From assembly GCF_037042905.1 (NCBI RefSeq), contig NC_087250.1:17424001-17488000 (forward strand): a stretch of DNA of 64,000 nucleotides, read 5' to 3'. The position numbers and the translations under genes are program-made. This document shows, one piece after another, positions 1 to 64,000 of the stretch; the first letter of the stretch is position 1, and each line of letters begins with the position of its first letter. Source of the DNA: Lytechinus pictus. Its lineage: Eukaryota. The notes under the pieces are model-generated. The model was given only the letters and a program-made list of their open reading frames with translations, ran no database searches and was not told the origin of the DNA.

Positions 1-145
1 GAATTTGATATTATAGTTTTGTAGATAATGCCATGGGTAACGCGTGTGTCAATTTTCGTCGCGATCGCGCGATCGACGGCCGAGATCATAAGGGGGGGGC
101 TGATCCAGTCTTCTTAGGCGTCGAAATAGCCCAGTCTATTTAGGG
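1..145. mobile_element. Right end of a piggyBac-like MITE
   Basis: Ends GAAATAGCCCAGT...AGGG followed by TTAA; shares the cgcgcgatc/gccgagatc motif with the 29368 element. Confidence 0.6.
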
Positions 146-864
146 TTAAGGAGTATCAGAAAGGGAATAATGGTTCTGTATAGAAGCTTTAAAGTGCCAT
201 CTATATCTTGATGAGATGGGGAGATATTGTATCAGGCCAAGTCGACTTTAAATACATCATGTTGACTTATTTACTTTGTAAGTTGACTTGATTATGTTGC
301 CATTTTGACTTATACAAAGTTATGCCATTACAGTGAAATGAAATGTGTTGTTATGGAGACATAAGTAATCTTGCAACTTGGTCAACTTCTAAAAGTTAAA
401 TCTTGACATTACAGCATACCAAGATGACTTAACAAGGAACTACATCACCAAGTCGACTTGTAATTAGTTTAAAGTCAACTTGGCCAGGGGGCGTTTCATA
501 AAGCTTTTTATAATTTAATAGCGACTTTAAGAACGACTGGTGAACAATCCTTACGTACTAAATAATCACCAATGAACATTTAATGGTGAATATCATTTAC
601 CACTAGTTGATCACCGGTTGATCTTAAAGTCACTCTTAACTTTAATAGCTTTATGAAACAGCCCCAGATATTACTGCCATGTGAACTTATAAAGTTAATA
701 AGACAATGTGATAAGGATAATAATTTGACCTGGTGGGTGTTTCATAAAGCTGTTCGTAAGTTAAGAGCGACTTTAAGAACGACTAGTGATCCCTTTTTTG
801 TGGTAAATGGTTTATTCATTGGCGATGGTTTAGTGCGTAAGAAAGGTTCACCAGTCGTTTTTAA

Positions 865-1429
865 AGGGATGGTCCGGGCTGAAAATATTTATATCTTAAT
901 ACATAGAGTAGAATTCACTGAGCAAAATGCCAAAAATTTCATCAAAATCGGATAACAAATAATAAAGTTATTGAAGTTTAAAGTATAGCAATATTTTGTG
1001 AAAACAGTCGTCATGAATATTCATTAGTTGGGCTGATGATGTCAAATCCCCACTTTCCGTTTTCTTATGTTATTACACAAAATAATAATTTTTTCAATAT
1101 TTAATACTTGTGTGAATAATATGTCTCCCTTCTAATGAAATAAGTTGCAGCAATGAATATCTAATGCACGAAATCAGTTGTCGATCCAATTTTTTAGTTC
1201 TTGGAGGAAAAAATTTGAATAAACCTAATTTCATATAATAAAATACAAAAGAACAAGTGGAGATGTGACATCATCAGTCCACCTAATGAATATTCATGAC
1301 GACTGTTATCACAAAATATTGCTAAACTTTGTTATTTGTTATCCGATTTTGATGACATTTTTGGTATTTTGCTCAGTGAATTCTACTCTATTTATTAAGC
1401 TATAAACACTTTCAGCCCGGACCTTCCCT
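865..1429. mobile_element. Kolobok-like MITE (TTAA TSD) nested in a smaller foldback MITE (about 733-1474)
   Basis: TIRs AGGGATGGTCCGGGCTGAAA / TTTCAGCCCGGACCTTCCCT flanked by TTAA; related copies at 55389-55987 and about 58540-59325. Confidence 0.8.
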
Positions 1430-1990
1430 TTAAAGTCGCTCTTAACTTACGAACAGCTGTATGAAACGGCCCCCTGGCAAGATGTAATATCTTGTCAAGT
1501 GGATGTCACTCCAGGCGCTCGTGATTGTCTATTAAGGATTTGGCCAAATGCTAACCTAGCATGCACTATATTCATAGAAGCAATTATTTGAAGAAAAATA
1601 TGGGAAAATTGCAGTTTAGCTCAAGCGACATGACTATATTCAGTTGGCACAGTCTATAGAGACAGCTGAATGAAGTAACTGAGAGTGGTCCAATAAAACC
1701 CATTATCAATGTCAGATTCTGAAATTCTGTGACAGACTTTGCCTCAGCCTATCAGGCAGAGGTGGCGGAACATCAGGCTCGGACAAAGAAAGCGGAGGGG
1801 AACCTTTTGTCTGCCAAACAATAGGTGCCCCTCCACTTTCATTGTATGAGCCTGACGTTCCGCCGCCTCTGCTGTCAGAGTTCATGCAATTAGGAGCAGG
1901 GATTGAATCATGGTCCGCCTTGTCCTAGGCCTCTCAGCTTGACACGATATTTTGGGGAGAGCGTAACAATGCCTAACTTGAAAATAAACT

Positions 1991-2585
1991 AGGGTTTATC
2001 CTAGACTACAGCTTTTGAAAATTCAAAATCATGAATAACACAGGGTTTATCTATTAAGACGACACCTTACATGTATGAACATTCATAAACATGAATAGCA
2101 AGTTTATATAAAGTTCAGAATAACATACCAGTAGGATTTATCCATCAAGTGTCCACCTTATAAATATTCATAGACATGAATAGCAAGGTTATATAATGTT
2201 CAGAAAAACATCGGGTTTATCTATCAAGACGAAGCCTTATGAACATTCATAAACATGAATAACAAGGCTATAAATGGTTGAGAATAACGGTTTATCTATC
2301 ACGACGACACCTTATGAATATTCATAGGCATGAATAGTAAGGTTATATAAAGTTCAGAACATAGTGTTTATCTACCAAGACGAAACCTTATGAACATTCA
2401 TAACGTGAACAAGGCTATAAATGGACGAGAATAACATACCAGTAGGGTTTATCCATCAAGACTCTACCTTATGAATATTCATAGGCATGAATACCAAGGT
2501 TATATAAAGTTCAGAATAACATAGGGTTTATCCATCAAGACCACCTTTATATCAATATTCATAAACATTTATGGCAAGGCTATAA
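1991..2585. repeat. Minisatellite with a unit of about 72-85 bp, 7-8 copies
   Basis: Repeats of gggtttatcyatcaagac..accttatgaayattcatarrcatgaatarcaagg.tata.aa.ttcagaataaca. Confidence 0.9.
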
Positions 2586-3344
2586 TCTATTATTACCGAA
2601 TACAAGACATTTTAGCAACTTAATAAAAGTCATATTTTGCATGTTCGTTTCAATCCGAGACCAAAGCAGTAAACATTTGCCATGATGCCCTCTTCCTGGT
2701 TTTGCCAATTGGAATACTGTACAAAAATTGAGGGCAACATTTGGCATATTTCTGACAGAGCACTTGCGCAGTAGTAGCCGATTTTGATCGCTAATTTCAG
2801 TATTTGCAAAATCTGGTTGGAACTAAGTTGTGAACCAACACATTGTAGATAATGCACGGCGCAACCAGTGCATACACATTCCCAGCTGATCAAATCAAAG
2901 CGCAAGATTTTTACTCGTCAAGTTTAGTGCGTGCCATGCATGATGCGCGACTGCACGGCAATGATTTACGTCATACTTGCTTAGCAAGGATTACTTCGCC
3001 AAGTTCATGAATAACAAGACATCAAAAGTTGTGATAAGCAAACAGGCATATAAATTGTTCCAAATAATAGCTTGAATTACACATTATACAGCCGTAGGTA
3101 ATAACAATATTGACTTGCTCTTCTTTCGGGAAACATCAAATATATCGCCCTTAAAGTACCATACTGCCCTTGTCTAAAGACTCGAGCCAATATGATTCTG
3201 TTGCAGGCAACATATTTGATGTTCCCCTTATTGCCAGTCAATATTATATAAACCTCAAGAGCATCTTGTCAATTGTGAAAGAAGTGCCTGAAATGATGAA
3301 AGACTGACCAAAATCCTCATTGGACAAAGATAAAAATCATTTTG

Positions 3345-3623
3345 TATTTCTTGATTTACTTGATTTACTATCATGGACTTGAGTGATTTTATATACATAC
3401 GTTTAGGTTATACCGAGGTTTGTTTACCTGACTGCTAAGAAAGCATAACTGCCTGTGAGCAAGCAACCAGGGGACCAACGGCTTAAGGTCCTCTCTGAGG
3501 GACCTGGCAATGAGGATACATGCCTTACCAAAGGGCACTAGCGCACGCCACCACTTGGGAATCGAACCCGGATCACCGGAATCCGAAACCCCCGCTCTAC
3601 CGACTGAGCTATCGCGCCTCCCC
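3345..3623 (-). mobile_element. tRNA-derived SINE
   Basis: Head GGAGGCGCGATAGCTCAGTCGGTAGAGCG (A box) and GGTTCGATTCCC (B box), followed by a non-tRNA body and a repeated AGTAAATCA tail. Confidence 0.8.
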
Positions 3624-3815
3624 TTTTTACACTCATATCAGGGGAGAATTACATGAAAAGTTTAGTCAGTGATTTTCACAGACGACTTTGCTCTCAGCCA
3701 ATCAAAAGAAAGGATTTCCAGTAGCTTATAACAATCGTCAGTAGAAATGACTTGACCATTTGTTCCATGGAATTTTCCTCAGATCTTGGCCTTGAGAAAG
3801 ATGATCATTGGCATG

Positions 3816-4120
3816 GGCCTATATTCTGAAGTTGGGTTTAACTTAAACTCAGGTTTAAAGTTGTGGTTCAAGTATGGATAGCCAATTGTTACATAAATCA
3901 CTAATGGTAGACATATCATTTTTCAGCTCATTTAGCTCTCAAATCATTCATAATTGTCTAGGAAGTATAAATAGATGGTTGTCTTCACCATCGATGTATC
4001 AGGAAAGAGCACAGTAAACATAAGAAACATACAACTTAATAAAAAATTTGACACTTTTGGCTCCACAGAGCACAGAGTTAGACCATGGTCTAAGTTAAAC
4101 CTGACTTCAGGAAATTGGCC
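3816..4120. mobile_element. MITE with a second copy at about 36852-37155
   Basis: TIRs containing TCTGAAGT..GGTTTAACTTA / TAAGTTAAACCTGACTTCAG; two near-identical dispersed copies. Confidence 0.75.
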
Positions 4121-4770
4121 AAAGAGTCTGAAATGTGGTACGTTTTTTGCTCGAAAGGTTCAGGCAAAGTGTGAAACAAATTTATTCACCACTAGAATAT
4201 ACAGCCGTGGAGCTCTTTTTTTAGGCTACAATAATAAAAAAAAAATGAATTATTTCCAGATAAACTCTAACAATTCGCTGGGCAGTTATATCATCTCCAG
4301 ACAGACTTACTGTGCAATTTCATGAAGTATGCACCTCCTATGCCCTAAATGTGGGACTATCCTGCCAAGATCGGTTTTCTAGTTGTCCTTTGTCTCTGTT
4401 CTGTAACGTATATGGAGAGTTGTAAATTTCTCAAATTTTATTAAATTATCATGGCTTGAGATGAGAAGTTCATGAACTTATGTTGCAAAGAAGCAAAATG
4501 AGGGTTAGACATACACAATATTTTTTAATGAATTTCATGGAATTGCTCTACTTTTAAAGATTTGCTGGCTACAGGTGGCTAATCCACATATTAAGATTAC
4601 AGGTAAACCGGAATTCAAAAAAGGGCCATTGTCTTTAAGACCAATAACAGCACCTTCATCTCATGAACACATATTAATTCATTTCAATACCGTATGCAAC
4701 AAACACATGTCAACCTATCTCTCTGGAGACATAATCTGATATAAACCACAAGTAATAAATAAACAAAAAG

Positions 4771-4903
4771 CTATGTCAAACGTTGAACGATGACTGCATT
4801 CATTAGTTTGGCTCCCTCTATTGTTTGGCTATTGTCAGAGAGTGTGTTGTTTGGAAATGTGGTCAGAAGAACGAAGGCTTGCCCACTGTACTGCGGTCTC
4901 GAT
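4771..4903 (-). CDS. NSFL1C: NSFL1C/p47 exon 10 (UBX C-terminus and stop)
   Basis: Reads SRPQYSGQAFVLLTTFPNNTLSDNSQTIEGAKLMNAVIVQRLT*, closely resembling the p47 C-terminus. The summed CDS is 1239 nt, i.e. 412 aa plus stop. Confidence 0.96.
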
Positions 4904-4952
4904 CTGAAAATTAGACTCAAGTTAAGGATATCACAAACATGAATACTCTCAT

Positions 4953-5222
4953 TGATAATAATAATAGCTGGATTTTTAAAGCGCTTTTTGCCTGAGGATA
5001 CAAAGCGCTGCTATTATTACCCGAGCTTTAGCTCGAGCTACCATCACCAGCGCTCAGTGCATGCAAGCAATTACTCCTGCCGGGTACCCATTCACCTCAC
5101 CAGGGTCGAGTGCAGTGTGGATAAATTTCTTGCTGAAGGAAAACACGCCATGGCTAGGATTTGAACCCACGACCCTCTGTTTCAAAGGCGAGAGTCAGAA
5201 CCACTAGACCAGGACGACGCAC
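4953..5222 (-). mobile_element. tRNA-derived SINE (second family)
   Basis: TGGTCTAGTGG A box, GGTTCAAATCC B box, AATGGGTACC core and an (ATT)n tail. Confidence 0.8.
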
Positions 5223-5291
5223 CCACCCATATTAATGTTAGATTGCATATGTTTATAAGAGCACTTGGGAGGGTCCGTATACATGTAATTC

Positions 5292-5565
5292 TGGGCCCCG
5301 TCTTACAAAGATATGATTGATCCGATCAACCTCAGCTATATATGGAAATCCACCATTGTCATAATTTCTACTCCAGGAAATTTGCACCATGTCCTTTTGT
5401 AAATACAGAGAAGCACACTGAATTTCAAGAAAACGAACGTATACATGTACATCATATCTGAAAAATATTACTTTGAACAAACATTACAGTTTAGATGGTG
5501 ATGTTGCTGGCTTTCCATAATTGTGGTTGATAGAATCGATCGCAACTCTTTGTAAGAGGGGGCCC
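5292..5565. mobile_element. Harbinger-like MITE family (copies also at about 14681-14950, 30597-31370 split, and 43206-43477)
   Basis: TIRs GGGCCCCGTCTTACAAAG / CTTTGTAAGA.GGGGCCC flanked by CWG. Confidence 0.7.
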
Positions 5566-6493
5566 AGGGACCTACATTGTGTTACATTTTATCACAATTT
5601 CAGATGTTTGTACATGCTCATTTGACCAACATATTGCTTTGGAAATTAATTTTTTCTTAGATTAATTCCTGGTATAATTTTGATATTTGATAAGTAACTG
5701 ATACAATGCCATATTTTGTTTATAATCATTACCATGATCTGCTTTTGTATTCATGTACGCTGGATTTTCAGTATTCATACTCTTTTTAAAAATAAATAGA
5801 TCCCATACTACTACAACTATTATTCAAGGGAAGTCTACCAAAAATAAACTTGCTTTGAAGATAAAAAAAAATTGACCAAACATTATGAATAAAATTTGAT
5901 AATCAGATGTAAAATAAGAGTGTGGTGACATTTCGAAGCATGGCTGATTCTCACAAATTACATGTAGATGTAGTTGATGGTGAAATTATCTTTGATGTTT
6001 GTCTTCACTAGCGAAGACAAACACAACTTCAAGAATTCCTGTGGATTCGAAGATGGCTAAATAAACCAATCTTCGCCCGGTAAAGACTGTTGCAGTGCGG
6101 GCAAGCAAGAGACGGCAGAGGGGCAGGAAAAATACAAAATGAAATGCAAATTGAAATGCTATGCAAATGACAGAGATGAGAATATCACACTTTCTTTATT
6201 TCTCTTGTATTTTATCAATATGTCAATTTTTGCAGATTTCACAATATGGGTCCAGAATCGTACTACAACAATGACAATACCACATGTTTCGGGTCATATC
6301 AAACTCTGTTTCACATTTAATACAATGAGGAAACAATTTGAATATTCCATATTTCATATAATGAAATACAATATAGAGGGCTCTCTGATGTTCGATTATA
6401 TCCAAATCAGTTTTTCAGGGGGACAGTTTTTCCCTTTATAGCGCATTTTCTAGTATTTTGCTCATATGCATCAACATTTGTCCTGAACATAAA

Positions 6494-6922
6494 TAAGATC
6501 ATTGTCGCTAGAGGGTATTCATTTGTCTCGCAATCTACTATGGTCAACAAGGAAATTCGTGATCACTCTCGCAAAAGTGTTCACTGGCTTTCTAGGAAAT
6601 TCGTGATCACTCTCGCAAAAAGTGTTCACTAGCTTACAAGTTCACGAGCTTTCGAGTGCCGCTGCAACTCTTTATCAAGTGACGTATTCTTTTTCGTCAC
6701 TTGATAAAGAGTTGCAGCGGCACTCGAAAGCTCGTGAACTTGTAAGCTAGTGAACACTTTTTGCGAGAGTGATCACGAATTTCCTAGAAAGCCAGTGAAC
6801 ACTTTTGCGAGAGTGATCACGAATTTCCTTGTTGACCATAGTAGATTGCGAGACAAATGAATACCCTCTAGCGATTATTTCAATCCGCAATAATGAACCT
6901 ATTTAGTATTAAGATCATTGTC
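6494..6922. mobile_element. Penelope-like element remnant: inverted pseudo-LTR pair with a hammerhead motif
   Basis: Perfect 180-bp inverted arms (6505-6684 and 6695-6874), a 10-nt loop, a 35-nt one-sided tail, and a 13-bp direct repeat TAAGATCATTGTC at 6494 and 6910. Confidence 0.7.
6697..6736 (+). ncRNA. Minimal type-I hammerhead ribozyme-like motif (U3-A8 variant); mirrored on the minus strand at 6643-6682
   Basis: TCAC-TTGATAA-A-GAG(T)TGC/agcg/GCACTC-GAAA-GCTC-GTGA gives stem I, core, stem II, GAAA and a palindromic AGCT in place of stem III. Confidence 0.6.
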
Positions 6923-6975
6923 TCTTACATACTTTATTCATAGCATACCAATGCCATATTGTGAACCAAACCTAA

Positions 6976-7258
6976 AGGCCCGGTGCCACTGCACTTACGG
7001 ATGCATAGAGGATGTAAACCAGAAAAGAATCTTGCCGTCCGTAAGGTTCCAAAGCGTCATGTATCCATTGTGTACTCTTTGTATGTGTTTCATATGCTCT
7101 ATATCCATCGAGTATTTGTCCACTGTGATTTCATTGTTCGCCCATTTTGTCCATTGGCTGGAGCGGATGAAAACGGAAAGAGCCACCCCGAAATTTTGCT
7201 TGTCTGCTGTATCCGTTATGAATACGCTTTGTATCTGTCGGCCAGTGGGACCAGGCCT
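6976..7258. mobile_element. PIF/Harbinger-like MITE
   Basis: TIRs AGGCCCGGTGCCACTG / CAGTGGGACCAGGCCT flanked by TAA and TTA. Confidence 0.6.
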
Positions 7259-7293
7259 TTAGCTAGTTATACAATACATATTTAAAAGGATAC

Positions 7294-7353
7294 CCTATGA
7301 TAAAATTCCTGATGTCCTCTATTGTGTGGCTGTGGTTGAATTTTCCTGTCAAC
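7294..7353 (-). CDS. NSFL1C: NSFL1C/p47 exon 9 (UBX)
   Basis: Reads LTGKFNHSHTIEDIRNFIIG; followed by a U12-type donor GTATCCTTTT. Confidence 0.95.
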
Positions 7354-8159
7354 CTGAGGAAGGAAAAACAAAGAAATATTATCAGTTACATAGGGAAATA
7401 AAATAAAGAAATCAACCAATAGGGTAGAGGAAAAGCAGTTTAATTGAAATCTAAAATTAAAGTATTTTATACAAAATCAAGTTAAATTTAAAGGCAAAAA
7501 TAAAAAAATTAAATTCATGACAAATATGGTTCACATAATACAATGATGACTATACTAAAAAAAAATAAGTAACAACACATAAATTGTGGATAGATGATTT
7601 CTAGTTAAATTGACCGGACCAGTTTCTCTGACACATGTTTTGAGTACTAGAACACATCTACTGTCCATTCCCACATTATGGACCATATGGAAGTGTACAG
7701 CATTCTGCTAGAGTCACCAAGGGGGGCAGATCAAATAGTTCTAATTTGGGAATATGTGTTTTCATGCAGTTCATAGCTCTTGGGAGTTTCAGGAACAGTA
7801 GATGTCTGTGATTTACACAGACTAATTTGCTGTTAGCCAATCAGATGGAAGGATTCCCGGTAGCTTGTAACATCTGTCTGTGAAAATCACTGACAAAAAC
7901 TCCATGAAACATTCGCCCAATGGGTGAGTTCAAGTCCGGTGTTGGCCTTGGTGTTGAAATTTGGATTGATTCCCCTAGCTCCAAAATCTATTCTGAGTTT
8001 GTAAAACTGATCCAGATCACATTATTGACATCTCAACAACTAGTGAGTGACTTTTCAGGACCATCTTCATTTTCTGTTTGGCCTTATAATAGTGTAAAAA
8101 TTGACCTAACACCAACACCAAAAGGTCAACACTTAAATTGAAATCACCCAATGTCTTAC

Positions 8160-8309
8160 CTGGATCCATCGGCTAATCTCAGCTGCAGTGTTGTTGTAGG
8201 TTGGCTGGGATCTACATCTATTGATGCAGCTGGGGATGCTGAAGATGATTCTGATGGAGTCCCTGAGGGCTGCGTACTTGCACCTCCTGTGGTCATGGTG
8301 GGTGTTGGA
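8160..8309 (-). CDS. NSFL1C: NSFL1C/p47 exon 8 (linker and UBX start)
   Basis: Reads PTPTMTT...IDVDPSQPTTTLQLRLADGSR, the UBX N-terminus; GTAAGA donor. Confidence 0.95.
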
Positions 8310-8367
8310 CTGATAGAGAAAAGCAATATTACATTACTTATATGTATAGCAGTTACTTTGAGGGTTA

Positions 8368-8604
8368 CACTGCAAATACGTCGGTGCTAATTTAACACCA
8401 GTCCGGTATCTATATCGGTCCACACCAGAGAAGCGTTGAAACAACACCATTTAAGAATCAAACCAATATTGGTTACACTAATTGGTGTTGCTTAAATGCC
8501 AAATTGGTGTTAGCCTAATGCCAAACCGGTGTTGTTTCAACACCTCTCTAGTGTTGACCGATATAGATACCAGGCTGGTGTTAAATTAACACCGGTGCAT
8601 TGCA
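8368..8604. mobile_element. CACTA/EnSpm-like MITE (relative at about 58961-59194)
   Basis: CACTGCAAA start and inverted TTTAACACCAG / CTGGTGTTAAA arms. Confidence 0.6.
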
Positions 8605-8636
8605 GGTTATGGTTCAATATATATAGTTCTTGTAAG

Positions 8637-9080
8637 TATGTAACCTTGCAAACACACTTACCAGCCTATCCTGACACAATGTCTAGTGAAAGCTTGGTAA
8701 TTTCCTTAATTTGAGAGCAACAAAGACCTAAAACTCTGTAAACCTTTGAAACACCCTAGCCAACCTAACCTGACACGATTTCTAGTGAAAAACCTATAAC
8801 TCTTGTAAACCTTTGAAACACCCTTGCCAACCTTACCTAAAACAATATCTAGTAAAAGCTTCGTAATTTCCTTGATTTGAGAGCAATAAAGACCTTAAAC
8901 TCTTCCAAATATGTAACCTTCAGAAGAACTCCTCATCAACCAAACCTGACACCATGTCCAGTGAAAGCTTGACCCTTTCCTTGATTTGAGAGCAAAAAAG
9001 ACCTAAATCTCTTTTAAATATGTAACCTTGAAAAACACCCTCACCTGCCCAACATGACACCACGTCCAGTGAAAGCCTTG
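8637..9080. repeat. Tandem repeat of about 110 bp derived from the NSFL1C exon 7/intron boundary
   Basis: The motif tgacac..tgtcyagtgaaagc recurs at about 8672, 8771, 8840, 8948 and 9055; the last copy is the real exon end. Confidence 0.85.
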
Positions 9081-9182
9081 ACTGTCTTCTTGGGTTGAGT
9101 GAACTCCTCGTTCCGATGATCTTCTAAATCCAAACTGACCTCTCCTCCTTTGCCAAGTTGAAGTAACTCATTTGGAATCTCT
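9045..9182 (-). CDS. NSFL1C: NSFL1C/p47 exon 7 (SEP end and SHP box)
   Basis: Reads EIPNELLQLGKGGEVSLDLEDHRNEEFTQPKKTVKAFTGRGVMLG; GTGAGG donor. Confidence 0.96.
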
Positions 9183-9975
9183 CTGAGAAAAAAGGTAAAA
9201 GATAGGCTCATATTTGTTGCAAAGGTGTGCTCTTAAGCTAAAACCATATATGTTCTCTTTGAGAGATAAAGGAGTAAGATATGATATCTGTGTACAACAA
9301 GAGTGTCACTAAGGCAAGCACATAATACACCCACCCGTAACACGGAAAATTGAGATATTGGTCAAGCAAGAAAAGTGGAAGGTGGCAACTTCACCTTTGA
9401 CCTTCTGACTTCAAAATCGATAGAATTCCTGAGATCTATGCAAGTAGAATACACACCAAATAAAATGAGTCTAGGTTAAGTTAAACTAAAGTTATCACGT
9501 TTTACTGCAGAAGGGTAAGATGAAAACATGTCACTGTGACCTTGACCTTTGGCCTTTTGACATAAAAATCGATAGGCTTCCTGGGATCCATGCTAGTATC
9601 ATACACACCACAAAGTTGTAATACTAGACTTCTCACTTTGAAAGAACAGGGCGAATTTGATGAGTTCAATAGAAAGTAACTACAGACTTTTGTAACTTGT
9701 GAAAATTTATCTTTCTATAACCAGAATGGTATTATTTAATGAAATGCTTCTCTCTTTCCTCTGTTCTCATAAATATTGATTTCCCACAGGGTTAAGGAAT
9801 GACATAGGTTTATTACTTTTCAGTTTCTATACCAATAAGAAATGAGTACTGGACACACTGAACATATACTATCCCTAAATAAGTTACGTATTGCTATTTT
9901 GGATTTAAAAGTCACAAAAGACAAAATAAGGAAATTTCTCCAAATTACGACGACTGGAATGAGGGAAATTTTTAC

Positions 9976-10085
9976 CCTTTCATGATAGTTTTCAGGAAGG
10001 CATCGTTCTCTGGTACTTCATATCTTCTGAGATCTCCATCATTTATGCTGAACCCCGTCTTCCACATTTTAAGTACAACGTGAGT
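9976..10085 (-). CDS. NSFL1C: NSFL1C/p47 exon 6 (SEP domain)
   Basis: Reads THVVLKMWKTGFSINDGDLRRYEVPENDAFLKTIMKG, the start of the SEP domain; canonical splice sites. Confidence 0.96.
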
Positions 10086-12046
10086 CTAAGAAGAAACAAA
10101 ATAGACAAAGGAGAACACATCTTATTATCTCCTACATAAATCAAATAATGCATGCTGATTGGTTTAAATAGCATCATGTGACCAAACATATTCTCACTAT
10201 TTTGTGATGATGATGAAATGGCTACTGAAGAAACTTGCTATTCCATGACGTCAATGATGGAATAGTGCACTATTCCATCATTGACGTCACAGATCGCGCA
10301 ATCTCTCGGGCGCAGGCACAAATGCGCGTTCCGCTGAGCATGTAGCTTCAGGAAAAGTAGGTCAGCGCACTGAGCACGTTATCTATATTTTGGTTCAGAT
10401 TTAAAAAAGATGAACTACGTGTACAAAAACTAGATTATCAAGATCTGTTGTTCTAACTTATTAAATGTAAGATATTAAACAAATATACCAGGCCTTTGTT
10501 TCGAAAGTATAGAGGGAATTATTCATCCTCTATTGTACTGGCAAAATTACTATTTCTCGATGGGTGCTTAACCCCTCAGGAAAAATAGTAATGCCAGTCA
10601 AATAGTTCCTACTATACTCAAAGCCTGGTATATTTGTATACTATCAACCATATTAAACATCTCAGTAATATCATTTTTCTATTTCATTTACCTACTTTGA
10701 AACCAAATAAAAGAGCAGTCTATGTTTGTTACTGCCCGCTTCCAAAAGTCAATGGCATACTGGATAGAAACTATCAGGCATTCCACATCAATTGATATAG
10801 GAGTAGGACAATAGTTTTTACTATAGTCCTGCTAGAGACTATTGGTATTAATGATCTTTTCTTTGGGCAGTAGGCAGGGTTGTAATAAAAAACGTTTTTT
10901 ATTAAAAAAAACAAATAAAACGTTTTTTATTGTTTTAGAACGTTTTAAATCGTTTTAAAACGTTTTTTTTTCCAACGAACGATGTAATTTTCCTGTAAAT
11001 CAATTAAATTATACACTTAATACAATATGATTTAAGCTCTTGATGTTTTAATTACATTTTTGGAGTATTAAGAGATGGCTACAATTTTTGTTACTGAATT
11101 TTCAACAGAAAAGTTCATATTTTTCCCAAAATTACTAAATCAAGGAAATTGAATGCCAAAAAATTAAGTTGACATTTTATAAGTTTATTCCTCATACATG
11201 TAGTCTCGGTTTTTTTTTAGTCTTATCAATCTATAGGGGTGAGAAGAAGTTGCACTATGTAAGAAAACAACATAATCTATAGACTATAGGCTTTCAAAGC
11301 TTAATTTCATTTATTCAATATGCTTTATTTCATTTGTATCAATTATACAAATTTTAAGTAATAATAATGATAATAATAGTCCGCTTTTTAAACAGTGCTT
11401 AATACATTGGAACGACGTGTCTAAGCGCTTTACAGATATATTATTAACCCAGTCATCGGATTCAATCAGTCATTCCCGCACACAATGTATGCACATCCTC
11501 CACTCCCTGGGTAGTATTCCAGTCAGTCGCTAGTGAGGCGCACACAGTACTGGACAAGCTACAATGACTTTCACATCCTACCGGGTACCCTCAAGTGCAT
11601 GAAATATAAGTTTGGGTTTAAATCTATAAATATTAGGCCCTTGAACTGCTTATTTCTTTAATTGAGGAATTTTAATCAAATTGTTTTTTTCAATGTTTGT
11701 TTTAACTGTTTTTTAAATAAATTTCTTATGTACAGTTTTGTGGTTACTTTTGGGTTTTTTTATCGTTTTTAATGGAAATTATTGGCAATTATTTTCCAAT
11801 CATTAACAAAAAGTACAAATATTGATACAGATAAAATGTTGGCGAAAAATTTGCATTGGCTTTACTTGTGTAATATCATGGAGCTATCAATGTGTTGATA
11901 GCTCCATGGTAATATCATAACCGCATATCCATGCATGTATCCAAAAAATAGTCTTGAACAATATGGCGTGGCCCTGCTGTTCTTATGGATTTATCATAGA
12001 AATTTTTAAGGGGGCCATTACAGTCCCCTGGGATTGTTAGGGTTAA

Positions 12047-12590
12047 AGGTCAAATCCACCCCAGAAAAATGCTGATTTGAATCAGTAGAGAAAATTCAAA
12101 CAAGCATAATGCTGAAAATTTCATCGAAATCGGATGTAAAATAAGAAAGTTATGACATTTTAAAGTTTCGCTTATTTTTCACAAAACATTTATAACAACT
12201 CAGTGATGTGCAAATGAGGGAGTTGATGATGTCCCTCACTCACTATTTCTTTTGTTTTTTTAATTGTTTGAACAATAAAATATTTCAATTTATACAGATT
12301 TGATAATAATGACCAACTTAACTGAACCAAAAAATGTTAAAACAATGGTAGTTCCACTCATGTTCAGGGAGGAAAAAAAATATATTTCACATGACAATGA
12401 GAAAATAACGACATACAAAATAAATAGTGAGTGATGTCATCAGTCCCCTCATTTGCATACCAACCAGGATGCGCATATAACTGTTTTGCGAAATTAAGCG
12501 AAACTTTAAAATGTCATCACTTTATTATTTTACATCCGATTTTGATGAAATTTTCAGCATAATACCCTTTTCTTGGGGTGGACTTGTCCT
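12047..12590. mobile_element. Kolobok-like MITE, family 2
   Basis: Long TIRs AGGTCAAATCCACCCC / GGGGTGGACTTGTCCT with a TTAA TSD; other copies at 52353-52948, 53719-54477 and about 59582-60830. Confidence 0.8.
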
Positions 12591-13415
12591 TTAAGGTTTG
12601 CTAGCTGATTATCTTATTCTGAATTAAACTACTTTTCTTCATCTTTACAAAGCGCAAAGTTTCACCTACTTTCGTGTGTACCTCAAGGTTACAATGTCAG
12701 TTATACTGTCTATTTGCAAAATATTATTGTGCTTGTGCAACACTTCCATTTCATTCAAGTACTACTATTACATATTTGAGCTTATTTTAAATAGTGTTTC
12801 TTTCACTGTCTAAAAGTGAGCACAACACTCAAATGCTTGTTAAAATGAGAATATATAGATTGATCTACATAATTGAACAGGAGGAAAGGAACATGACAAA
12901 GCGATGGAAAAGGGGAGAATAAGGGGGGAAAGAGAGAGGAGAAAAAGAGTGGTGGTGAGAAAGAGATTTAGTTAGAAGAAAATAATATACCACTTGAGAA
13001 AAAAAGTATAAAAAATATATTCATGTAAAATCACATCCATGCATATTTATAACACACAAGTCTATGAGGTGTTTTTTTCTTAAAATACAAGTACATGTAT
13101 GTTATATCTCCTTGAAGGTGGAAACCTTTTTTAATAATCAGTCTTTTAGACGCATAATTAATCATACATTTTTTTTTAATGTTTGATTTGCCAGATGACT
13201 AGAATATGAGGTTTAACGTAATATAGTAACATTAACAAAGGATTAATAAGAAATTGCTCTTTTTCAATTTTATACAAGTTAGGATAAGATATTTATGCAT
13301 ATTACTTTTATCTCTTGTCCAGGCAAAAAATCAATTTTGATTTTCAGGGGTTACTTTTCACCACCTACTAAATGGATCTGCAACATTGGATAATGAGCTG
13401 AGGAATACAAATTAA

Positions 13416-14003
13416 AGGAGAATGAAACTCTTGGAGCAAGTTAGCTTTTGTGAAAGCAGAAAAATCAAAGAATAAGATCAACAAAAGTTTGAGTAAAATA
13501 GGACTAGCAATAAAAGAGTTATGAGCATTTGAATGTCGAGATCACTAATGCTATGGAGATCCTCCCATTGGCAATGCGACCAAGATGTATGATGTCACAG
13601 ATGAACAACTCTCCCCTTTTGGACACTGAAAATATACCCCAAAACATCTCTTTTTGCTCATTCTAATCATATGACAAACGATTCATCAATGATATAATGT
13701 TGTGAAACGTCTGTACTTGTCATCTCATAAAGAGAACACCTCACCTTGTGATATACTCTATAAAAGTGAGAATATAAGTGAAATAACTAAGTACTAAAGT
13801 AATGAGGGAGTTGTACGTGTGTGATATCATAGATCTTGGTCGCATTGCCGATGGGAGGATCTACATGGCACTAGTGATCTCAATATTCAAATGCTCATAA
13901 CTTTCTTATTATTCATTCAATCTTCCTCAAACTTTCAACAATATGTTTCTTTGATTTTTCTCTTTGATATGGATTCAGCTGGTTTCAAGGGTTTCATTCT
14001 CCT
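13416..14003. mobile_element. Kolobok-like MITE, family 3
   Basis: TIRs AGGAGAATGAAAC / GTTTCATTCTCCT with a TTAA TSD and long internal inverted arms. Confidence 0.8.
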
Positions 14004-14022
14004 TTAAAAAATACATACTGAC

Positions 14023-14191
14023 CTCTCGTGGTGTGGCACCGGGCATCGTACCGGAGGTACCAGGTACCGGTACTACCGGTTCCTCTGCGGATTCCCCTAG
14101 TCTGTAGCCGGCACCTTTGAAGGCACGTGAGGCGTTTCTTGGCTGGGACGCCGAAGGGCCTCCGCCCGCTGCCACTTCCTCAGCACCGTGA
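14023..14191 (-). CDS. NSFL1C: NSFL1C/p47 exon 5
   Basis: Reads HGAEEV...AFKGAGYRLGES...TPRE (FxGxGYRLG motif); ttcAG acceptor and GTCAGT donor. Confidence 0.95.
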
Positions 14192-14962
14192 CTGAAATCA
14201 AATAATTATCGTAATGAGATTATAAGGTTTGCGTGGTGGAAATAATAAATGCGGAGGAGGTTTACAGTACAACGTGTGGTGAGTCCTAGGAGAACTGCGA
14301 AAAGTGGAAAGAGGTGGAAAATGGAGAGGCAAAAAAGTGGAAGGTTGGAAGTTAGAGTATTCTTTTCTGACATGAGTGCAATCCTTAGAAGGACTGTAAA
14401 CCAGAAATTTGAGAGGCTTGAGTAGTTGGAAAGATTAAAGGCTGGGTTGAGTCGGCGAGTGAAGTTGCAGAACAGGAGGAAAAACTCAACTTTTGGGGAG
14501 GTTGATTGTATTCTTTCGTTTGATTGAAGTCTCCCGAGGACGGACAGTCAACATGCCCAATACATGTATACTGATCTTTCTACTGCTCTACAATTCACTT
14601 GCCAGAGTAAAAACAACAAAAGATTTTCTGTTTTGATTTGAGGGTAATGGAAAATCACTAACCCTGATAAAGGTCAAACAGGGCCCTGTCTTACAAAGAG
14701 TTGCGATTGATCCGATCACTATGGATGGCCAGCAACGTCAACATCTACATAATGCATGTTTGTTCTCAATATTTTCTAACTACATGTATGATGTATATTG
14801 CATTCATTGCTTTCTTGAAAACTCACTGTGCTTCTCTTTGTTTACAAAGGACATCGGGCAAATTTCCTGTAGAAGAAATTATGACTCTGATGGATTTCCA
14901 TAGAGTTACGGTTGATTGGATCAGTCATAACTCTTTGTAAGACGGGGCCCAGAAATACTTAC

Positions 14963-15043
14963 TCTTTAGCATGTTTGAAGATGTTTTTGACCAGACTGTC
15001 CGCTTCCACCTTCTTCTTCTTTGGACCTACAACCTGCTGACCA
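14963..15043 (-). CDS. NSFL1C: NSFL1C/p47 exon 4
   Basis: Reads GQQVVGPKKKKVEADSLVKNIFKHAK (conserved SGQQxVGP); ctgcAG acceptor and GTAAGT donor. Confidence 0.95.
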
Positions 15044-15303
15044 CTGCAGAGAATGGAATGAATTATTTAGAACAAGATGCATAGAGAAACATGATCTTGA
15101 GCTCAATGCACAAAGAGCTTTTAAAACTGCAAGTGACAAAATAATAACAATAATACTAATACTTACTATATGCATATTATACCTCAATTGGTATCAAAGC
15201 CAGGCTTTCGGTACTATGCTTTCGTAGTGGAAGGACGCATTGGAGCGGAGCTCTGACCACCCATTGCCTAATACATACTAATTGATTTCAGCACCAACTA
15301 GCT

Positions 15304-16164
15304 ATGCTATCACATACTCAACGCCCTAACACCCGGCAGGCCTCGGCCAAGCACACGGCCAGTGGCCCATTGGAAAAAGATACCTCCCCTACAACTGCCA
15401 TGCCATCGAATGCCGATCTTCAACGGGATATTTCAAATTTCTCGAACAAGACTTTAGAAAAGCTTGACAGCATTACTAGAGAAATTCAATCTATGAATCG
15501 ACGTTTGAACGATGTAGAAGCTACCGTGGAATTGAACTCCGCTAAAATCATCGAGGTCGAGAATGCTATTCCTATCAAAATCGCCCCTCTACTAGATGAA
15601 ATTTCGAGTTTGAAGGAAAAGCTATTGCTGGCCGAAATCTACAACCGAAAATCAAACTTATTGTTTTATGGTGTTGAAGAAGTAGACCAGGAAAACATCT
15701 ACAACACTCTACATAAGATTTTTACTTTTCTTGGCATCGACGAAGAGAAGGCCAATGAGATTCAACTCGTAAACGCCCACAGACTACCCCGTCGCAACCC
15801 GAATGGAACCCCAGGTACCCGTCCATCAGGCCGACCAGCCCCCGCCCCGATCATCGCAAAGTTTGTACGGATGCCCGACCGGGACCTGATCCTCTCCACC
15901 TTCGAGAACCTGAAGCGACCTACTCCACAGCCCGCCCCGCAGCCGCAAGGATCAGCCTCAGCTATGCTGCCACGCCCCCCTCGCATAACGGTGAGGACGG
16001 ACCTACCACCCACCTTGAAGGCTCGCCGCGGTTACCTCGCCGAGGTTGCCTACAAGCTACGTAAAGAGAAAAACCTGTCAACTAGAATTAAACTACTAGG
16101 AGTGAAAATCGTCCTCCAGTGGAAAGAAAAAGGCACAGCAACGTGGAAACCCTACGAAGAGTAA
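15304..16164 (+). CDS. LINE ORF1p (coiled coil, RRM and C-terminal domain; L1-ORF1-like)
   Basis: 286 aa; heptad coiled coil followed by NRKSNLLFYGVEE, AHRL, PIIAKF and DLPP motifs typical of RRM-type ORF1 proteins. Confidence 0.88.
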   Translation: MLSHTQRPNTRQASAKHTASGPLEKDTSPTTAMPSNADLQRDISNFSNKTLEKLDSITREIQSMNRRLNDVEATVELNSAKIIEVENAIPIKIAPLLDEISSLKEKLLLAEIYNRKSNLLFYGVEEVDQENIYNTLHKIFTFLGIDEEKANEIQLVNAHRLPRRNPNGTPGTRPSGRPAPAPIIAKFVRMPDRDLILSTFENLKRPTPQPAPQPQGSASAMLPRPPRITVRTDLPPTLKARRGYLAEVAYKLRKEKNLSTRIKLLGVKIVLQWKEKGTATWKPYEE

Positions 16165-17299
16165 TACTTGGTCGTTCGTTACATCATGGTTATGTGATAT
16201 TATCAATCTTCAAGAGGAAATACAAAATTTCAATGTTAACGAGAAATACGTATTTTGAGATTACCTACAAGATGGAATGGAGAAAACCTGTCAACTATTT
16301 TTTATCTACAAAACATCAAAGTCGTACAGAGAAAGGACAAAGGGACATCAACATGTGATCCTGCGAAAATACAGCTACCCCGTCATCATTTTGAGGTGAT
16401 GTCTACTTTTATTTTGAATTATACTTACCATGAATTAATACTGAATCACTATGCTCTCATAAAAGGATAAATTAACCATATTTTCATTTTTGCCTCCTGT
16501 TACATTTTATCCGAATGTCGTTAACATAATGCGAGAATGTAAATTTCATATGAGCTTCGACACTAAGTCTGCTTTAGTATACATTATTTTGATTCAGGCT
16601 AACTTTTGTCCAACCAATTATCGTACATTTTGCTCACGAGCCTATACTGTTGATATCGGGGCAGATCAGGCTTGTTTTCTCTCTTTCTTTATTACAATTT
16701 TTTGTTTAACCAAGTATAAATGAGGTGGTTTATATGGTAAAAGTGAAGTTATCTGTTTTCTCAGAATTGTTATTGATGCTACCTGTTAATAATAAAATCA
16801 AAATTTGCTAGCAGCCTTTATGACTTTTCCCCCATATTCATTTAAGAATGGAACCTTATACCAAATCAAGTTCGTTTGAAGCCTGGACATTTATACATTG
16901 AATAAATGGATATACTTATTGTTATTGCTGTGTTTTAAATTCTGTGATACCCTGATCCAGGGAAGCAATCCATTAATTATAATCGATCAAGGAAAATCAA
17001 AACAAACCAGAGAAACGAATGCAAATTACAGCATAGATAATTCAAAATATACTGAATGATTTTGATTTTATTTTTCTCTTTCGGAATGTACTTAACAACT
17101 ACACCTTCCAGACTGTGCAATGGTGATTGCCGATCATAATTATCAATATTAAGATAAAGATTGCTTAACATCGGTTGCAATAGGTGTTGATCTTCATTTT
17201 GCTAAAACATGTTTTATGTAAATTTTACCTAAAAAGAAAAAGAAGAAACTGTCTTCATAATATGTCTTGTATTTTATATGACTAAAGTTTTCAAAACTA

Positions 17300-19960
17300 T
17301 TATCATACACAATTCTCTTGTTTAACCAGTTGGTCTTTTCCGTAGATCAATCTTTGAATTAAAAACTTTTTTTTTTTGTATATGAAACCTGATGAAGGAA
17401 TTACTCCAATCTCCTATTTTACATATTTTTCCCGCCACTTTTCCATTTAATTATACTGCAAACCCATCATTTTGTGTGTCACATCATAATCTCTTTAACC
17501 AATTAAGAAGTGTCCCAATTGGATTACGAATTCATTATTTGACTTGTCAAATATGTTAAACGGTTCGTCAGACAAGATTACTACTGAATTGACTTATTGT
17601 TACACCGAAAAGTGTTAAGCTTCTTGTACACACATTGTAGTATTTAATTCGCATGGCAGCATCCACATAAGGAGTGGCTTTTTATGCACCAATGGTCATT
17701 TCCCGCCTTCCACGCTGTCCATTGATATTATTGGTCGAGCGAGTATGAGAGTACATTCCAAACCAAACTGCATTGACCTATGTTAATTCACCCCCCCCTC
17801 TCTCTCTCCTATTCAATGGCATGTTATTATTATTTCGTATACAGCAGCGATCTGTTTACAAATATCTGCATAACTATACAAATCGACTTTTCTTAACACG
17901 CCTATTCTACATATCATAATGCTTCGACGCTATTTTGTATGTTTTGTAAAAAAAAAAATCAACATCCAATTTTATATTTCACATACAGACTGGAATTGGT
18001 CACGAACATCCTCTCTGTCGATCCAAAAAGAGAGGGAAGAAAGAGAGAGCGGGAGGGAGAGAATATGGTTCACCTAAATCATGTCATTTATAGTTGATTA
18101 TGCTTATACATAATGTATAGAATGTATATTAATTCCAGTGGCGTTCTCTCAGGTACATGGAGAAACCATTATTTTTTTTGTCTCGTACTTGACATTTAAT
18201 AAATTTACTTGCATATTATGCAGTTGTTTTTCCCGCCACTTTTCAGTTTCATTCCTATACGCTTACCTCTTTATGTGGCAACGGCTTAATCCAATTAAGT
18301 ACAGTCCTAAATTCCGACACAATTTCATTCTTTGACTTTCCAAAATATTTATACATTTTGTTAAAAGATTATTTACTGGGCTTCTCATGTGTTCACCTTA
18401 TACTTATAAAATATTTTAAACGGTTCGTCAACAAAGATTACTATTGAATTGACATATTGTTACACTGTTAAAGATTTTGCTTATTGTACACGCATTGTTG
18501 GAGTTAAATTTGCATGCCACATCCACAGGTTTCACCCAATAAGGCGTGGCCCTTTGGCGTGGCCTTTATGCACCGATGGTCATTTCCCGCCTTTCACGTT
18601 GTTCATTAATATTATTGGTCGATTGAGCATGAGAGAACATTATGCACTGACCATAATAAGCAATCTGCTTTGGCCTATGCAACCCCCCCCCCCTCCCTCT
18701 CTCTCAGCCTATTTAATGACATCTCATTACGTAATTAATACATTATTTGGTAAAGAAGCAATAATCTGCACTTAGTTCAAAATCAGTATCCCTTTATCTT
18801 TTATCAACAGACCTGAATTGATTAATGCAAATGTTGTTTAACGATCATTCTTTGAGCCAATTGTAAAGGGAGGGAGAGAGAGAGGGGGTCCACCCTCTCA
18901 CACTATCATGACTATAGAGTGTATATTGATGTCAGTGACATTCTCTTCAGGTACATGAAGTAACCATTATATTTAATCTCGTCCTTGACATGTATTTAAA
19001 TTACTTCTCTATAGAGATTTTTTCCCGCCAATTTTATGATTCATTCCAAAAGGCAATACCCTTTGTTTGGCAACGGCTTAATCTTATTCAAATAAGCAGA
19101 GTCCTAACTTAATAATACGATTCATTCCTTAACTTTTCCAAATATTTTAAACAACTTGTCAAGTAAGAAAGCGATTATATAGCTTCTTTTATTCACTTCA
19201 TTCGTTTGCCCATATCCACAGGTCTCGCCAAACAGGGCGTGGATTTTATGCACCACTGGTCATTTCCCGCCTATAACATTGTTCATGAATTTTATTGGTC
19301 GATGAATAGCATGAGTGAACCAAACGCTCCTGCTCTGCACCAATCAGTATTACCACCCCCCTCCCCTTCTCTCTCTCTCTCTCCACAGCGGCAAGTCATG
19401 ACATACAATATATATTTCTTTTTATAAAGCAGCAACAACCTGTATACAAAATTCTATCTATAGTTTTTGTACATTCACGTGTATAAGAATGCATACTTCA
19501 ACGTAGATATCCGGCTGTTTTGTTCATAAAATTTACTTTTGGACGGTCATTGATCAAAACAACAGCCTTTAAATCGTTTGTAAAAAGAAGAATAGGGAAG
19601 AGAGAGAGAGGGGGGGGGACACAATTTGCCTTTAAGTAAATCATTCCTGATTGTGTTGATTATGCTTGGTTATGCTTAATACACAAGAATGTATACTAGT
19701 TTTTGGTCTTGTCTTTTCAGCCACATGATGGATCCATTATATTGTGTTGGTCTTGTATTTTGAAATCACTAGTGTTTTTTCCCGCCACTTTTTCAATCAA
19801 TCACTATGCCATATACGCCCATTCTTTTGGCCCCAACTGCTTAATCTCTTTGTACAACTTAGAAAAGGCCCTAATTAGTTCCCATCTTATTCTTTGACTA
19901 CTCAAATATTTTAATCGGTTTGTCAGAAAAGAGATCCATTACTATATTATTAAACTGTGA
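17300..19960 (+). repeat. Diverged tandem modules of about 760-800 bp in the LINE inter-ORF spacer
   Basis: The anchor TTTTCCCGCCA recurs at about 17427, 18228, 19020 and 19777; GGTCATTTCCCGCCT recurs at about 17694, 18578 and 19258; each unit has a C/CT tract followed by a GA tract. Confidence 0.85.
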
Positions 19961-20486
19961 ATAGTGGGCTTGTAGTGCATTCTTGAACTCTCTATATACT
20001 TCCAAATTAATTCAAAGCTCATTTCCAGTCTCCCTCTTTTATTTATTCCTCACGGCAACAGATTTCTAGGAGAAAAAAAAATACTCCCTTTGATGTAGAC
20101 CATTCTCGGTATTTTCCAGACTGAAAAGTGTGTAATGCGGTTTCAATGTATTGATTCAATGTAGATTATGTAAGAATCTTTTTGTTACATGCTTAGAAAT
20201 CTATAGTATTGACTCAATCTTGTTGATTCATTGTTCTTTTTTGTAAATATTGTCTTCTTCCAATCCCCTCGTAGTAAACTCTAAGTTTTTATTTGCTGAA
20301 ATTGTTTTATCCATTGTATTTTTAGGGTGGTCGAGCTCTGCTCTGCTGCCCAGCCATCATTGACCAAGATGGGTCTTACTTTTTTTGCATTCATATATTA
20401 TGTTTTTATTGTTGATACAGTAGCACCACTTTCACACATGAATACACCTGTACACACACACCCACGCACATGCACCACTTGCACAA

Positions 20487-23400
20487 TTGCAGTTGACCTC
20501 TCTCCAAACCTCCGGTACTTTACATTTTTACGTCCCCCTGTTTGAGTCACATACTTTTACTCCAGATATTTTCATTGAGAACCCGCAAGATAGCAAATAT
20601 TACACTCCCCAAGAATTCAACAACGAATTTAATTTTACTCCAGATAATCTATCCCTTTTACATGCAAACATAAGAAGTCTAAATAGCAACTTTGAATATT
20701 TAGTTAACCTCTTACACTCATTAAATAACTTTCAGTTTTCAGTCATCGGTTTAAGCGAAACATGGCTACATGAAAATTCTCCTGACATGTTTAATATACC
20801 TAATTATAAATTAATAAGGGCGGACCGTAAGGGAAGAAGAGGAGGAGGAGTTGCTTTTTACATTTCACAAAATCTCAAATTTAAGATTCGATCTGATGTT
20901 AAATTATTGCATGCAGAGTCATTGTTTATAGAGATTGAAAATTCTAATTCCAAAAATATCATCATAGGATTAATTTATAGACCCCCTGATACAAATATCG
21001 ATCGTTTTCACGATGAACTAGAATATTTTCTTCATGAAATAGGGAATGAAAACAAACATTTTTTTTTGCTCGGTGATTTTAATATTAACTTCTTGCCCTC
21101 ATCTGACATTAATAATTCATCCAATTTCATGAAATTGATATATTCGTTTGGCTTTATTTCTATCATTAATAAACCCACAAGGATTAACTTGAATTCATCA
21201 ACTCAGATTGATAACATATTTTCGAATGTTCATAATAACAAAGCCACAGGAGGGATTTTATGTTCTGAAGTTTCGGACCACCTGCCTATTTTCTTAACTT
21301 GTGAATGTAAATTTTCTTTCCCCAAATCAAACAAAGAATATACTTATCGTAAAGAATCTAAACAAAATATAGAATTACTGAAGCAAGACCTAGTTTTGGA
21401 AGAATGGGATGATGTTTATAATGAAGTAAATCCCAATATTGCATACAATAACTTCAATAATACATTAAAACATTATTATGAAAAGAATATCCCTATAGGT
21501 AAAGTAAAAAACCAACGTAACAAACCCAAAAATCCTTGGATAACTAAAGGTTTACTGAAGTCCATACAGACACGTAATCGCCTATATAAATATCACTTAC
21601 GCAATCCAACTGATGATTCTTTAAAAGAATATAAAATATATCGTAATAAACTAACAAAATTAATTCGAATATCCCGAAAATTGCACTTTGCTAATAAAAT
21701 TAACGATGCCAATGGAAATACAAATACGACTTGGAAAATTATCAAAGAAGTGTTGGGTACAAAAACACACCCCCCACCTAATGATAAAATCACTCTCAAT
21801 GGATCTGAAATACTTGATCCCACTAATTATGCAAACTCATTTAATTCTTTCTTTACCAATATTGGGCCCGAGCTTGCAAACAAAATTAATAGTCCCAACG
21901 CACATTTTACAGATTACCTCTCAGATCCAAATCAAGAATCTCTTTTTTTAGCCCCAACAAACCCCTCCGAAATAATCACTATTGTTCGTTCCCTTCATAA
22001 TTCTAGATCCTCTGGTTGCGATGGCATTAACATGTCTCTTCTTAAGCAAATAATTCACCCTCTTGCCAGCCCTTTGACTCACATATTTAATAACTCCCTA
22101 TCTCAAGGTGTTTTTCCAGACTTATTCAAAATAGCAAAAGTAAATCCGATTTTTAAAAAAGACAACCCTCACGAAATAAGTAATTACCGTCCCATTTCCT
22201 TACTTCCAACAATATCTAAAATTCTAGAAAAAATAGTTTACACAAGACTTTATAAATTCATAAACAAATATAACATTCTAAATTGTAATCAATATGGTTT
22301 TAGAAAAAAATATTCAACAGACTTAGCATTACTTCAAATTTATGACAAAATAACAAATGCCATAGCGAACAAAGAACACGTAATTGGCATTTTTTGCGAT
22401 CTTAGTAAAGCGTTTGACACCCTCAACCATGAAATTTTACTATCCAAACTCAACCATTATGGAATACGAGGTCAATGTCTCTCATTTTTTAAAGACTACT
22501 TAAATAATCGAAGGCAATATGTCAATTTTAACAGTTACGACTCTGATTCTCTTTTAGTTCGATGTGGTGTCCCTCAAGGTTCCATTTTAGGCCCACTTTT
22601 ATTTTTACTCTACATTAACGACATTATTACAACCTCCTCTATTTTATCCTTCGTTTTATTTGCCGACGACACAAATATATTTTATTCTCATAGAGACCTT
22701 AATTCATTAACCAATATCGTAAATCGTGAAATTGATAAAGTATCAAACTGGTTCAAAGCCAATAAACTATCCCTTAATACAAAAAAGACACATTTTATGT
22801 ATTTCAGACACCATTCCCATAACATTAACACACCGATTGACATTAACATTGACGGCACCCCCCTAGAACAGAAAAAACAATCTAAATTTTTAGGTGTAAT
22901 TATGGACGAATCTTTGACTTGGAATCAACACATACACCATGTTACGATGTCCGTTTCTAAAAGTATTGGGATAATTTCCAAGTTAAAATTCACTCTTCCT
23001 GACAAAACTTTATTCTTGTTATACAATTCATTAGTCCTCCCTTATATAACATATTGTAATATCGTCTGGGCAAATTGTGGTTCTTTCAAACTAAACTCTG
23101 TCTTTAAACTACAAAAAAGAGCAATCCGTATGTGCACACGGTCACATTACTTGGCTCATTCTGACCCATTGTTTCATAAACTTAAAACCTTAAAAATCTT
23201 TGATATCAATACGATCCAAGTAGCCATCTTTATGTTCAAATATTTTAATAATCAACTTCCTCCATCCTTTAATGATATGTTTAGGTTTAACAGGTCTGTT
23301 CATTCCTACCCAACCCGCACATCAGGAAACCTTCATCTCACCAACCCTAAATTATTAATAACTCACAAATCAATTCGACATTATGGTCCTGATATTTGGA

Positions 23401-23504
23401 ACAATTTTTCAAACAACGTTAAGTCATGTTCAACAATATACTCACTTAAAGCCACTATTAAAAGAAAAATCATCGAATCATATGCATCCCCCTCTTCAAG
23501 TTAA
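20487..23504 (+). CDS. LINE ORF2p: apurinic endonuclease plus reverse transcriptase
   Basis: Uninterrupted frame of about 1005 codons. APE motifs: HANIRSL, LSETWL, YRPP, GDFN, IDNIF, SDHLPI. RT motifs: YRPISLL, DLSKAFDT, GVPQGSILGP, FADD. The true start codon is uncertain. Confidence 0.97.
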   Translation: MQLTSLQTSGTLHFYVPLFESHTFTPDIFIENPQDSKYYTPQEFNNEFNFTPDNLSLLHANIRSLNSNFEYLVNLLHSLNNFQFSVIGLSETWLHENSPDMFNIPNYKLIRADRKGRRGGGVAFYISQNLKFKIRSDVKLLHAESLFIEIENSNSKNIIIGLIYRPPDTNIDRFHDELEYFLHEIGNENKHFFLLGDFNINFLPSSDINNSSNFMKLIYSFGFISIINKPTRINLNSSTQIDNIFSNVHNNKATGGILCSEVSDHLPIFLTCECKFSFPKSNKEYTYRKESKQNIELLKQDLVLEEWDDVYNEVNPNIAYNNFNNTLKHYYEKNIPIGKVKNQRNKPKNPWITKGLLKSIQTRNRLYKYHLRNPTDDSLKEYKIYRNKLTKLIRISRKLHFANKINDANGNTNTTWKIIKEVLGTKTHPPPNDKITLNGSEILDPTNYANSFNSFFTNIGPELANKINSPNAHFTDYLSDPNQESLFLAPTNPSEIITIVRSLHNSRSSGCDGINMSLLKQIIHPLASPLTHIFNNSLSQGVFPDLFKIAKVNPIFKKDNPHEISNYRPISLLPTISKILEKIVYTRLYKFINKYNILNCNQYGFRKKYSTDLALLQIYDKITNAIANKEHVIGIFCDLSKAFDTLNHEILLSKLNHYGIRGQCLSFFKDYLNNRRQYVNFNSYDSDSLLVRCGVPQGSILGPLLFLLYINDIITTSSILSFVLFADDTNIFYSHRDLNSLTNIVNREIDKVSNWFKANKLSLNTKKTHFMYFRHHSHNINTPIDINIDGTPLEQKKQSKFLGVIMDESLTWNQHIHHVTMSVSKSIGIISKLKFTLPDKTLFLLYNSLVLPYITYCNIVWANCGSFKLNSVFKLQKRAIRMCTRSHYLAHSDPLFHKLKTLKIFDINTIQVAIFMFKYFNNQLPPSFNDMFRFNRSVHSYPTRTSGNLHLTNPKLLITHKSIRHYGPDIWNNFSNNVKSCSTIYSLKATIKRKIIESYASPSSS

Positions 23505-23820
23505 TTATTCAACTGCCCTTTACTTCACCCGCACCTGCACCTGCATTGCACCCACTTGATCAATGAAGAAAGACATTTATGTACCATTTACGAGGCCGCC
23601 ATCATTTTCAAGCTTAACCGCTCACGATGGCGGTCTCCTGCATTCGTTTAAACTGTTATTTTCTTTTCATTGAATATTGCTTATTGTTAATATTTATTTT
23701 TCATTGCTTTACTATGACTATTGCTTAATTGTTTTGTAAAACTTGATTGTACCACCCAGATGTTATGTTGCATATTTGTAGCCTGAGTGCAGAAATAAAA
23801 TTGAATCAATCAAAATCAAT

Positions 23821-24048
23821 ATTAATACCTCGGCAGTACTTGGCTAAACCGCCAAATACATGTAGGCACTAAAGCAATCAAGTAATTAGTCCTAGCAGGG
23901 TACCCATTTGCCATTTACCTCACCTGAGTCAAGTGCAGCACAATGTGGATCAATTTATTGCTGAAGGAAATTACGCCATGGAAGGGATTCAAACCTACAA
24001 CCCTCTGTTTCAAAGTCCAGAGACTAATCCACTGGGCCACAATGCTCC
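23821..24048 (-). mobile_element. SINE body, relative of 4953-5222; its tail appears to lie at about 15140-15200
   Basis: Shares gggtacccatt, ttgctgaaggaaa, cgccatgg and ccctctgtttcaaag with the 4953 copy. Confidence 0.75.
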
Positions 24049-24757
24049 AAGATCAAACAGACCTTTGGTTTTCGCAGTTCATATAGTGCACAATGCAGAG
24101 TGTGAGGTAAAGAGACAAGATTCACTATGTGCCGTGGCTAACTCTACCGAAGCAGACAGAGAGTTTGCCATCTAGTCTTCATTGTAGACATGGTATAATA
24201 AGCCTGTTCACGGTTGTAAACTGCGCACGAGCAAAAAAAGGTCATTTGAGATAAACCATGAAGGTGGCTTTCAAATTCACTGACATAGGCATTTGTGATT
24301 TGATGATCATTCATGTATTCCTTTCAAAATATATATTCATTTTATCACATCCAAGCTGAAGAGTAATAAATAGAGCCTTCATAATCACTGGTATTTGACA
24401 GTAGCCTAAACAATAGTAAAATGTGCCAAAGGCAGACAATAAAACAGATTTCCAAACTTTATCCCTGATGTACTATTCTCGTCACCTGGTCTATACAATG
24501 CCTTTTGTTCTTAGAATTTGAATACTCTACCGGTAAAGCTTACGCAACATCTAGATTTGAAAATGATAGTGCTTATCCTAATGAAAAATCACAAAGGTCA
24601 TTTGAGAAAAGTTGATCATGAGCTAACCGTGAACTGGCTTATTGGTTTAAGTGTCAAATATGAGTCTGTAATTGCAGACTAGGTCCTTAGTCCTTACAGC
24701 TCTGATTTTTAAAATTCAATGTTAACCATTGCCTCCGACAAAAACAAGCTATTTTAC

Positions 24758-24871
24758 CTGCCATGATCCGCTCCCCCTGCATAAAATGCTTGTCCTTCCT
24801 CATCGCTATCATTATCAGCTTTCCTAGACGTGTAATCCCCCAGGGTTGCGACCCGGCTGCTGCCTCCCCCT
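24758..24871 (-). CDS. NSFL1C: NSFL1C/p47 exon 3
   Basis: Reads GGGSSRVATLGDYTSRKADNDSDEEGQAFYAGGADHGS, containing the conserved EEGQxFYAGG motif; AG/GT boundaries; phase 2->2. Confidence 0.95.
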
Positions 24872-25654
24872 CTGGAGGAAAAAAAAAGTTATAATCAAGT
24901 GTGAAGCAAATAGAGCAACATTGCCATTGCGGTAACTTAACGATTGTGGTAACTTTGATGGAAGTCTTGATTTTGATGAGCTAATAAGCCAAGTTACTAT
25001 GGTAGTCAAGTTAGAATCATTATGTAGTGTTAATTAAATGGGCCAATGGGCAACATTTCAAAAAGATTTGCAATAGTTCATCTTCATACTAAAACTGATT
25101 GGTTGATAGTAGATTAATCAACTAATAAGCACATGCAAAGGTTATGTTGACTGGCCATTGTGATTGGCGATCGAGCACAAAACATTTGTGTAACAGGGCT
25201 CTTGAGTGTTCCACAAAATAAAATGCTATGGGGCTTAAAGGTCAGATCATATCCTGTAACTACTCTCGGCCGTTCATTTCAGTAGCTTTCTACCAGGAGT
25301 TAGTATCTTGCTGTGCAGTCTCAAGTAATCGGTTTGTTTCAACACTGTAATATTGAAAGCCAGCATCTAAATGGATGATTTGTTCAGTAATTTGAGCATT
25401 AATTTGGAAATCTAAGGGGTTTTTAAGAACAGGAATGATAAAACCTAAAACGGAGGAATCTGTGGATTGTTAAGTACATAATTCAAAAGACCAGTTGCCC
25501 GTTTCAGTAAGAGTTACAACTGTTGTAACTTTGCCATTATGGCAACTACCATGGCAACAGGGCTCAGCAGCCAATCAAAATCAAGTTTACCATGGTAGCT
25601 GCCATAATTGCAAAGTTACAATAGTTGCAATTCTTTATGAAACGAGCCCCATAC

Positions 25655-25821
25655 CTGGCTTTCGGGGCAGATGATCCTTTAGCTGTGCTTCCTCCCTGTG
25701 GCTGAGCAGCTGGAGGTGGTTCAACCCTTGGAGGTTCAGGCTGTCTTTCAGAGGGAGGGTCGGCACTTGGTGGATTAGTTACCATGTCATCTGAGTTATC
25801 ATAAAAACTCTCTAGAGCCAC
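25655..25821 (-). CDS. NSFL1C: NSFL1C/p47 exon 2
   Basis: ttacAG acceptor; reads VALESFYDNSDDM...APKAR; GTATGG donor; 167 nt, phase 0->2. Confidence 0.92.
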
Positions 25822-27309
25822 CTGTAAGAGGGCCACAAGGGGGAAGGTTACATGAAGAATCTTCTAAGTGATTTTCACTGGCAAATGTGCTCTAAACCAA
25901 TCAGATTAAAGTATTTCAGTAGCTTATAACAATTGTACATGTAATTCATTCTAAAAAAAGGGGCACCAAGGAAATTATGTTATTTCCTAAGGGCTCCTAG
26001 GTAATTTTCAAAAGGACATTGTTAACAATTGTTTAATACATGTATCTATGAAAAGATAGACTACACATGCTTTAAATATGCAAAAACAAAACTAAAATTT
26101 GAAGGTAAGAAGGAATTATCAATCTTAAAACTAAAAATTAAGCATGAATTATACATTCTAGTTTTTCTTTTAAAAGGCCTGAAAACCAACTAATGAAGTA
26201 GTTAGTGAATGAATAAATTTCATATCAGGCATTCATATTTTGACATTACTTTACAAATGAGGTGAATTGAGGGTTATTGAAGTCATTAGAGTCAATTCGT
26301 ATTACTCTTATTACCCGTAATTGTTGTCTAAGCCCCATGGGGGAAGTGAAACAGATGCCATGAGTGCCCTCATAAGCAAGGACAATCTCAACTTATCAAG
26401 ACATACTAAGTAATTTGCTTGATTTATGAGGATAGATCATTGATTTCTTGGACAATTCTCATTTTCAGACCAGCACCTCTACATCTACTGAAGATATACA
26501 ATGATAACTTCACAACATTCAATGCTTGAAATGGTTTTTTTTTCTTTTTAAATAGTTTTCAGGAAATATCAAAATTGACAGTCAGAGGTTTCACCGCCAT
26601 CTCGACTATTGCTTAAAAAAGGACAAGCCCACCCCAACAAAGTGTCATATCAAGTCCCTAAATCACATTTCAAGGTCAACGTCAATGAATGTGCCCACCA
26701 CTTTTTTGAATATCGCCATGCCCATCGGCATCGGGAACGGCTATATTTTGGCTTCGATCTCGACGTCGTTTGAACTCTCATTCTCAATCTCAGTCAGATA
26801 ACGCGAACATGCGGCATATCTTTTGATCACTAAATTCAGTCCATATCACAATTACGGCGAAGCGATTACTAAGTTAGACTAACTTAGTAAGGTCAGAATT
26901 CAAAAAAATAAAGATCAGAGCCAAAAAAAAGGCAAAACAATTCTCGATCGCAAAATTTTAAAAGCAAAGTCAAAGGCAAGCAGAGCATTAATTAATTTGA
27001 CCTTATCATGATCAGTATGAGTATGACTTGACCGAGTCAGAGAGACTTTCACTTGCCATGATCTGTGAACAATTTTTTTTTCTGGTGGGGAGCCAAAATT
27101 TGCAGGAAGTCGGCCAGTGCAGTGCGGTGCGAAAGTCTGCATTAGCCTTAGGCTTAGCCTTAGCGCCGCTGCATTATCGCCCCCATGGCCCATGTCGACT
27201 GCTGCCGAGACGGCTCGCGTCGGCTGGCAGAGCTGCAGAGCGGACGTGGACTGTCAACGCAAGGCTAGGATGATATAGAAATGCTTCAAGTTAACAATTT
27301 ACACTTTAC

Positions 27310-27426
27310 CTCCAACTTCCATCCCGATGATTCGAGAAAGAACGAGGCTCTATCTCTATCTGCTCCAGTTACGCCAATAAACTGAGTCAGAACTTCATCT
27401 TTCTCTGCTGCACTGGTGGCTGCCAT
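27310..27426 (-). CDS. NSFL1C: NSFL1C/p47 exon 1 (UBA-like domain start)
   Basis: ATG at 27426 reads [39 protein letters not shown], the recognisable p47 UBA N-terminus; ends at a GTAAAG donor, phase 0. Confidence 0.95.
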
Positions 27427-29246
27427 TTTGATGATTTATCTCTTTTTCTTGTATGCTGCCCTCACAGTCACACGAGAGAAAACAGGTACCGGTACGGTAC
27501 CGAGAAAACAGCTCGAATAAAAAACTCCGAAAATTTCATCAAAAGCTTATAACAAATAACAAATTTATCGAATTTTGAAATTTAGTCATGTCCTCTGAAA
27601 AATGAGGCTGGTAATGTCATTTTTCCCTTTTTTCAATTATAAGATCTCCCTCATGAAATTAATTATTTGTCTTTCACATAAAATCAATAGCCAATCAAGT
27701 CCCTATCATTTTTGGAGGACAAAAAGTTAACAAATATAATTTCATTTCATAAGACACAAAAGAATAGGCCTAAGTGATTTCATCAGCCTGGTCATTATTC
27801 GCGAAGACTTAAATAGAACTGTTTCACCGACAAAACTTTAAATATAACATAAATTTGCTATTCATTGTGATTGTTTTTTTTTTCTAGCTCTCTTCATCTG
27901 ATTTTCAAATCATATTACTCTCAGCCGGTAGAGTTCCCTTTTAACTGTAAACAAAATGAGCAAAGATATTTTTTTTTACAATTTAAACAAAGATTATGGA
28001 TGGCTATGACTTTAGGTAGGATACTAAATGATGTGAACTATTTTTTTATAAATATACCCGATACTCTCAAAATATAAGTCATGTTGCAGGTAATCTTTGT
28101 TCCTACAAAGCAAAACTGAAGTTGCCAACTCATTTTAGATATCGCACTTGCACTCACATTTCTTTCTTTCTTTTTCTTTCTTTCTCTCTCTCTCTCCCCC
28201 CCCCCCTCACTTGACCCCCCTCTCTTTCATCTTTCTCTCACACCCAGGCATCCTTTTTAACCCTTTCTGACCCTTTCTGCACCCCCATGCACCCTCTCTC
28301 TCTCTCCCCCTCTCTTTCTTCTTTTTCTCTTTCTCCTCCCCTCTCCCTCTCTCCCATGCATGTTCACTTCCTCACAAATACAGATGTACATCACAATAGT
28401 GTAAACATTGTTTTTACAAAGTCAAGAGAAATAATAATCTTATTTTCATTTCACAAATCATCACTGTGTTTTCACCACAAAAAGTATGTATGCAAAACCT
28501 TACAGCAAATAGAAAAGTGTTAGTTTCTTTTTTAAACTATCATTCATCAGAGAGGACTGGGACCCTGTTTCACAAGAGTATAATTCTGTAACAAATTTTC
28601 TCTCGCCCAATCAAACTGCACTATTTGAACAGTAAAATGTATTGTGATACTGGGTTTACGAAGCAGGATCCAGCTCAATCACAAATATTCATCAATATAA
28701 AATCTTAAAAATAAATAGAAAACAAATGCATATTGATAGAATTTTTAAATTAGGGACTGAAGGGTGGTCTTAATTCCTTCTTTTAAATGGTAGTCAAGTA
28801 TTCACTAATATCACAAAACCCTAAAAGCTCGACATATAAATGCTGGTAAGTGGTAATCATTTCATTTACCAATGCAATGATAGTTCACCTTGGATAAACA
28901 ATGGATTAGAAGAGTTTTCTTAAGCCAGGTCTAAGTATACAGCTTCTCAATTAGCGACTTATGAATCACGTGGCACATCAGGCCTTACAAAGTGGCCCAT
29001 GCAAGCCGATATTAAAACTATAAATAGATAAAATGATTCATTTTGTCATAAACATAAACTCAGTTTGGGCCAATTAATACGGCTCATGTTCAAAGCTTTG
29101 GGGGAAGGGGTGCAAAAAAATATAGTTTTCCTGTGATTTAAAACCAAGTTTCCAATTCTAACAACAGAACCTAGAATGGTGATTTTGATTTTCAATCCCG
29201 GACAAAAATACTATCTGCCTAAAATGAATATAAAATGATTTATTTC

Positions 29247-30320
29247 ACCTGCACCTGCATTGCACCCACTTGATCAATGAAGAAAGAAATTTATGTACCA
29301 TTTTTACGAGGCCGCCATCATTTTCAAGCTTAACCGCTCACGATGGCGGTCTCCTGCATTCGTTTAACCCTATCTTAACTGGGCTATTTCAGACCAGTAT
29401 ATACTGGGGGGGGGGGGGGTCAATTTGACCCCCCCTCAGATCTCGGTCGCTGATCGCGCGATCGCCGCGAAAATTTGCACGCGCATAGAGCCGGATGTAA
29501 ACTACAAGACTGTATGGTAGAATTTTTAAAAAATTCATTCTTTATGTTTTTAATTAATTAATTATGCAAATAATCCTATGAAATTTGCCCTAAATTTTGT
29601 TTTTTGTGTATGTTTTTGCCTTTAACTCAATTTATATAGCTAGTAGAATGCTAATTTTTGGTTGGAGTACCAATTATTACATATCTAACAAATATCTACA
29701 AAACAATTGCAAAAATATAATTAATTTCTTATGTATTTAATTGTTTTTTAAATTCTTATGTAGATCTCTGTTTTTTCAAACCTTTGTTTTTTATTGTTTT
29801 TTCCAATGAACTTTGTCGGGGACCCTTCTGCGATCATAGATAGCATAAATAAATCCATTTAAACCAACAAAAGTAAAAATAATCCTACATCTATGATTTT
29901 TGGTTGAAAAACACAATTTGCATTGACTTTGTACACGGAATCACGTTTTTGAGCAATTTTGGGTCTGACATGCACTTACAAAATGTTGCATAATTTCAGA
30001 ACCGCGTCAGAATTTTGGTCTCAAAAGATGCGCAAGACTTCATAGTAAAAAGGCAGTGAGCGGCGCAATCAAAAAACTTTGCGCGACGGCGTAGTGATGA
30101 AATTTGTCAAGGTGGGGGTCAAATTGACCCCCCCCCCCAGTTTAATAATGGTTAAACTGTTATTTTCTTTTAATTGAATATTGCTTCTTGTTGATATACA
30201 TTTTTCATTGCTTTATTATGACAATTGCTTCATTGTTTTGTAAAACTTAAATGTATCACCTAGATGTTATGTTGCATATTTATCTTGAATGCAGAAATAA
30301 AATAAAATCAATCAATCAAT
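29247..30320 (+). mobile_element. 5'-truncated copy of the same LINE 3'UTR, interrupted by a piggyBac-type MITE
   Basis: 29247-29367 plus 30152-30320 are nearly identical to 23532-23820, including the hairpin and the AATC tail. Confidence 0.9.
29368..30151. mobile_element. piggyBac-like non-autonomous element
   Basis: TTAA on both sides, a CCC start, and subterminal GGGGTCAAWTTGACCCC palindromes; a related inverted copy lies at about 42066-42828. Confidence 0.8.
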
Positions 30321-31694
30321 AAAAATTATAACACCATATAGATATGCTCTATTAATCAACACATGACAAATTATATATATATATATATGTGTGTGTATTA
30401 TGCAATTTCATATAATAATTGTGAATGTTTTGTAACAGTGTATAACAACAAATTAGGCAAAAATACCTGAGAATTGGGCATGTTTCATAAGGCTTGCTTT
30501 CATTGACAGTACTGTCAACCAATCAGAGAGTATCATTTCAGTAGCTTACAACAGAATCTAATACTTTACAATTGATGACATTTGTTATGAAACCAGGGCC
30601 CCGTCTTACAATGAGTTACAATTGATCCGATCAACTGCAACTATTGAGAGCCAGCAATGTCAACATATAAACATAGATATGTTGTATGGTAGGGAGTCCT
30701 AAAGCTACGCGGGTCCTAAAGCTATGCACCACTCCATTGCGCACACAATTTCAATGGCAAAATAAATGCGCACTCTAGCTCTGTGTGTGAAGCTGTGACT
30801 GCAGAGTGACGAACGATCCCTATTCAATTTTTCTCCAGAGGCTGCAATAAAACCTTGAATGCAGAGAAAACCAACAAATTTTTGGAATTTTGGAATAATA
30901 TTCAATTTAATTTCATATATTCCTATAATACGGACAAATTTTAGAAATTGAGGCACAGGAAATACTTTTTCTTTGCACGATAAATCAAGTGCGTAGCTCT
31001 AGGACCCCTTCCAAATCAGGCGGCGAAGTCAAGAGGTGTTCGGAAAACACATCAGGATTTTCGTATCAGTGAGTTTTGTGATATTTTCTTCTTGGTTTAG
31101 GATCTTTAGAATATTTATTACAAATGAGTGAAATATAATCTGTTAAAGTTTTAAATATTGGCATAGTTTTTATGGTTTGAAAAAAAAGTGCATAGCTTTA
31201 AGTCCCCCCATCATACATTCATTGTTTTCTTGACAATTCTGTATGCTTCTCTTCTTAACATAGGACATTGTGTAAATTCCCTGAGGCTGTAGAAAAAATT
31301 ATTACATTGATAGATTTCCATACAGTTGAGGTTGATCGCATCAATTGTAGCTCTTTGTAAGACGGGACCCAGGTCCTGAAGTAATGGCAGGTAGATATAT
31401 GACCACTGAACTATTATTGCACCTCTCCGCAAAATTTACATCATACGTCCGTTGCAGAAAGAACTGCGTTGAAATGCTTCCAATAAAATCAAATCAGGTT
31501 CCAAAGAGATGCAATCAAGTGCAACTTCAAAATTCAATCACAACTTGATTCTCAACCAATAAGAGCGTATTTTAGACTTGCATTTGATTCTCTGACTTGC
31601 ATTTAAACGCAAATCTTTCTGCAACAGGGCCCTTATCGCATAAAAATTAAGATGTATTTGCTTTCTGAAGATGTGTTTGATTGCAACTGTTCTG

Positions 31695-31814
31695 TTAAAC
31701 TTTGCTCAATGGTTCTTGACTTTGACCTTGACCCTTGACATTGTGACACAGGTTGCCATAGAGATAACTGATAACTGATTGGTCTCCTTGGGAACTGATG
31801 ACCTGTGTTGAAAT
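31695..31814 (-). CDS. Zinc-finger gene probable terminal coding exon
   Basis: A CT-rich tract and tacAG acceptor precede ISTQVISSQGDQSVISYLYGNLCHNVKGQGQSQEPLSKV* (TAA). Confidence 0.6.
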   Translation of the reverse strand: MSTQVISSQGDQSVISYLYGNLCHNVKGQGQSQEPLSKV

Positions 31815-32769
31815 CTGTATGGAGAGAGAGAGGGGGGAAGAGAAACCTTGTTACAATTAGGCTGCAAGCACAGACTCATATTTCACACTTTAACCAATTA
31901 TACCATGTCTGGAGTGAAGACTAGATACCAAACTCTGTGGCCCGAATTCACGAAGGTGGTTTTTAAAACCATCAGTTGAACCCATGGTTTATGCAGATTT
32001 CCTTATAGATTACGCTTATTTACCGCGTATATTAAAAAATGTCACATGCTGATCGATGCATGCTTTTGTCACAGTACGCCAAGTTGACGCCTGTTGCCGT
32101 GGTTATCCACGCTATTTTATTCATGAGTCCACTGCTTTGAATTAATGAGTCTACTCTTCAACAGTGGACTCATGAATAAAATAGCATACTTAACCATGGC
32201 AACAGGCGTCAATTTGGCGCACTGTGACAAAACGCGCATCAGCATTGGAATTTTTTAATATACGCTGTAAATAAGCCTACCGTTAATTTATACAGGAAAT
32301 CTGCATAAACCATTGGTTCAACCTATATGGTTTAACAACCACCTTTGTGAAATCGGGCCTATGTCTGTATAGACCCAGCCACAGTACTTACATAGTGAAT
32401 CTAGTCTTACTACTTCAGACTCTGCATTATGTACTATGTAAATTGCGAAAACCAAGGGTCTGTCTCTGCAGACTAGTTACAGGTAGCCCGAGCATAGTCT
32501 GTAGGCACAGACCCTTATTTTTCGCAATTCGCATATTATTTGACACAGACAGAGTCTTTGGAGTCTAGTCTTTACTCTAGACCTGTTATTGGTTAAAGTG
32601 TCAAATATGAGTTTGTGTTTGCAGACTACCCAAATCCCAAACATGGCGTTTATTCTTTTGTTTCACCTCATCCATACCATAAGAAAAATTTGAGATTTGA
32701 ACAGCAAAATTATTGTTTAGAGAGGAGGGGGCACATCCGCTTCACATGAATAGTATATCACCACACAGT

Positions 32770-32880
32770 GGGGTGCTGTGGCCGAGTGGTCTTAGGCATC
32801 TGACTGGACACATGAAGGTCCAGGGTTCAATCCCCGGTCACGGCATCTATCCCCTCAAGCAACGGAACAAGGTATTTAAT
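32770..32880 (+). mobile_element. SINE 5' fragment (tRNA-like head)
   Basis: TGGCCGAGTGG A box and GGTTCAATCCC B box, but no proper acceptor stem. Confidence 0.55.
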
Positions 32881-33486
32881 AAACTGTGCTTGTTTTATCT
32901 TACATAATAAATGAGGCACATGTAGCATACCTCCTCCTTCCCCTCCCCCCTACTCTTTACTTTGGTATAATTCAAATCAGACAAATTTGATATGTGCCTA
33001 TCTCCTATTTTATGTTTGTTTCTGTATATATTTCCATACTGTATTCATTTCATGTTGCCCTCTATCATGTTCATATGAACAGGTAACCTGGGCTTATTTT
33101 TTTCTCCTTATTTATCAATAAATGTTGTTTAATAAAATGATAATTGGAGATGCTATAAGCATTCTTGGTGACCATGGTTGCACTTTAAAATACCCTGTAC
33201 ACATGTTCATATCTATGCCCATGGTCCAGACAAAATAATTCATGTCACATAGATGACAACAGAGGAGTGTTTCATGAAGAATCCTCCCAGTAATTTTGAC
33301 TGACAAATTCCAGAAGGGCCAATCAGATGCTAAGATATCAGTAGCTTATAACAGTTATCAGTAAAAATCATGTTTCATGAAACATCCCCATGGTTACCAA
33401 CTGCAGTCAGCCAGACTTTCTTAATTTAACACATAAAAAAGTTACAGAGGTTTCATAAGCTCAAGTTAATATTAATTTGTTCCTCA

Positions 33487-34230
33487 AATTCTCACTACCC
33501 CAAATAGCGATTTCGCCGAGATCCGGGAAAATCCCTGTAACACGCATTGCATTATGGGATAGCTTTTTCGGTATTACAACTTCCTGTTCGGAAGTCCAAT
33601 GCACTGTTTTGCCATTCAGATCAACAGTGCCGTCATGCACTACAACACAACGTCGCTTTCGCTCGGAAAGTTCGTGATCACAACCCTCTCTTTCACGATA
33701 CAGTTTAACGGCCTTTTCTGCTAAAGTCACTAATTCTGCCCGACGCTTTCCATTGCAAGGTATTCCTCTGTCAGTTAAGATTTTTTTAAGTTCCGAAACT
33801 GATTTTTTATCCATTTTGTGGTCGACTAAAAATTGAACGGAATGAATGCTGTATATATTTAGCGTCTAGTCGAATACGATCGTGGTGTCAGGCCGGTCGC
33901 TAAATGCAAAGTTTTAAGATATTCATTTTTTGTTTAATTTTTTATAACCAAATAAAAACAGGAATAAAAATTATTTTCACGTGAAATATATTTTTTTTTT
34001 TTATTTATAATTCAAATGGAATAAAAACTGACCAAATTAAATAAAAAGTATTATAATCTGTACATATTACGCTGATTGGCATCGATTTCAGCGTGGTGGA
34101 AAACTCAGAATCGCGAACCCCGCGCGAGCATGACTCTTAACCGGAAGTGGTGATGACGACCCGACGGAGTGAAAATTATCTCGTCTCGCGCATTATGAGA
34201 TTTTTGTTCCTATTTGGGGTAGCGAGAATT
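33487..34230 (-). mobile_element. DNA-transposon deletion derivative with a SAP-domain gene remnant
   Basis: 21-bp TIRs AATTCTCACTACCCCAAATAG / CTATTTGGGGTAGCGAGAATT; an internal ORF from 33814 begins with SAP-like SVSELKKILTDRGIPCNGKRRAELV. Confidence 0.7.
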
Positions 34231-34416
34231 GGCAATAACCATTTATTTCACATTCAATTTCATACGTGTGGACAAACCAACTGTTCAAATGTATGATAAT
34301 AGTAAGAATTCCAAAGAAAAGTTGCCAATTTGCATCTTTGATCAGTGATTTTTGCTGTTTCCATTATGTTGCCAACTTTGAGCATGTAATGATTTACTGT
34401 ACATAATTCAACATAC

Positions 34417-34500
34417 CTGCCCAGGAGCAGCAGAAGAGTGAATGTTTGATATTCCCTGGTGGCCAGGAGGTATGGCGGTAGCACTGGTTGTAGATGAAGG
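34417..34500 (-). CDS. Zinc-finger gene exon 6
   Basis: 84-nt GC-richer phase-0 exon PSSTTSATAIPPGHQGISNIHSSAAPGQ with tttAG and GTATGT sites. Confidence 0.7.
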
Positions 34501-34621
34501 CTAAAGAAAAAATTATTAGAGTAGATCTTTGTAATTATAATAATTAAAATATTTGAATCTTTAATTGCACACTGCACATTTTAGATTGCATGTACCTAGC
34601 CTAGGTACTTATCATATTCTA

Positions 34622-35614
34622 CAGTGCGTATAAAAAAAAAGTTTACACTTAGAAAAAACCCTGTAAAATTATACATATGTAATATCCTGAAGATTTTTCC
34701 ACATTTACACATTGGTACAGATCCATTTAAGCAAATGACGATGTAACTGTCAAAAAATATTTCCGTTTGAGTGAGCACCACTAACTTTTGAAAAGTTAGT
34801 GAAAAATGATTTGCGCAGAACTTTGAAATAGTTATGCGAATAAAAGTAGACCTTAATCATGAAGAACACGTGGAATTTAGCTAGTAAAATTGATTTGAAG
34901 ATATATTTACCCTTTTTTAACTTGTTTGCATACCCAAAACACTTCGAAGAGTGCATTGCACCCCACCCCACTCCCCCACACACCGAGGCCATTGTGACAA
35001 TATTTGCTTTACACTGAGCTGTGATTTACATGAAATGGCTTAATTTAGGCTTGATTTTCATTTTGTTAATCATTGTCAAGCTTGGGAAAAGTGTGGAGAA
35101 CAAGTATTGAATGAAAAATGAAATATAAACCCACTTTAAATGATAAAGACTTAGTAAAAAAATGCTGGAGATGTCTGATATAAACTTTTGTTCAGATTCA
35201 GTAATGTCCTCAGATCCAGCTGGCACAAAAAGGGTAGTAAAGGTTGTGCTTACTAAGTGTTGAAATTTCAATTTGGGTGGCAAAAGTGTTACAAAATGCT
35301 TGAATGAATCCGTTTTATTTCAGTTGACTAAAAATGCAAGGGAAATGTAAGAGAAATATTTCACAGGGTAAGTTTGATTTCGCCCTTTCCCTTTAACAAA
35401 CCGTGAAAACGATAATTTCTGCCCAAACAGATTTCTGCGAGCTTTACAGAAATGGACAGTGCTCACTCAAGTGTAACATTCTGTCAAAACTTTTACTTTC
35501 ATTGGATAGATGAGACCCAAACCCAAGATTGTATGTGAAAATATTATCCACACGTTGTATATTTTTTAATTCCCACACCTTTTTCAAAGTGTAAACTTTT
35601 TTTGATACGCACTG
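34622..35614. mobile_element. Tc1/mariner-like MITE
   Basis: TA|CAGTGCGTAT-A(n)-GTTTACACTT ... AAGTGTAAAC-T(n)-GATACGCACTG|TA. Confidence 0.85.
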
Positions 35615-36565
35615 TATATTGTCCATACACTTATTCATGGATGCAAACTGAAATGTAAATTCATGCACAAATCGTTTCTGTTACGTCCCAATTATTATTT
35701 ACTATAAGCTTTAATCGACTACCATGTGTGACCAATCCACTGTATGATCTCAAACCAAAGAAAGGAATTACACTCATTCTGTTAATGCCAAATTTGAAAC
35801 CAAAATATATTTGATTATTTTGATATATCGTCGGCGTTCATCCGAACTGTCATCTCAAGTCAAATTTGGTTTTAAAAAATCGATTTTGAGATTTTTGCAG
35901 AAAATGAAAGTACAAGTCCTATTCTATTCATAACAAAATTTATAGGCAGCAATTTATTTTAGTTTCTGAGATATGAGGGGATTTTCACGGCGATGACATA
36001 CAAAAAATGTGCAAATCCCATTGAAAATGTGTACTGTAGCAGAGCGATACGATGTTTTGACTGACTGCGATTTCAATGCGCGCGGTCAGCCAAACCGTTG
36101 TACGCAGCCATCGACACTGCATCGACTTTGCACGTGAAAAGCGATAAAACCTTTTGACTAACCACACGCATTGAAATCGCGGTCAGGGTTGTTGTATCCC
36201 CTATGGCGTTTTTGTACAGGGGAAATCTATACCGCTCAAACCGAAATTACAAGCATGGAGCTCTTTTTCGGTATTTTCTCTGATCCTTGGTTTTGTGTTA
36301 AATAAGGATACCAATGTCAAGCAATTGTCTTGGTCTTTTGAACCATGTATTTTTCTAGCAATGAATATTTTGTAAGGCTGGGGAACTAAGTGTGAAAATT
36401 ATAGTAAACTTTGAAGTCGATTTCTCTGAAATGGGTTTGCACTGTCGTATGTGTGATACGACAATTTGGAAGACTGCCAAGGATATATTCCTGATAAAAG
36501 AGTTTCCTTTTTTTGTGGGATACTCTGTATAATTCATTCTCACATATAAACCAACATTTCCTTAC

Positions 36566-36667
36566 CTGAGCAGGCCTCTGAGATGAATAGCTTCTAGTCA
36601 CAATAATGGATGACACGGAAGGCACTTGTCCGGAAGGAGCGTGGCTGATATCAACGTAGGAAGCAAC
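36566..36667 (-). CDS. Zinc-finger gene exon 5 (low-complexity C-terminal region)
   Basis: 102-nt open phase-0 exon VASYVDISHAPSGQVPSVSSIIVTRSYSSQRPAQ with ctcAG and GTAAGG sites; no domain support. Confidence 0.7.
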
Positions 36668-38246
36668 CTGAGATAAAATACATGGGTAGAAAATAAACTT
36701 AGTGGAACGATTGCTCTGGCAACAAATGCTCTGCTGTGAATTCCACATACTAAATGGAATCGCCAACTTCAACCCTGGATTTAACACTATTCCCTATCCT
36801 AAACCAACCCTGAACCTAAAATAAAAACCTATATTGCAACCCTGACCCTATGGCCTGTATTCTGAAGTCAGGTCTAACTTAAACTCAGGTTTAAAGTTGT
36901 GGTTAAAGTATGGATAGCCAATTGTTACATAAATCACTAAAAGTAGAGATATCATAATGCAGCTCATTTGGCTCTAAAATCATTCATAATTGTCTGGGAA
37001 GTATAGGTGATTGCCTTAACCATTGATGAATCAGGAAAGAGCACAGTAAACATAAGAAACATATAATTTAAAAAAAAATTGACACTTTTGGCTTCCCATA
37101 ATTTTAGCACAGAGTTAGACCATGGTCTAAGTTAAACCTGACTTCAGAATACGGAACTATATCTTAAATGAAATAAAGCCCTGAGTAATTGTCGCATGAG
37201 CAATGTCATGTCACTGGTAGAACATGATGGTGCAGTGGTTTTGACTTGTGCCTTGTAAATAACAGGTCATGTGTTTGTACCCAAACACAGCCTAGCGTCC
37301 ATTGGTGCCACTCCACAGATGGCACTATCCATCCAGGTGTTAAATGGGTACCAAGTAGGATGTGAAAGTCTATATGTAATAATTGATCCAAGTAATTGAG
37401 TCAAAAGGCGGTACTCCACCTGCCCGAATTTGCTTAATCTCGAGATTTTAGCCCGATCGGCCCTCTTCACGATTAATCTCGAGATTCAAGAAACTATAAT
37501 CGATGTATCTGCAGATACACATTATTGCCATGATATCGCTGTAGGAATTGTATGATGTATCTGCAGATACATCATTTTGCCATAAACGTAGGACTAATGT
37601 GGACAGTTGAATATTTTGGCTATATGCTGTATCTACATAAAAACAGTTATTTTGATGAAAAACAAAAGTTAAATGTTATGAAAATTGTTAAGGAAGATGA
37701 ATTCAATGACATTCTTATAAATCTAACTAAATTCAACATTGGGAAATTTTCTTTTGAAGAAAGACAAAAGCTGTAACTTCAAAGTGATTTTTTTCTAAGA
37801 ATGTGCATTTTGCAGATACATCGTTTTGCCGTGTAATGGCCGAGAGGATATTTGTTTTGATCTAGCAATCAAGAGACCTGCTAAGAGTCTATAGGAATTG
37901 GGGTTGTTGAAAACTGCGACAACGCAAAGTAAATAACGATCACCAGTTCGGTCAAATCCCCAGGCTTCGTCAATGGTAGGCCCCTTTAAAGGGCTTTTCC
38001 TCTTCTTCTGGGCACCATTAATATACAAGGACATCACTATTATTTTAAATACCAATTGGAACCTTTATTTGAACTGGCGGTGGTACACTGATAGCAGAGA
38101 GAGTGAGAAGGTAACATAGGGGGAGAAAGAGTGTAGGGAGGGACAGAGAGAAAGAAAGAGGGGGGAGCAAGGGAGCAGTGAGAGAGAAAGTGAGTGAGAT
38201 GAAGACAGGTGACAAAGTGGTGACACCAAGGTCAAAGTTCACATAC

Positions 38247-38389
38247 CTCTGCAGCGCCATCAGCAGTTAAACCATCGTTAGAACTGGATACAGATGTCTT
38301 TTCATGTAAGTGTGTCCTTCGATGGATGTTGAGGGCGCCACTTCGTTTGGCAGCATACGGACAAAGATCACATGTAAATGGTCTCTCAC
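38247..38389 (-). CDS. C2H2 zinc-finger exon 4
   Basis: Reads GERPFTCDLCPYAAKRSGALNIHRRTHLHEK...GAAE; ctacAG acceptor and GTATGT donor; phase 1->0. Confidence 0.92.
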
Positions 38390-38404
38390 CTGTAGATAAG
38401 GTAG

Positions 38405-41116
38405 TGTAACAGTAAATTTTGCTAGGTTTATTTATTTAATCTGTACTCTTACATTTGGCTTTCCATACTTTATTGTTTACATTCAACTTGTTTATTTCCA
38501 TTCCAACTCATCTCATCCTTCTTTCCATCCTCACAATCCACATACATTGTCATAATCTCATCTTTCATTCCATCTCCACAATACATCTCACATAGCAACA
38601 CAGGTTCATTACATTTCATTCCTTCATTCAGTTTCCCCTCAGTCATGCTTCCTGGTTTTCCATTAGCTTTCCACTCCACATGGTCCTATTGTTTAATTCT
38701 CATTAGGATTCAGTTTAACTCATGATCACCCTTCTCTATTCTCTGATTGGTTCTTATTTTTAAATAGGGTTAGTTCATTTTATAGTTCATACCATTTTCC
38801 TTGTATTTGATTGGTTGATTTCTATGATTATCCAATGTGGGTACATTGGCAGAACTTCCCAGAAGATTAGATTGGAAAGTAAAGTCAGTGCTGATCTGGA
38901 CTTCATCGTGTTAAGTTCTAATTTATTCTGTGTTCACCCTATCTTCAGTTTAATAATTTTAGTTTAATTAAAGATAGGAGAGCTTGGGAGATTGAATTTA
39001 CAGGAGAGCATAGGAGACTGAGTGTACAAACGGTCATGTTACAACTGGTGGCAGCGGTGGGATTTCATGATTGTAATGCAATTTTGACTGCACTGTATTT
39101 ACCCTCCAGGAATGTGTTAATACTGCATTTCAAGATTTTATTTCTTTAAACCAGAAAAAAAAAAGAAAAAAAAAAGATCTTGGCAAATTTTGAATGCAAA
39201 AGGAGTTTTCTAGAGTTTTCCTTGAATGATATATGCATTAATGTCCTCTGAGATAATATCTATATGAAAGTGGCAAAACAATTGGTTAAAAAAATATCTT
39301 CAAATCAAAGGAAAGAAGATTGTTTGGCAATACTTTTGATTGTAATGTAGATTTCATGAAAATTTACTCTGTCACTCTCGGAAAAAAAAATGCAATGATA
39401 TTGATATTGAAGATTGGATTGTTTCGTACCAGAAGAATTCAAATCTTGATCTAGAAACTTAGAAAGTATTCAGTTGCAGAATTTATAGTACATATTTATG
39501 TGAATATTCTTGAAAATATTATTTTTGCAACTAGCCATACTATTGATTAACTTGATTTTACACACAAAAAAAAGCAAATAACTATTTTTGTTGTATATCA
39601 AATATGGATACTTGATTTTGGAAATATAATGAAACAAAAAGAAGAAGATTTTATCTCTATTCCATCAAACACGAAACAGTATGTTTGGAAAATGGAATGG
39701 AAATCGATTTTGTTAAGACAATTTGAATCTTAAAGAAAAAAAAGCAAGGACAAAATGTTCACGACATAAAACTTAGATTGGTTGCAAAGTTGGTAATTTG
39801 TTTGTTGATGCATGATCCATTTTCGCTTACGGCAGTTTGTTGTATATTTTTTTTTCCTTTTGGACAAGCATAGCTTTTTAAGGATATTGGTTTTCAATAT
39901 TAAAAAAAAAAAGAATATATGTAAAGAAAAAAATGTGATATTTTATTTAAATTCACAAATATCGCAAGAAATAAATTAAGTTTGGAAAAAAAAATGAAGA
40001 AAACTAATTGTATATTCGAAAATACTCATGCAACAACAATATGCTGTCTATACATGTATACTATTTGTGCTTTTGCAACTAACAGTCAGATGGCCATTGG
40101 TAATAGTTAATACTGATTTGAATAATTCTTATTTCTCTTCGAAAGAAATATTGAAGTCCAAATATAATTTATTTTTTTTCATTCTTTGAAATCGTCTGTT
40201 TAGGGACGACCGCTATAAAAGAAAGTATTAATTACATAGATTGGGTTTGGACATTTGGCAGTTCTGCCGATTGTTGCAAAAGTAATGGCTTATTGATATT
40301 ACTGTGAAGAGTTGAAATTCAAGGTTCCTTCATTATTTTTTTATCCTCTTGATTTTTTGGCCTGTTAAAAAAAAATTCATGCTAGAAAGATAAAAGTTCA
40401 GAAAGAAAACATGAATCGAAACTTAAAAAACTTTGAGTGTATATTGAAAAATGAGGACATTTTTAATGAAGAGGGAATCTTATGTAACAGTAAATTTTGC
40501 TAGGTTTATTTAATCTGTACTCTTACATTTGGCTTTCCATACTTTATTGTTTACATTCAACTTGTTTATTTCCATTCCAACTCATCTCATCCTTCTTTCC
40601 ATCCTCACAATCCACATACATTGTCATAATCTCATCTTTCATTCCATCTCCACAATACATCTCACATAGCAACACAGGTTCATTACATTTCATTCTTTCA
40701 TTCAGTTTCCCCTCAGTTATGCTTCCTGGTTTTCCATTAGCTTTCCACTCCACATGGTCCTATTGTTTAATTCTCATTAGGATTCAGTTTAACTCATGAT
40801 CACCCTTCTCTATTCTCTGATTGGTTCTTATTTTTAATAGGGTTAGTTCATTTTATAGTTCATACCATTTTCCTTGTATTTGATTGGTTGATTTCTATGA
40901 TTATCCAATGTGGGTACATTGGCAGAACTTCCCAGAAGATTAGATTGGAAAGTAAAGTCAGTGCTGATCTGGACTTCATCGTGTTAAGTTCTAATTTATT
41001 CTGTGTTCACCCTATCTTCAGTTTAATAATTTTAGTTTAATTAAAGATAGGAGAGCTTGGGAGATTGAATTTACAGGAGAGCATAGGAGACTGTGTGTAC
41101 AAACGGTCATGTTACA
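38405..41116 (+). mobile_element. Non-autonomous LTR retrotransposon (Gypsy-like, TRIM/LARD type)
   Basis: LTRs at 38405-39043 and 40483-41116 (TGTAAC...GTTACA); 4-bp TSD GTAG; PBS TGGTGGCAGCGGTGGGATT at 39046 complementary to the tRNA-Leu 3' end; purine tract GAAGAGGGAA before the 3' LTR; 1.44 kb interior with no ORF. Confidence 0.95.
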
Positions 41117-41717
41117 GTAGGATTGAGAAATCATGTTTTTAAAATATGTCACAGCTGGGGCCCGTTGCAGAAAGAGTTGCGATTAAATGGAAGCCCTGTA
41201 TTCGGGACTTTCGCTTAATATTTTGACCTGCGTTTAAGCAACTCTATCTGCAACAGGCCCCTGGATATCTTTTTTTTAAAGGCAAGGACTTCAGAAAACC
41301 ATGGGAAAATTATAAGAAATTACCAAAGGCTTGTGTCTTCTTGTCTTTTCCATCTGTAATACAGCTTTGGCAAATGTCTTAAACAAGGGATCAGGCATCC
41401 ACCCCCCTTGTATTTTTTTTAAGTTGTGAAAAAAAAAGAAAAAATGGTTAAAGAAAATGGAAGAAAGTAGCTACATGCAGAGAGTAAAATTGAGAGGTCT
41501 GAAGTTGTATTATCGTTTATTCAACTGAGAAAAGATATGACATCACACGAGTCGCCCCCCCCCCCTCTCCCCCCCCCCCCCCCTCCCCCATCAACACATC
41601 CTGGCACTGCCCCTGCTTACAACACTATACCTGTATTATTCATATTGTTTCACATACCCTTACAGCATTTCCTATCCACACAAGAAAACACTGGGAGCAG
41701 CGAAAAGAGTTTCTTAC

Positions 41718-41826
41718 CTGTATGTTTTCGCATGTGTATCCTGAGGCCTTTCTTGTCTACACAAGAGAACTGGCATTGGGAGCAGCGAAAAGGACGGATG
41801 GTAGAGTGGACAGCCATCACATGGCG
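41718..41826 (-). CDS. C2H2 zinc-finger exon 3
   Basis: Reads RHVMAVHSTIRPFRCSQCQFSCVDKKGLRIHMRKHT, completing the finger split at the end of exon 2; phase 0->1. Confidence 0.92.
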
Positions 41827-42065
41827 CTTCAATGGATTTTAAAAAAAATAGAAAAAGAAACAATTAATTTGATTAATTGATTAACAACTGATGAATAATG
41901 AAATACACACTTTATAACACAAAGCTCAGTCAGTATAGAGTTCATTGCCACCAGCTAAAAACTTAAAAATAAAAAAGTATTGAATATTTTGCTATTTTCG
42001 ATTCTATCAAACAATTATCATTTGTGATACCTTCTAAACTAGTTTCTATTTAATATGGATTTGTT

Positions 42066-42828
42066 TAATCCTTATTTTAATAACTAGGGGGGTCAATTTG
42101 ATCCCCCCTCAACAAATTTTGTTACTACGCCGTTGTGCGATTTTTTTTTTTACTGTGCTGCTCGCTGACTTTTTACTTTCATGTCTCGCGCATCTTTTGA
42201 GACCAAATTTGTAATTGCGACGCCCAGATACGCAGTTCCAAAATAACCCAACAATGCATATCAGACCCAAAATTGCTCAAAAACGTGATTCCGTAAACAA
42301 AGACAAAGTCAATGCAAATCAACCAAAAATCATAAATGTATGATTATTTTTACTTTTGTTGGTTTAAATGAATTTATTTTTATGCTGCTTATGATCGCAA
42401 AAGGGTCCCCGACAAAGTTCATCTGAAAAAAACGATAAAAAACAAAGGTTCGAAAAAACAAGGAAATACATTATAAGTATTTTAAAACAAGAAAATACAT
42501 AAGAAATTAATTACTTTTTTGGCATTTTTTTTTGGTATTTGTGAAAAATGTAAGAATTGATACTCTCACCAAATATTAGCATTCTACTAGCTATATAAAG
42601 TGAGTTATGATTTAAGGCAAATTTCATATTTGCATAATTAATTAATAAAGAAATATAAACAATTAATTTTTTGAAAATTTTACTAACAGTCTTGTAGTTT
42701 AAAATCTGGCTCTACGCATGTGCAAATTTTCGTGGCAAATGCACAATCAGCGGCCGAGATCTAAAGGGGGGTCAAATTGAGCCCCCCCCCCCCATATATC
42801 CTTGTCTGAAATAGCCCAGTTAAAATAG
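42066..42828. mobile_element. piggyBac-like MITE, reverse-orientation relative of 29368-30151
   Basis: Extended reverse-complement similarity (gggtccccgacaaagttc, aaattgctcaaaaacgtgattcc, gaaatagcccagtt). Confidence 0.75.
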
Positions 42829-43507
42829 TGATGTGTTTGCAGTCAACCAAAACCTCAAACAGTGTTGTGTAGCAGCCAACTTTCATTTCATGTCACTTTG
42901 TCTATAGTAATAATTGCATAATAAGATTAAGAAAATTAATGTGGCCTGACTGAATATTAGACAAAATGGTAAATAAGCTATAATAAAGTGATAATTAGAC
43001 CAAATGACTGGAGATGATCCTGGGGTCGTGTTACAAAAAGGTGCTGGGCTCCGTAACATAAAGGTTTGCAATCAATCCCTAAATACCAATGACCAATCAA
43101 GATCATCGTTGCATGCACGCTCTATTTGAAATACTGACCGGGAACCAGTCAGTGTGGTTCTTTCATATTTGCAATTCATCACAAACCTTTGTGTTACGGA
43201 GCCCTGGGCCCCGTCTTACAAAGTGTTACAATTGATCCAATCAATCAAAAGTCTATGGAAATCCATCAGTGTTGCAATTTTTTCTACAGGAAATTTGCAA
43301 AATGTCCTTTGAAACAAAGGCAAACACACCAAATTGTAAACAAATCAATGAATTTATGAAAATTCATCATATCTTGAAATATTTTTGAACAAACATGTAT
43401 TTTTAGATGTGGGCGTTGCTGGCTTTCCATAGTTGAGTTTGATCAGATCAATCGCAATTCTTTGTAAGATGGGGCCCTGGAGTACAATTAATTCAAGTCT
43501 ACTTTAC

Positions 43508-45333
43508 CTTGAGTGTGCTTCCATCAGCAGAGGCGTAGTCACAATGACTACATTTATACGGCTTCTCACCAGTATGCTTCCGAAGATGAACCAGGAAGTT
43601 ATCCCTCTTCTTGGTCACATACCCACAATGCTCACAGATAATAGGGTCTACAGAGTTCTTGTGCATCGGTGACTGCTCATGCTGGCGAAGCTTAGATGCA
43701 GAGACAAAACTCTTCTTGCATGGCTTACATAAGAACTCTGATGTTTCCTTGTTGTGCTTCTTGATATGAGTTTTAAGTCTTGTGGTTGATCGCGTTGTGT
43801 AGTCACAGATGTCGCACGTTTGGAACTTAATCTCTGTGTGCTTGCGTTCCATGTGGATTTTCATCCCGCCGCGAGTTGCAAGAGCATCGCCACAAATCTC
43901 ACAGAGGAAGCTCTTTTGCTTCTGGTGTTTCTTGACGACATGCCGCTCCAGCTCGTTTGCCGTCTTGTACCGGGCATGGCACTCCTTGCAGGCGAATATC
44001 TTAGAACCGACATAGTTCTTGCGCAAGAAAGGAGATTCAATCCCTAGGGATTCTCCAGTGGGGATGATAGCCTCACTTTTATGGCTTTTCTTAAAGTGGA
44101 TTGTCATTGGTGGACGATTGCCACCAGTGTGCTGTACTACCGTGATGGTAGTGGCTTCAGGGTTAGTCTGTGAAGCTCTTTGAGCTATCGCCTGGAAGTC
44201 TACACCAAACTGCTTAGAACCATCCAGCGTCAACAAGGGTGTCGGTTGGGCCCCTTCCTGCATCTGTCCTTGATCTTTGTCCAATGATGACGTTTCCATG
44301 TTTTCCTCTGTGGAAGTTCCAGGTAATGAATCAAAGTTAGTGTCTATACTCTCGTTGTCCTGAGGGTCCTTCGCTTCCCTTGAACAGCCCACATTTTCCA
44401 TCTCGGACACTGCTGCAGCATCTGATTGATGACCTTGAGGCTGAGGCAAATCTTGCGTAGGGTCCATGCTGGATCCAGAATCCGATTCCTTGATGACATC
44501 TTCATCTAATGGCTGTGTCTTGTCAGCACTTGGCTCATCTAATACCCTACCTTGTCGTTTCTCTTTACTTTTCTCCTTTGCCTTGCTGCTTTTTACATTA
44601 GCTGCAGCAAGCATAGATAAATAGGCTCTGTTGAAATCAAATTTCAAGCTAGATTCTGAAATAGAAGAATCATTCTCCTTTCCTTTATGAGTGGTGTTTG
44701 ATTCCTTCAAACACTCTTTGTCAGGTATTCCTTTGGTCAACTTTTCCTTATCACCTAAAGATTTTGTTGGTGAAGCTTGTGTGATAACCTGTTGCCTCAC
44801 ATCACCTGTTGTCTGATCAGCCGTCTCCATTGGAGATTGTTCCCTTCGGCATAATTTGCTTTCAGCAATCAGAAACTGGTAGAATTTACCAAGATTCACT
44901 TTAGAATCAGACCGACCAACATCTTCTGCACTTTGATCCTGATCGATGGCTGTTGGTTGCTGCACGCCACAGTCATCGCTCCTTTGCGAACCAGATAAAT
45001 GCTTCAATACAAACTGGTCTTTCGGAAAAGATTTCAAACACTGCAAGTTCTGTATTTCATTCAATACAGTTTTGAACGGTGTCTCGGAGTTGCGTTGCTC
45101 GAGAGGCCCTTCAGGAATTCTGGTTTGCTCCCCTTCCTCGCCAGTCCCTCTGATGTGGATGTTCTTTACATGGTCGCCAATCTCCCCACTGTCTGCTGAG
45201 TAGAAGTTGCATATTTTGCAGCGATGTATTGCAGCCAGAAACAACGTCGTTTCAACATGACTCCCAAAGATGGACTGATTGTTTGTGCTTGCCATGCTCT
45301 TCACAAAATGTGACACACTCGACAGCTGCACAC
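43508..45333 (-). CDS. C2H2 zinc-finger protein, large exon 2
   Basis: 608-codon open frame: one N-terminal CxxC..H..H finger, a long acidic/Ser-rich region, then tandem CxxC-x12-H-x3/4-H fingers with an HTGEKPY linker; ttgtAG acceptor and GTAAAG donor. Confidence 0.95.
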
Positions 45334-46212
45334 CTACAACAGAACAAACAAAAATGTATGAGGTGAGAGTGAAAACTTGAAAATTTACAGTTCTAATGTT
45401 CTATCAAGTCGTCATTCATAATCAGACCTTTCAATGAGCGTGTTTTTCTTTTCATTGGTCTTTTCATTGACTGTACCTCTTATATATTTATTTCCTTGTA
45501 AATGTGGCAGCAGATAATGCAGATTAATGAATCATAAAAAGACAAACATATTCATTATTGGGAAAAAAATAAACACTTTAATTGTGGGTATCACTATCAA
45601 CAAAAATATATACCCCCAAAATATGATACAGAAGAGAGAAAAATAAATCAAAAAGAAACTTATTCATGTACAAGTATAAGAATATACAATGTATGGTAGT
45701 GGATCGTATTACCGAACACTTTTCATGAATTCAATCATATAAAACACATTATTCTCATAAAATTCACCAAACTTTTAACATATAAATACTCAATTACCTA
45801 CAAAATATAAATATGTGAAAATTTTGCCGAAATCGTTTTTCCTTTTTACGATATTAGCTTCTAATCAGACCCCTCTTCGCACGTGAAATATTTTGGTCAC
45901 TTGAAAAAAGGTATCGTATTACCGAACGTGTGTTTTCTATGGGAAAAGTTGAGGAAACAACAAAAACACTTATGAATATGAGCTATTTTGACCATATTTT
46001 ATTATTGTTCGAATATTAAGACTTTGAAAATGTGTTCTTGACCATTTTTCATCAATTTCTATTCAAGTTCTCTTTGGAAGGATGTTGCAAAATTTTGAGC
46101 GTATGAATTTATGTTCTGATGCGTACGATGTGCACGTTCGGTAATACAAGGCCGGTCGGTAATACAATCACTCACTATACATGTATATAGTGAGTATCAT
46201 ATTATTAGGAGA

Positions 46213-46433
46213 CACTGGCAGATCCGGGGGGGGGGGCAAAGCCAGCCCGTGCCCCCCCCCCTTTAGAGAGGCACAATTAAAATTTGTAATGTAAAAATGC
46301 TGTTAAAACAGAAAGTGTGCCCAACCCCCCTTTTGAAACTGAAGACCTTTTTATTTATTTTTATTTTTTTGCTTGTCAAATTTTTCTCGGGAAAATATGC
46401 CCCCCGTTTTGGAAAATCCTGGATCTGCCCCTG
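46213..46433. mobile_element. Small hAT-like MITE
   Basis: CA..GGCAGATCC / GGATCTGCCCCTG termini with an 8-bp TSD TTAGGAGA. Confidence 0.8.
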
Positions 46434-46678
46434 TTAGGAGATATATGAAATAATAGAAATGACAATGATTTTAATATGATTCATCATTGATGAGGTGACA
46501 ACTTAAACAAAAATGGAAAAAGATTAGAAAACCTGCACAGATGAAAGAAAAGAAAAACATGTAAAAAGATGAATTATTCAACTGTCTAAAGATGAATGGA
46601 CATGATGGATTAATAAATATGAAGAAATTATTTCCATTAAATTTACGGTATATGAAACCATTTGCATTGTTTGCTTAA

Positions 46679-48116
46679 AGTTGAATTAAGAAGACGATTC
46701 CAAATATTGAGATATTTACATTAATAGCAACCTTACAACCCCCCAAACACTAATAGGTGATTCGACCCCCCATTTTCTTTTTTCAAAATAGTGAATTTGA
46801 ACGATTTATCCCTACCCATTTTCCCTGAGTTCGCTCCTGCAATGCCTACCGAGACGGGTGTTCTTTGAGTGTGACGTCACCGGGGGGTATTCGGTAAACA
46901 AGGCAGTGCCGTTTTGTGTACTATGCACGTACTCCTTCATATGGAATAACTGCAGTTGAAGTTGTATCTGCGAGCCATAGAACTTGCAAAGAGGAAATGA
47001 TTAAAATATTTGTGGCCGTACTATTATTCCAAATATGTGAATTCCCTCAGAATGATACCATAGACCCTAAAGGAATAATTTCAAGGTGAATAATATGAAA
47101 TTTGATCGAGATCTTCTCACCAGTCGATAACGTAGCAGACGTGTTATTATGACATATTTATCCGCGTGTGACGCGGCTCTTGCAAAAAAACACAGTTGGT
47201 TGCGGAATTGCTTTGTGCCGACCGGCCGCCCGCTCAGGCGCAGCTAGCTGTCGAGCTACCGTACCGTTCTTGTTGTCTTCAACCATAGAGATGTATACTA
47301 ATTACTATATATCTTTCTGTCTTCAACTCACTTCCGAATTGCGTTTGTATGTGTGACGGTGACCCCTAGCGTAATTAAATATAGAAAACAACTCAGAAGG
47401 CCGAGAAAGAATACTATACGTTTGGTTCAAGATTGTTCTGTGGAATGAGCTATGAGTGGAAATGATCCAGAGGATATAAAAGTGGAGTCAAAGACAAAAG
47501 AAAAGAAGAAAAAAACGCCAGGGGATCGCTGCACGGCCATGAACTAAGTCGACATACCGTACCAGTACACTCAATGCCTGGGTGTTGTGTGTATTAGTAT
47601 TATGCGTTCAGCGCGCGCTGAGCTAGCCGCCGGAATTACTTTCCAGCTACTCACTTGATTGAACATCGTGATAAAATAAATGAGAAATAGTGAAAATATC
47701 ATTCAATAACTCACTGTTTGCTATCTTACATCATGATTGAAGAGTTCATGGTGGTTATTCATACTGTTTTTTATACAGGGAAAGTAAAGATTTGTACATA
47801 TCAGTCCTATTTGTTTGATTTGAGTTGCTTTGAAAAAAAAAAGTAAAATATCTTTCTCTCTCTGCATAGCATTTCTGTATGACATTCAGGCACCTCTTAT
47901 ACTAAATTCCCCCCGGTGACGTCACACTCCGAGTGACTTTTCTGTACACTCGTCTCTCGGGCTCTGACAGGTGGCTAATTTCATAGACTTTCAAAGCAAA
48001 ATATCGAGAAGGCAGAGGATTATTGTGACATGCTATGTGTTTGAACAACTTATATATACTATATATTGTATGTAGAACCTATATTTATGGAAACTCACCC
48101 CCTTCTTAATTCAACT
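46679..48116. mobile_element. Kolobok-like deletion derivative (1.44 kb)
   Basis: Perfect 15-bp TIR AGTTGAATTAAGAAG, TTAA TSD, and a subterminal inverted GAGTGTGACGTCACCGGGGGG at about 46867 and 47909. Confidence 0.8.
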
Positions 48117-48486
48117 TTAACGTAAAAAGCACTCTGGCTTTGGCTTGGCTTTAGCGTGCCCATGCCACTTCTAACATTAGAAGTTCTACTTTTAACGTAA
48201 GTTACTTTTTAGTTCTATTCTATTTACAGCGACACTAACAGTAACAGTTTTTTCTGTCTTCTGATAAAAAATTGATTCTTGAACTGCATGACGAATTAGA
48301 TCCTGGGCAAATTCAAAGTGCAACACTGTTGCCAACAGCCAACACCCCTGTTATTTGTTAGTGTTACACTAATTTTTGTCGATTAGTCGACCCAATGTCA
48401 TGTGCCGATATAACCCAGGGAGCTCCGGCCCGCACAGCGGGCCGGAGCCCAGGGGCTTACCGTGTATTCAACCATACTCACGGGAC

Positions 48487-49916
48487 CAGGCGCGTAGCCA
48501 GGGGCGGGCGGTGGGGGCAGTCGCCCCCCCCAAAACGTCCCCAAAAAGAAAAAAAAAGAAGAGAAAAAGAGAGGAGAAAAGGAAAAGCGAAGGGAAGAAA
48601 GGGAAAAGGGTAGCTTTGTGGGTTTTTTCTTTTTATTTTATTTTTTTTCTCAAAAGAGAAACTCCTTCACTCTTGCTCTAAATTTCTATTTTTGCTTCCG
48701 CGCTGCGCGCGGTTAAATGACAATATTGCAGTTCTCCATTGTTTCCCCCACCCTTTCTCTAACCTTGTTTTTCCACCTCAGCTATATGTGTTTCTTGCCA
48801 GTTAAAGTTCAAATGTATACATTAGGGCATGGAATTAGAGTAAGGTTAGGCCGAAATATGAAGTTACCTTTTTTTTTATTTATCGCGCAACTTCTGGTCG
48901 GGTCGGCTCCGGGCAGGTAAAATCTTTATATCAATTTCTGCCGTCACCTCCATATAGGCAAATTCTCCCGCTTTTCATCTCATCACTAAACAACCATAAT
49001 TTTGGGGCAAACAGGTTCCTAATTTAAAAAGAGGAAGGTATAAATTTCGTGTCGTATTAAATAAAAAAGTACAATATTTTTTTATCAAATTCTATTAAAC
49101 TTCATGTCATTTCCCTGCACATTCATCTCCTGTTTTGCGCCCTCAGATTGAAATTTTGAATGACAATTAAGTTTCTTTATCATTCAAAATGAAGCGCTTC
49201 AGGATAAGTCAAAGAAATTAGGCATCCTTTTTTATATAATTTCAATAAATCACAGAAGTTTCAACTTTTTGCGCACTATTTTCCTTGTAATGAAGTTCAA
49301 TAATCTTAGATAATCAATTGAATTAGAGCCAATGTGGTATTAGAGATATCTGCATTTGATGAAACGTCCGCCCTTTAAAATTTCAGAGTTTCATTGCTCT
49401 GCGCGGGGAGGAATATCGTCCTCCCGGCATATACACTTCTCCTCTGTTTTGCGAATTAAAGATATGCACTGTCGCTAATTGTTTGTAATCAAATCTGATC
49501 TTTCCAAGGGAAGTATTCCATATATCTTAGAGAATACCCTTTTCTTGGAACCCTTTTCTTTGAAAAAAATGATAAAACGCTTTAGCTTCCGCGCTTCGCG
49601 CGGGGTTATTATTACTTTAATTTCCTCCATTGTATTCCTTTTTTGTGCGTTCACAATCACTTTCGAAAACAAGGTTCAAAATCACAATATAGTCAACTGA
49701 ATTGGAGCTGATATAGGTACTAGAGACAAGAGAGACGGCTCCTATTTTCATTTTAATTTATGAGACACCAAAAGCTTCGCGCTTCGCGCGGGAAGGGGAA
49801 ACTCCCCCTCCCTGCACCCACCCCCTAGGGAGCGCGCTTCGCGCGCTCTGTAAGTGTTGGCACGCTTCGCGTGCATTTACCGCCCCCTCCAAAATGAAAT
49901 CCTGGCTACGCGGTTG
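48487..49916. mobile_element. hAT-like non-autonomous element
   Basis: TIRs CAGGCGCGTAGCCAGG / CCTGGCTACGCGGTTG, exact 8-bp TSD CACGGGAC, and internal repeats of GCGCTTCGCGCG. Confidence 0.85.
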
Positions 49917-49988
49917 CACGGGACTAGCGTGATTTATGGTCTAAATATTTCTCCAAATGAATTGTGAAAACAGAAATTATGCACTTAC

Positions 49989-50034
49989 CACGATTATATG
50001 GATGAAGGTCTAATGAGTGGCAGTTTCCTGACAT
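49989..50034 (-). CDS. C2H2 zinc-finger gene, probable coding exon 1
   Basis: ATG at 50034 reads MSGNCHSLDLHPYNR, then a strong GTAAGT donor. Phase 1 joins exon 2 in frame. The exon could instead be 5'UTR, with initiation at MAST in exon 2. Confidence 0.55.
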
Positions 50035-50099
50035 CGAGGCACAGACTGGAACTTCAAAAAAACGAAAAGTTCTCTCCTTCTACCCCCGTCTCGATCGGC

Positions 50100-50617
50100 C
50101 ATTTTTGTTATGAATCTTAATCTTATAATGTAATCTAATTTTAAAAATCAGCACGAACGTATCTATAAAATTTGATTTTAAACGCTTACCTCCAAATCTC
50201 AGCCAGTTACTCCGTCCGATCCTTAATACTGCGGTGGAAATTACGCAAACAACAATCGAAATGCGAATTTTTCCTATCGAACAGTCAAGATTCAAGTCGC
50301 CGGCGCATAATAGGAAATCGTACCAAAAAAATCAACAGGTTGCATGTCACGTATAATCGCTGATGGCGCTACATCATAAAATAACGGTGAACAGCGAAAA
50401 AAATGCGGAGCGCCTAGAACGCAACCAGCAGTACAGCTGATCTGACGTCAACGACGCAAACAAGCAAGTTTATTAAATAATTTCGCGCGCCCTCTCTGTG
50501 CGTATAGAGAGAACCAGCGAATCGGCCCCATGCCTGCTTCGACATCAAGAAAAATCATCGATATAAAGTACCAGAAAGACAGAGGAATTGAAATTGGCTT
50601 CATATCGTTTGGTAAGT
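50100..50617. promoter_or_regulatory. Probable divergent promoter region
   Basis: CpG-richer island lying between the minus-strand first exon (donor at 49988) and a plus-strand GTAAGT donor at 50612; contains a CRE TGACGTCA at 50443-50450 and an E2F-like TTTCGCGCGC at 50481-50490. Confidence 0.5.
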
Positions 50618-51967
50618 TTCATATCCAAAGCTTATCTCACATTAAATAGGTATCTATTTCTAATTTTTACAATAGACGAATAAACGTATTGCAAGTGCCG
50701 TGCCAGTGGTTATCCTCACCCAAGGGTTCATTACATGCCGCCGCGCACAGAAAATTCAAGCCATAGAACTAGAACTTAGAAGTCGTGTGTTGTGGACCCA
50801 AGAAGTGAGATCCCAGCACACGCGACCCACTAGTACGGGCACTAGTTAGAAATCCACTGCCAAACGCGGTTCGTGGTGCGAGGTTAGTATACTAATACTA
50901 ACCTCGCAATACGTGTGAGTGTGGTTATCCTGTGGCAGTGCACGGCGGTGGTAATGTACCCGTGGGTGGGCTCAGCTCAGCCGCGGCCTGACATCAGTGC
51001 AGTGCATGCAGTGTTGGAATTGCACGGGAGCGGAGTGGGAGGAGAATGGGGGAGGTGTCTGAGTCACAACAACAGGCAAAGCTCACCTTCACAAATTACA
51101 GACGACGAATATTTTCAGCTGCCTTTAACAGATCTTGATCTATCTCTGATCTCATTTCTTTTGGACGTCAGAAAACTGAGAAAAGAAGCAACCACCAGCT
51201 TCAGATTCGATGCGTGATATTCTGAGGACTGAGGCCTGGCTTGGTAAAAAAATAGGTGATTCCCCTTCCGATTTTTAACAGCATAAGCAGTTCGTCGCTC
51301 AGTCAACTGAAAATTCAAGATGGATGTCATATCATGACGTCATGATCATGGATAGGTCCATGTACTTGCATGATGCACAACCAAAGTATACCTAGTCTAC
51401 AACTGTAGACCCACATCTGCAGTGTGTGTATCACAGCTGATTCAAGGAGTCTGCATAGCAGACTAGCCATAGGTCTACTAGAGCCTGCAGATCTGGGTCT
51501 ACAACATGTTTGACCAATGTACACGAAACGTGTACACAAGGCGGAGCTTGCTGAAACCCTCCGTTGCCAGTAGATACCATGATTGACAGCAGATTTGTGG
51601 AAGTAGGGGCAAGAGAGGGATTAGGATCCAGCTGTTCTGACCATTTCTTATCTTGTGGAATTTAAACAAATAGGGTATACTCCTCTTTCACTTTTGGGGC
51701 TTGCTACATACACATAGGATCCATATACATGCATAGATACATATATGAATGTACTTGAGTAGTCAGGAGATGGAATGGTTTGGATGATAGGTCCATGATG
51801 ATACCAAAGTCTGTAAAATAGCTCATGGTTATAATAGCATATAGGGCATGTTTTGAAACATTTTTTGTTACAGCAAGGAACGTGTATGGAACTAATACAG
51901 TATATGAATGTGTAGAAGATGCCCTGATCACCCCCGGGTCTTTTATAAGTGACATGGAATAAACCTT

Positions 51968-52290
51968 GTCTTTTTCTCTCTTTCTCTTCCTTTCTTTCCT
52001 TTTTTTCTTTTTTCCTCTTTTCATTCTCTTTTGTTTTCTTTCTTTTTTCTCTCTTCTTTTTCTCTTTATATCTTCCTTTCTTTCCTTTCCTTTCTTCCTT
52101 TTTCTTTCTTTCATTCATTCATTTTTTCCTTCCTTTTTTTTCATTTTTATCTCTTTCTCTCTCTCTCTCTTTCTTTCTTTCATTCTTTCCCTTCCTCCTC
52201 CTTTCTTATTTTTTCTAATTTTATTTTCATTTTTATTTCATTTGCTCTCTCATTCTTCTTCCTTTCCTCCAATGTCCTGTTTTTTTTAAT
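51968..52290. repeat. Polypyrimidine (T/C) low-complexity tract
   Basis: About 320 bp almost entirely T and C on the plus strand. Confidence 0.9.
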
Positions 52291-52352
52291 GTTATTTATC
52301 ATCCTACGTGTATCTTTATCATTTCTACAATATAATGGAACTGATTGATTAA

Positions 52353-52948
52353 AGGACAAGTCCACCCCAACAAAACTTGATTTGAATAAAAAGAGAAAAA
52401 TTCAACAAGCATAACACTGAAAATTTCATCAAAATCGGATGTAAAATAAGAAAGTTATGACATTTAAAAGTTTCGCTTCATTTCACAAAACAGTTTGATA
52501 TGCACATCTCGGTCGGTATGCAAATGAGGGAACTGATGACATCACTCACTCACTATTTCTTTTGTATTTTATTATATGAAATGTGAAATATTTTTATTTT
52601 CTTGTCATTGTCATGGTGAAATGAAGTTTCATTCCTCCCTGAACACGTTTAACATTTTATGCTTCAGGCAAAGAGGTCCTAATCATCAAATTCGTAAAAA
52701 TTGAAATATTGTGTAATTCAAACAATAAAAAACAAAAGAAATATTGAGTGAGTGACATCATCGACTCTCTCATTTGGATGTAACTGGCTCGTTCATATAA
52801 CTATTTTGTTAAAAATAAGCGAAACTTGGAAATGTCATAACTTTCTTATTTTACATCCGATTTTGATGAAATTTTCAGCATTGCCAGGTGCTTGTCTGAT
52901 CTTTCTCTATTGATTCAAATCAACATTTTTCTGAGGTAGACTTGACCT
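52353..52948. mobile_element. Kolobok-like MITE, family 2 copy
   Basis: TTAA|AGGACAAGTCCACCCC ... GGTAGACTTGACCT|TTAA. Confidence 0.8.
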
Positions 52949-53718
52949 TTAATGAACCAAACCGTTTTCTAAAGTACAAAATAAGAAATTATATGAAATT
53001 TTAGCGTGCAACATTAACCTTATGTACTACTCACATAAGATATGACTTGTTCTCCTTTCTTATACCCTCTTTATTTCTTCCCCTTCCTTTCATTCTTGTT
53101 ATCTTTTCTTTCTCTTTCTCTTTGTCTCTTTTCTTCTTTTCCGTTCCTTCTTCTTACATTTTAATAAATTAAGTTTTGTTTGCCCTGCCATTAGCATTTA
53201 GTTTCACATTTTCTTTATAATTCTATTCTTTCGACTTCAATGTTTCCTTCTTCATTAAGCCTATTGTGAATGTTTTGATGTTTTGTTTTATGGCTAATAT
53301 CAAATAAAGATAAATTATATATATTTCATTTACAGATGAGATTCAGACATCCCCATTGCACATGAAATACAGGGGCCGCGGAAGCGGGGGGGGGGGTGAC
53401 CCCACTTTCAAAGCCGTGTACATAATCGTAAAAATGACCATATGATTGTGATTTTTTGCGTCATCAGCCCCCCCCCCCCTACTTTGAAAACCATTTCCAC
53501 GGCCCCTGAAATATACACTGTTCATCATCACACCGGACACCTAACCAATATGCAACTTTCACATCTTTGGCATCGACATTGCATGTGTTGACAAAGCTAA
53601 TTGTTTTCATATTCAGTTCATTCAGCAGGATTGACTGATTTAAATCACGTTGATTTTAATCGCGATTTAAATCGCGATTTAAATCACTGTGATCATTTTT
53701 TTCAAATCATTGATTTAA

Positions 53719-54477
53719 AGGTCATATCCACCCCAGAAAAAAAAGAGTTTAATTGAATAAACATAGAGAAAAATCAAACAAGAATAACGCTGGAAACTAC
53801 ATCAAAATCGGATGTAAAATAGTTTATGATAACATTTTAAAGTTTCGCTTATTTTTCACAAAACAGATGGGTGTTTTATAAAGCTGTTCGTAAGTTAAGA
53901 GCGACTTTAAGAACGATTTGAGATCCTTTCTTGTGGTAAATTGTATATACATTGGCGATGGTTTATCGCGTAAGAAGTGTTCACCAGTCGTTCTTTAAGT
54001 CGCTCTTAACTTGTGAACAGCTTTATGAAACGGCCCCGAGTTATAATGACAATTCAGTGATATGAAAATTAGAGAGTCGATGATGTCACTCACTCACTAT
54101 TGCTTTTGCATTTTTACTGTTTGAATTATACAACATTTCAATTTTTACGAATTTAACAAATAGGACCCTCTTGTTTGAACTACTAAATGTTAAAACAATG
54201 TAATCCCACATGGTCAGGGAGGAATGATTTTTTTTCATAAAAATATTTCATATTTCACATAATAAAATACAACGAAAAAATGAGTGATGTCATCGCCATA
54301 ATTTGCATACCGACAAGGATTTGCATATAACCACGGTTTTGTGAAATTAAGCAAAAATTTTAATCGTCATTACTTTCTTCTTTTAGATCGGATTTTGATG
54401 AAATTTTCAGCGTTATGCTTGTCTGATTTTCTCTTACTATTCAAAGCAGCTTTTTGTTGGGGTGCATGACTTTTCCT
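53719..54477. mobile_element. Kolobok-like MITE, family 2 copy carrying a nested foldback MITE (about 53868-54038)
   Basis: TTAA-flanked TIRs; the internal insert matches the element at 733-860 plus 1430-1474. Confidence 0.75.
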
Positions 54478-55388
54478 TTAAATCATTTCCATTGAAACAT
54501 GTACAAATTATTTGGGATTTTTTATTGTTTGTGGCAGTTTTACTTTTTAAATTAAAAAGAGAAAGATTTTACCAACTTTATATATGAGAACAGGAATAAA
54601 TCCTTCATATCTACTCAGAACAATTGAAATCAAATCAATGAAATCAAGTCAATCTTGCAAAACCAAAGAGGAACATGTAGCCTACATTATATGCGACCCC
54701 TACTCAACTTGTATGTATGAGTAGACTTTGTTAATAGTAAAACAAATTTCTTGTTTCTTTATGTCAAAATTCAAAAGTGTTTTAGAGGGCAGTTTTCAAG
54801 AAAGTAAAGGAACTCTGAACTTATTAGGCTGAATCTCAACATGATAGATTTTTGCCAGGATGGGTTATAACCATGGATCCTATACTAGAAAAAGCCTGTT
54901 CAGACATTCTGAGTAGGATTGTGCTTCATTCAGCCAGTTCACTGAAAAAGGTTCAGTAATTAAGTACATGTACATTTATTTTAAAATATGTATGAATGTT
55001 CTTGGCAAAGGGCACTAACATGACTAAATCATAACAACTATACATTTTAGTGCCCTTTGCCAAAATGATTTATGTTTGTACATTTTTAAGTGAATATTTT
55101 GAATTGAGTACAATAAAAGTAAAAATCGGCAACGTCCCTGCTTACCCAATACACCAATATTTTAACATTTCTATTCCTTTACATGTTCCTGTATTCAAAT
55201 AAATAGGCCGACACAGTAGTATAAGGGAACCCGTTTTCTTATTTTAGCAAAACTGCTGCTAAAATACTAGTTTTCCAGTTTATTGTAAACGAAATCATTT
55301 AAATCAACTTGCAAGTTTGTCAAAACTTTGCAAGCCAATGCTTTGAAACAGTCAAATAGTTCCAACTATGGCTCAAAGAAGAACTTAA

Positions 55389-55987
55389 AGGAATTGTCCA
55401 GGCTGGAGAAATTATGATACATGTATCAATAAATAAAGTAAAATTCACAGAGTAAAATACTGAAATTTGATCAAAATCGGATAACAAATAACAAAGTTAT
55501 TGAATTTTAAAGATTTCTTTTCGATTTTTCCGGTAAAACATTTCTAGGCATGTCTTCATGAATATCCGTTAGTTGGGCTTATGATGGCATATCTCCACTT
55601 GTTCTTTTGATTATGATTATGTGAAATTAGGTTTATTAAAAAGGAATTTACCAAGAACTAAAAACAATTGAATTGGCAACTAATTAAGTACATTAGTTAT
55701 TTATTGCCGCAACTTATTTCATCATAATGGAGACACATTATTTACACATGTATAAAAAAAAAATGAAACAATTATGATTTCATGTTATAAGAAAAAGGAA
55801 AGAGGGGATGTGACATCATCAACCCACCAAATGAACATTCATGACGATGTAAATATAACTGTTTTCACAAAATACTGATAAACTTTAAAATACAATAACT
55901 TTGTTATTTGTCATCCAATTTTGGTGAAATTTTCATCATTTTACTCTATTTATTTAGATCTGAATATTTTCAGCCCGGTCCATTCCT
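55389..55987. mobile_element. Kolobok-like MITE, family 1 copy
   Basis: TTAA|AGGAATTGTCCAGGCTG ... CAGCCCGGTCCATTCCT|TTAA. Confidence 0.8.
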
Positions 55988-56959
55988 TTAAGGTTGATAC
56001 AAACAAAAATAAATGCAGTCGGTCAAAGCTTTGAAAGCCAATGCTTTGAAACAGTCGTTCCAACTGTGGCTCAAAGAACAACTTGGGGTTGAAACAAACA
56101 AAAGATAAATGCAGTTTTCTTTAACATGTATGATCTTCAATCCTTGACCTGAAAATAAAATTTAAAAAATATATCTCTTTGGAGAACTTGAATCTCTGAG
56201 TCATGGAATTCTTCCAAATAAACTGATCCTCATTAAATACCAAGAGCTTTGAAAATGAGCACCAACTTTGCATGTTTGCAGCATTAGCTGTACCAAGACA
56301 GTTATGTACTTTAGACACAGCAGAAAATGTCAGCTTCTTTATGGCTTTAATATTTTCTATAAATTATATTTTGACTGGATTTGATTATGAAATAGTTAAG
56401 AATAATTTTGGTGGTGAAATGCATAATTTTAAAATTGATGTCAGTGTGAAGGGTTATATTTTGGGTGTTTGCACTTTGTTAAAAAAAAAATTGTTAGAAA
56501 AAATCAGATTGAAATTTAAAAAAATCTGATTTAAATCAAATAGATCCGATTTAGGCTTATATAAAAAAATTGCCAACATTTTCATTCAGCATACTTTTGA
56601 GTTTGAAAGTACCTGATTATCAATCACATACATTATGGCTGGCATAAAAACACTTTTAATACAAAGGTGAACGAATGTTGCTGGGCATGACAACTTACAC
56701 AAGGCTAATTAAGGCTAATTAATATCAAACTGAGCTAACATAACAGTAAAACAGGTTGAATACAGTAGCATGGAGAAGTGACTACAAATACAAGGTCCAA
56801 TCAAGAAACTATGGTTAGAAATTAATTCCAAACAGGAACAAAATAAAACATAGCTATCCTGTTTGATTAAAAGTATGATAGTTTACAAACTTACAATCGT
56901 GAAATTTAAGATTTTCATTTTGTAAACTATCATATTTAATATGTAAGTTCTGAATTTTA

Positions 56960-57760
56960 TGAGAATGGTGTTTTTTAGTTTGATATTTTGGGTTTTAAGT
57001 ACCATATGATAAATGTTTTAAGGAATACTGGTTTAATTTACAAACTTAAGCTTAGTTTGCTTCATAAAAATCTGATAACTTTATACCATTCCATGATTTT
57101 CTCTTATTTAAAATATTGCAATACCAATGTAACCTCATATAAATTGGACTCAATATTCAAAAGAAATGTTTAAGAATAATTACCTATTCTAATAGCACCA
57201 TCCGCACCTTTATTTAATAAGCGAGAACTCACAATATTTATCTATAAGTTCAAGAAGAGGTAGTTGTTACCCATGTAGTTTTCAGATATTTTTCAATGCA
57301 ATAATCAAGTTCATAACCATAATACCCGTTCTTCCAATAAATTTCATTTATGGTCTATTAGGTCTATAGTCACGAAGCTGAGTTATGTAGGTCAATGGAA
57401 TGAGATTCCCCAAATAATAACTAATTCACAATTTATATATTCTTTTAGAAAACAGTATTCAAATTTTCTAGTAAATTATTATTAATTCTCACACATGATA
57501 TCAATGCATACTTGTAACGTATCTACCCCCCTCAACTCGTGTTTTTTCCCTCCTTTTTATATACACTATTAACTATAATGATATGATATTCTGTTTTGTA
57601 TTAATGTTGTTTTGTTTTTACTATGTTTTGGCGAGCCTCACATGTTTCTTATTACCTTCATGGGAAGCCACGCAATTTATTTTTATTATCTAATCACATT
57701 ATTTGATGTTTCCTTGTATTTTTATCCTATTTGCGAAATAAAGATTGAATTGAATTGAAT
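56960..57760 (+). mobile_element. Degenerate 5'-truncated L2/Crack-type LINE fragment
   Basis: Broken ORF2 C-terminus (LITLYHSMIFSYLKYC, cf. LFLLYNSLVLPYITYC in the intact ORF2), then AATAAA and a (TTGAA)n tail. Confidence 0.75.
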
Positions 57761-59759
57761 ATATATATATAGAGCTATGATAAAACCATCCACTATTTTG
57801 GGCCATGGAGCAAGGTTTTGGCCATACATGCAGCTGCTCAGTGGAATGTCATACGTAAACACTGTCTGATGGCCTGAGCGAGGGTATTACATAATAACCC
57901 TGCTCATGGCTCTGTGGTTGAAGTAGGGGATTATCTATACTCCTCAGTGGTCATAAAATTTGGTTTACAGACAGATGAAGTTATCCAATGAAAGCTCTCT
58001 GAAATTTTGGGTGGGTGGGACTTATTTTGACCGTGGGAACAAGATTTCCAAAGAAGAAGCAGACTCTGAAATGGCTCGCTTCGCTCGCCCTTTCAGGCTG
58101 GTTTGCTTCGCAAACCAGCTGCAGATCCCACTTCACGAGCCATTCAGAGTCTGCATAGCAGACTAAAGTATACCGGGAGAGAAGTCAGATCGGAGTTCAG
58201 GTTCAAACCCCAGCTGCTTATCAGGACAGACCAAAATAAAAAGAGTAAGAGTAGACGTTTTGTGAAAACAATGTTTGGCGTTCAAGAATACAAGGCCAAT
58301 TAAGGGATCAGTGGCGTACCTAGGATTTTCCAGGATTTTCGTCAGGGGGGGCAAAAAGGTCTTTCAAGCTCGTCAGGGGGCAGGGATACATGCATGGGTG
58401 GTGGCTCGTCAGGGGGGCAGACTGCCCCTCTGCCCTCCCCCCCCCCCCCCCCCGTATGTACGCTAGTGCAAGGGATAGAGATCCCGGTAGAGATCTCGAG
58501 CTACGTGGCTGCACAGTGGTTGTCGGGCCCCTTACTCCAGACTGGAGATATTTATATCTTAATAAATAAAATAAAATTCACAGAGCAAAACGCTGAAAAT
58601 TTCATCAAAATCAGATAACAAAGTTATTGAAGTTTAAAATCAAGCAATATTTTGTGAAAACAGTATATGCACGTCGCCATGAATATATTCATAAGGTGGG
58701 CTGATGATGTCGGTTCCCCACTTATGAAATCATAATTCTTTAATTGTTTCATACATGTGTAAATGATGTGCCTCCATTATGACGAAATAAGTTGCAGCTA
58801 TAAATAACTAATGCACTTAATTATTTGTCAATCGCATTGTATTAGTTCTGTAGAAAATTTTGAATAAACCTAATTTCATAAAATACAAAAGAACAAGTGG
58901 GATATGACATCAACAGCCCACCTAAATATTCACGAATATGTGCCTGGAATTGTTTCACCACACTGCAAAAACTCCGGTGTTGATTTAACACCAGCCCGGA
59001 ATCTATATATGTCCAAACCAGAGAAGTATTGAAACAACACCAGTTTGGAATCAAGCCGATGCTGTTTTAATACTAATGGGTGTTGTACAAACACCTACCT
59101 GGCAAAACAAAACTGGTGTTGTTTGGCACTTCTCCGTTGTGGACATAATAAATTCCGGGCTGGTGTTAAATCGTCACCAGAGTTTTTGCAGTGCGGGAAA
59201 TTGCAAATTTTTTAAATTCAATAACTTTGTTATTTATCCGATTTTGATCAAATTTTCAGCATTTTGCTCTGTGAATTTTATATTTATTTGAGATATAAAT
59301 ATCTCTATCCTGGACCATCCCTTTCAAAAGCGTTAGTTGGCGTACGTTGGGTCGATCTCCGTAGGGGGCCACAGCATGACTTGTGGGAAAATTTTCTAAA
59401 ACGACGTGAAGTGATCAAGCAATTTTTTGTTAACTAAAATTTTATTTTACGTTTGTGATAGATCAGTATTATAAAGCATTCACTCCTTTTCCGCCCCCCC
59501 CCCTTTCTTTCCCTCAGTTCTGGAAGTTCATTTTCTCTTAATTTTGGGGGTCGTATGTATAGGATTGTGCCGTCACGTTTAGAGGGAATTCCACCCAAAT
59601 AAAAAGTTGAATTTCAATAAAAAGAAAAATGCAAAATAGGATAAAGTGAGGATTGAAGTTACGTCATTTTAAAATGTGCATGTATTCATTCATAATATTT
59701 TACATATTATCATGTCACCGTGGTTGCATTTGCTGCCCCACGGAAAGTCAGTTAATTCC

Positions 59760-60175
59760 ATCGACTTCTAACTCATCTGCCAGGGGGGGGGGGGCTAGAG
59801 AATTTCTATAATTTCTCTTCGCACTGCGGTTTTATGTAGTTTTACTTATTGTTTTTTTTTTTCATTTTAATTATGTATGTTATTTGTTGTATTATCTATT
59901 TTTTGAGGGGCCCACATTGTACAAGCATTGCTTTTTAGTGGGTCCCCCCCCCCCCCATTTCCATCTTAATTTAATTTCTATTGAAAAATAGTATACATAT
60001 TTAAAACCTACAATGTGTTGCCCAAATTGTCTAAGTGTTTTTTCACAACATATGTATCATTAATTTTTTTTTTTTGCAACGGATACAAATATTTATGTTT
60101 ATATATGGTATACAATTTGTTTTTGTTTGATGGAAGTGAAATAAATAAATTTGAATTTGAAATTTGAATTTGAAT
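59760..60175 (+). mobile_element. LINE 3'UTR fragment
   Basis: Hairpin GGGGCCCAC...GTGGGTCCCC and an AATAAA-(TTTGAA)n tail. Confidence 0.55.
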
Positions 60176-60321
60176 GTTTTATTTTATGTGTTACTGTAAT
60201 TCTTTTAAATATTTTCATATTGTCTCACTTTAAATGTTTTTTGGTTGTTTTTTTATGTTCACGGACTTGCTGAAAAGCAGTCTGTTATGACTGAATGTAA
60301 GTTTTACCGTGATTAAATAAA

Positions 60322-60394
60322 TACAATACATACATACATACATACATACATACATACATACATACATACATACATACATACATACATACATACA
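60322..60394. repeat. (TACA)n microsatellite
   Basis: About 17 tandem TACA units, directly visible. Confidence 0.95.
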
Positions 60395-63300
60395 ATTTTA
60401 GCGACCATCCCATAGTCTATACGTAAGAGCAAATCGATAGGGAACATGGCATACAAATCTGAGAAACTTGCATCATTATTGTAGCGAGAAATGAATTGCA
60501 CTAATTGTAATAAATACAGATCTTTGACTTTCAACACTTTTCTTCCGAGAAAAAGTGGTTAATAATTCATACAATGAATAATTAATACGATTTGTTTGTT
60601 TGTATTATTCATACAATTAAACACTAATAGATATAGTGAGTGAGCGACATTAACTCTCCCATTTCCATATCACTAAGCTATGCATAACTAAGTTAACAAA
60701 ATAAGCGAAAATTTCACCCCAAAAATCGTTACATAGCTTTTTTTATGTTACGATTATGATGAAAATTTCCAGCATTGTTTGATTTTTCTGAATTGGTTCA
60801 AATCAACGTGTAGATGGTGATCTTGACCTTTAAGTCAGCAATTAGCTCTTTTCTCAAACTTTCAATGAATTTGTTTCTGGATTTGTCTGTTTTCACCTAA
60901 GCTATTATTTGTTTCCTTAGTTTCATTTTCCTTAAAAAATATGCGAGCATTTTATGATTGTTTGCAGGAATTCAGGACGAGGATTCCTATCTCACTATTC
61001 AAATAAAGCGAGAAACACGAGCTGATATAAAATACAGACCTGAAAACAAAGCATATGATCCATATCTCACTAAATAGGTAATACGAGCTCGAAGTACGAG
61101 CTTATTTATTAGAAAATGAGCGTTTATGCACTGTTTTTATCATCATAATTATGGTCATCATCATTATTATCATTATTATCATAATTACTATTATCATTGA
61201 TTATTACCATTAAAAGATACATAGTACGAGCACGAAGCGCGAGCTGATTTGACCTGAAAACAGGCAAGTATTCTTTATTCATCATGAACTTAATGTATAT
61301 ATCTCACTCAGCAAAATAACGATTAAACTCGAAGCTCGAGCAGAAGTATTTCTGTATATATATATATCTACATGTATATTGGCCCATTGACTTGAAAGCG
61401 GGATGTTTTAAACGCCATTTCAAATCTTCATGAACATGATATGAATCTCATATATGTATTATATTTTTTTTATATGATGACCTGAACGGTTTTCAGTTTT
61501 GATATTAAAATTCTCCCTTTTTCATGTTCTTCCTTCCCTTAATATTATTTTTCGATCCTCGGACCCCCCCCCCCCCCCCATCAGCACTGGCCGGGTGCGT
61601 GACCTTAAGTGCAACTTTCTGAAAATCAGAGCGCAATTATTATTTCTTTCCTTTTGGTAGTTGTTTACGTAGGAAAGTTACCCGGGGGGAGGGCAGTCAA
61701 ATATATTGCTGTACACATGTGTGACAACAACAAAAAAACGCGTTTAAAGGGGTTGGGTATTTTTTCAGTTTTGGACGCTGGCCGCGCGTGCACTCGTTAA
61801 GGGAATAAAAAAACACCGATATTAAAAAAAGGGGTGTTCTTGAAAGCCTGCATGGTCAATTGTCAATTAAGGACTCAAACGTATCTTAGGGTATGGTTTT
61901 TTCCAAAGCTATTTTTTTTAAAACGTACTATAGCCAAACGTGTTTAGGATATGTTTTTCCCCCAAGCTTTTCCCCGGGGCTTTTTCCTCCTCGTTTCTGA
62001 AAAGTGTTCGGGCCGAAACAAAAATTACTTTAATGTTTGGGGCTCTACAACTTGTTTAGGGGCCAAAATTTTGAAGCCCGCGAAAACTTGTTTAGGGGGT
62101 TATCTTGCACACAGAGAAAAAAGTGTTTGGAAATAATTTGGTCACGCATGTGTACAGCAATACATTTGATAGTTGGAGGTGGCGTAATGAGCCAAAAATG
62201 TTGAGGGGCCAGATATGGCGTATCGGGTAAAATTTACGAGCGAGCAAAATTTTTTTTTTTTCAAAATCCAATTTTGAGATACTTCAGTAAATAATATCAT
62301 ATTTTCCCTCCTCTCTTTCCTTTCCTTTCCTTTTCTTTTCTTCTTTTATTTTTCTTGGTCATCGAAAATTTGGGGAGATCAGTGAGCCCAAGCCCACCCC
62401 TCCCCTCATTTGTAGTACATGTAATGTATTCATTTCCCTATTATGGCTATGGAGGGATATATCTCTTCACACAATACCGTAGTATTACAAAAACCACCTG
62501 CCGATCATGATAAATGACAAGGTGCCGCTAATTGATCTACGCATGCGCACTTCCTTAGCAACCTCCAACGGTATCTCGTTGTTATTATGAATGGCGTTTT
62601 TTCACACGTGAAATCCCGTGGTCATCAGCATACACATAAAACCATCGCTTACGATTATAAAAATCAACTTTGTGGCCAGTTTATTGGATTTTGGATAGGA
62701 TATATTACAGCTATATACTCTGAGGATACGTAGGACAATTTTTGGTGAGTTTCAAATTGCATTTTGTGGCACAAAATGAATTGTTGATGTGTTTTTGCTT
62801 CTTTTTCCGGTGGCGGTGGGTTTGTGCGGAGATATAATTATAACTCCGTGGAATGCACTGTGTGTATTTGTAACGCCCAGCTGAGCTGAGCTGTGCTCTG
62901 TGAATTGAGGTGGGGTGATCGGTCATGCATGCATTTCGAGACGGGAGAGTTCTGGCTCCAATTCTTGTGGGCTACCGCTAAACTCCTCAGCAGGGATGTA
63001 CAAGTAGGTATTGTTAAAATTGTTTAAAGACGAAGTTGTTAAAATTGAACTTTATATAAAGCCAGACACATACCGTAGATCTTTTCAGATAATTTATGCC
63101 CAACTGTTATGATGACTGTGATGGGGTAACCATAATTTGCACACATTTAATGTGAAATTATCATGAAGTTGATTTTCAATAAAAATATTCTCACACAAGC
63201 AGGCACACAAGTCACAGACACATTCACACAACATGCACAAAATTAATAAAATCATAAATATGGCAGTGAGTCCAAACTTCGCGCGTGTCCATACTTCGCG

Positions 63301-64000
63301 GACGGTCATTATCTAAAAAACTAGCCAATATCCTTAAAATCTGACATCATCAACGTGAAAAGCGACCTAAAATTACCCTTTGGTGTAAGTTTCTTTAGGA
63401 TGAGTTCAGTATTCATGAAAATATTGGCAAAAGATCGGCAAATTTGTCACCGTTAGCGCCCGTTTTGAAGAAATCTGATATTCTCAACAAGCATTACGAT
63501 ATCACCATTTTGCAAGCAGAAATCATCAAAAATGTGAGTTAAATGTGGTACTAACCGATTCTATAGCATTTTGCCATCAATCTGATATAAATATTTCACT
63601 TTTTGAGCTTGGGCTTTTGTTTAAATGTCCACAAAAATTTTGGTCCGCGAAGTTAGGTCACACTTTTTCTGAACGCTTTTCCAGCACAGCGCGCATTCGC
63701 CGATAGAATAGAATTTTGAGATCGCGATACCGGCGAATCCCCTTGACCTACTTTACATTTTCGTCCATGATTTTATAGTTTACGATCTTGCCGTCAATGT
63801 GGTAACTATATTTTGACTTGGTTTTGTATATATTGTGAATATTTTTTGAAAAAATTTAAGCCTGATGAATATTTTTGAAAAGTGCGCGAAGTTTGGACAC
63901 CCCATCATACCAAACAGAAGGCAAGATCCCAAAGTCGAATTAGCTTGATCAAGTTGATGGAATTATAAAGTAGGCAAAGGCAAGAGTTTCGCCGGTATCG

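Follow-up and report, generated by a model that had tools for sequence, protein, structure and literature searches.

What is a perfect palindrome with a hammerhead ribozyme on each strand doing inside a minor-spliceosome intron: is it a mobile unit in its own right, a functional hairpin or the trace of another element? The question is raised by positions 6494–6922 of the window, i.e. the whole stretch of 64,000 nucleotides of the Lytechinus pictus genome that was analysed (contig NC_087250.1, positions 17,424,001–17,488,000). The initial annotation considered this unit a very recent, ORF-less insertion of the Penelope or retrozyme type with a self-silenced ribozyme. [quoted passage not shown]

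The two arms, at 6505–6684 and 6695–6874, are exact reverse complements of 180 bp each, separated by a loop of 10 nt (6685–6694), with a 35-nt tail on one side only (6875–6909, plus strand) and with a 13-bp direct repeat flanking the whole unit (6494–6506 and 6910–6922, both on the plus strand), all as initially described. The length of 13 bp is an upper bound for the TSD because 2 nt at each inner end match the element as well: the last 2 nt of the left copy also fit the inverted arm, and the first 2 nt of the right copy also fit the element. The unit contains a direct pLTR 3' end with a tail (6691–6909, plus strand), which comprises the arm 6695–6874 together with the tail and 4 nt from the loop, and an inverted, tail-less pLTR 3' end (6505–6684, minus strand), which stops 35 nt before the tail end, at the same base as the inverted arms of three other loci (L030, L052 and L056). 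The last 4 nt of the loop are the continuation of the right arm in the element, and the first 6 nt coincide, in the aligned sequences, with element sequence located further upstream in one subfamily; we read this match as a probable 17-nt skip between two 5-nt repeats, and the whole loop (4 nt plus 6 nt) can be built from element sequence. The start codon of the element ORF lies in the tail, at 6893, and the first codons of this ORF, five at most, are the entire coding capacity of the unit. Each arm also contains the internal tandem duplication of about 44 bp that had been noted before (6744–6829 on the plus strand and a mirror copy at 6550–6635 on the minus strand), with the second unit carrying a 1-nt deletion that is the same in both arms; the 44-bp tandem as such is a trait of the family pLTR and is not peculiar to this locus. 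A minimal type I hammerhead is present in each arm, at 6697–6737 on the plus strand (predicted cut after 6733, 160 nt 5' of the ORF start) and at 6642–6682 on the minus strand (predicted cut 6646/6645), the latter being in the sense orientation in the host pre-mRNA.

The origin of the arms can be gleaned from the other copies of the same sequence. A search of the genome with the arm and tail yields 811 candidates, 40 of which were scored, and the full-length matches among these are 99–100% identical; exact copies of the 41-nt hammerhead number 338. Across 30 loci, the family copies share a sharp common 3' end and are variably truncated at the 5' end. Upstream of the arm sequence, dispersed copies run into an ORF with RT and GIY-YIG domains, which bears out the earlier assignment of the arms to a Penelope pLTR in inverted orientation, for which a genome search with an arm had been proposed as the check. 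One locus (L058:1341-5221) contains an intact ORF of 823 aa flanked by direct repeats of 1014 bp with 100% identity, in a 2867-bp unit, with the hammerhead motif located in the pLTR, 197 nt ahead of the ORF start. The arrangement of direct repeats (partial tandems) in L032 and L056 resembles that in L058; the pLTRs of this family are formed by partial tandem copies. The L058 ORF matches RVT_1 over residues 329–509 (32.8 bits, cut-off 29.6) and, in its C-terminal part, GIY-YIG over residues 688–755 at 12.9 bits, which is under the Pfam cut-off of 22.6, the motif being visible in the translation; a PDB sequence search with this ORF gave no relevant match. Inspection by eye of the linker between RT and GIY-YIG reveals a single cysteine and no CxxC ahead of the EN motif. 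Neptune and Nematis are described as having, between RT and EN, an additional Zn-finger-like motif (PMC8557442), and by the criterion of that paper, the lack of such a motif in the linker points to the Penelope/Poseidon clade. The family looks recently active, and each arm almost certainly represents a truncated pLTR, the 3' end of a young PLE that is autonomous. The insertion in the window is indeed very recent, with 0 differences between the arms and a single base separating it from the commonest family form. The description as an ORF-less element of the retrozyme type had to be abandoned in favour of a pair of ends, each 5'-truncated, from an autonomous family, including the first codons of its ORF.

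Pairs of this kind are common in the genome. The first 100 listed of the 338 matches to the hammerhead pattern include 14 head-to-head pairs within 6 kb, as opposed to 0 tail-to-tail pairs, and a pattern closer to the 3' end gives 30 and 0, respectively (first 100 listed of 206 matches). The Penelope habit of leaving inverted pLTR copies, mentioned in the initial annotation, is represented here by dozens of head-to-head pairs. All the short pairs examined (13/13) combine one tailed and one tail-less arm, and the arm ends are distributed bimodally, with 43/64 located within 0–3 nt of the reference end and 21/64 located 27–37 nt short of it, and none in between (64 arms in 39 loci, after the removal of 20 loci that duplicated longer fetches). 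The sample of pairs was drawn from the top hits and the listed matches and is not random. Two hammerheads within 30 nt of each other occur at 4 sites in the genome, with 4 different junctions, and the exact junction of the unit in the window occurs once; a pair with arms of 183 bp (99.5% identity) at L071 also has both hammerhead motifs. The copy in the window is the most symmetric short pair among those examined and is not different in kind from the other pairs of the family; a head-to-head pair with one tail is a routine insertion form of this family.

The palindromes of the family extend to much greater lengths, with arms of 1079 bp at 100% identity in L052:428-3082, a palindrome of 4.9 kb at 99.7% in L035:827-5734 and arms of 1.9 kb at 99.8% in L036:1367-5805. 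Other pairs differ in structural detail. In L061 and L062, one arm has a single 44-bp unit and its partner has two, so that a difference of one unit between paired arms is possible. The arm junction of L061 (L061:1515-1543) consists of several short re-copied pieces of the 5' end of the hammerhead, which suggests repeated template slippage at the join. At L045:364-1289 (G000:C1:4483063-4483988), each arm of an 898-bp palindrome has one and the same truncated pLTR fused to the 3' end of a different, young repeat family that ends in short tandem repeats; a deletion of about 175 bp is identical in both arms.

The hammerhead follows the minimal plan, with a 4-bp helix I, a U3-A8 core, an extra A between positions 9 and 10.1, the G10.1-C11.1 pair, a palindromic, loopless helix III and a predicted helix II of 4 bp, a bulge and 2 bp, so that the motif with the U3-A8 pair reported for both strands can be parsed as such. 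The covariance models did not detect it: a search of Rfam with 6000–7500 matched no hammerhead family and returned 19 rows, all below the gathering scores, the stronger of which are miRNA-precursor models that fit the centre of the palindrome, and a search with 6688–6760 found no hammerhead and one chance match. The family copies are nearly invariant over the motif and provide too little variation to show covariation, so that the assignment rests on the anatomy, the position and the published minimal hammerheads (PMC4209133). When two copies of the hammerhead are cofolded, the lowest-energy fold is not the hammerhead dimer.

A transcript of either strand carries one sense hammerhead, with its complement ahead of it. 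In the minus-strand fold, the bases of the hammerhead pair with the upstream sequence at a mean probability of 0.999, which is what had been expected from the antisense arm being transcribed first, and the hammerhead in the hairpin is predicted to be silent. Self-silencing in the sense of a locked ribozyme is accordingly predicted, and it would be true of any head-to-head pair transcribed in either direction. The term is also too strong, given that a lone minimal hammerhead is reported not to cleave as a monomer and to cleave little as a dimer (PMC4209133); the hammerhead of the PAc element is described as cleaving only with protein (PMC11167929). A special design for self-silencing is rejected.

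How, then, did the two arms arise? The 1-nt deletion shared by both arms has exactly 2 matches in 812 Mb, compared with 206 for the common form, and both arms were likely copied from one template. Other pairs show the same tendency: of 21 one-tailed pairs, 20 have arms that resemble each other more than they resemble the arms of other loci (this comparison set aside two rows in which both arms are tailed, and L042, L057, L059 and L062 failed its length or distance filters). Taken together, the private deletion and the closeness of arms within pairs indicate that one donor or one molecule likely made both arms. Most of the variants shared by the arms of a pair (205/232, in 22 pair rows) are also present at other loci and hence are donor variants. 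The direct repeats at the ends measure 12–15 bp in 19 of the 21 pairs, microhomology included. The further reach into the element belongs to the tailed arm in 10 pairs and to the tail-less arm in another 10, with 1 pair equal; a longer reach by either arm fits two cDNAs primed from the two ends of the target.

These observations are consistent with a single event, in which both arms were likely made from the RNA of one donor. [quoted passage not shown] A Poseidon protein is reported to cut and extend both strands, with two RT start sites bounding the tail (PMC11167929). Under this scheme, the near-perfect symmetry of the unit would stem from both cDNAs halting at almost the same point, and the hammerheads would be passengers of the pLTR.

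Two-ended priming is moderately favoured over fold-back copying, in which the second arm would be a self-primed copy of the first cDNA, or over a later gene conversion between the arms; this alternative is possible, with a clearly lower probability. It would readily accommodate the private deletion found in both arms along with their 0 differences, and the fact that the arms halt within 4 nt of each other. The deletion is missing from every other copy, so that either the assembly lacks the donor or one arm served as the template for its partner. The chimeric junction and the deletion present in both arms of L045 are also easier to explain by arm-to-arm copying, unless the donor itself was chimeric, and self-priming on an antisense template has been read from palindromes at inverted junctions (PMC3846280). 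However, a simple fold-back of the tailed cDNA would need an added deletion in the 10 of 21 pairs in which the tail-less arm reaches further, and the recurrence of most arm-shared variants at other loci marks them as donor variants.

The intron that hosts the insertion belongs to the minus strand. Five exons of the host gene join in one open frame that includes a SEP domain (E 8e-11, above the Pfam cut-off) and a UBX domain (19.9 bits, below the cut-off of 21); the gene is presumably NSFL1C/p47, other SEP-UBX genes being possible. The last intron (4904–7293, 2390 nt, GT-AG), located between an exon in the middle of the UBX region (7294–7353) and the last coding exon (4769–4903, placed by the joined frame and the domain match), has the signals of the U12 type, in line with the initial annotation. 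Its donor, (A/G)UAUCCUUU at 7293–7285, is the only such 9-mer in the window, its branch site, TCCTTAAC at 4921–4928, lies 17 nt from the AG, and removal of the intron leaves an open frame; the U12 consensus is given as the donor (A/G)UAUCCUUU and the branch site UCCUUAAC located 10–20 nt from the acceptor (PMC8199999). The gene name NSFL1C is absent from the text of PMC10639083 and from the supplementary files of PMC6717393 that were examined, the full gene list being perhaps elsewhere. The insertion leaves all splice signals intact, at a distance of 371 nt to the donor, 1590 nt to the acceptor and more than 1.5 kb to the branch site. Since the genome contains dozens of such pairs, finding one within a minor intron calls for no particular explanation, and the placement is likely due to chance. 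The same intron contains a separate 291-bp stretch (6972–7262) between the Penelope insertion, 50 bp away, and the U12 donor, 31 nt away, with 20-bp inverted repeats (90% complementary) at its ends, that looks like a small non-autonomous DNA transposon.

The hairpin is predicted to form in the host pre-mRNA, where it could undergo dicing or editing in the manner of other inverted Penelope copies. Since head-to-head pairs make up a large share of the insertions of this active family, they would seed host introns with perfect pLTR/ribozyme hairpins; that the hairpin in the window is, in addition, a standing source of Dicer-made siRNA against its own family or shifts the splicing of the U12 intron, a slowly spliced one in a housekeeping gene, appears unlikely. 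It is quite improbable that the hairpin has been retained for a function, be it in modulating the U12 splicing of this gene or as a host-driven source of RNA that silences the family. The predicted stability of the hairpin in the pre-mRNA is in line with such a role, as are the roughly twofold slower splicing reported for minor introns (PMC8199999) and the siRNA produced from inverted Penelope copies in transgenic Drosophila (PMC3681739). These points are outweighed by the extreme youth of the insertion, which has identical arms one base away from the commonest form, by the presence of the same form at dozens of loci and by the distance of the unit from the donor and the branch site. No function that would tie the element to the U12 intron is indicated.

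Perfect palindromes may be artefactual, in this case a fold-back chimera of the assembly, and the homopolymer indel in both arms may be a consensus error. This explanation is very improbable and is rejected, considering that the flanks are unique, non-mirrored and carry a target duplication, that the inverted arm halts at the second end site of the family, at the same base as in three other loci, and that the arm differences in other pairs have grown with age. A non-autonomous element of the retrozyme type, moving as a palindromic unit, would account for the two hammerheads and the coding capacity of at most five codons, but is scarcely credible and is rejected because each strand carries one sense hammerhead, the exact junction is found once and the 4 tight hammerhead pairs have 4 junctions, the sequence upstream in other copies is an RT-EN ORF, and the definition of retrozymes calls for units in tandem, with two or more hammerheads following one another on the same strand (10.64898/2026.07.22.740005), whereas the copies here are inverted.

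On its own, the locus in the window carries little weight, being one among many such insertions. The family, in contrast, is suitable material for the question of whether the inverted repeats and tails of Penelope come from two-ended priming or from self-priming: young, nearly identical copies are available in the hundreds, along with an intact ORF and dozens of inverted pairs with arm-shared variants. If the single-template reading is true, the private changes shared by two arms would be an in vivo record of a single template molecule, and if small RNAs map to the hairpins, the Drosophila finding on siRNA from inverted Penelope copies would be extended to a natural, active family. Across titles and the opening parts of abstracts, with subscription papers outside this scope, there was no report to the point, either for twin priming in Penelope or for a minor intron carrying a Penelope hammerhead.

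Most of the components of the unit have precedents in known systems. Inverted truncated copies, a one-sided tail, a minimal hammerhead, the U3-A8 pair, hammerhead pairs on opposite strands and siRNA from inverted copies are already published, and TSDs of 8–10 bp, head-to-head junctions and a one-sided tail of 30–40 bp are described in PMC8557442 and PMC3846280. The minimal hammerheads of metazoan PLEs (PMC4209133) share with the one in the window the short helix I, the extra nucleotide between 9 and 10.1, the G10.1-C11.1 pair and the palindromic 15.2-16.2 segment, and the U3-A8 variant has about 1,300 hits in Schistosoma in that paper. The helix II of 7–8 bp given there for Schistosoma is longer than that in the predicted fold here, and the opposite-strand hammerhead pairs are about 100–700 bp apart, compared with 14 nt here. 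The animal (non-LTR) retrozymes (10.64898/2026.07.22.740005) resemble the unit in having a type I hammerhead of pLTR origin and no protein; unlike them, it has no tandem units and no two hammerheads on the same strand, and is not dispersed as a unit.

The inverted Penelope copies of Drosophila (PMC3681739) form, like the unit here, an inverted repeat capable of yielding dsRNA when transcribed; unlike those siRNA sources, the hairpin in the window is intronic and would be driven by the host gene. The closest parallels are the EN+ PLEs of the Penelope/Poseidon clade (PMC8557442; Pen2a_Av, PMC3846280; PAc, PMC11167929), in which RT and, C-terminally, GIY-YIG are encoded in a single ORF, as in the parent family here, and which share the partial tandems, the inverted 5'-truncated copy, the short TSD, the head-to-head orientation and the tail of 30–40 bp at one end that enters the start of the ORF. 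The hammerhead cut of PAc falls 26 nt after the ORF start, whereas here it is predicted 160 nt before it. The unit in the window differs from the insertions of these EN+ PLEs in that both copies measure about 180–220 bp, and the outcome is an almost fully symmetric hairpin.

Follow-up and report, generated by a model that had tools for sequence, protein, structure and literature searches.

A CR1-group LINE of Lytechinus pictus with a 4.4-kb inter-ORF spacer carrying a predicted E2F/DP-responsive tandem array

The window, a stretch of 64,000 nucleotides of Lytechinus pictus DNA (contig NC_087250.1, positions 17,424,001 to 17,488,000), contains a CR1-group LINE that combines an L1-type ORF1 with an APE-RT ORF2, the two being separated by 4,373 nt from stop to start (16165–20537), close to the 4.3 kb given in the initial annotation (Table 1). 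Our preferred reading, held tentatively and at a little less than an even chance, is that the spacer carries an array of E2F/DP-responsive monomers that drives a separate RNA for ORF2, promoter activity being predicted from the sequence. The same estimate covers the whole account, including the view that the family, CR1-group and Crack/Daphne-like, has an L1-type ORF1 and that the LINE is one of its young copies. The 3′ 3 kb of the spacer would consist of promoter monomers in an old tandem arrangement, their E2F/DP sites kept by selection.

Table 1 Features of the LINE and its surroundings in window coordinates (organism B is a second species).
Feature	Position	Strand	Basis or content
Whole LINE insertion	15196..23818	+	8,623 bp; ATCA(A) at each junction; organism B contig fuses 15195 to 23819
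5′ UTR, short, ~108 nt	15196..15303	+	15211-15284 resembles upstream region of ORF1 relative L001 (69% over 74 nt, E 5e-5)
ORF1, 286 aa: coiled coil, RRM and CTD, L1 ORF1p/Tnp22 type	15304..16164	+	Profile match 2ykp/2yko, E 7e-6; Foldseek
Unique 5′ part of spacer, without unit homology	16165..17329	+	No unit-profile match; z -1.2 to 0.0 against units 1-3; organism B depth low
Unit 1	17330..18127	+	Site A 17426-17437; GGAGTGG; TTTATGCACC; site B 17693-17708; TTATTGGTCGA 17728; CT tract 17791; GA tract 18025
Unit 2	18128..18924	+	Site A 18227-18238; GGCGTGG twice; TTTATGCACC; site B 18577-18592; TTATTGGTCGA 18612; CT tract 18683; GA tract 18865
Unit 3	18925..19716	+	Site A 19019-19030; GGCGTGG; TTTATGCACC; site B 19257-19272; TTATTGGTCGA 19292; CT tract 19356; GA tract 19594
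Partial unit 4, site A only (19776-19787)	19717..19976	+	nhmmer E 2.4e-24, profile built without unit 4
Possible degenerate fifth unit adjoining ORF2	19965..20454	+	Retains TGGTCGAG (20328) and CATTGACC (20358); neither E2F site
Three CT-tract-to-GA-tract fold-back segments	17786-18064, 18680-18895, 19350-19624	+	Fold z -3.0, -3.8, -6.8; boundaries chosen post hoc
Three putative acceptor-like sites, pyrimidine tract then CAG|(GT/CC)ACATG, ATG next	18150, 18948, 19718	+	At unit starts
Upstream ORF, 58 codons, second ATG 20438	20369..20545	+	TGA just beyond ORF2 start position
ORF2, 988 codons, APE and RT, no zf-RVT	20538..23504	+	Pfam RVT_1 E 7.5e-35, Exo_endo_phos E 2.7e-11; first codon CTG
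3′ UTR stem-loop, 12-bp stem	23592..23637	+	Fold z -3.7; second copy 29308-29353
AATAAA and (AATC)n-type tail	23793..23818	+	Tail of like kind on second copy
Flanking high-copy repeat, SINE-like	23820..24039	.	Insertion target of the LINE, outside it; z 31 against copy 5012-5211; very high depth in all runs

Both reading frames are open from stop to stop (15286–16164 and 20442–23504), as the initial annotation stated, but its description of the LINE as intact holds for this openness and not for the start codons: ORF1 begins with ATG, while no in-frame ATG precedes the endonuclease domain of ORF2, the first lying at 20787. The CTG of ORF2 aligns with Met1 of P0083, its closest relative, and the relatives of ORF2 begin at their own Met. 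The predicted structure of ORF1 (pLDDT 87.7) had human L1 ORF1p as each of its best 11 Foldseek matches (top E 1.3e-7), and the modeled coiled coil, RRM and CTD, as in human L1 ORF1p, indicate a Type II (Tnp22) ORF1. Pfam gave no match for ORF1 as a single protein; matches to haemagglutinin and other coiled coils were rejected as non-specific. Among the ORF1s compared, those borne by L1/Tx1 elements are nearer to this ORF1 than those of the CR1 group, and its nearest relatives with genomic context are L1/Tx1-type elements, three of them with ~1.0-kb spacers. A scan of viral contigs for ORF1 returned 0 of 15 candidates, and a scan for ORF2 returned one trivial locus.

The rest of the element is of CR1-group type. 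ORF2 lacks the C-terminal zf-RVT that the L1-type relatives L002 and L017 do carry, and its 988 codons and 22–26% identity to L1-type ORF2s differ from the ~1,270-aa ORF2 with zf-RVT and L1-clade RT of the L1/Tx1 clade. The RT phylogeny (FastTree only, 55 rows without Repbase references, midpoint root) separated it from L1/Tx1, with L002, L007 and L017 branching off at support 100 and the window's LINE falling within a clade of 36 rows that excludes the 2A-bearing CR1 elements. Both arms of the 3′ UTR stem-loop are identical in the second copy, which has a tail of like kind at about 30300–30321, and organism B depth climbs toward the 3′ end, as with 5′-truncated copies. From its sequence style the LINE is probably Crack/Daphne-like. 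A second ground is the Tnp22 ORF1 of Daphne: the L2/Daphne/Crack LINEs with a Tnp22 (type IIA) ORF1, as these sources describe them (PMC4120745, PMC13343379), share with it an APE and RT ORF2 without zf-RVT, an L1-type ORF1, a 3′ stem-loop and a microsatellite tail without poly(A); the LINE here differs in its 4.37-kb spacer and the motif-conserved array within it.

The diverged tandem units reported in the initial annotation are real (pairwise identity 58–69%, each ~800 bp), although they number about 3.3 rather than 3.5; the anchor spacings of 801, 792 and 757 bp were reproduced with TTTTCCCGCCA, and the CT and GA tracts were located in units 1–3. A profile built from units 1–3 matched 17330–18111, 18128–18916, 18925–19675 and, partially, 19717–19976 (E 2e-24). 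The units are seen only by gapped alignment, and neither TRF nor an ungapped repeat finder lists them. A fifth unit is suggestive only: its gap-permissive score against unit 1 (111) topped 372 of 372 controls, but its scores against units 2 and 3 were matched by 29 and 91 of the 372, nhmmer gave no match, and z was 0.4 under stricter gaps.

The word TTTCCCGCC occurs seven times in the window, always within spacer units and on the + strand (17428, 17699, 18229, 18583, 19021, 19263 and 19778), as against a mean of 0.012 and a maximum of 1 in 2000 dinucleotide shuffles of the spacer. As the initial annotation proposed, it is of E2F type and agrees with the ChIP motif clusters for E2F1/3/4/5/6-RB1-TFDP-LIN9 and E2F7/8, as far as these are set out in the published source; E2F/DP regulation of the array is predicted from this match. 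The suggested conservation of motifs over flanks was also borne out, with four invariant blocks (16, 12, 11 and 10 nt) across units 1–3 against a background invariance of 49%, four such runs arising in 0 of 20,000 permutations. Block A of partial unit 4 was identical at 12/12 positions against 88/119 elsewhere, and of 28 aligned CpG positions units 1–3 all retained 4, of which 3 fall inside invariant blocks. Two other words fared less well: each full unit has just one ATTGG in an invariant block, but neither ATTGG (5 against 5.7 ± 2.2 in shuffles) nor CCAAT (12 against 8.0 ± 2.7) is enriched across the spacer, and GGCGTGG is present in units 2 and 3 but replaced in unit 1. Tandem units with conserved candidate factor-binding motifs are consistent with a monomer-type promoter array.

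How ORF2 is translated in two-ORF LINEs is still argued, in the sources cited here, from spacers of less than about 1 kb (PMC3708506, PMC5381506, PMC5972666), and a self-copying element with 4.4 kb and 84 ATGs between its ORFs forces another route to ORF2. Ordinary reinitiation cannot reach ORF2 because of these 84 ATGs, and a ribosome coming from ORF1 would be unable to get there over 4.4 kb. Each monomer would act as a promoter/enhancer, with two E2F sites, a GC/GT box and one inverted CCAAT ~60 nt before the pyrimidine tract. A second, 3′-coterminal RNA would begin late in the spacer, at about 20380–20530, with 0–3 ATGs left (2 remain before ORF2 from 20417 and 0 from 20473). From the three CT tracts 49, 30 and 18 ATGs remain, so that an RNA beginning at these tracts would have to be spliced, and no such joint is among those listed. 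This second RNA would yield ORF2p in proliferating cells, and ORF2p would locate the full-length RNA via the shared 3′ stem-loop. Counting against a promoter array, the ORF2-proximal region has no E2F site, and E2F sites bind repressors too. E2F-like words near the 5′ ends of relatives were found at 3 of 26 loci, which is too few.

X21 and X22, two raw RNA runs sampled to about 6% each, showed no transcript start: mean depth stayed below 0.3 in every spacer bin except one (0.99), a host exon receiving 12 and 24 reads. In X1, whose data kind is not on record, summed depth was level at ~18–20 from 18000 through ORF2, which argues against a dominant shorter RNA if X1 is RNA.

If the array does drive ORF2, it is through the enzyme that retrotransposition would be coupled to the cell cycle, and the arrangement would offer a mechanism for the frequent loss or swap of ORF1 in CR1-group elements; the seven E2F sites can be mutated, and tractable embryos make this a compact test system. 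A broader version, which we consider possible but rather less probable, makes this a two-promoter LINE, in which a 5′ start gives ORF1 and the template RNA, the E2F-gated array gives a separate ORF2p RNA in cycling cells only, and ORF2p acts in trans via the shared 3′ stem-loop. The layout would then be an intermediate in CR1-group ORF1 gain and loss, and the multi-kilobase spacers of several marine-invertebrate LINE lineages would reflect a general subgenomic-RNA route to ORF2.

It is unlikely that the array instead enhances or silences, from within the element and through E2F (DREAM/Rb, E2F7/8), transcription from the 5′ start of the LINE itself, giving a single RNA on which ribosomes get to ORF2 either through internal entry or through stop-restart at the upstream ORF. 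The 5′ UTR has no E2F, YY1-like or ETS-like word within its 108 nt, which leaves room for regulation elsewhere, and the E2F7/8 cluster is the best fit of site A. The stop of the upstream ORF lies where stop-restart systems are described as having it (PMC5972666), but an ORF 4 kb into the RNA would still require ribosome loading. An IRES is predicted in long L1 spacers in one report (PMC5381506), but here Rfam had 0 matches at E ≤ 1 within 14900–24200 (ARAGORN also gave 0), and 20300–20545 folded no better than shuffles (z +0.8).

Very unlikely, in our estimate, is that the units work in RNA, with an ORF2 message processed out of full-length RNA by means of fold-back stems and splice signals, and with UUUCCCGCC as an RNA-binding site. 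Since all seven motif copies are on one strand, an RNA motif fits as well as a duplicated DNA motif. The CT-to-GA segments fold and are self-complementary by profile (reverse-strand matches at E 1.6e-5 and 1e-3), the acceptor-like sites recur at three unit starts, and a donor-like site at 15990 in ORF1 falls where the Diadema model P0418 exits ORF1. However, the fold boundaries are post hoc and the stem interiors are not conserved; among sliding 150-nt folds, 3 of 113 windows fell under z -2, strong folding being confined to the 3′ UTR, and spacer–3′ UTR pairing gave no outstanding RNA clamp among 73 spacer windows (best z -3.0). No internal joint is among those listed for X21, X22 and X1, an ORF1-ORF2 fused protein is absent from 3 matches out of 8,000 longer candidates (a weak point), and, as noted, the ORF2s of relatives start at their own Met.

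The LINE inserted as one piece, since a DNA contig of organism B (X11 record 9) joins its two flanks as an empty site. The left flank as a continuation of the right-flank repeat was not significant (z 1.3), and the empty site rests on this contig instead. Organism B also carries ORF1, spacer and ORF2 sequence, with depths of 650–750 over ORF1, 160–1000 over 18000–20431 and 52 at the empty site; no ORF1-to-ORF2 joint was among the 15 of 24 joints listed. With the one-piece insertion, this makes the spacer most likely a trait of the family, moving together with the element, rather than the secondary insertion that the initial annotation had allowed for, although the spacer is not covered end to end by any one record from another copy.

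Still less likely than RNA-level action is that an ORF1 half and an array-plus-ORF2 half come from two families joined in this copy only, by a template switch at insertion, the array serving a CR1-group element without ORF1 as its 5′ promoter. The L1/Tx1-type context of ORF1 relatives fits this, as do an organism B depth of 0–150 over 16176–17999, with no listed record spanning that interval, and the 5′ subunit arrays described for ORF1-less CR1-group elements (PMC13343379). Against it, organism B depth is alike on ORF1 and the 3′ spacer, and X1 holds 5′-spacer pieces ~2% different from the window (7/386 and 13/558), so a second copy or haplotype has the 5′ spacer (all runs together gave 459 substitution and 62 indel rows against the window). 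Contigs of exactly the same size carry ORF1-family and ORF2-family proteins at 29,508 and 17,179 (2 seen against 0.085 expected) and at 6,508 (1 against 0.11), pointing to an old pairing of the two families.

Two further size matches were left uncounted: one at 2,300 is impossible as one element, and one at 4,140, for which chance predicts 0.375, would leave <645 nt for a spacer and may be a short-spacer relative.

Equally improbable is a spacer carried as tolerated baggage that arose through duplication of a nested repeat or a captured host promoter, with conservation as a relic of earlier function or of inter-unit conversion: tandem and nested host repeats do fill distant CR1 spacers, divergence between species is fast in the 5′ spacer and in unit 1, and X21 and X22 have almost no reads there, but conservation was measured among units and is therefore post-duplication, conversion would not spare blocks of 10–16 nt alone, a 445-bp spacer is reported to cut L1 mobility 26–40-fold (PMC4072516), and the maximum organism B spacer depth of about 1000, far under the 772,000 of the flanking-repeat bin, argues against a high-copy independent repeat.

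Under the preferred E2F/DP-responsive array, a CR1-group element that lacked ORF1 and had a monomer promoter would have acquired an L1/Tx1-type 5′ module (short UTR, ORF1 and ~1.1 kb of spacer) upstream, leaving the old promoter internal. ORF1-less vertebrate CR1-group elements are described with 1–5 repeated 5′ subunits of 100–500 bp (PMC13343379), likewise tandem and upstream of ORF2, whereas the units here measure ~800 bp, contain E2F sites and follow an open ORF1. The mouse and rat L1 monomers (200 and 650 bp; PMC5381506) are similarly tandem and promoter-like, but stand at the 5′ end ahead of ORF1 and drive full-length RNA. Some vertebrate L1s also keep a non-coding spacer despite its cost; in the accounts cited, however, these reach 257–1,032 bp at most, without large units, and belong to the L1 clade (PMC5381506, PMC4072516).

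The idea that E2F-controlled LINE transcription or a start upstream of ORF2 would be without precedent did not survive comparison with Drosophila. The non-LTR elements HeT-A, TART and TAHRE have TTCCCGC sites and E2F1-Dp control shown, and a TART RNA start is mapped upstream of ORF2 (PMC11698117, PMC1636488, as far as these describe them), but there the sites lie in UTRs, the spacer between ORFs is short and the elements are telomere-specific and Jockey-type.

The spacer's best match among 108 loci reached only E 0.16. Four unpublished CR1 elements (L058, L061, L064 and L070, animal DNA in symbiont genome bins) pair a Tnp22-type ORF1 with a CR1-group ORF2 across a repeat-bearing spacer of 5.2–5.8 kb, but have ~30% ORF2 identity to the LINE here, another branch, a 2A-like motif, no spacer homology and no E2F array. 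Spacers exceed 5 kb in 4 of 10 CR1-group loci with both ORFs, those four being without E2F arrays, and very long CR1 spacers are not unique to the LINE described here.

Both ORFs of the LINE were open when their frames were re-computed, and the spacer between them carries the seven copies of the E2F-like 9-mer TTTCCCGCC with the anchor spacings of 801, 792 and 757 bp described in the initial annotation. All seven lie inside the spacer and none in the rest of the 64-kb window, against an expected mean of 0.012 per spacer in 2000 dinucleotide shuffles. The reported tandem units were recovered, their extent being three full units and a partial fourth rather than ~3.5, and the profile of units 1–3 found no further forward-strand match in the window at E < 0.1. 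Identity between units is 58–69%, and 49% of the 611 ungapped columns of the unit 1–3 alignment are invariant, against which four blocks stand out as wholly invariant (TGGTCATTTCCCGCCT, TTTTTCCCGCCA, TTATTGGTCGA and TTTATGCACC); four invariant runs of at least 10 columns arose in 0/20,000 permutations (columns assumed independent), in agreement with the proposed conservation of motifs amid divergent flanks. As the blocks were picked from units 1–3, unit 4 is independent of their choice, and it keeps the E2F-type block A at 12/12 columns versus 88/119 for the other invariant columns (~0.03 by our own arithmetic).

The E2F-like word matches ChIP motif clusters for E2F1/3/4/5/6, RB1, TFDP and LIN9 and for E2F7/8 (accessible text of bioRxiv 2025.11.09.687492). 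The claimed CCAAT/ATTGG component was narrower than described: shuffling showed no overall enrichment in the spacer, so the array is better described as one of E2F sites in which each full unit adds a single fixed inverted CCAAT. Each full unit presents, in order, a GC/GT box, the E2F site and the inverted CCAAT, with a pyrimidine tract 61–69 nt on. Such an arrangement ahead of a pyrimidine tract is a TATA-less promoter layout. Judged from its sequence, the array is real and under selection, with a candidate promoter function. The 500 nt next to ORF2 are possibly the remains of a fifth unit, a point on which the tests disagree.

Array units of the LINE spacer and exons of the surrounding gene
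Feature	Coordinates	Strand	Basis
Units 1–3, full	17330-19716	+	Profile built from units 1–3
Unit 4, partial	19717-19976	+	E 2e-24, same unit 1–3 profile
NSFL1C/p47-like exons	9975-10085, 14020-14205, 14964-15043, ~27289-27435	minus	PDB matches for one exon; others presumptive

We tentatively favor the reading that the array activates a late start for a separate ORF2 RNA, because a start at 20417–20537 leaves 0–2 ATGs (18–49 from starts at the CT tracts) and because the units carry the E2F, CCAAT and GC/GT layout; the spacer as a whole contains 84 ATGs and three AATAAA. The array units would activate an RNA starting late in the spacer and encoding ORF2, and ORF2p could copy the full-length RNA through its 3′ stem-loop, provided the element is a stringent-type LINE. 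In stringent-type LINEs, ORF2p binds its own 3′ stem-loop. The 3′ UTR stem-loop has a z of -3.7, an (AATC)n-type tail is present at the 3′ end, and the stem-loop arms recur unchanged in another 3′ fragment, itself split, at 29246–30328. This fragment is a 5′-truncated copy of the LINE 3′ end (29246–29367, 97.5%; 30152–30328, 87%), split by a ~785-bp insertion with an inverted relative at 42527–42793. It is unlikely that the array instead enhances or silences the 5′ start while ribosomes enter internally at ORF2, and still less probable that ORF2 is reached by RNA-level processing via CT/GA fold-backs and acceptor-like sites.

Two raw RNA runs (X21 and X22, ~6% of each run sampled) gave 12 and 24 host-exon reads but left ORF1 and the spacer almost uncovered; a spacer start is neither shown nor excluded by them. 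The ORF2 depth of at most 2 probably comes from diverged copies, since few mapped reads exceed 95% alike.

The spacer is most likely native. Four runs were mapped onto 14960–24060, and a DNA contig of the second species (organism B, run X11) joins 15195 to 23819, an empty site indicating that ORF1, spacer and ORF2 were inserted together. Summed depths at 88% likeness, not to be taken as copy numbers, were 650–750 on ORF1, 0–150 on 16176–17999, 160–1000 on 18000–20431, 1,180–9,270 on ORF2 and 52 on the empty site. As the units differ by >30%, these matches represent corresponding units, and we infer from the sequence that the array is older than the split of the two species. No ORF1-to-ORF2 joint was seen among the 15 of 24 joints listed. 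A depth spike at the ORF2 start (20432–20735; 5,176 versus 951 before and 1,546 after) possibly reflects an AC-rich stretch. Run X1 from organism A, used for sequence presence only, gave a 4,430-nt contig over 18138–22568 with 12 differences, 5′-spacer pieces ~2% divergent, and the 3′ junction. Across all runs, no single record covered the element from end to end.

Comparing 120 ORF1-family with 275 ORF2-family proteins, exact contig size coincided five times: 29,508 and 17,179 (0.085 expected above 8 kb), 6,508 (0.11), 4,140 (0.375) and 2,300 (0.78). The first three indirectly argue against a one-off chimera, which we consider improbable, as we do a spacer that is baggage. If real, the 6,508 pair caps that relative's spacer at ~2.5 kb, and the spacer implied by the 4,140 pair is <645 nt; the wider family would then probably include spacers of different lengths.

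ORF1 (15304–16164) has no Pfam match and resembles human L1 ORF1p, on which a 59-sequence profile and a confident structure model agree; its named relatives are from Diadema and Strongylocentrotus. In three sea urchin gene models (P0416, P0417 and P0418), ORF1 sequence of this family is fused with coding sequence of the host (SRCR, NXPE3); P0418 exits ORF1 at the conserved codons for ITVRT, and at that point (15990) the window carries a donor-like ACG|GTGAGG. ORF2 has APE and RT domains without zf-RVT (Pfam). Its first in-frame ATG does not precede the endonuclease. In an alignment with its closest relative, P0083 (88% identical), Met1 of that protein falls on CTG at 20538, and a Met is predicted near this position in nearly all close relatives of full length. 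A 55-ORF2 FastTree separates the window clade from L1/Tx1-type and 2A-bearing CR1 elements. Crack/Daphne-like serves as a provisional label for the element. The gene around the LINE appears to be NSFL1C/p47-like, judging by a 28-aa exon (only two PDB matches, both p47, E 0.26), and we presumptively assign further exons to it; the LINE would occupy one of its introns in antisense orientation. GC-rich 14020–14200 is host exon, outside the LINE.

The 27 ORF1 loci are all at 26–35% identity except L001. Where an ORF2 is present, the element is mostly of L1/Tx1 type; the spacer measures 0.26 kb in one element (six loci), ~1.0 kb in L002, L003 and L005, 1.4 kb in L006, where it includes a tandem pair, and 2.9 kb in L007. 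Of these, L003, L005 and L006 are typed solely by domain spacing or partial ORF2. L009 has a diverged 420-bp tandem and no ORF2 within 3.7 kb. The unrooted ORF1 tree, which gives no direction of transfer, groups the window with L003–L006 (support 95), with CR1-group ORF1s outside on long branches. The L1-type 5′ ends of L007 (80–110) and L009 (83–110) carry ACTTCCGG near the canonical E2F word GCGCGAAA, followed in L009 by YY1-like AAAATGGCGG.

Among 80 ORF2 loci kept of 166, plus L025, ten CR1-group loci have both ORFs. Spacers of 5.2–5.8 kb with tandem and nested repeats occur in L058, L061, L064 and L070, which probably represent one animal host (two genome bins with near-identical titles); the L025 spacer is 1.2 kb, and L034, L074, L087, L089 and L094 have short or none. 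No window-like spacer sequence or E2F sites were found in the four long-spacer loci; long spacers thus recur, and the E2F array is a particular feature of the window element. All four, 10–12 kb long, are CR1 elements on animal DNA that was binned with symbiont genomes; they have a Tnp22-type ORF1 and a 2A-like GD(I/V)HPxPGP motif; L058, L061 and L064 share a common 3′ end, and three of the four start with ACTTCCGG and/or AAAATGG, then an E2F-like T-run word. In L025, a CR1-group ORF2 is preceded by an ORF1 (470–1777) in which an L1-type RRM part is fused with a NADAR domain (Pfam E 1e-28); its length is close to that of the ORF1s in L023, L024, L026 and L027.

In the accessible parts of the cited papers, known routes to ORF2 depend on short spacers or on stop and start codons lying close together (PMC3708506, PMC5972666), and a 445-bp spacer lowers L1 mobility 26–40-fold (PMC4072516). 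Vertebrate L1 spacers reach at most 1,032 bp and rodent monomers lie 5′ of ORF1 (PMC5381506), whereas this spacer has 4,373 nt and its array follows ORF1. Earlier work already describes L2/CR1 lineages that have Tnp22 ORF1s, as well as the swapping of ORF1 (PMC4120745), CR1-group elements that lack ORF1 and carry repeated subunits at the 5′ end (PMC13343379) and, in Drosophila, control of telomeric elements by E2F1-Dp and a TART transcript starting upstream of ORF2; the portions seen of PMC5203782 and PMC7140322 added nothing on spacers. Searches of largely open-access literature, Repbase Reports not among it, turned up neither a multi-kb spacer in the CR1 group nor an inter-ORF E2F array; the supplements of PMC13343379 and PMC4120745 may contain such elements.

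Elsewhere in the window, a 633-codon minus-strand frame (43499–45400), an exon of a host gene, encodes several C2H2 zinc fingers. A perfect 180-bp inverted repeat (6505–6874; 10-nt loop, 100% complementary) is a very young element or an assembly artefact. Direct repeats of ~610 bp (38431–39043 and 40505–41116) are 99% alike and 2,074 bp apart, and a small inverted-repeat element at 14679–14952 has copies at 5285–5565, 30591–31372 and 43204–43479.
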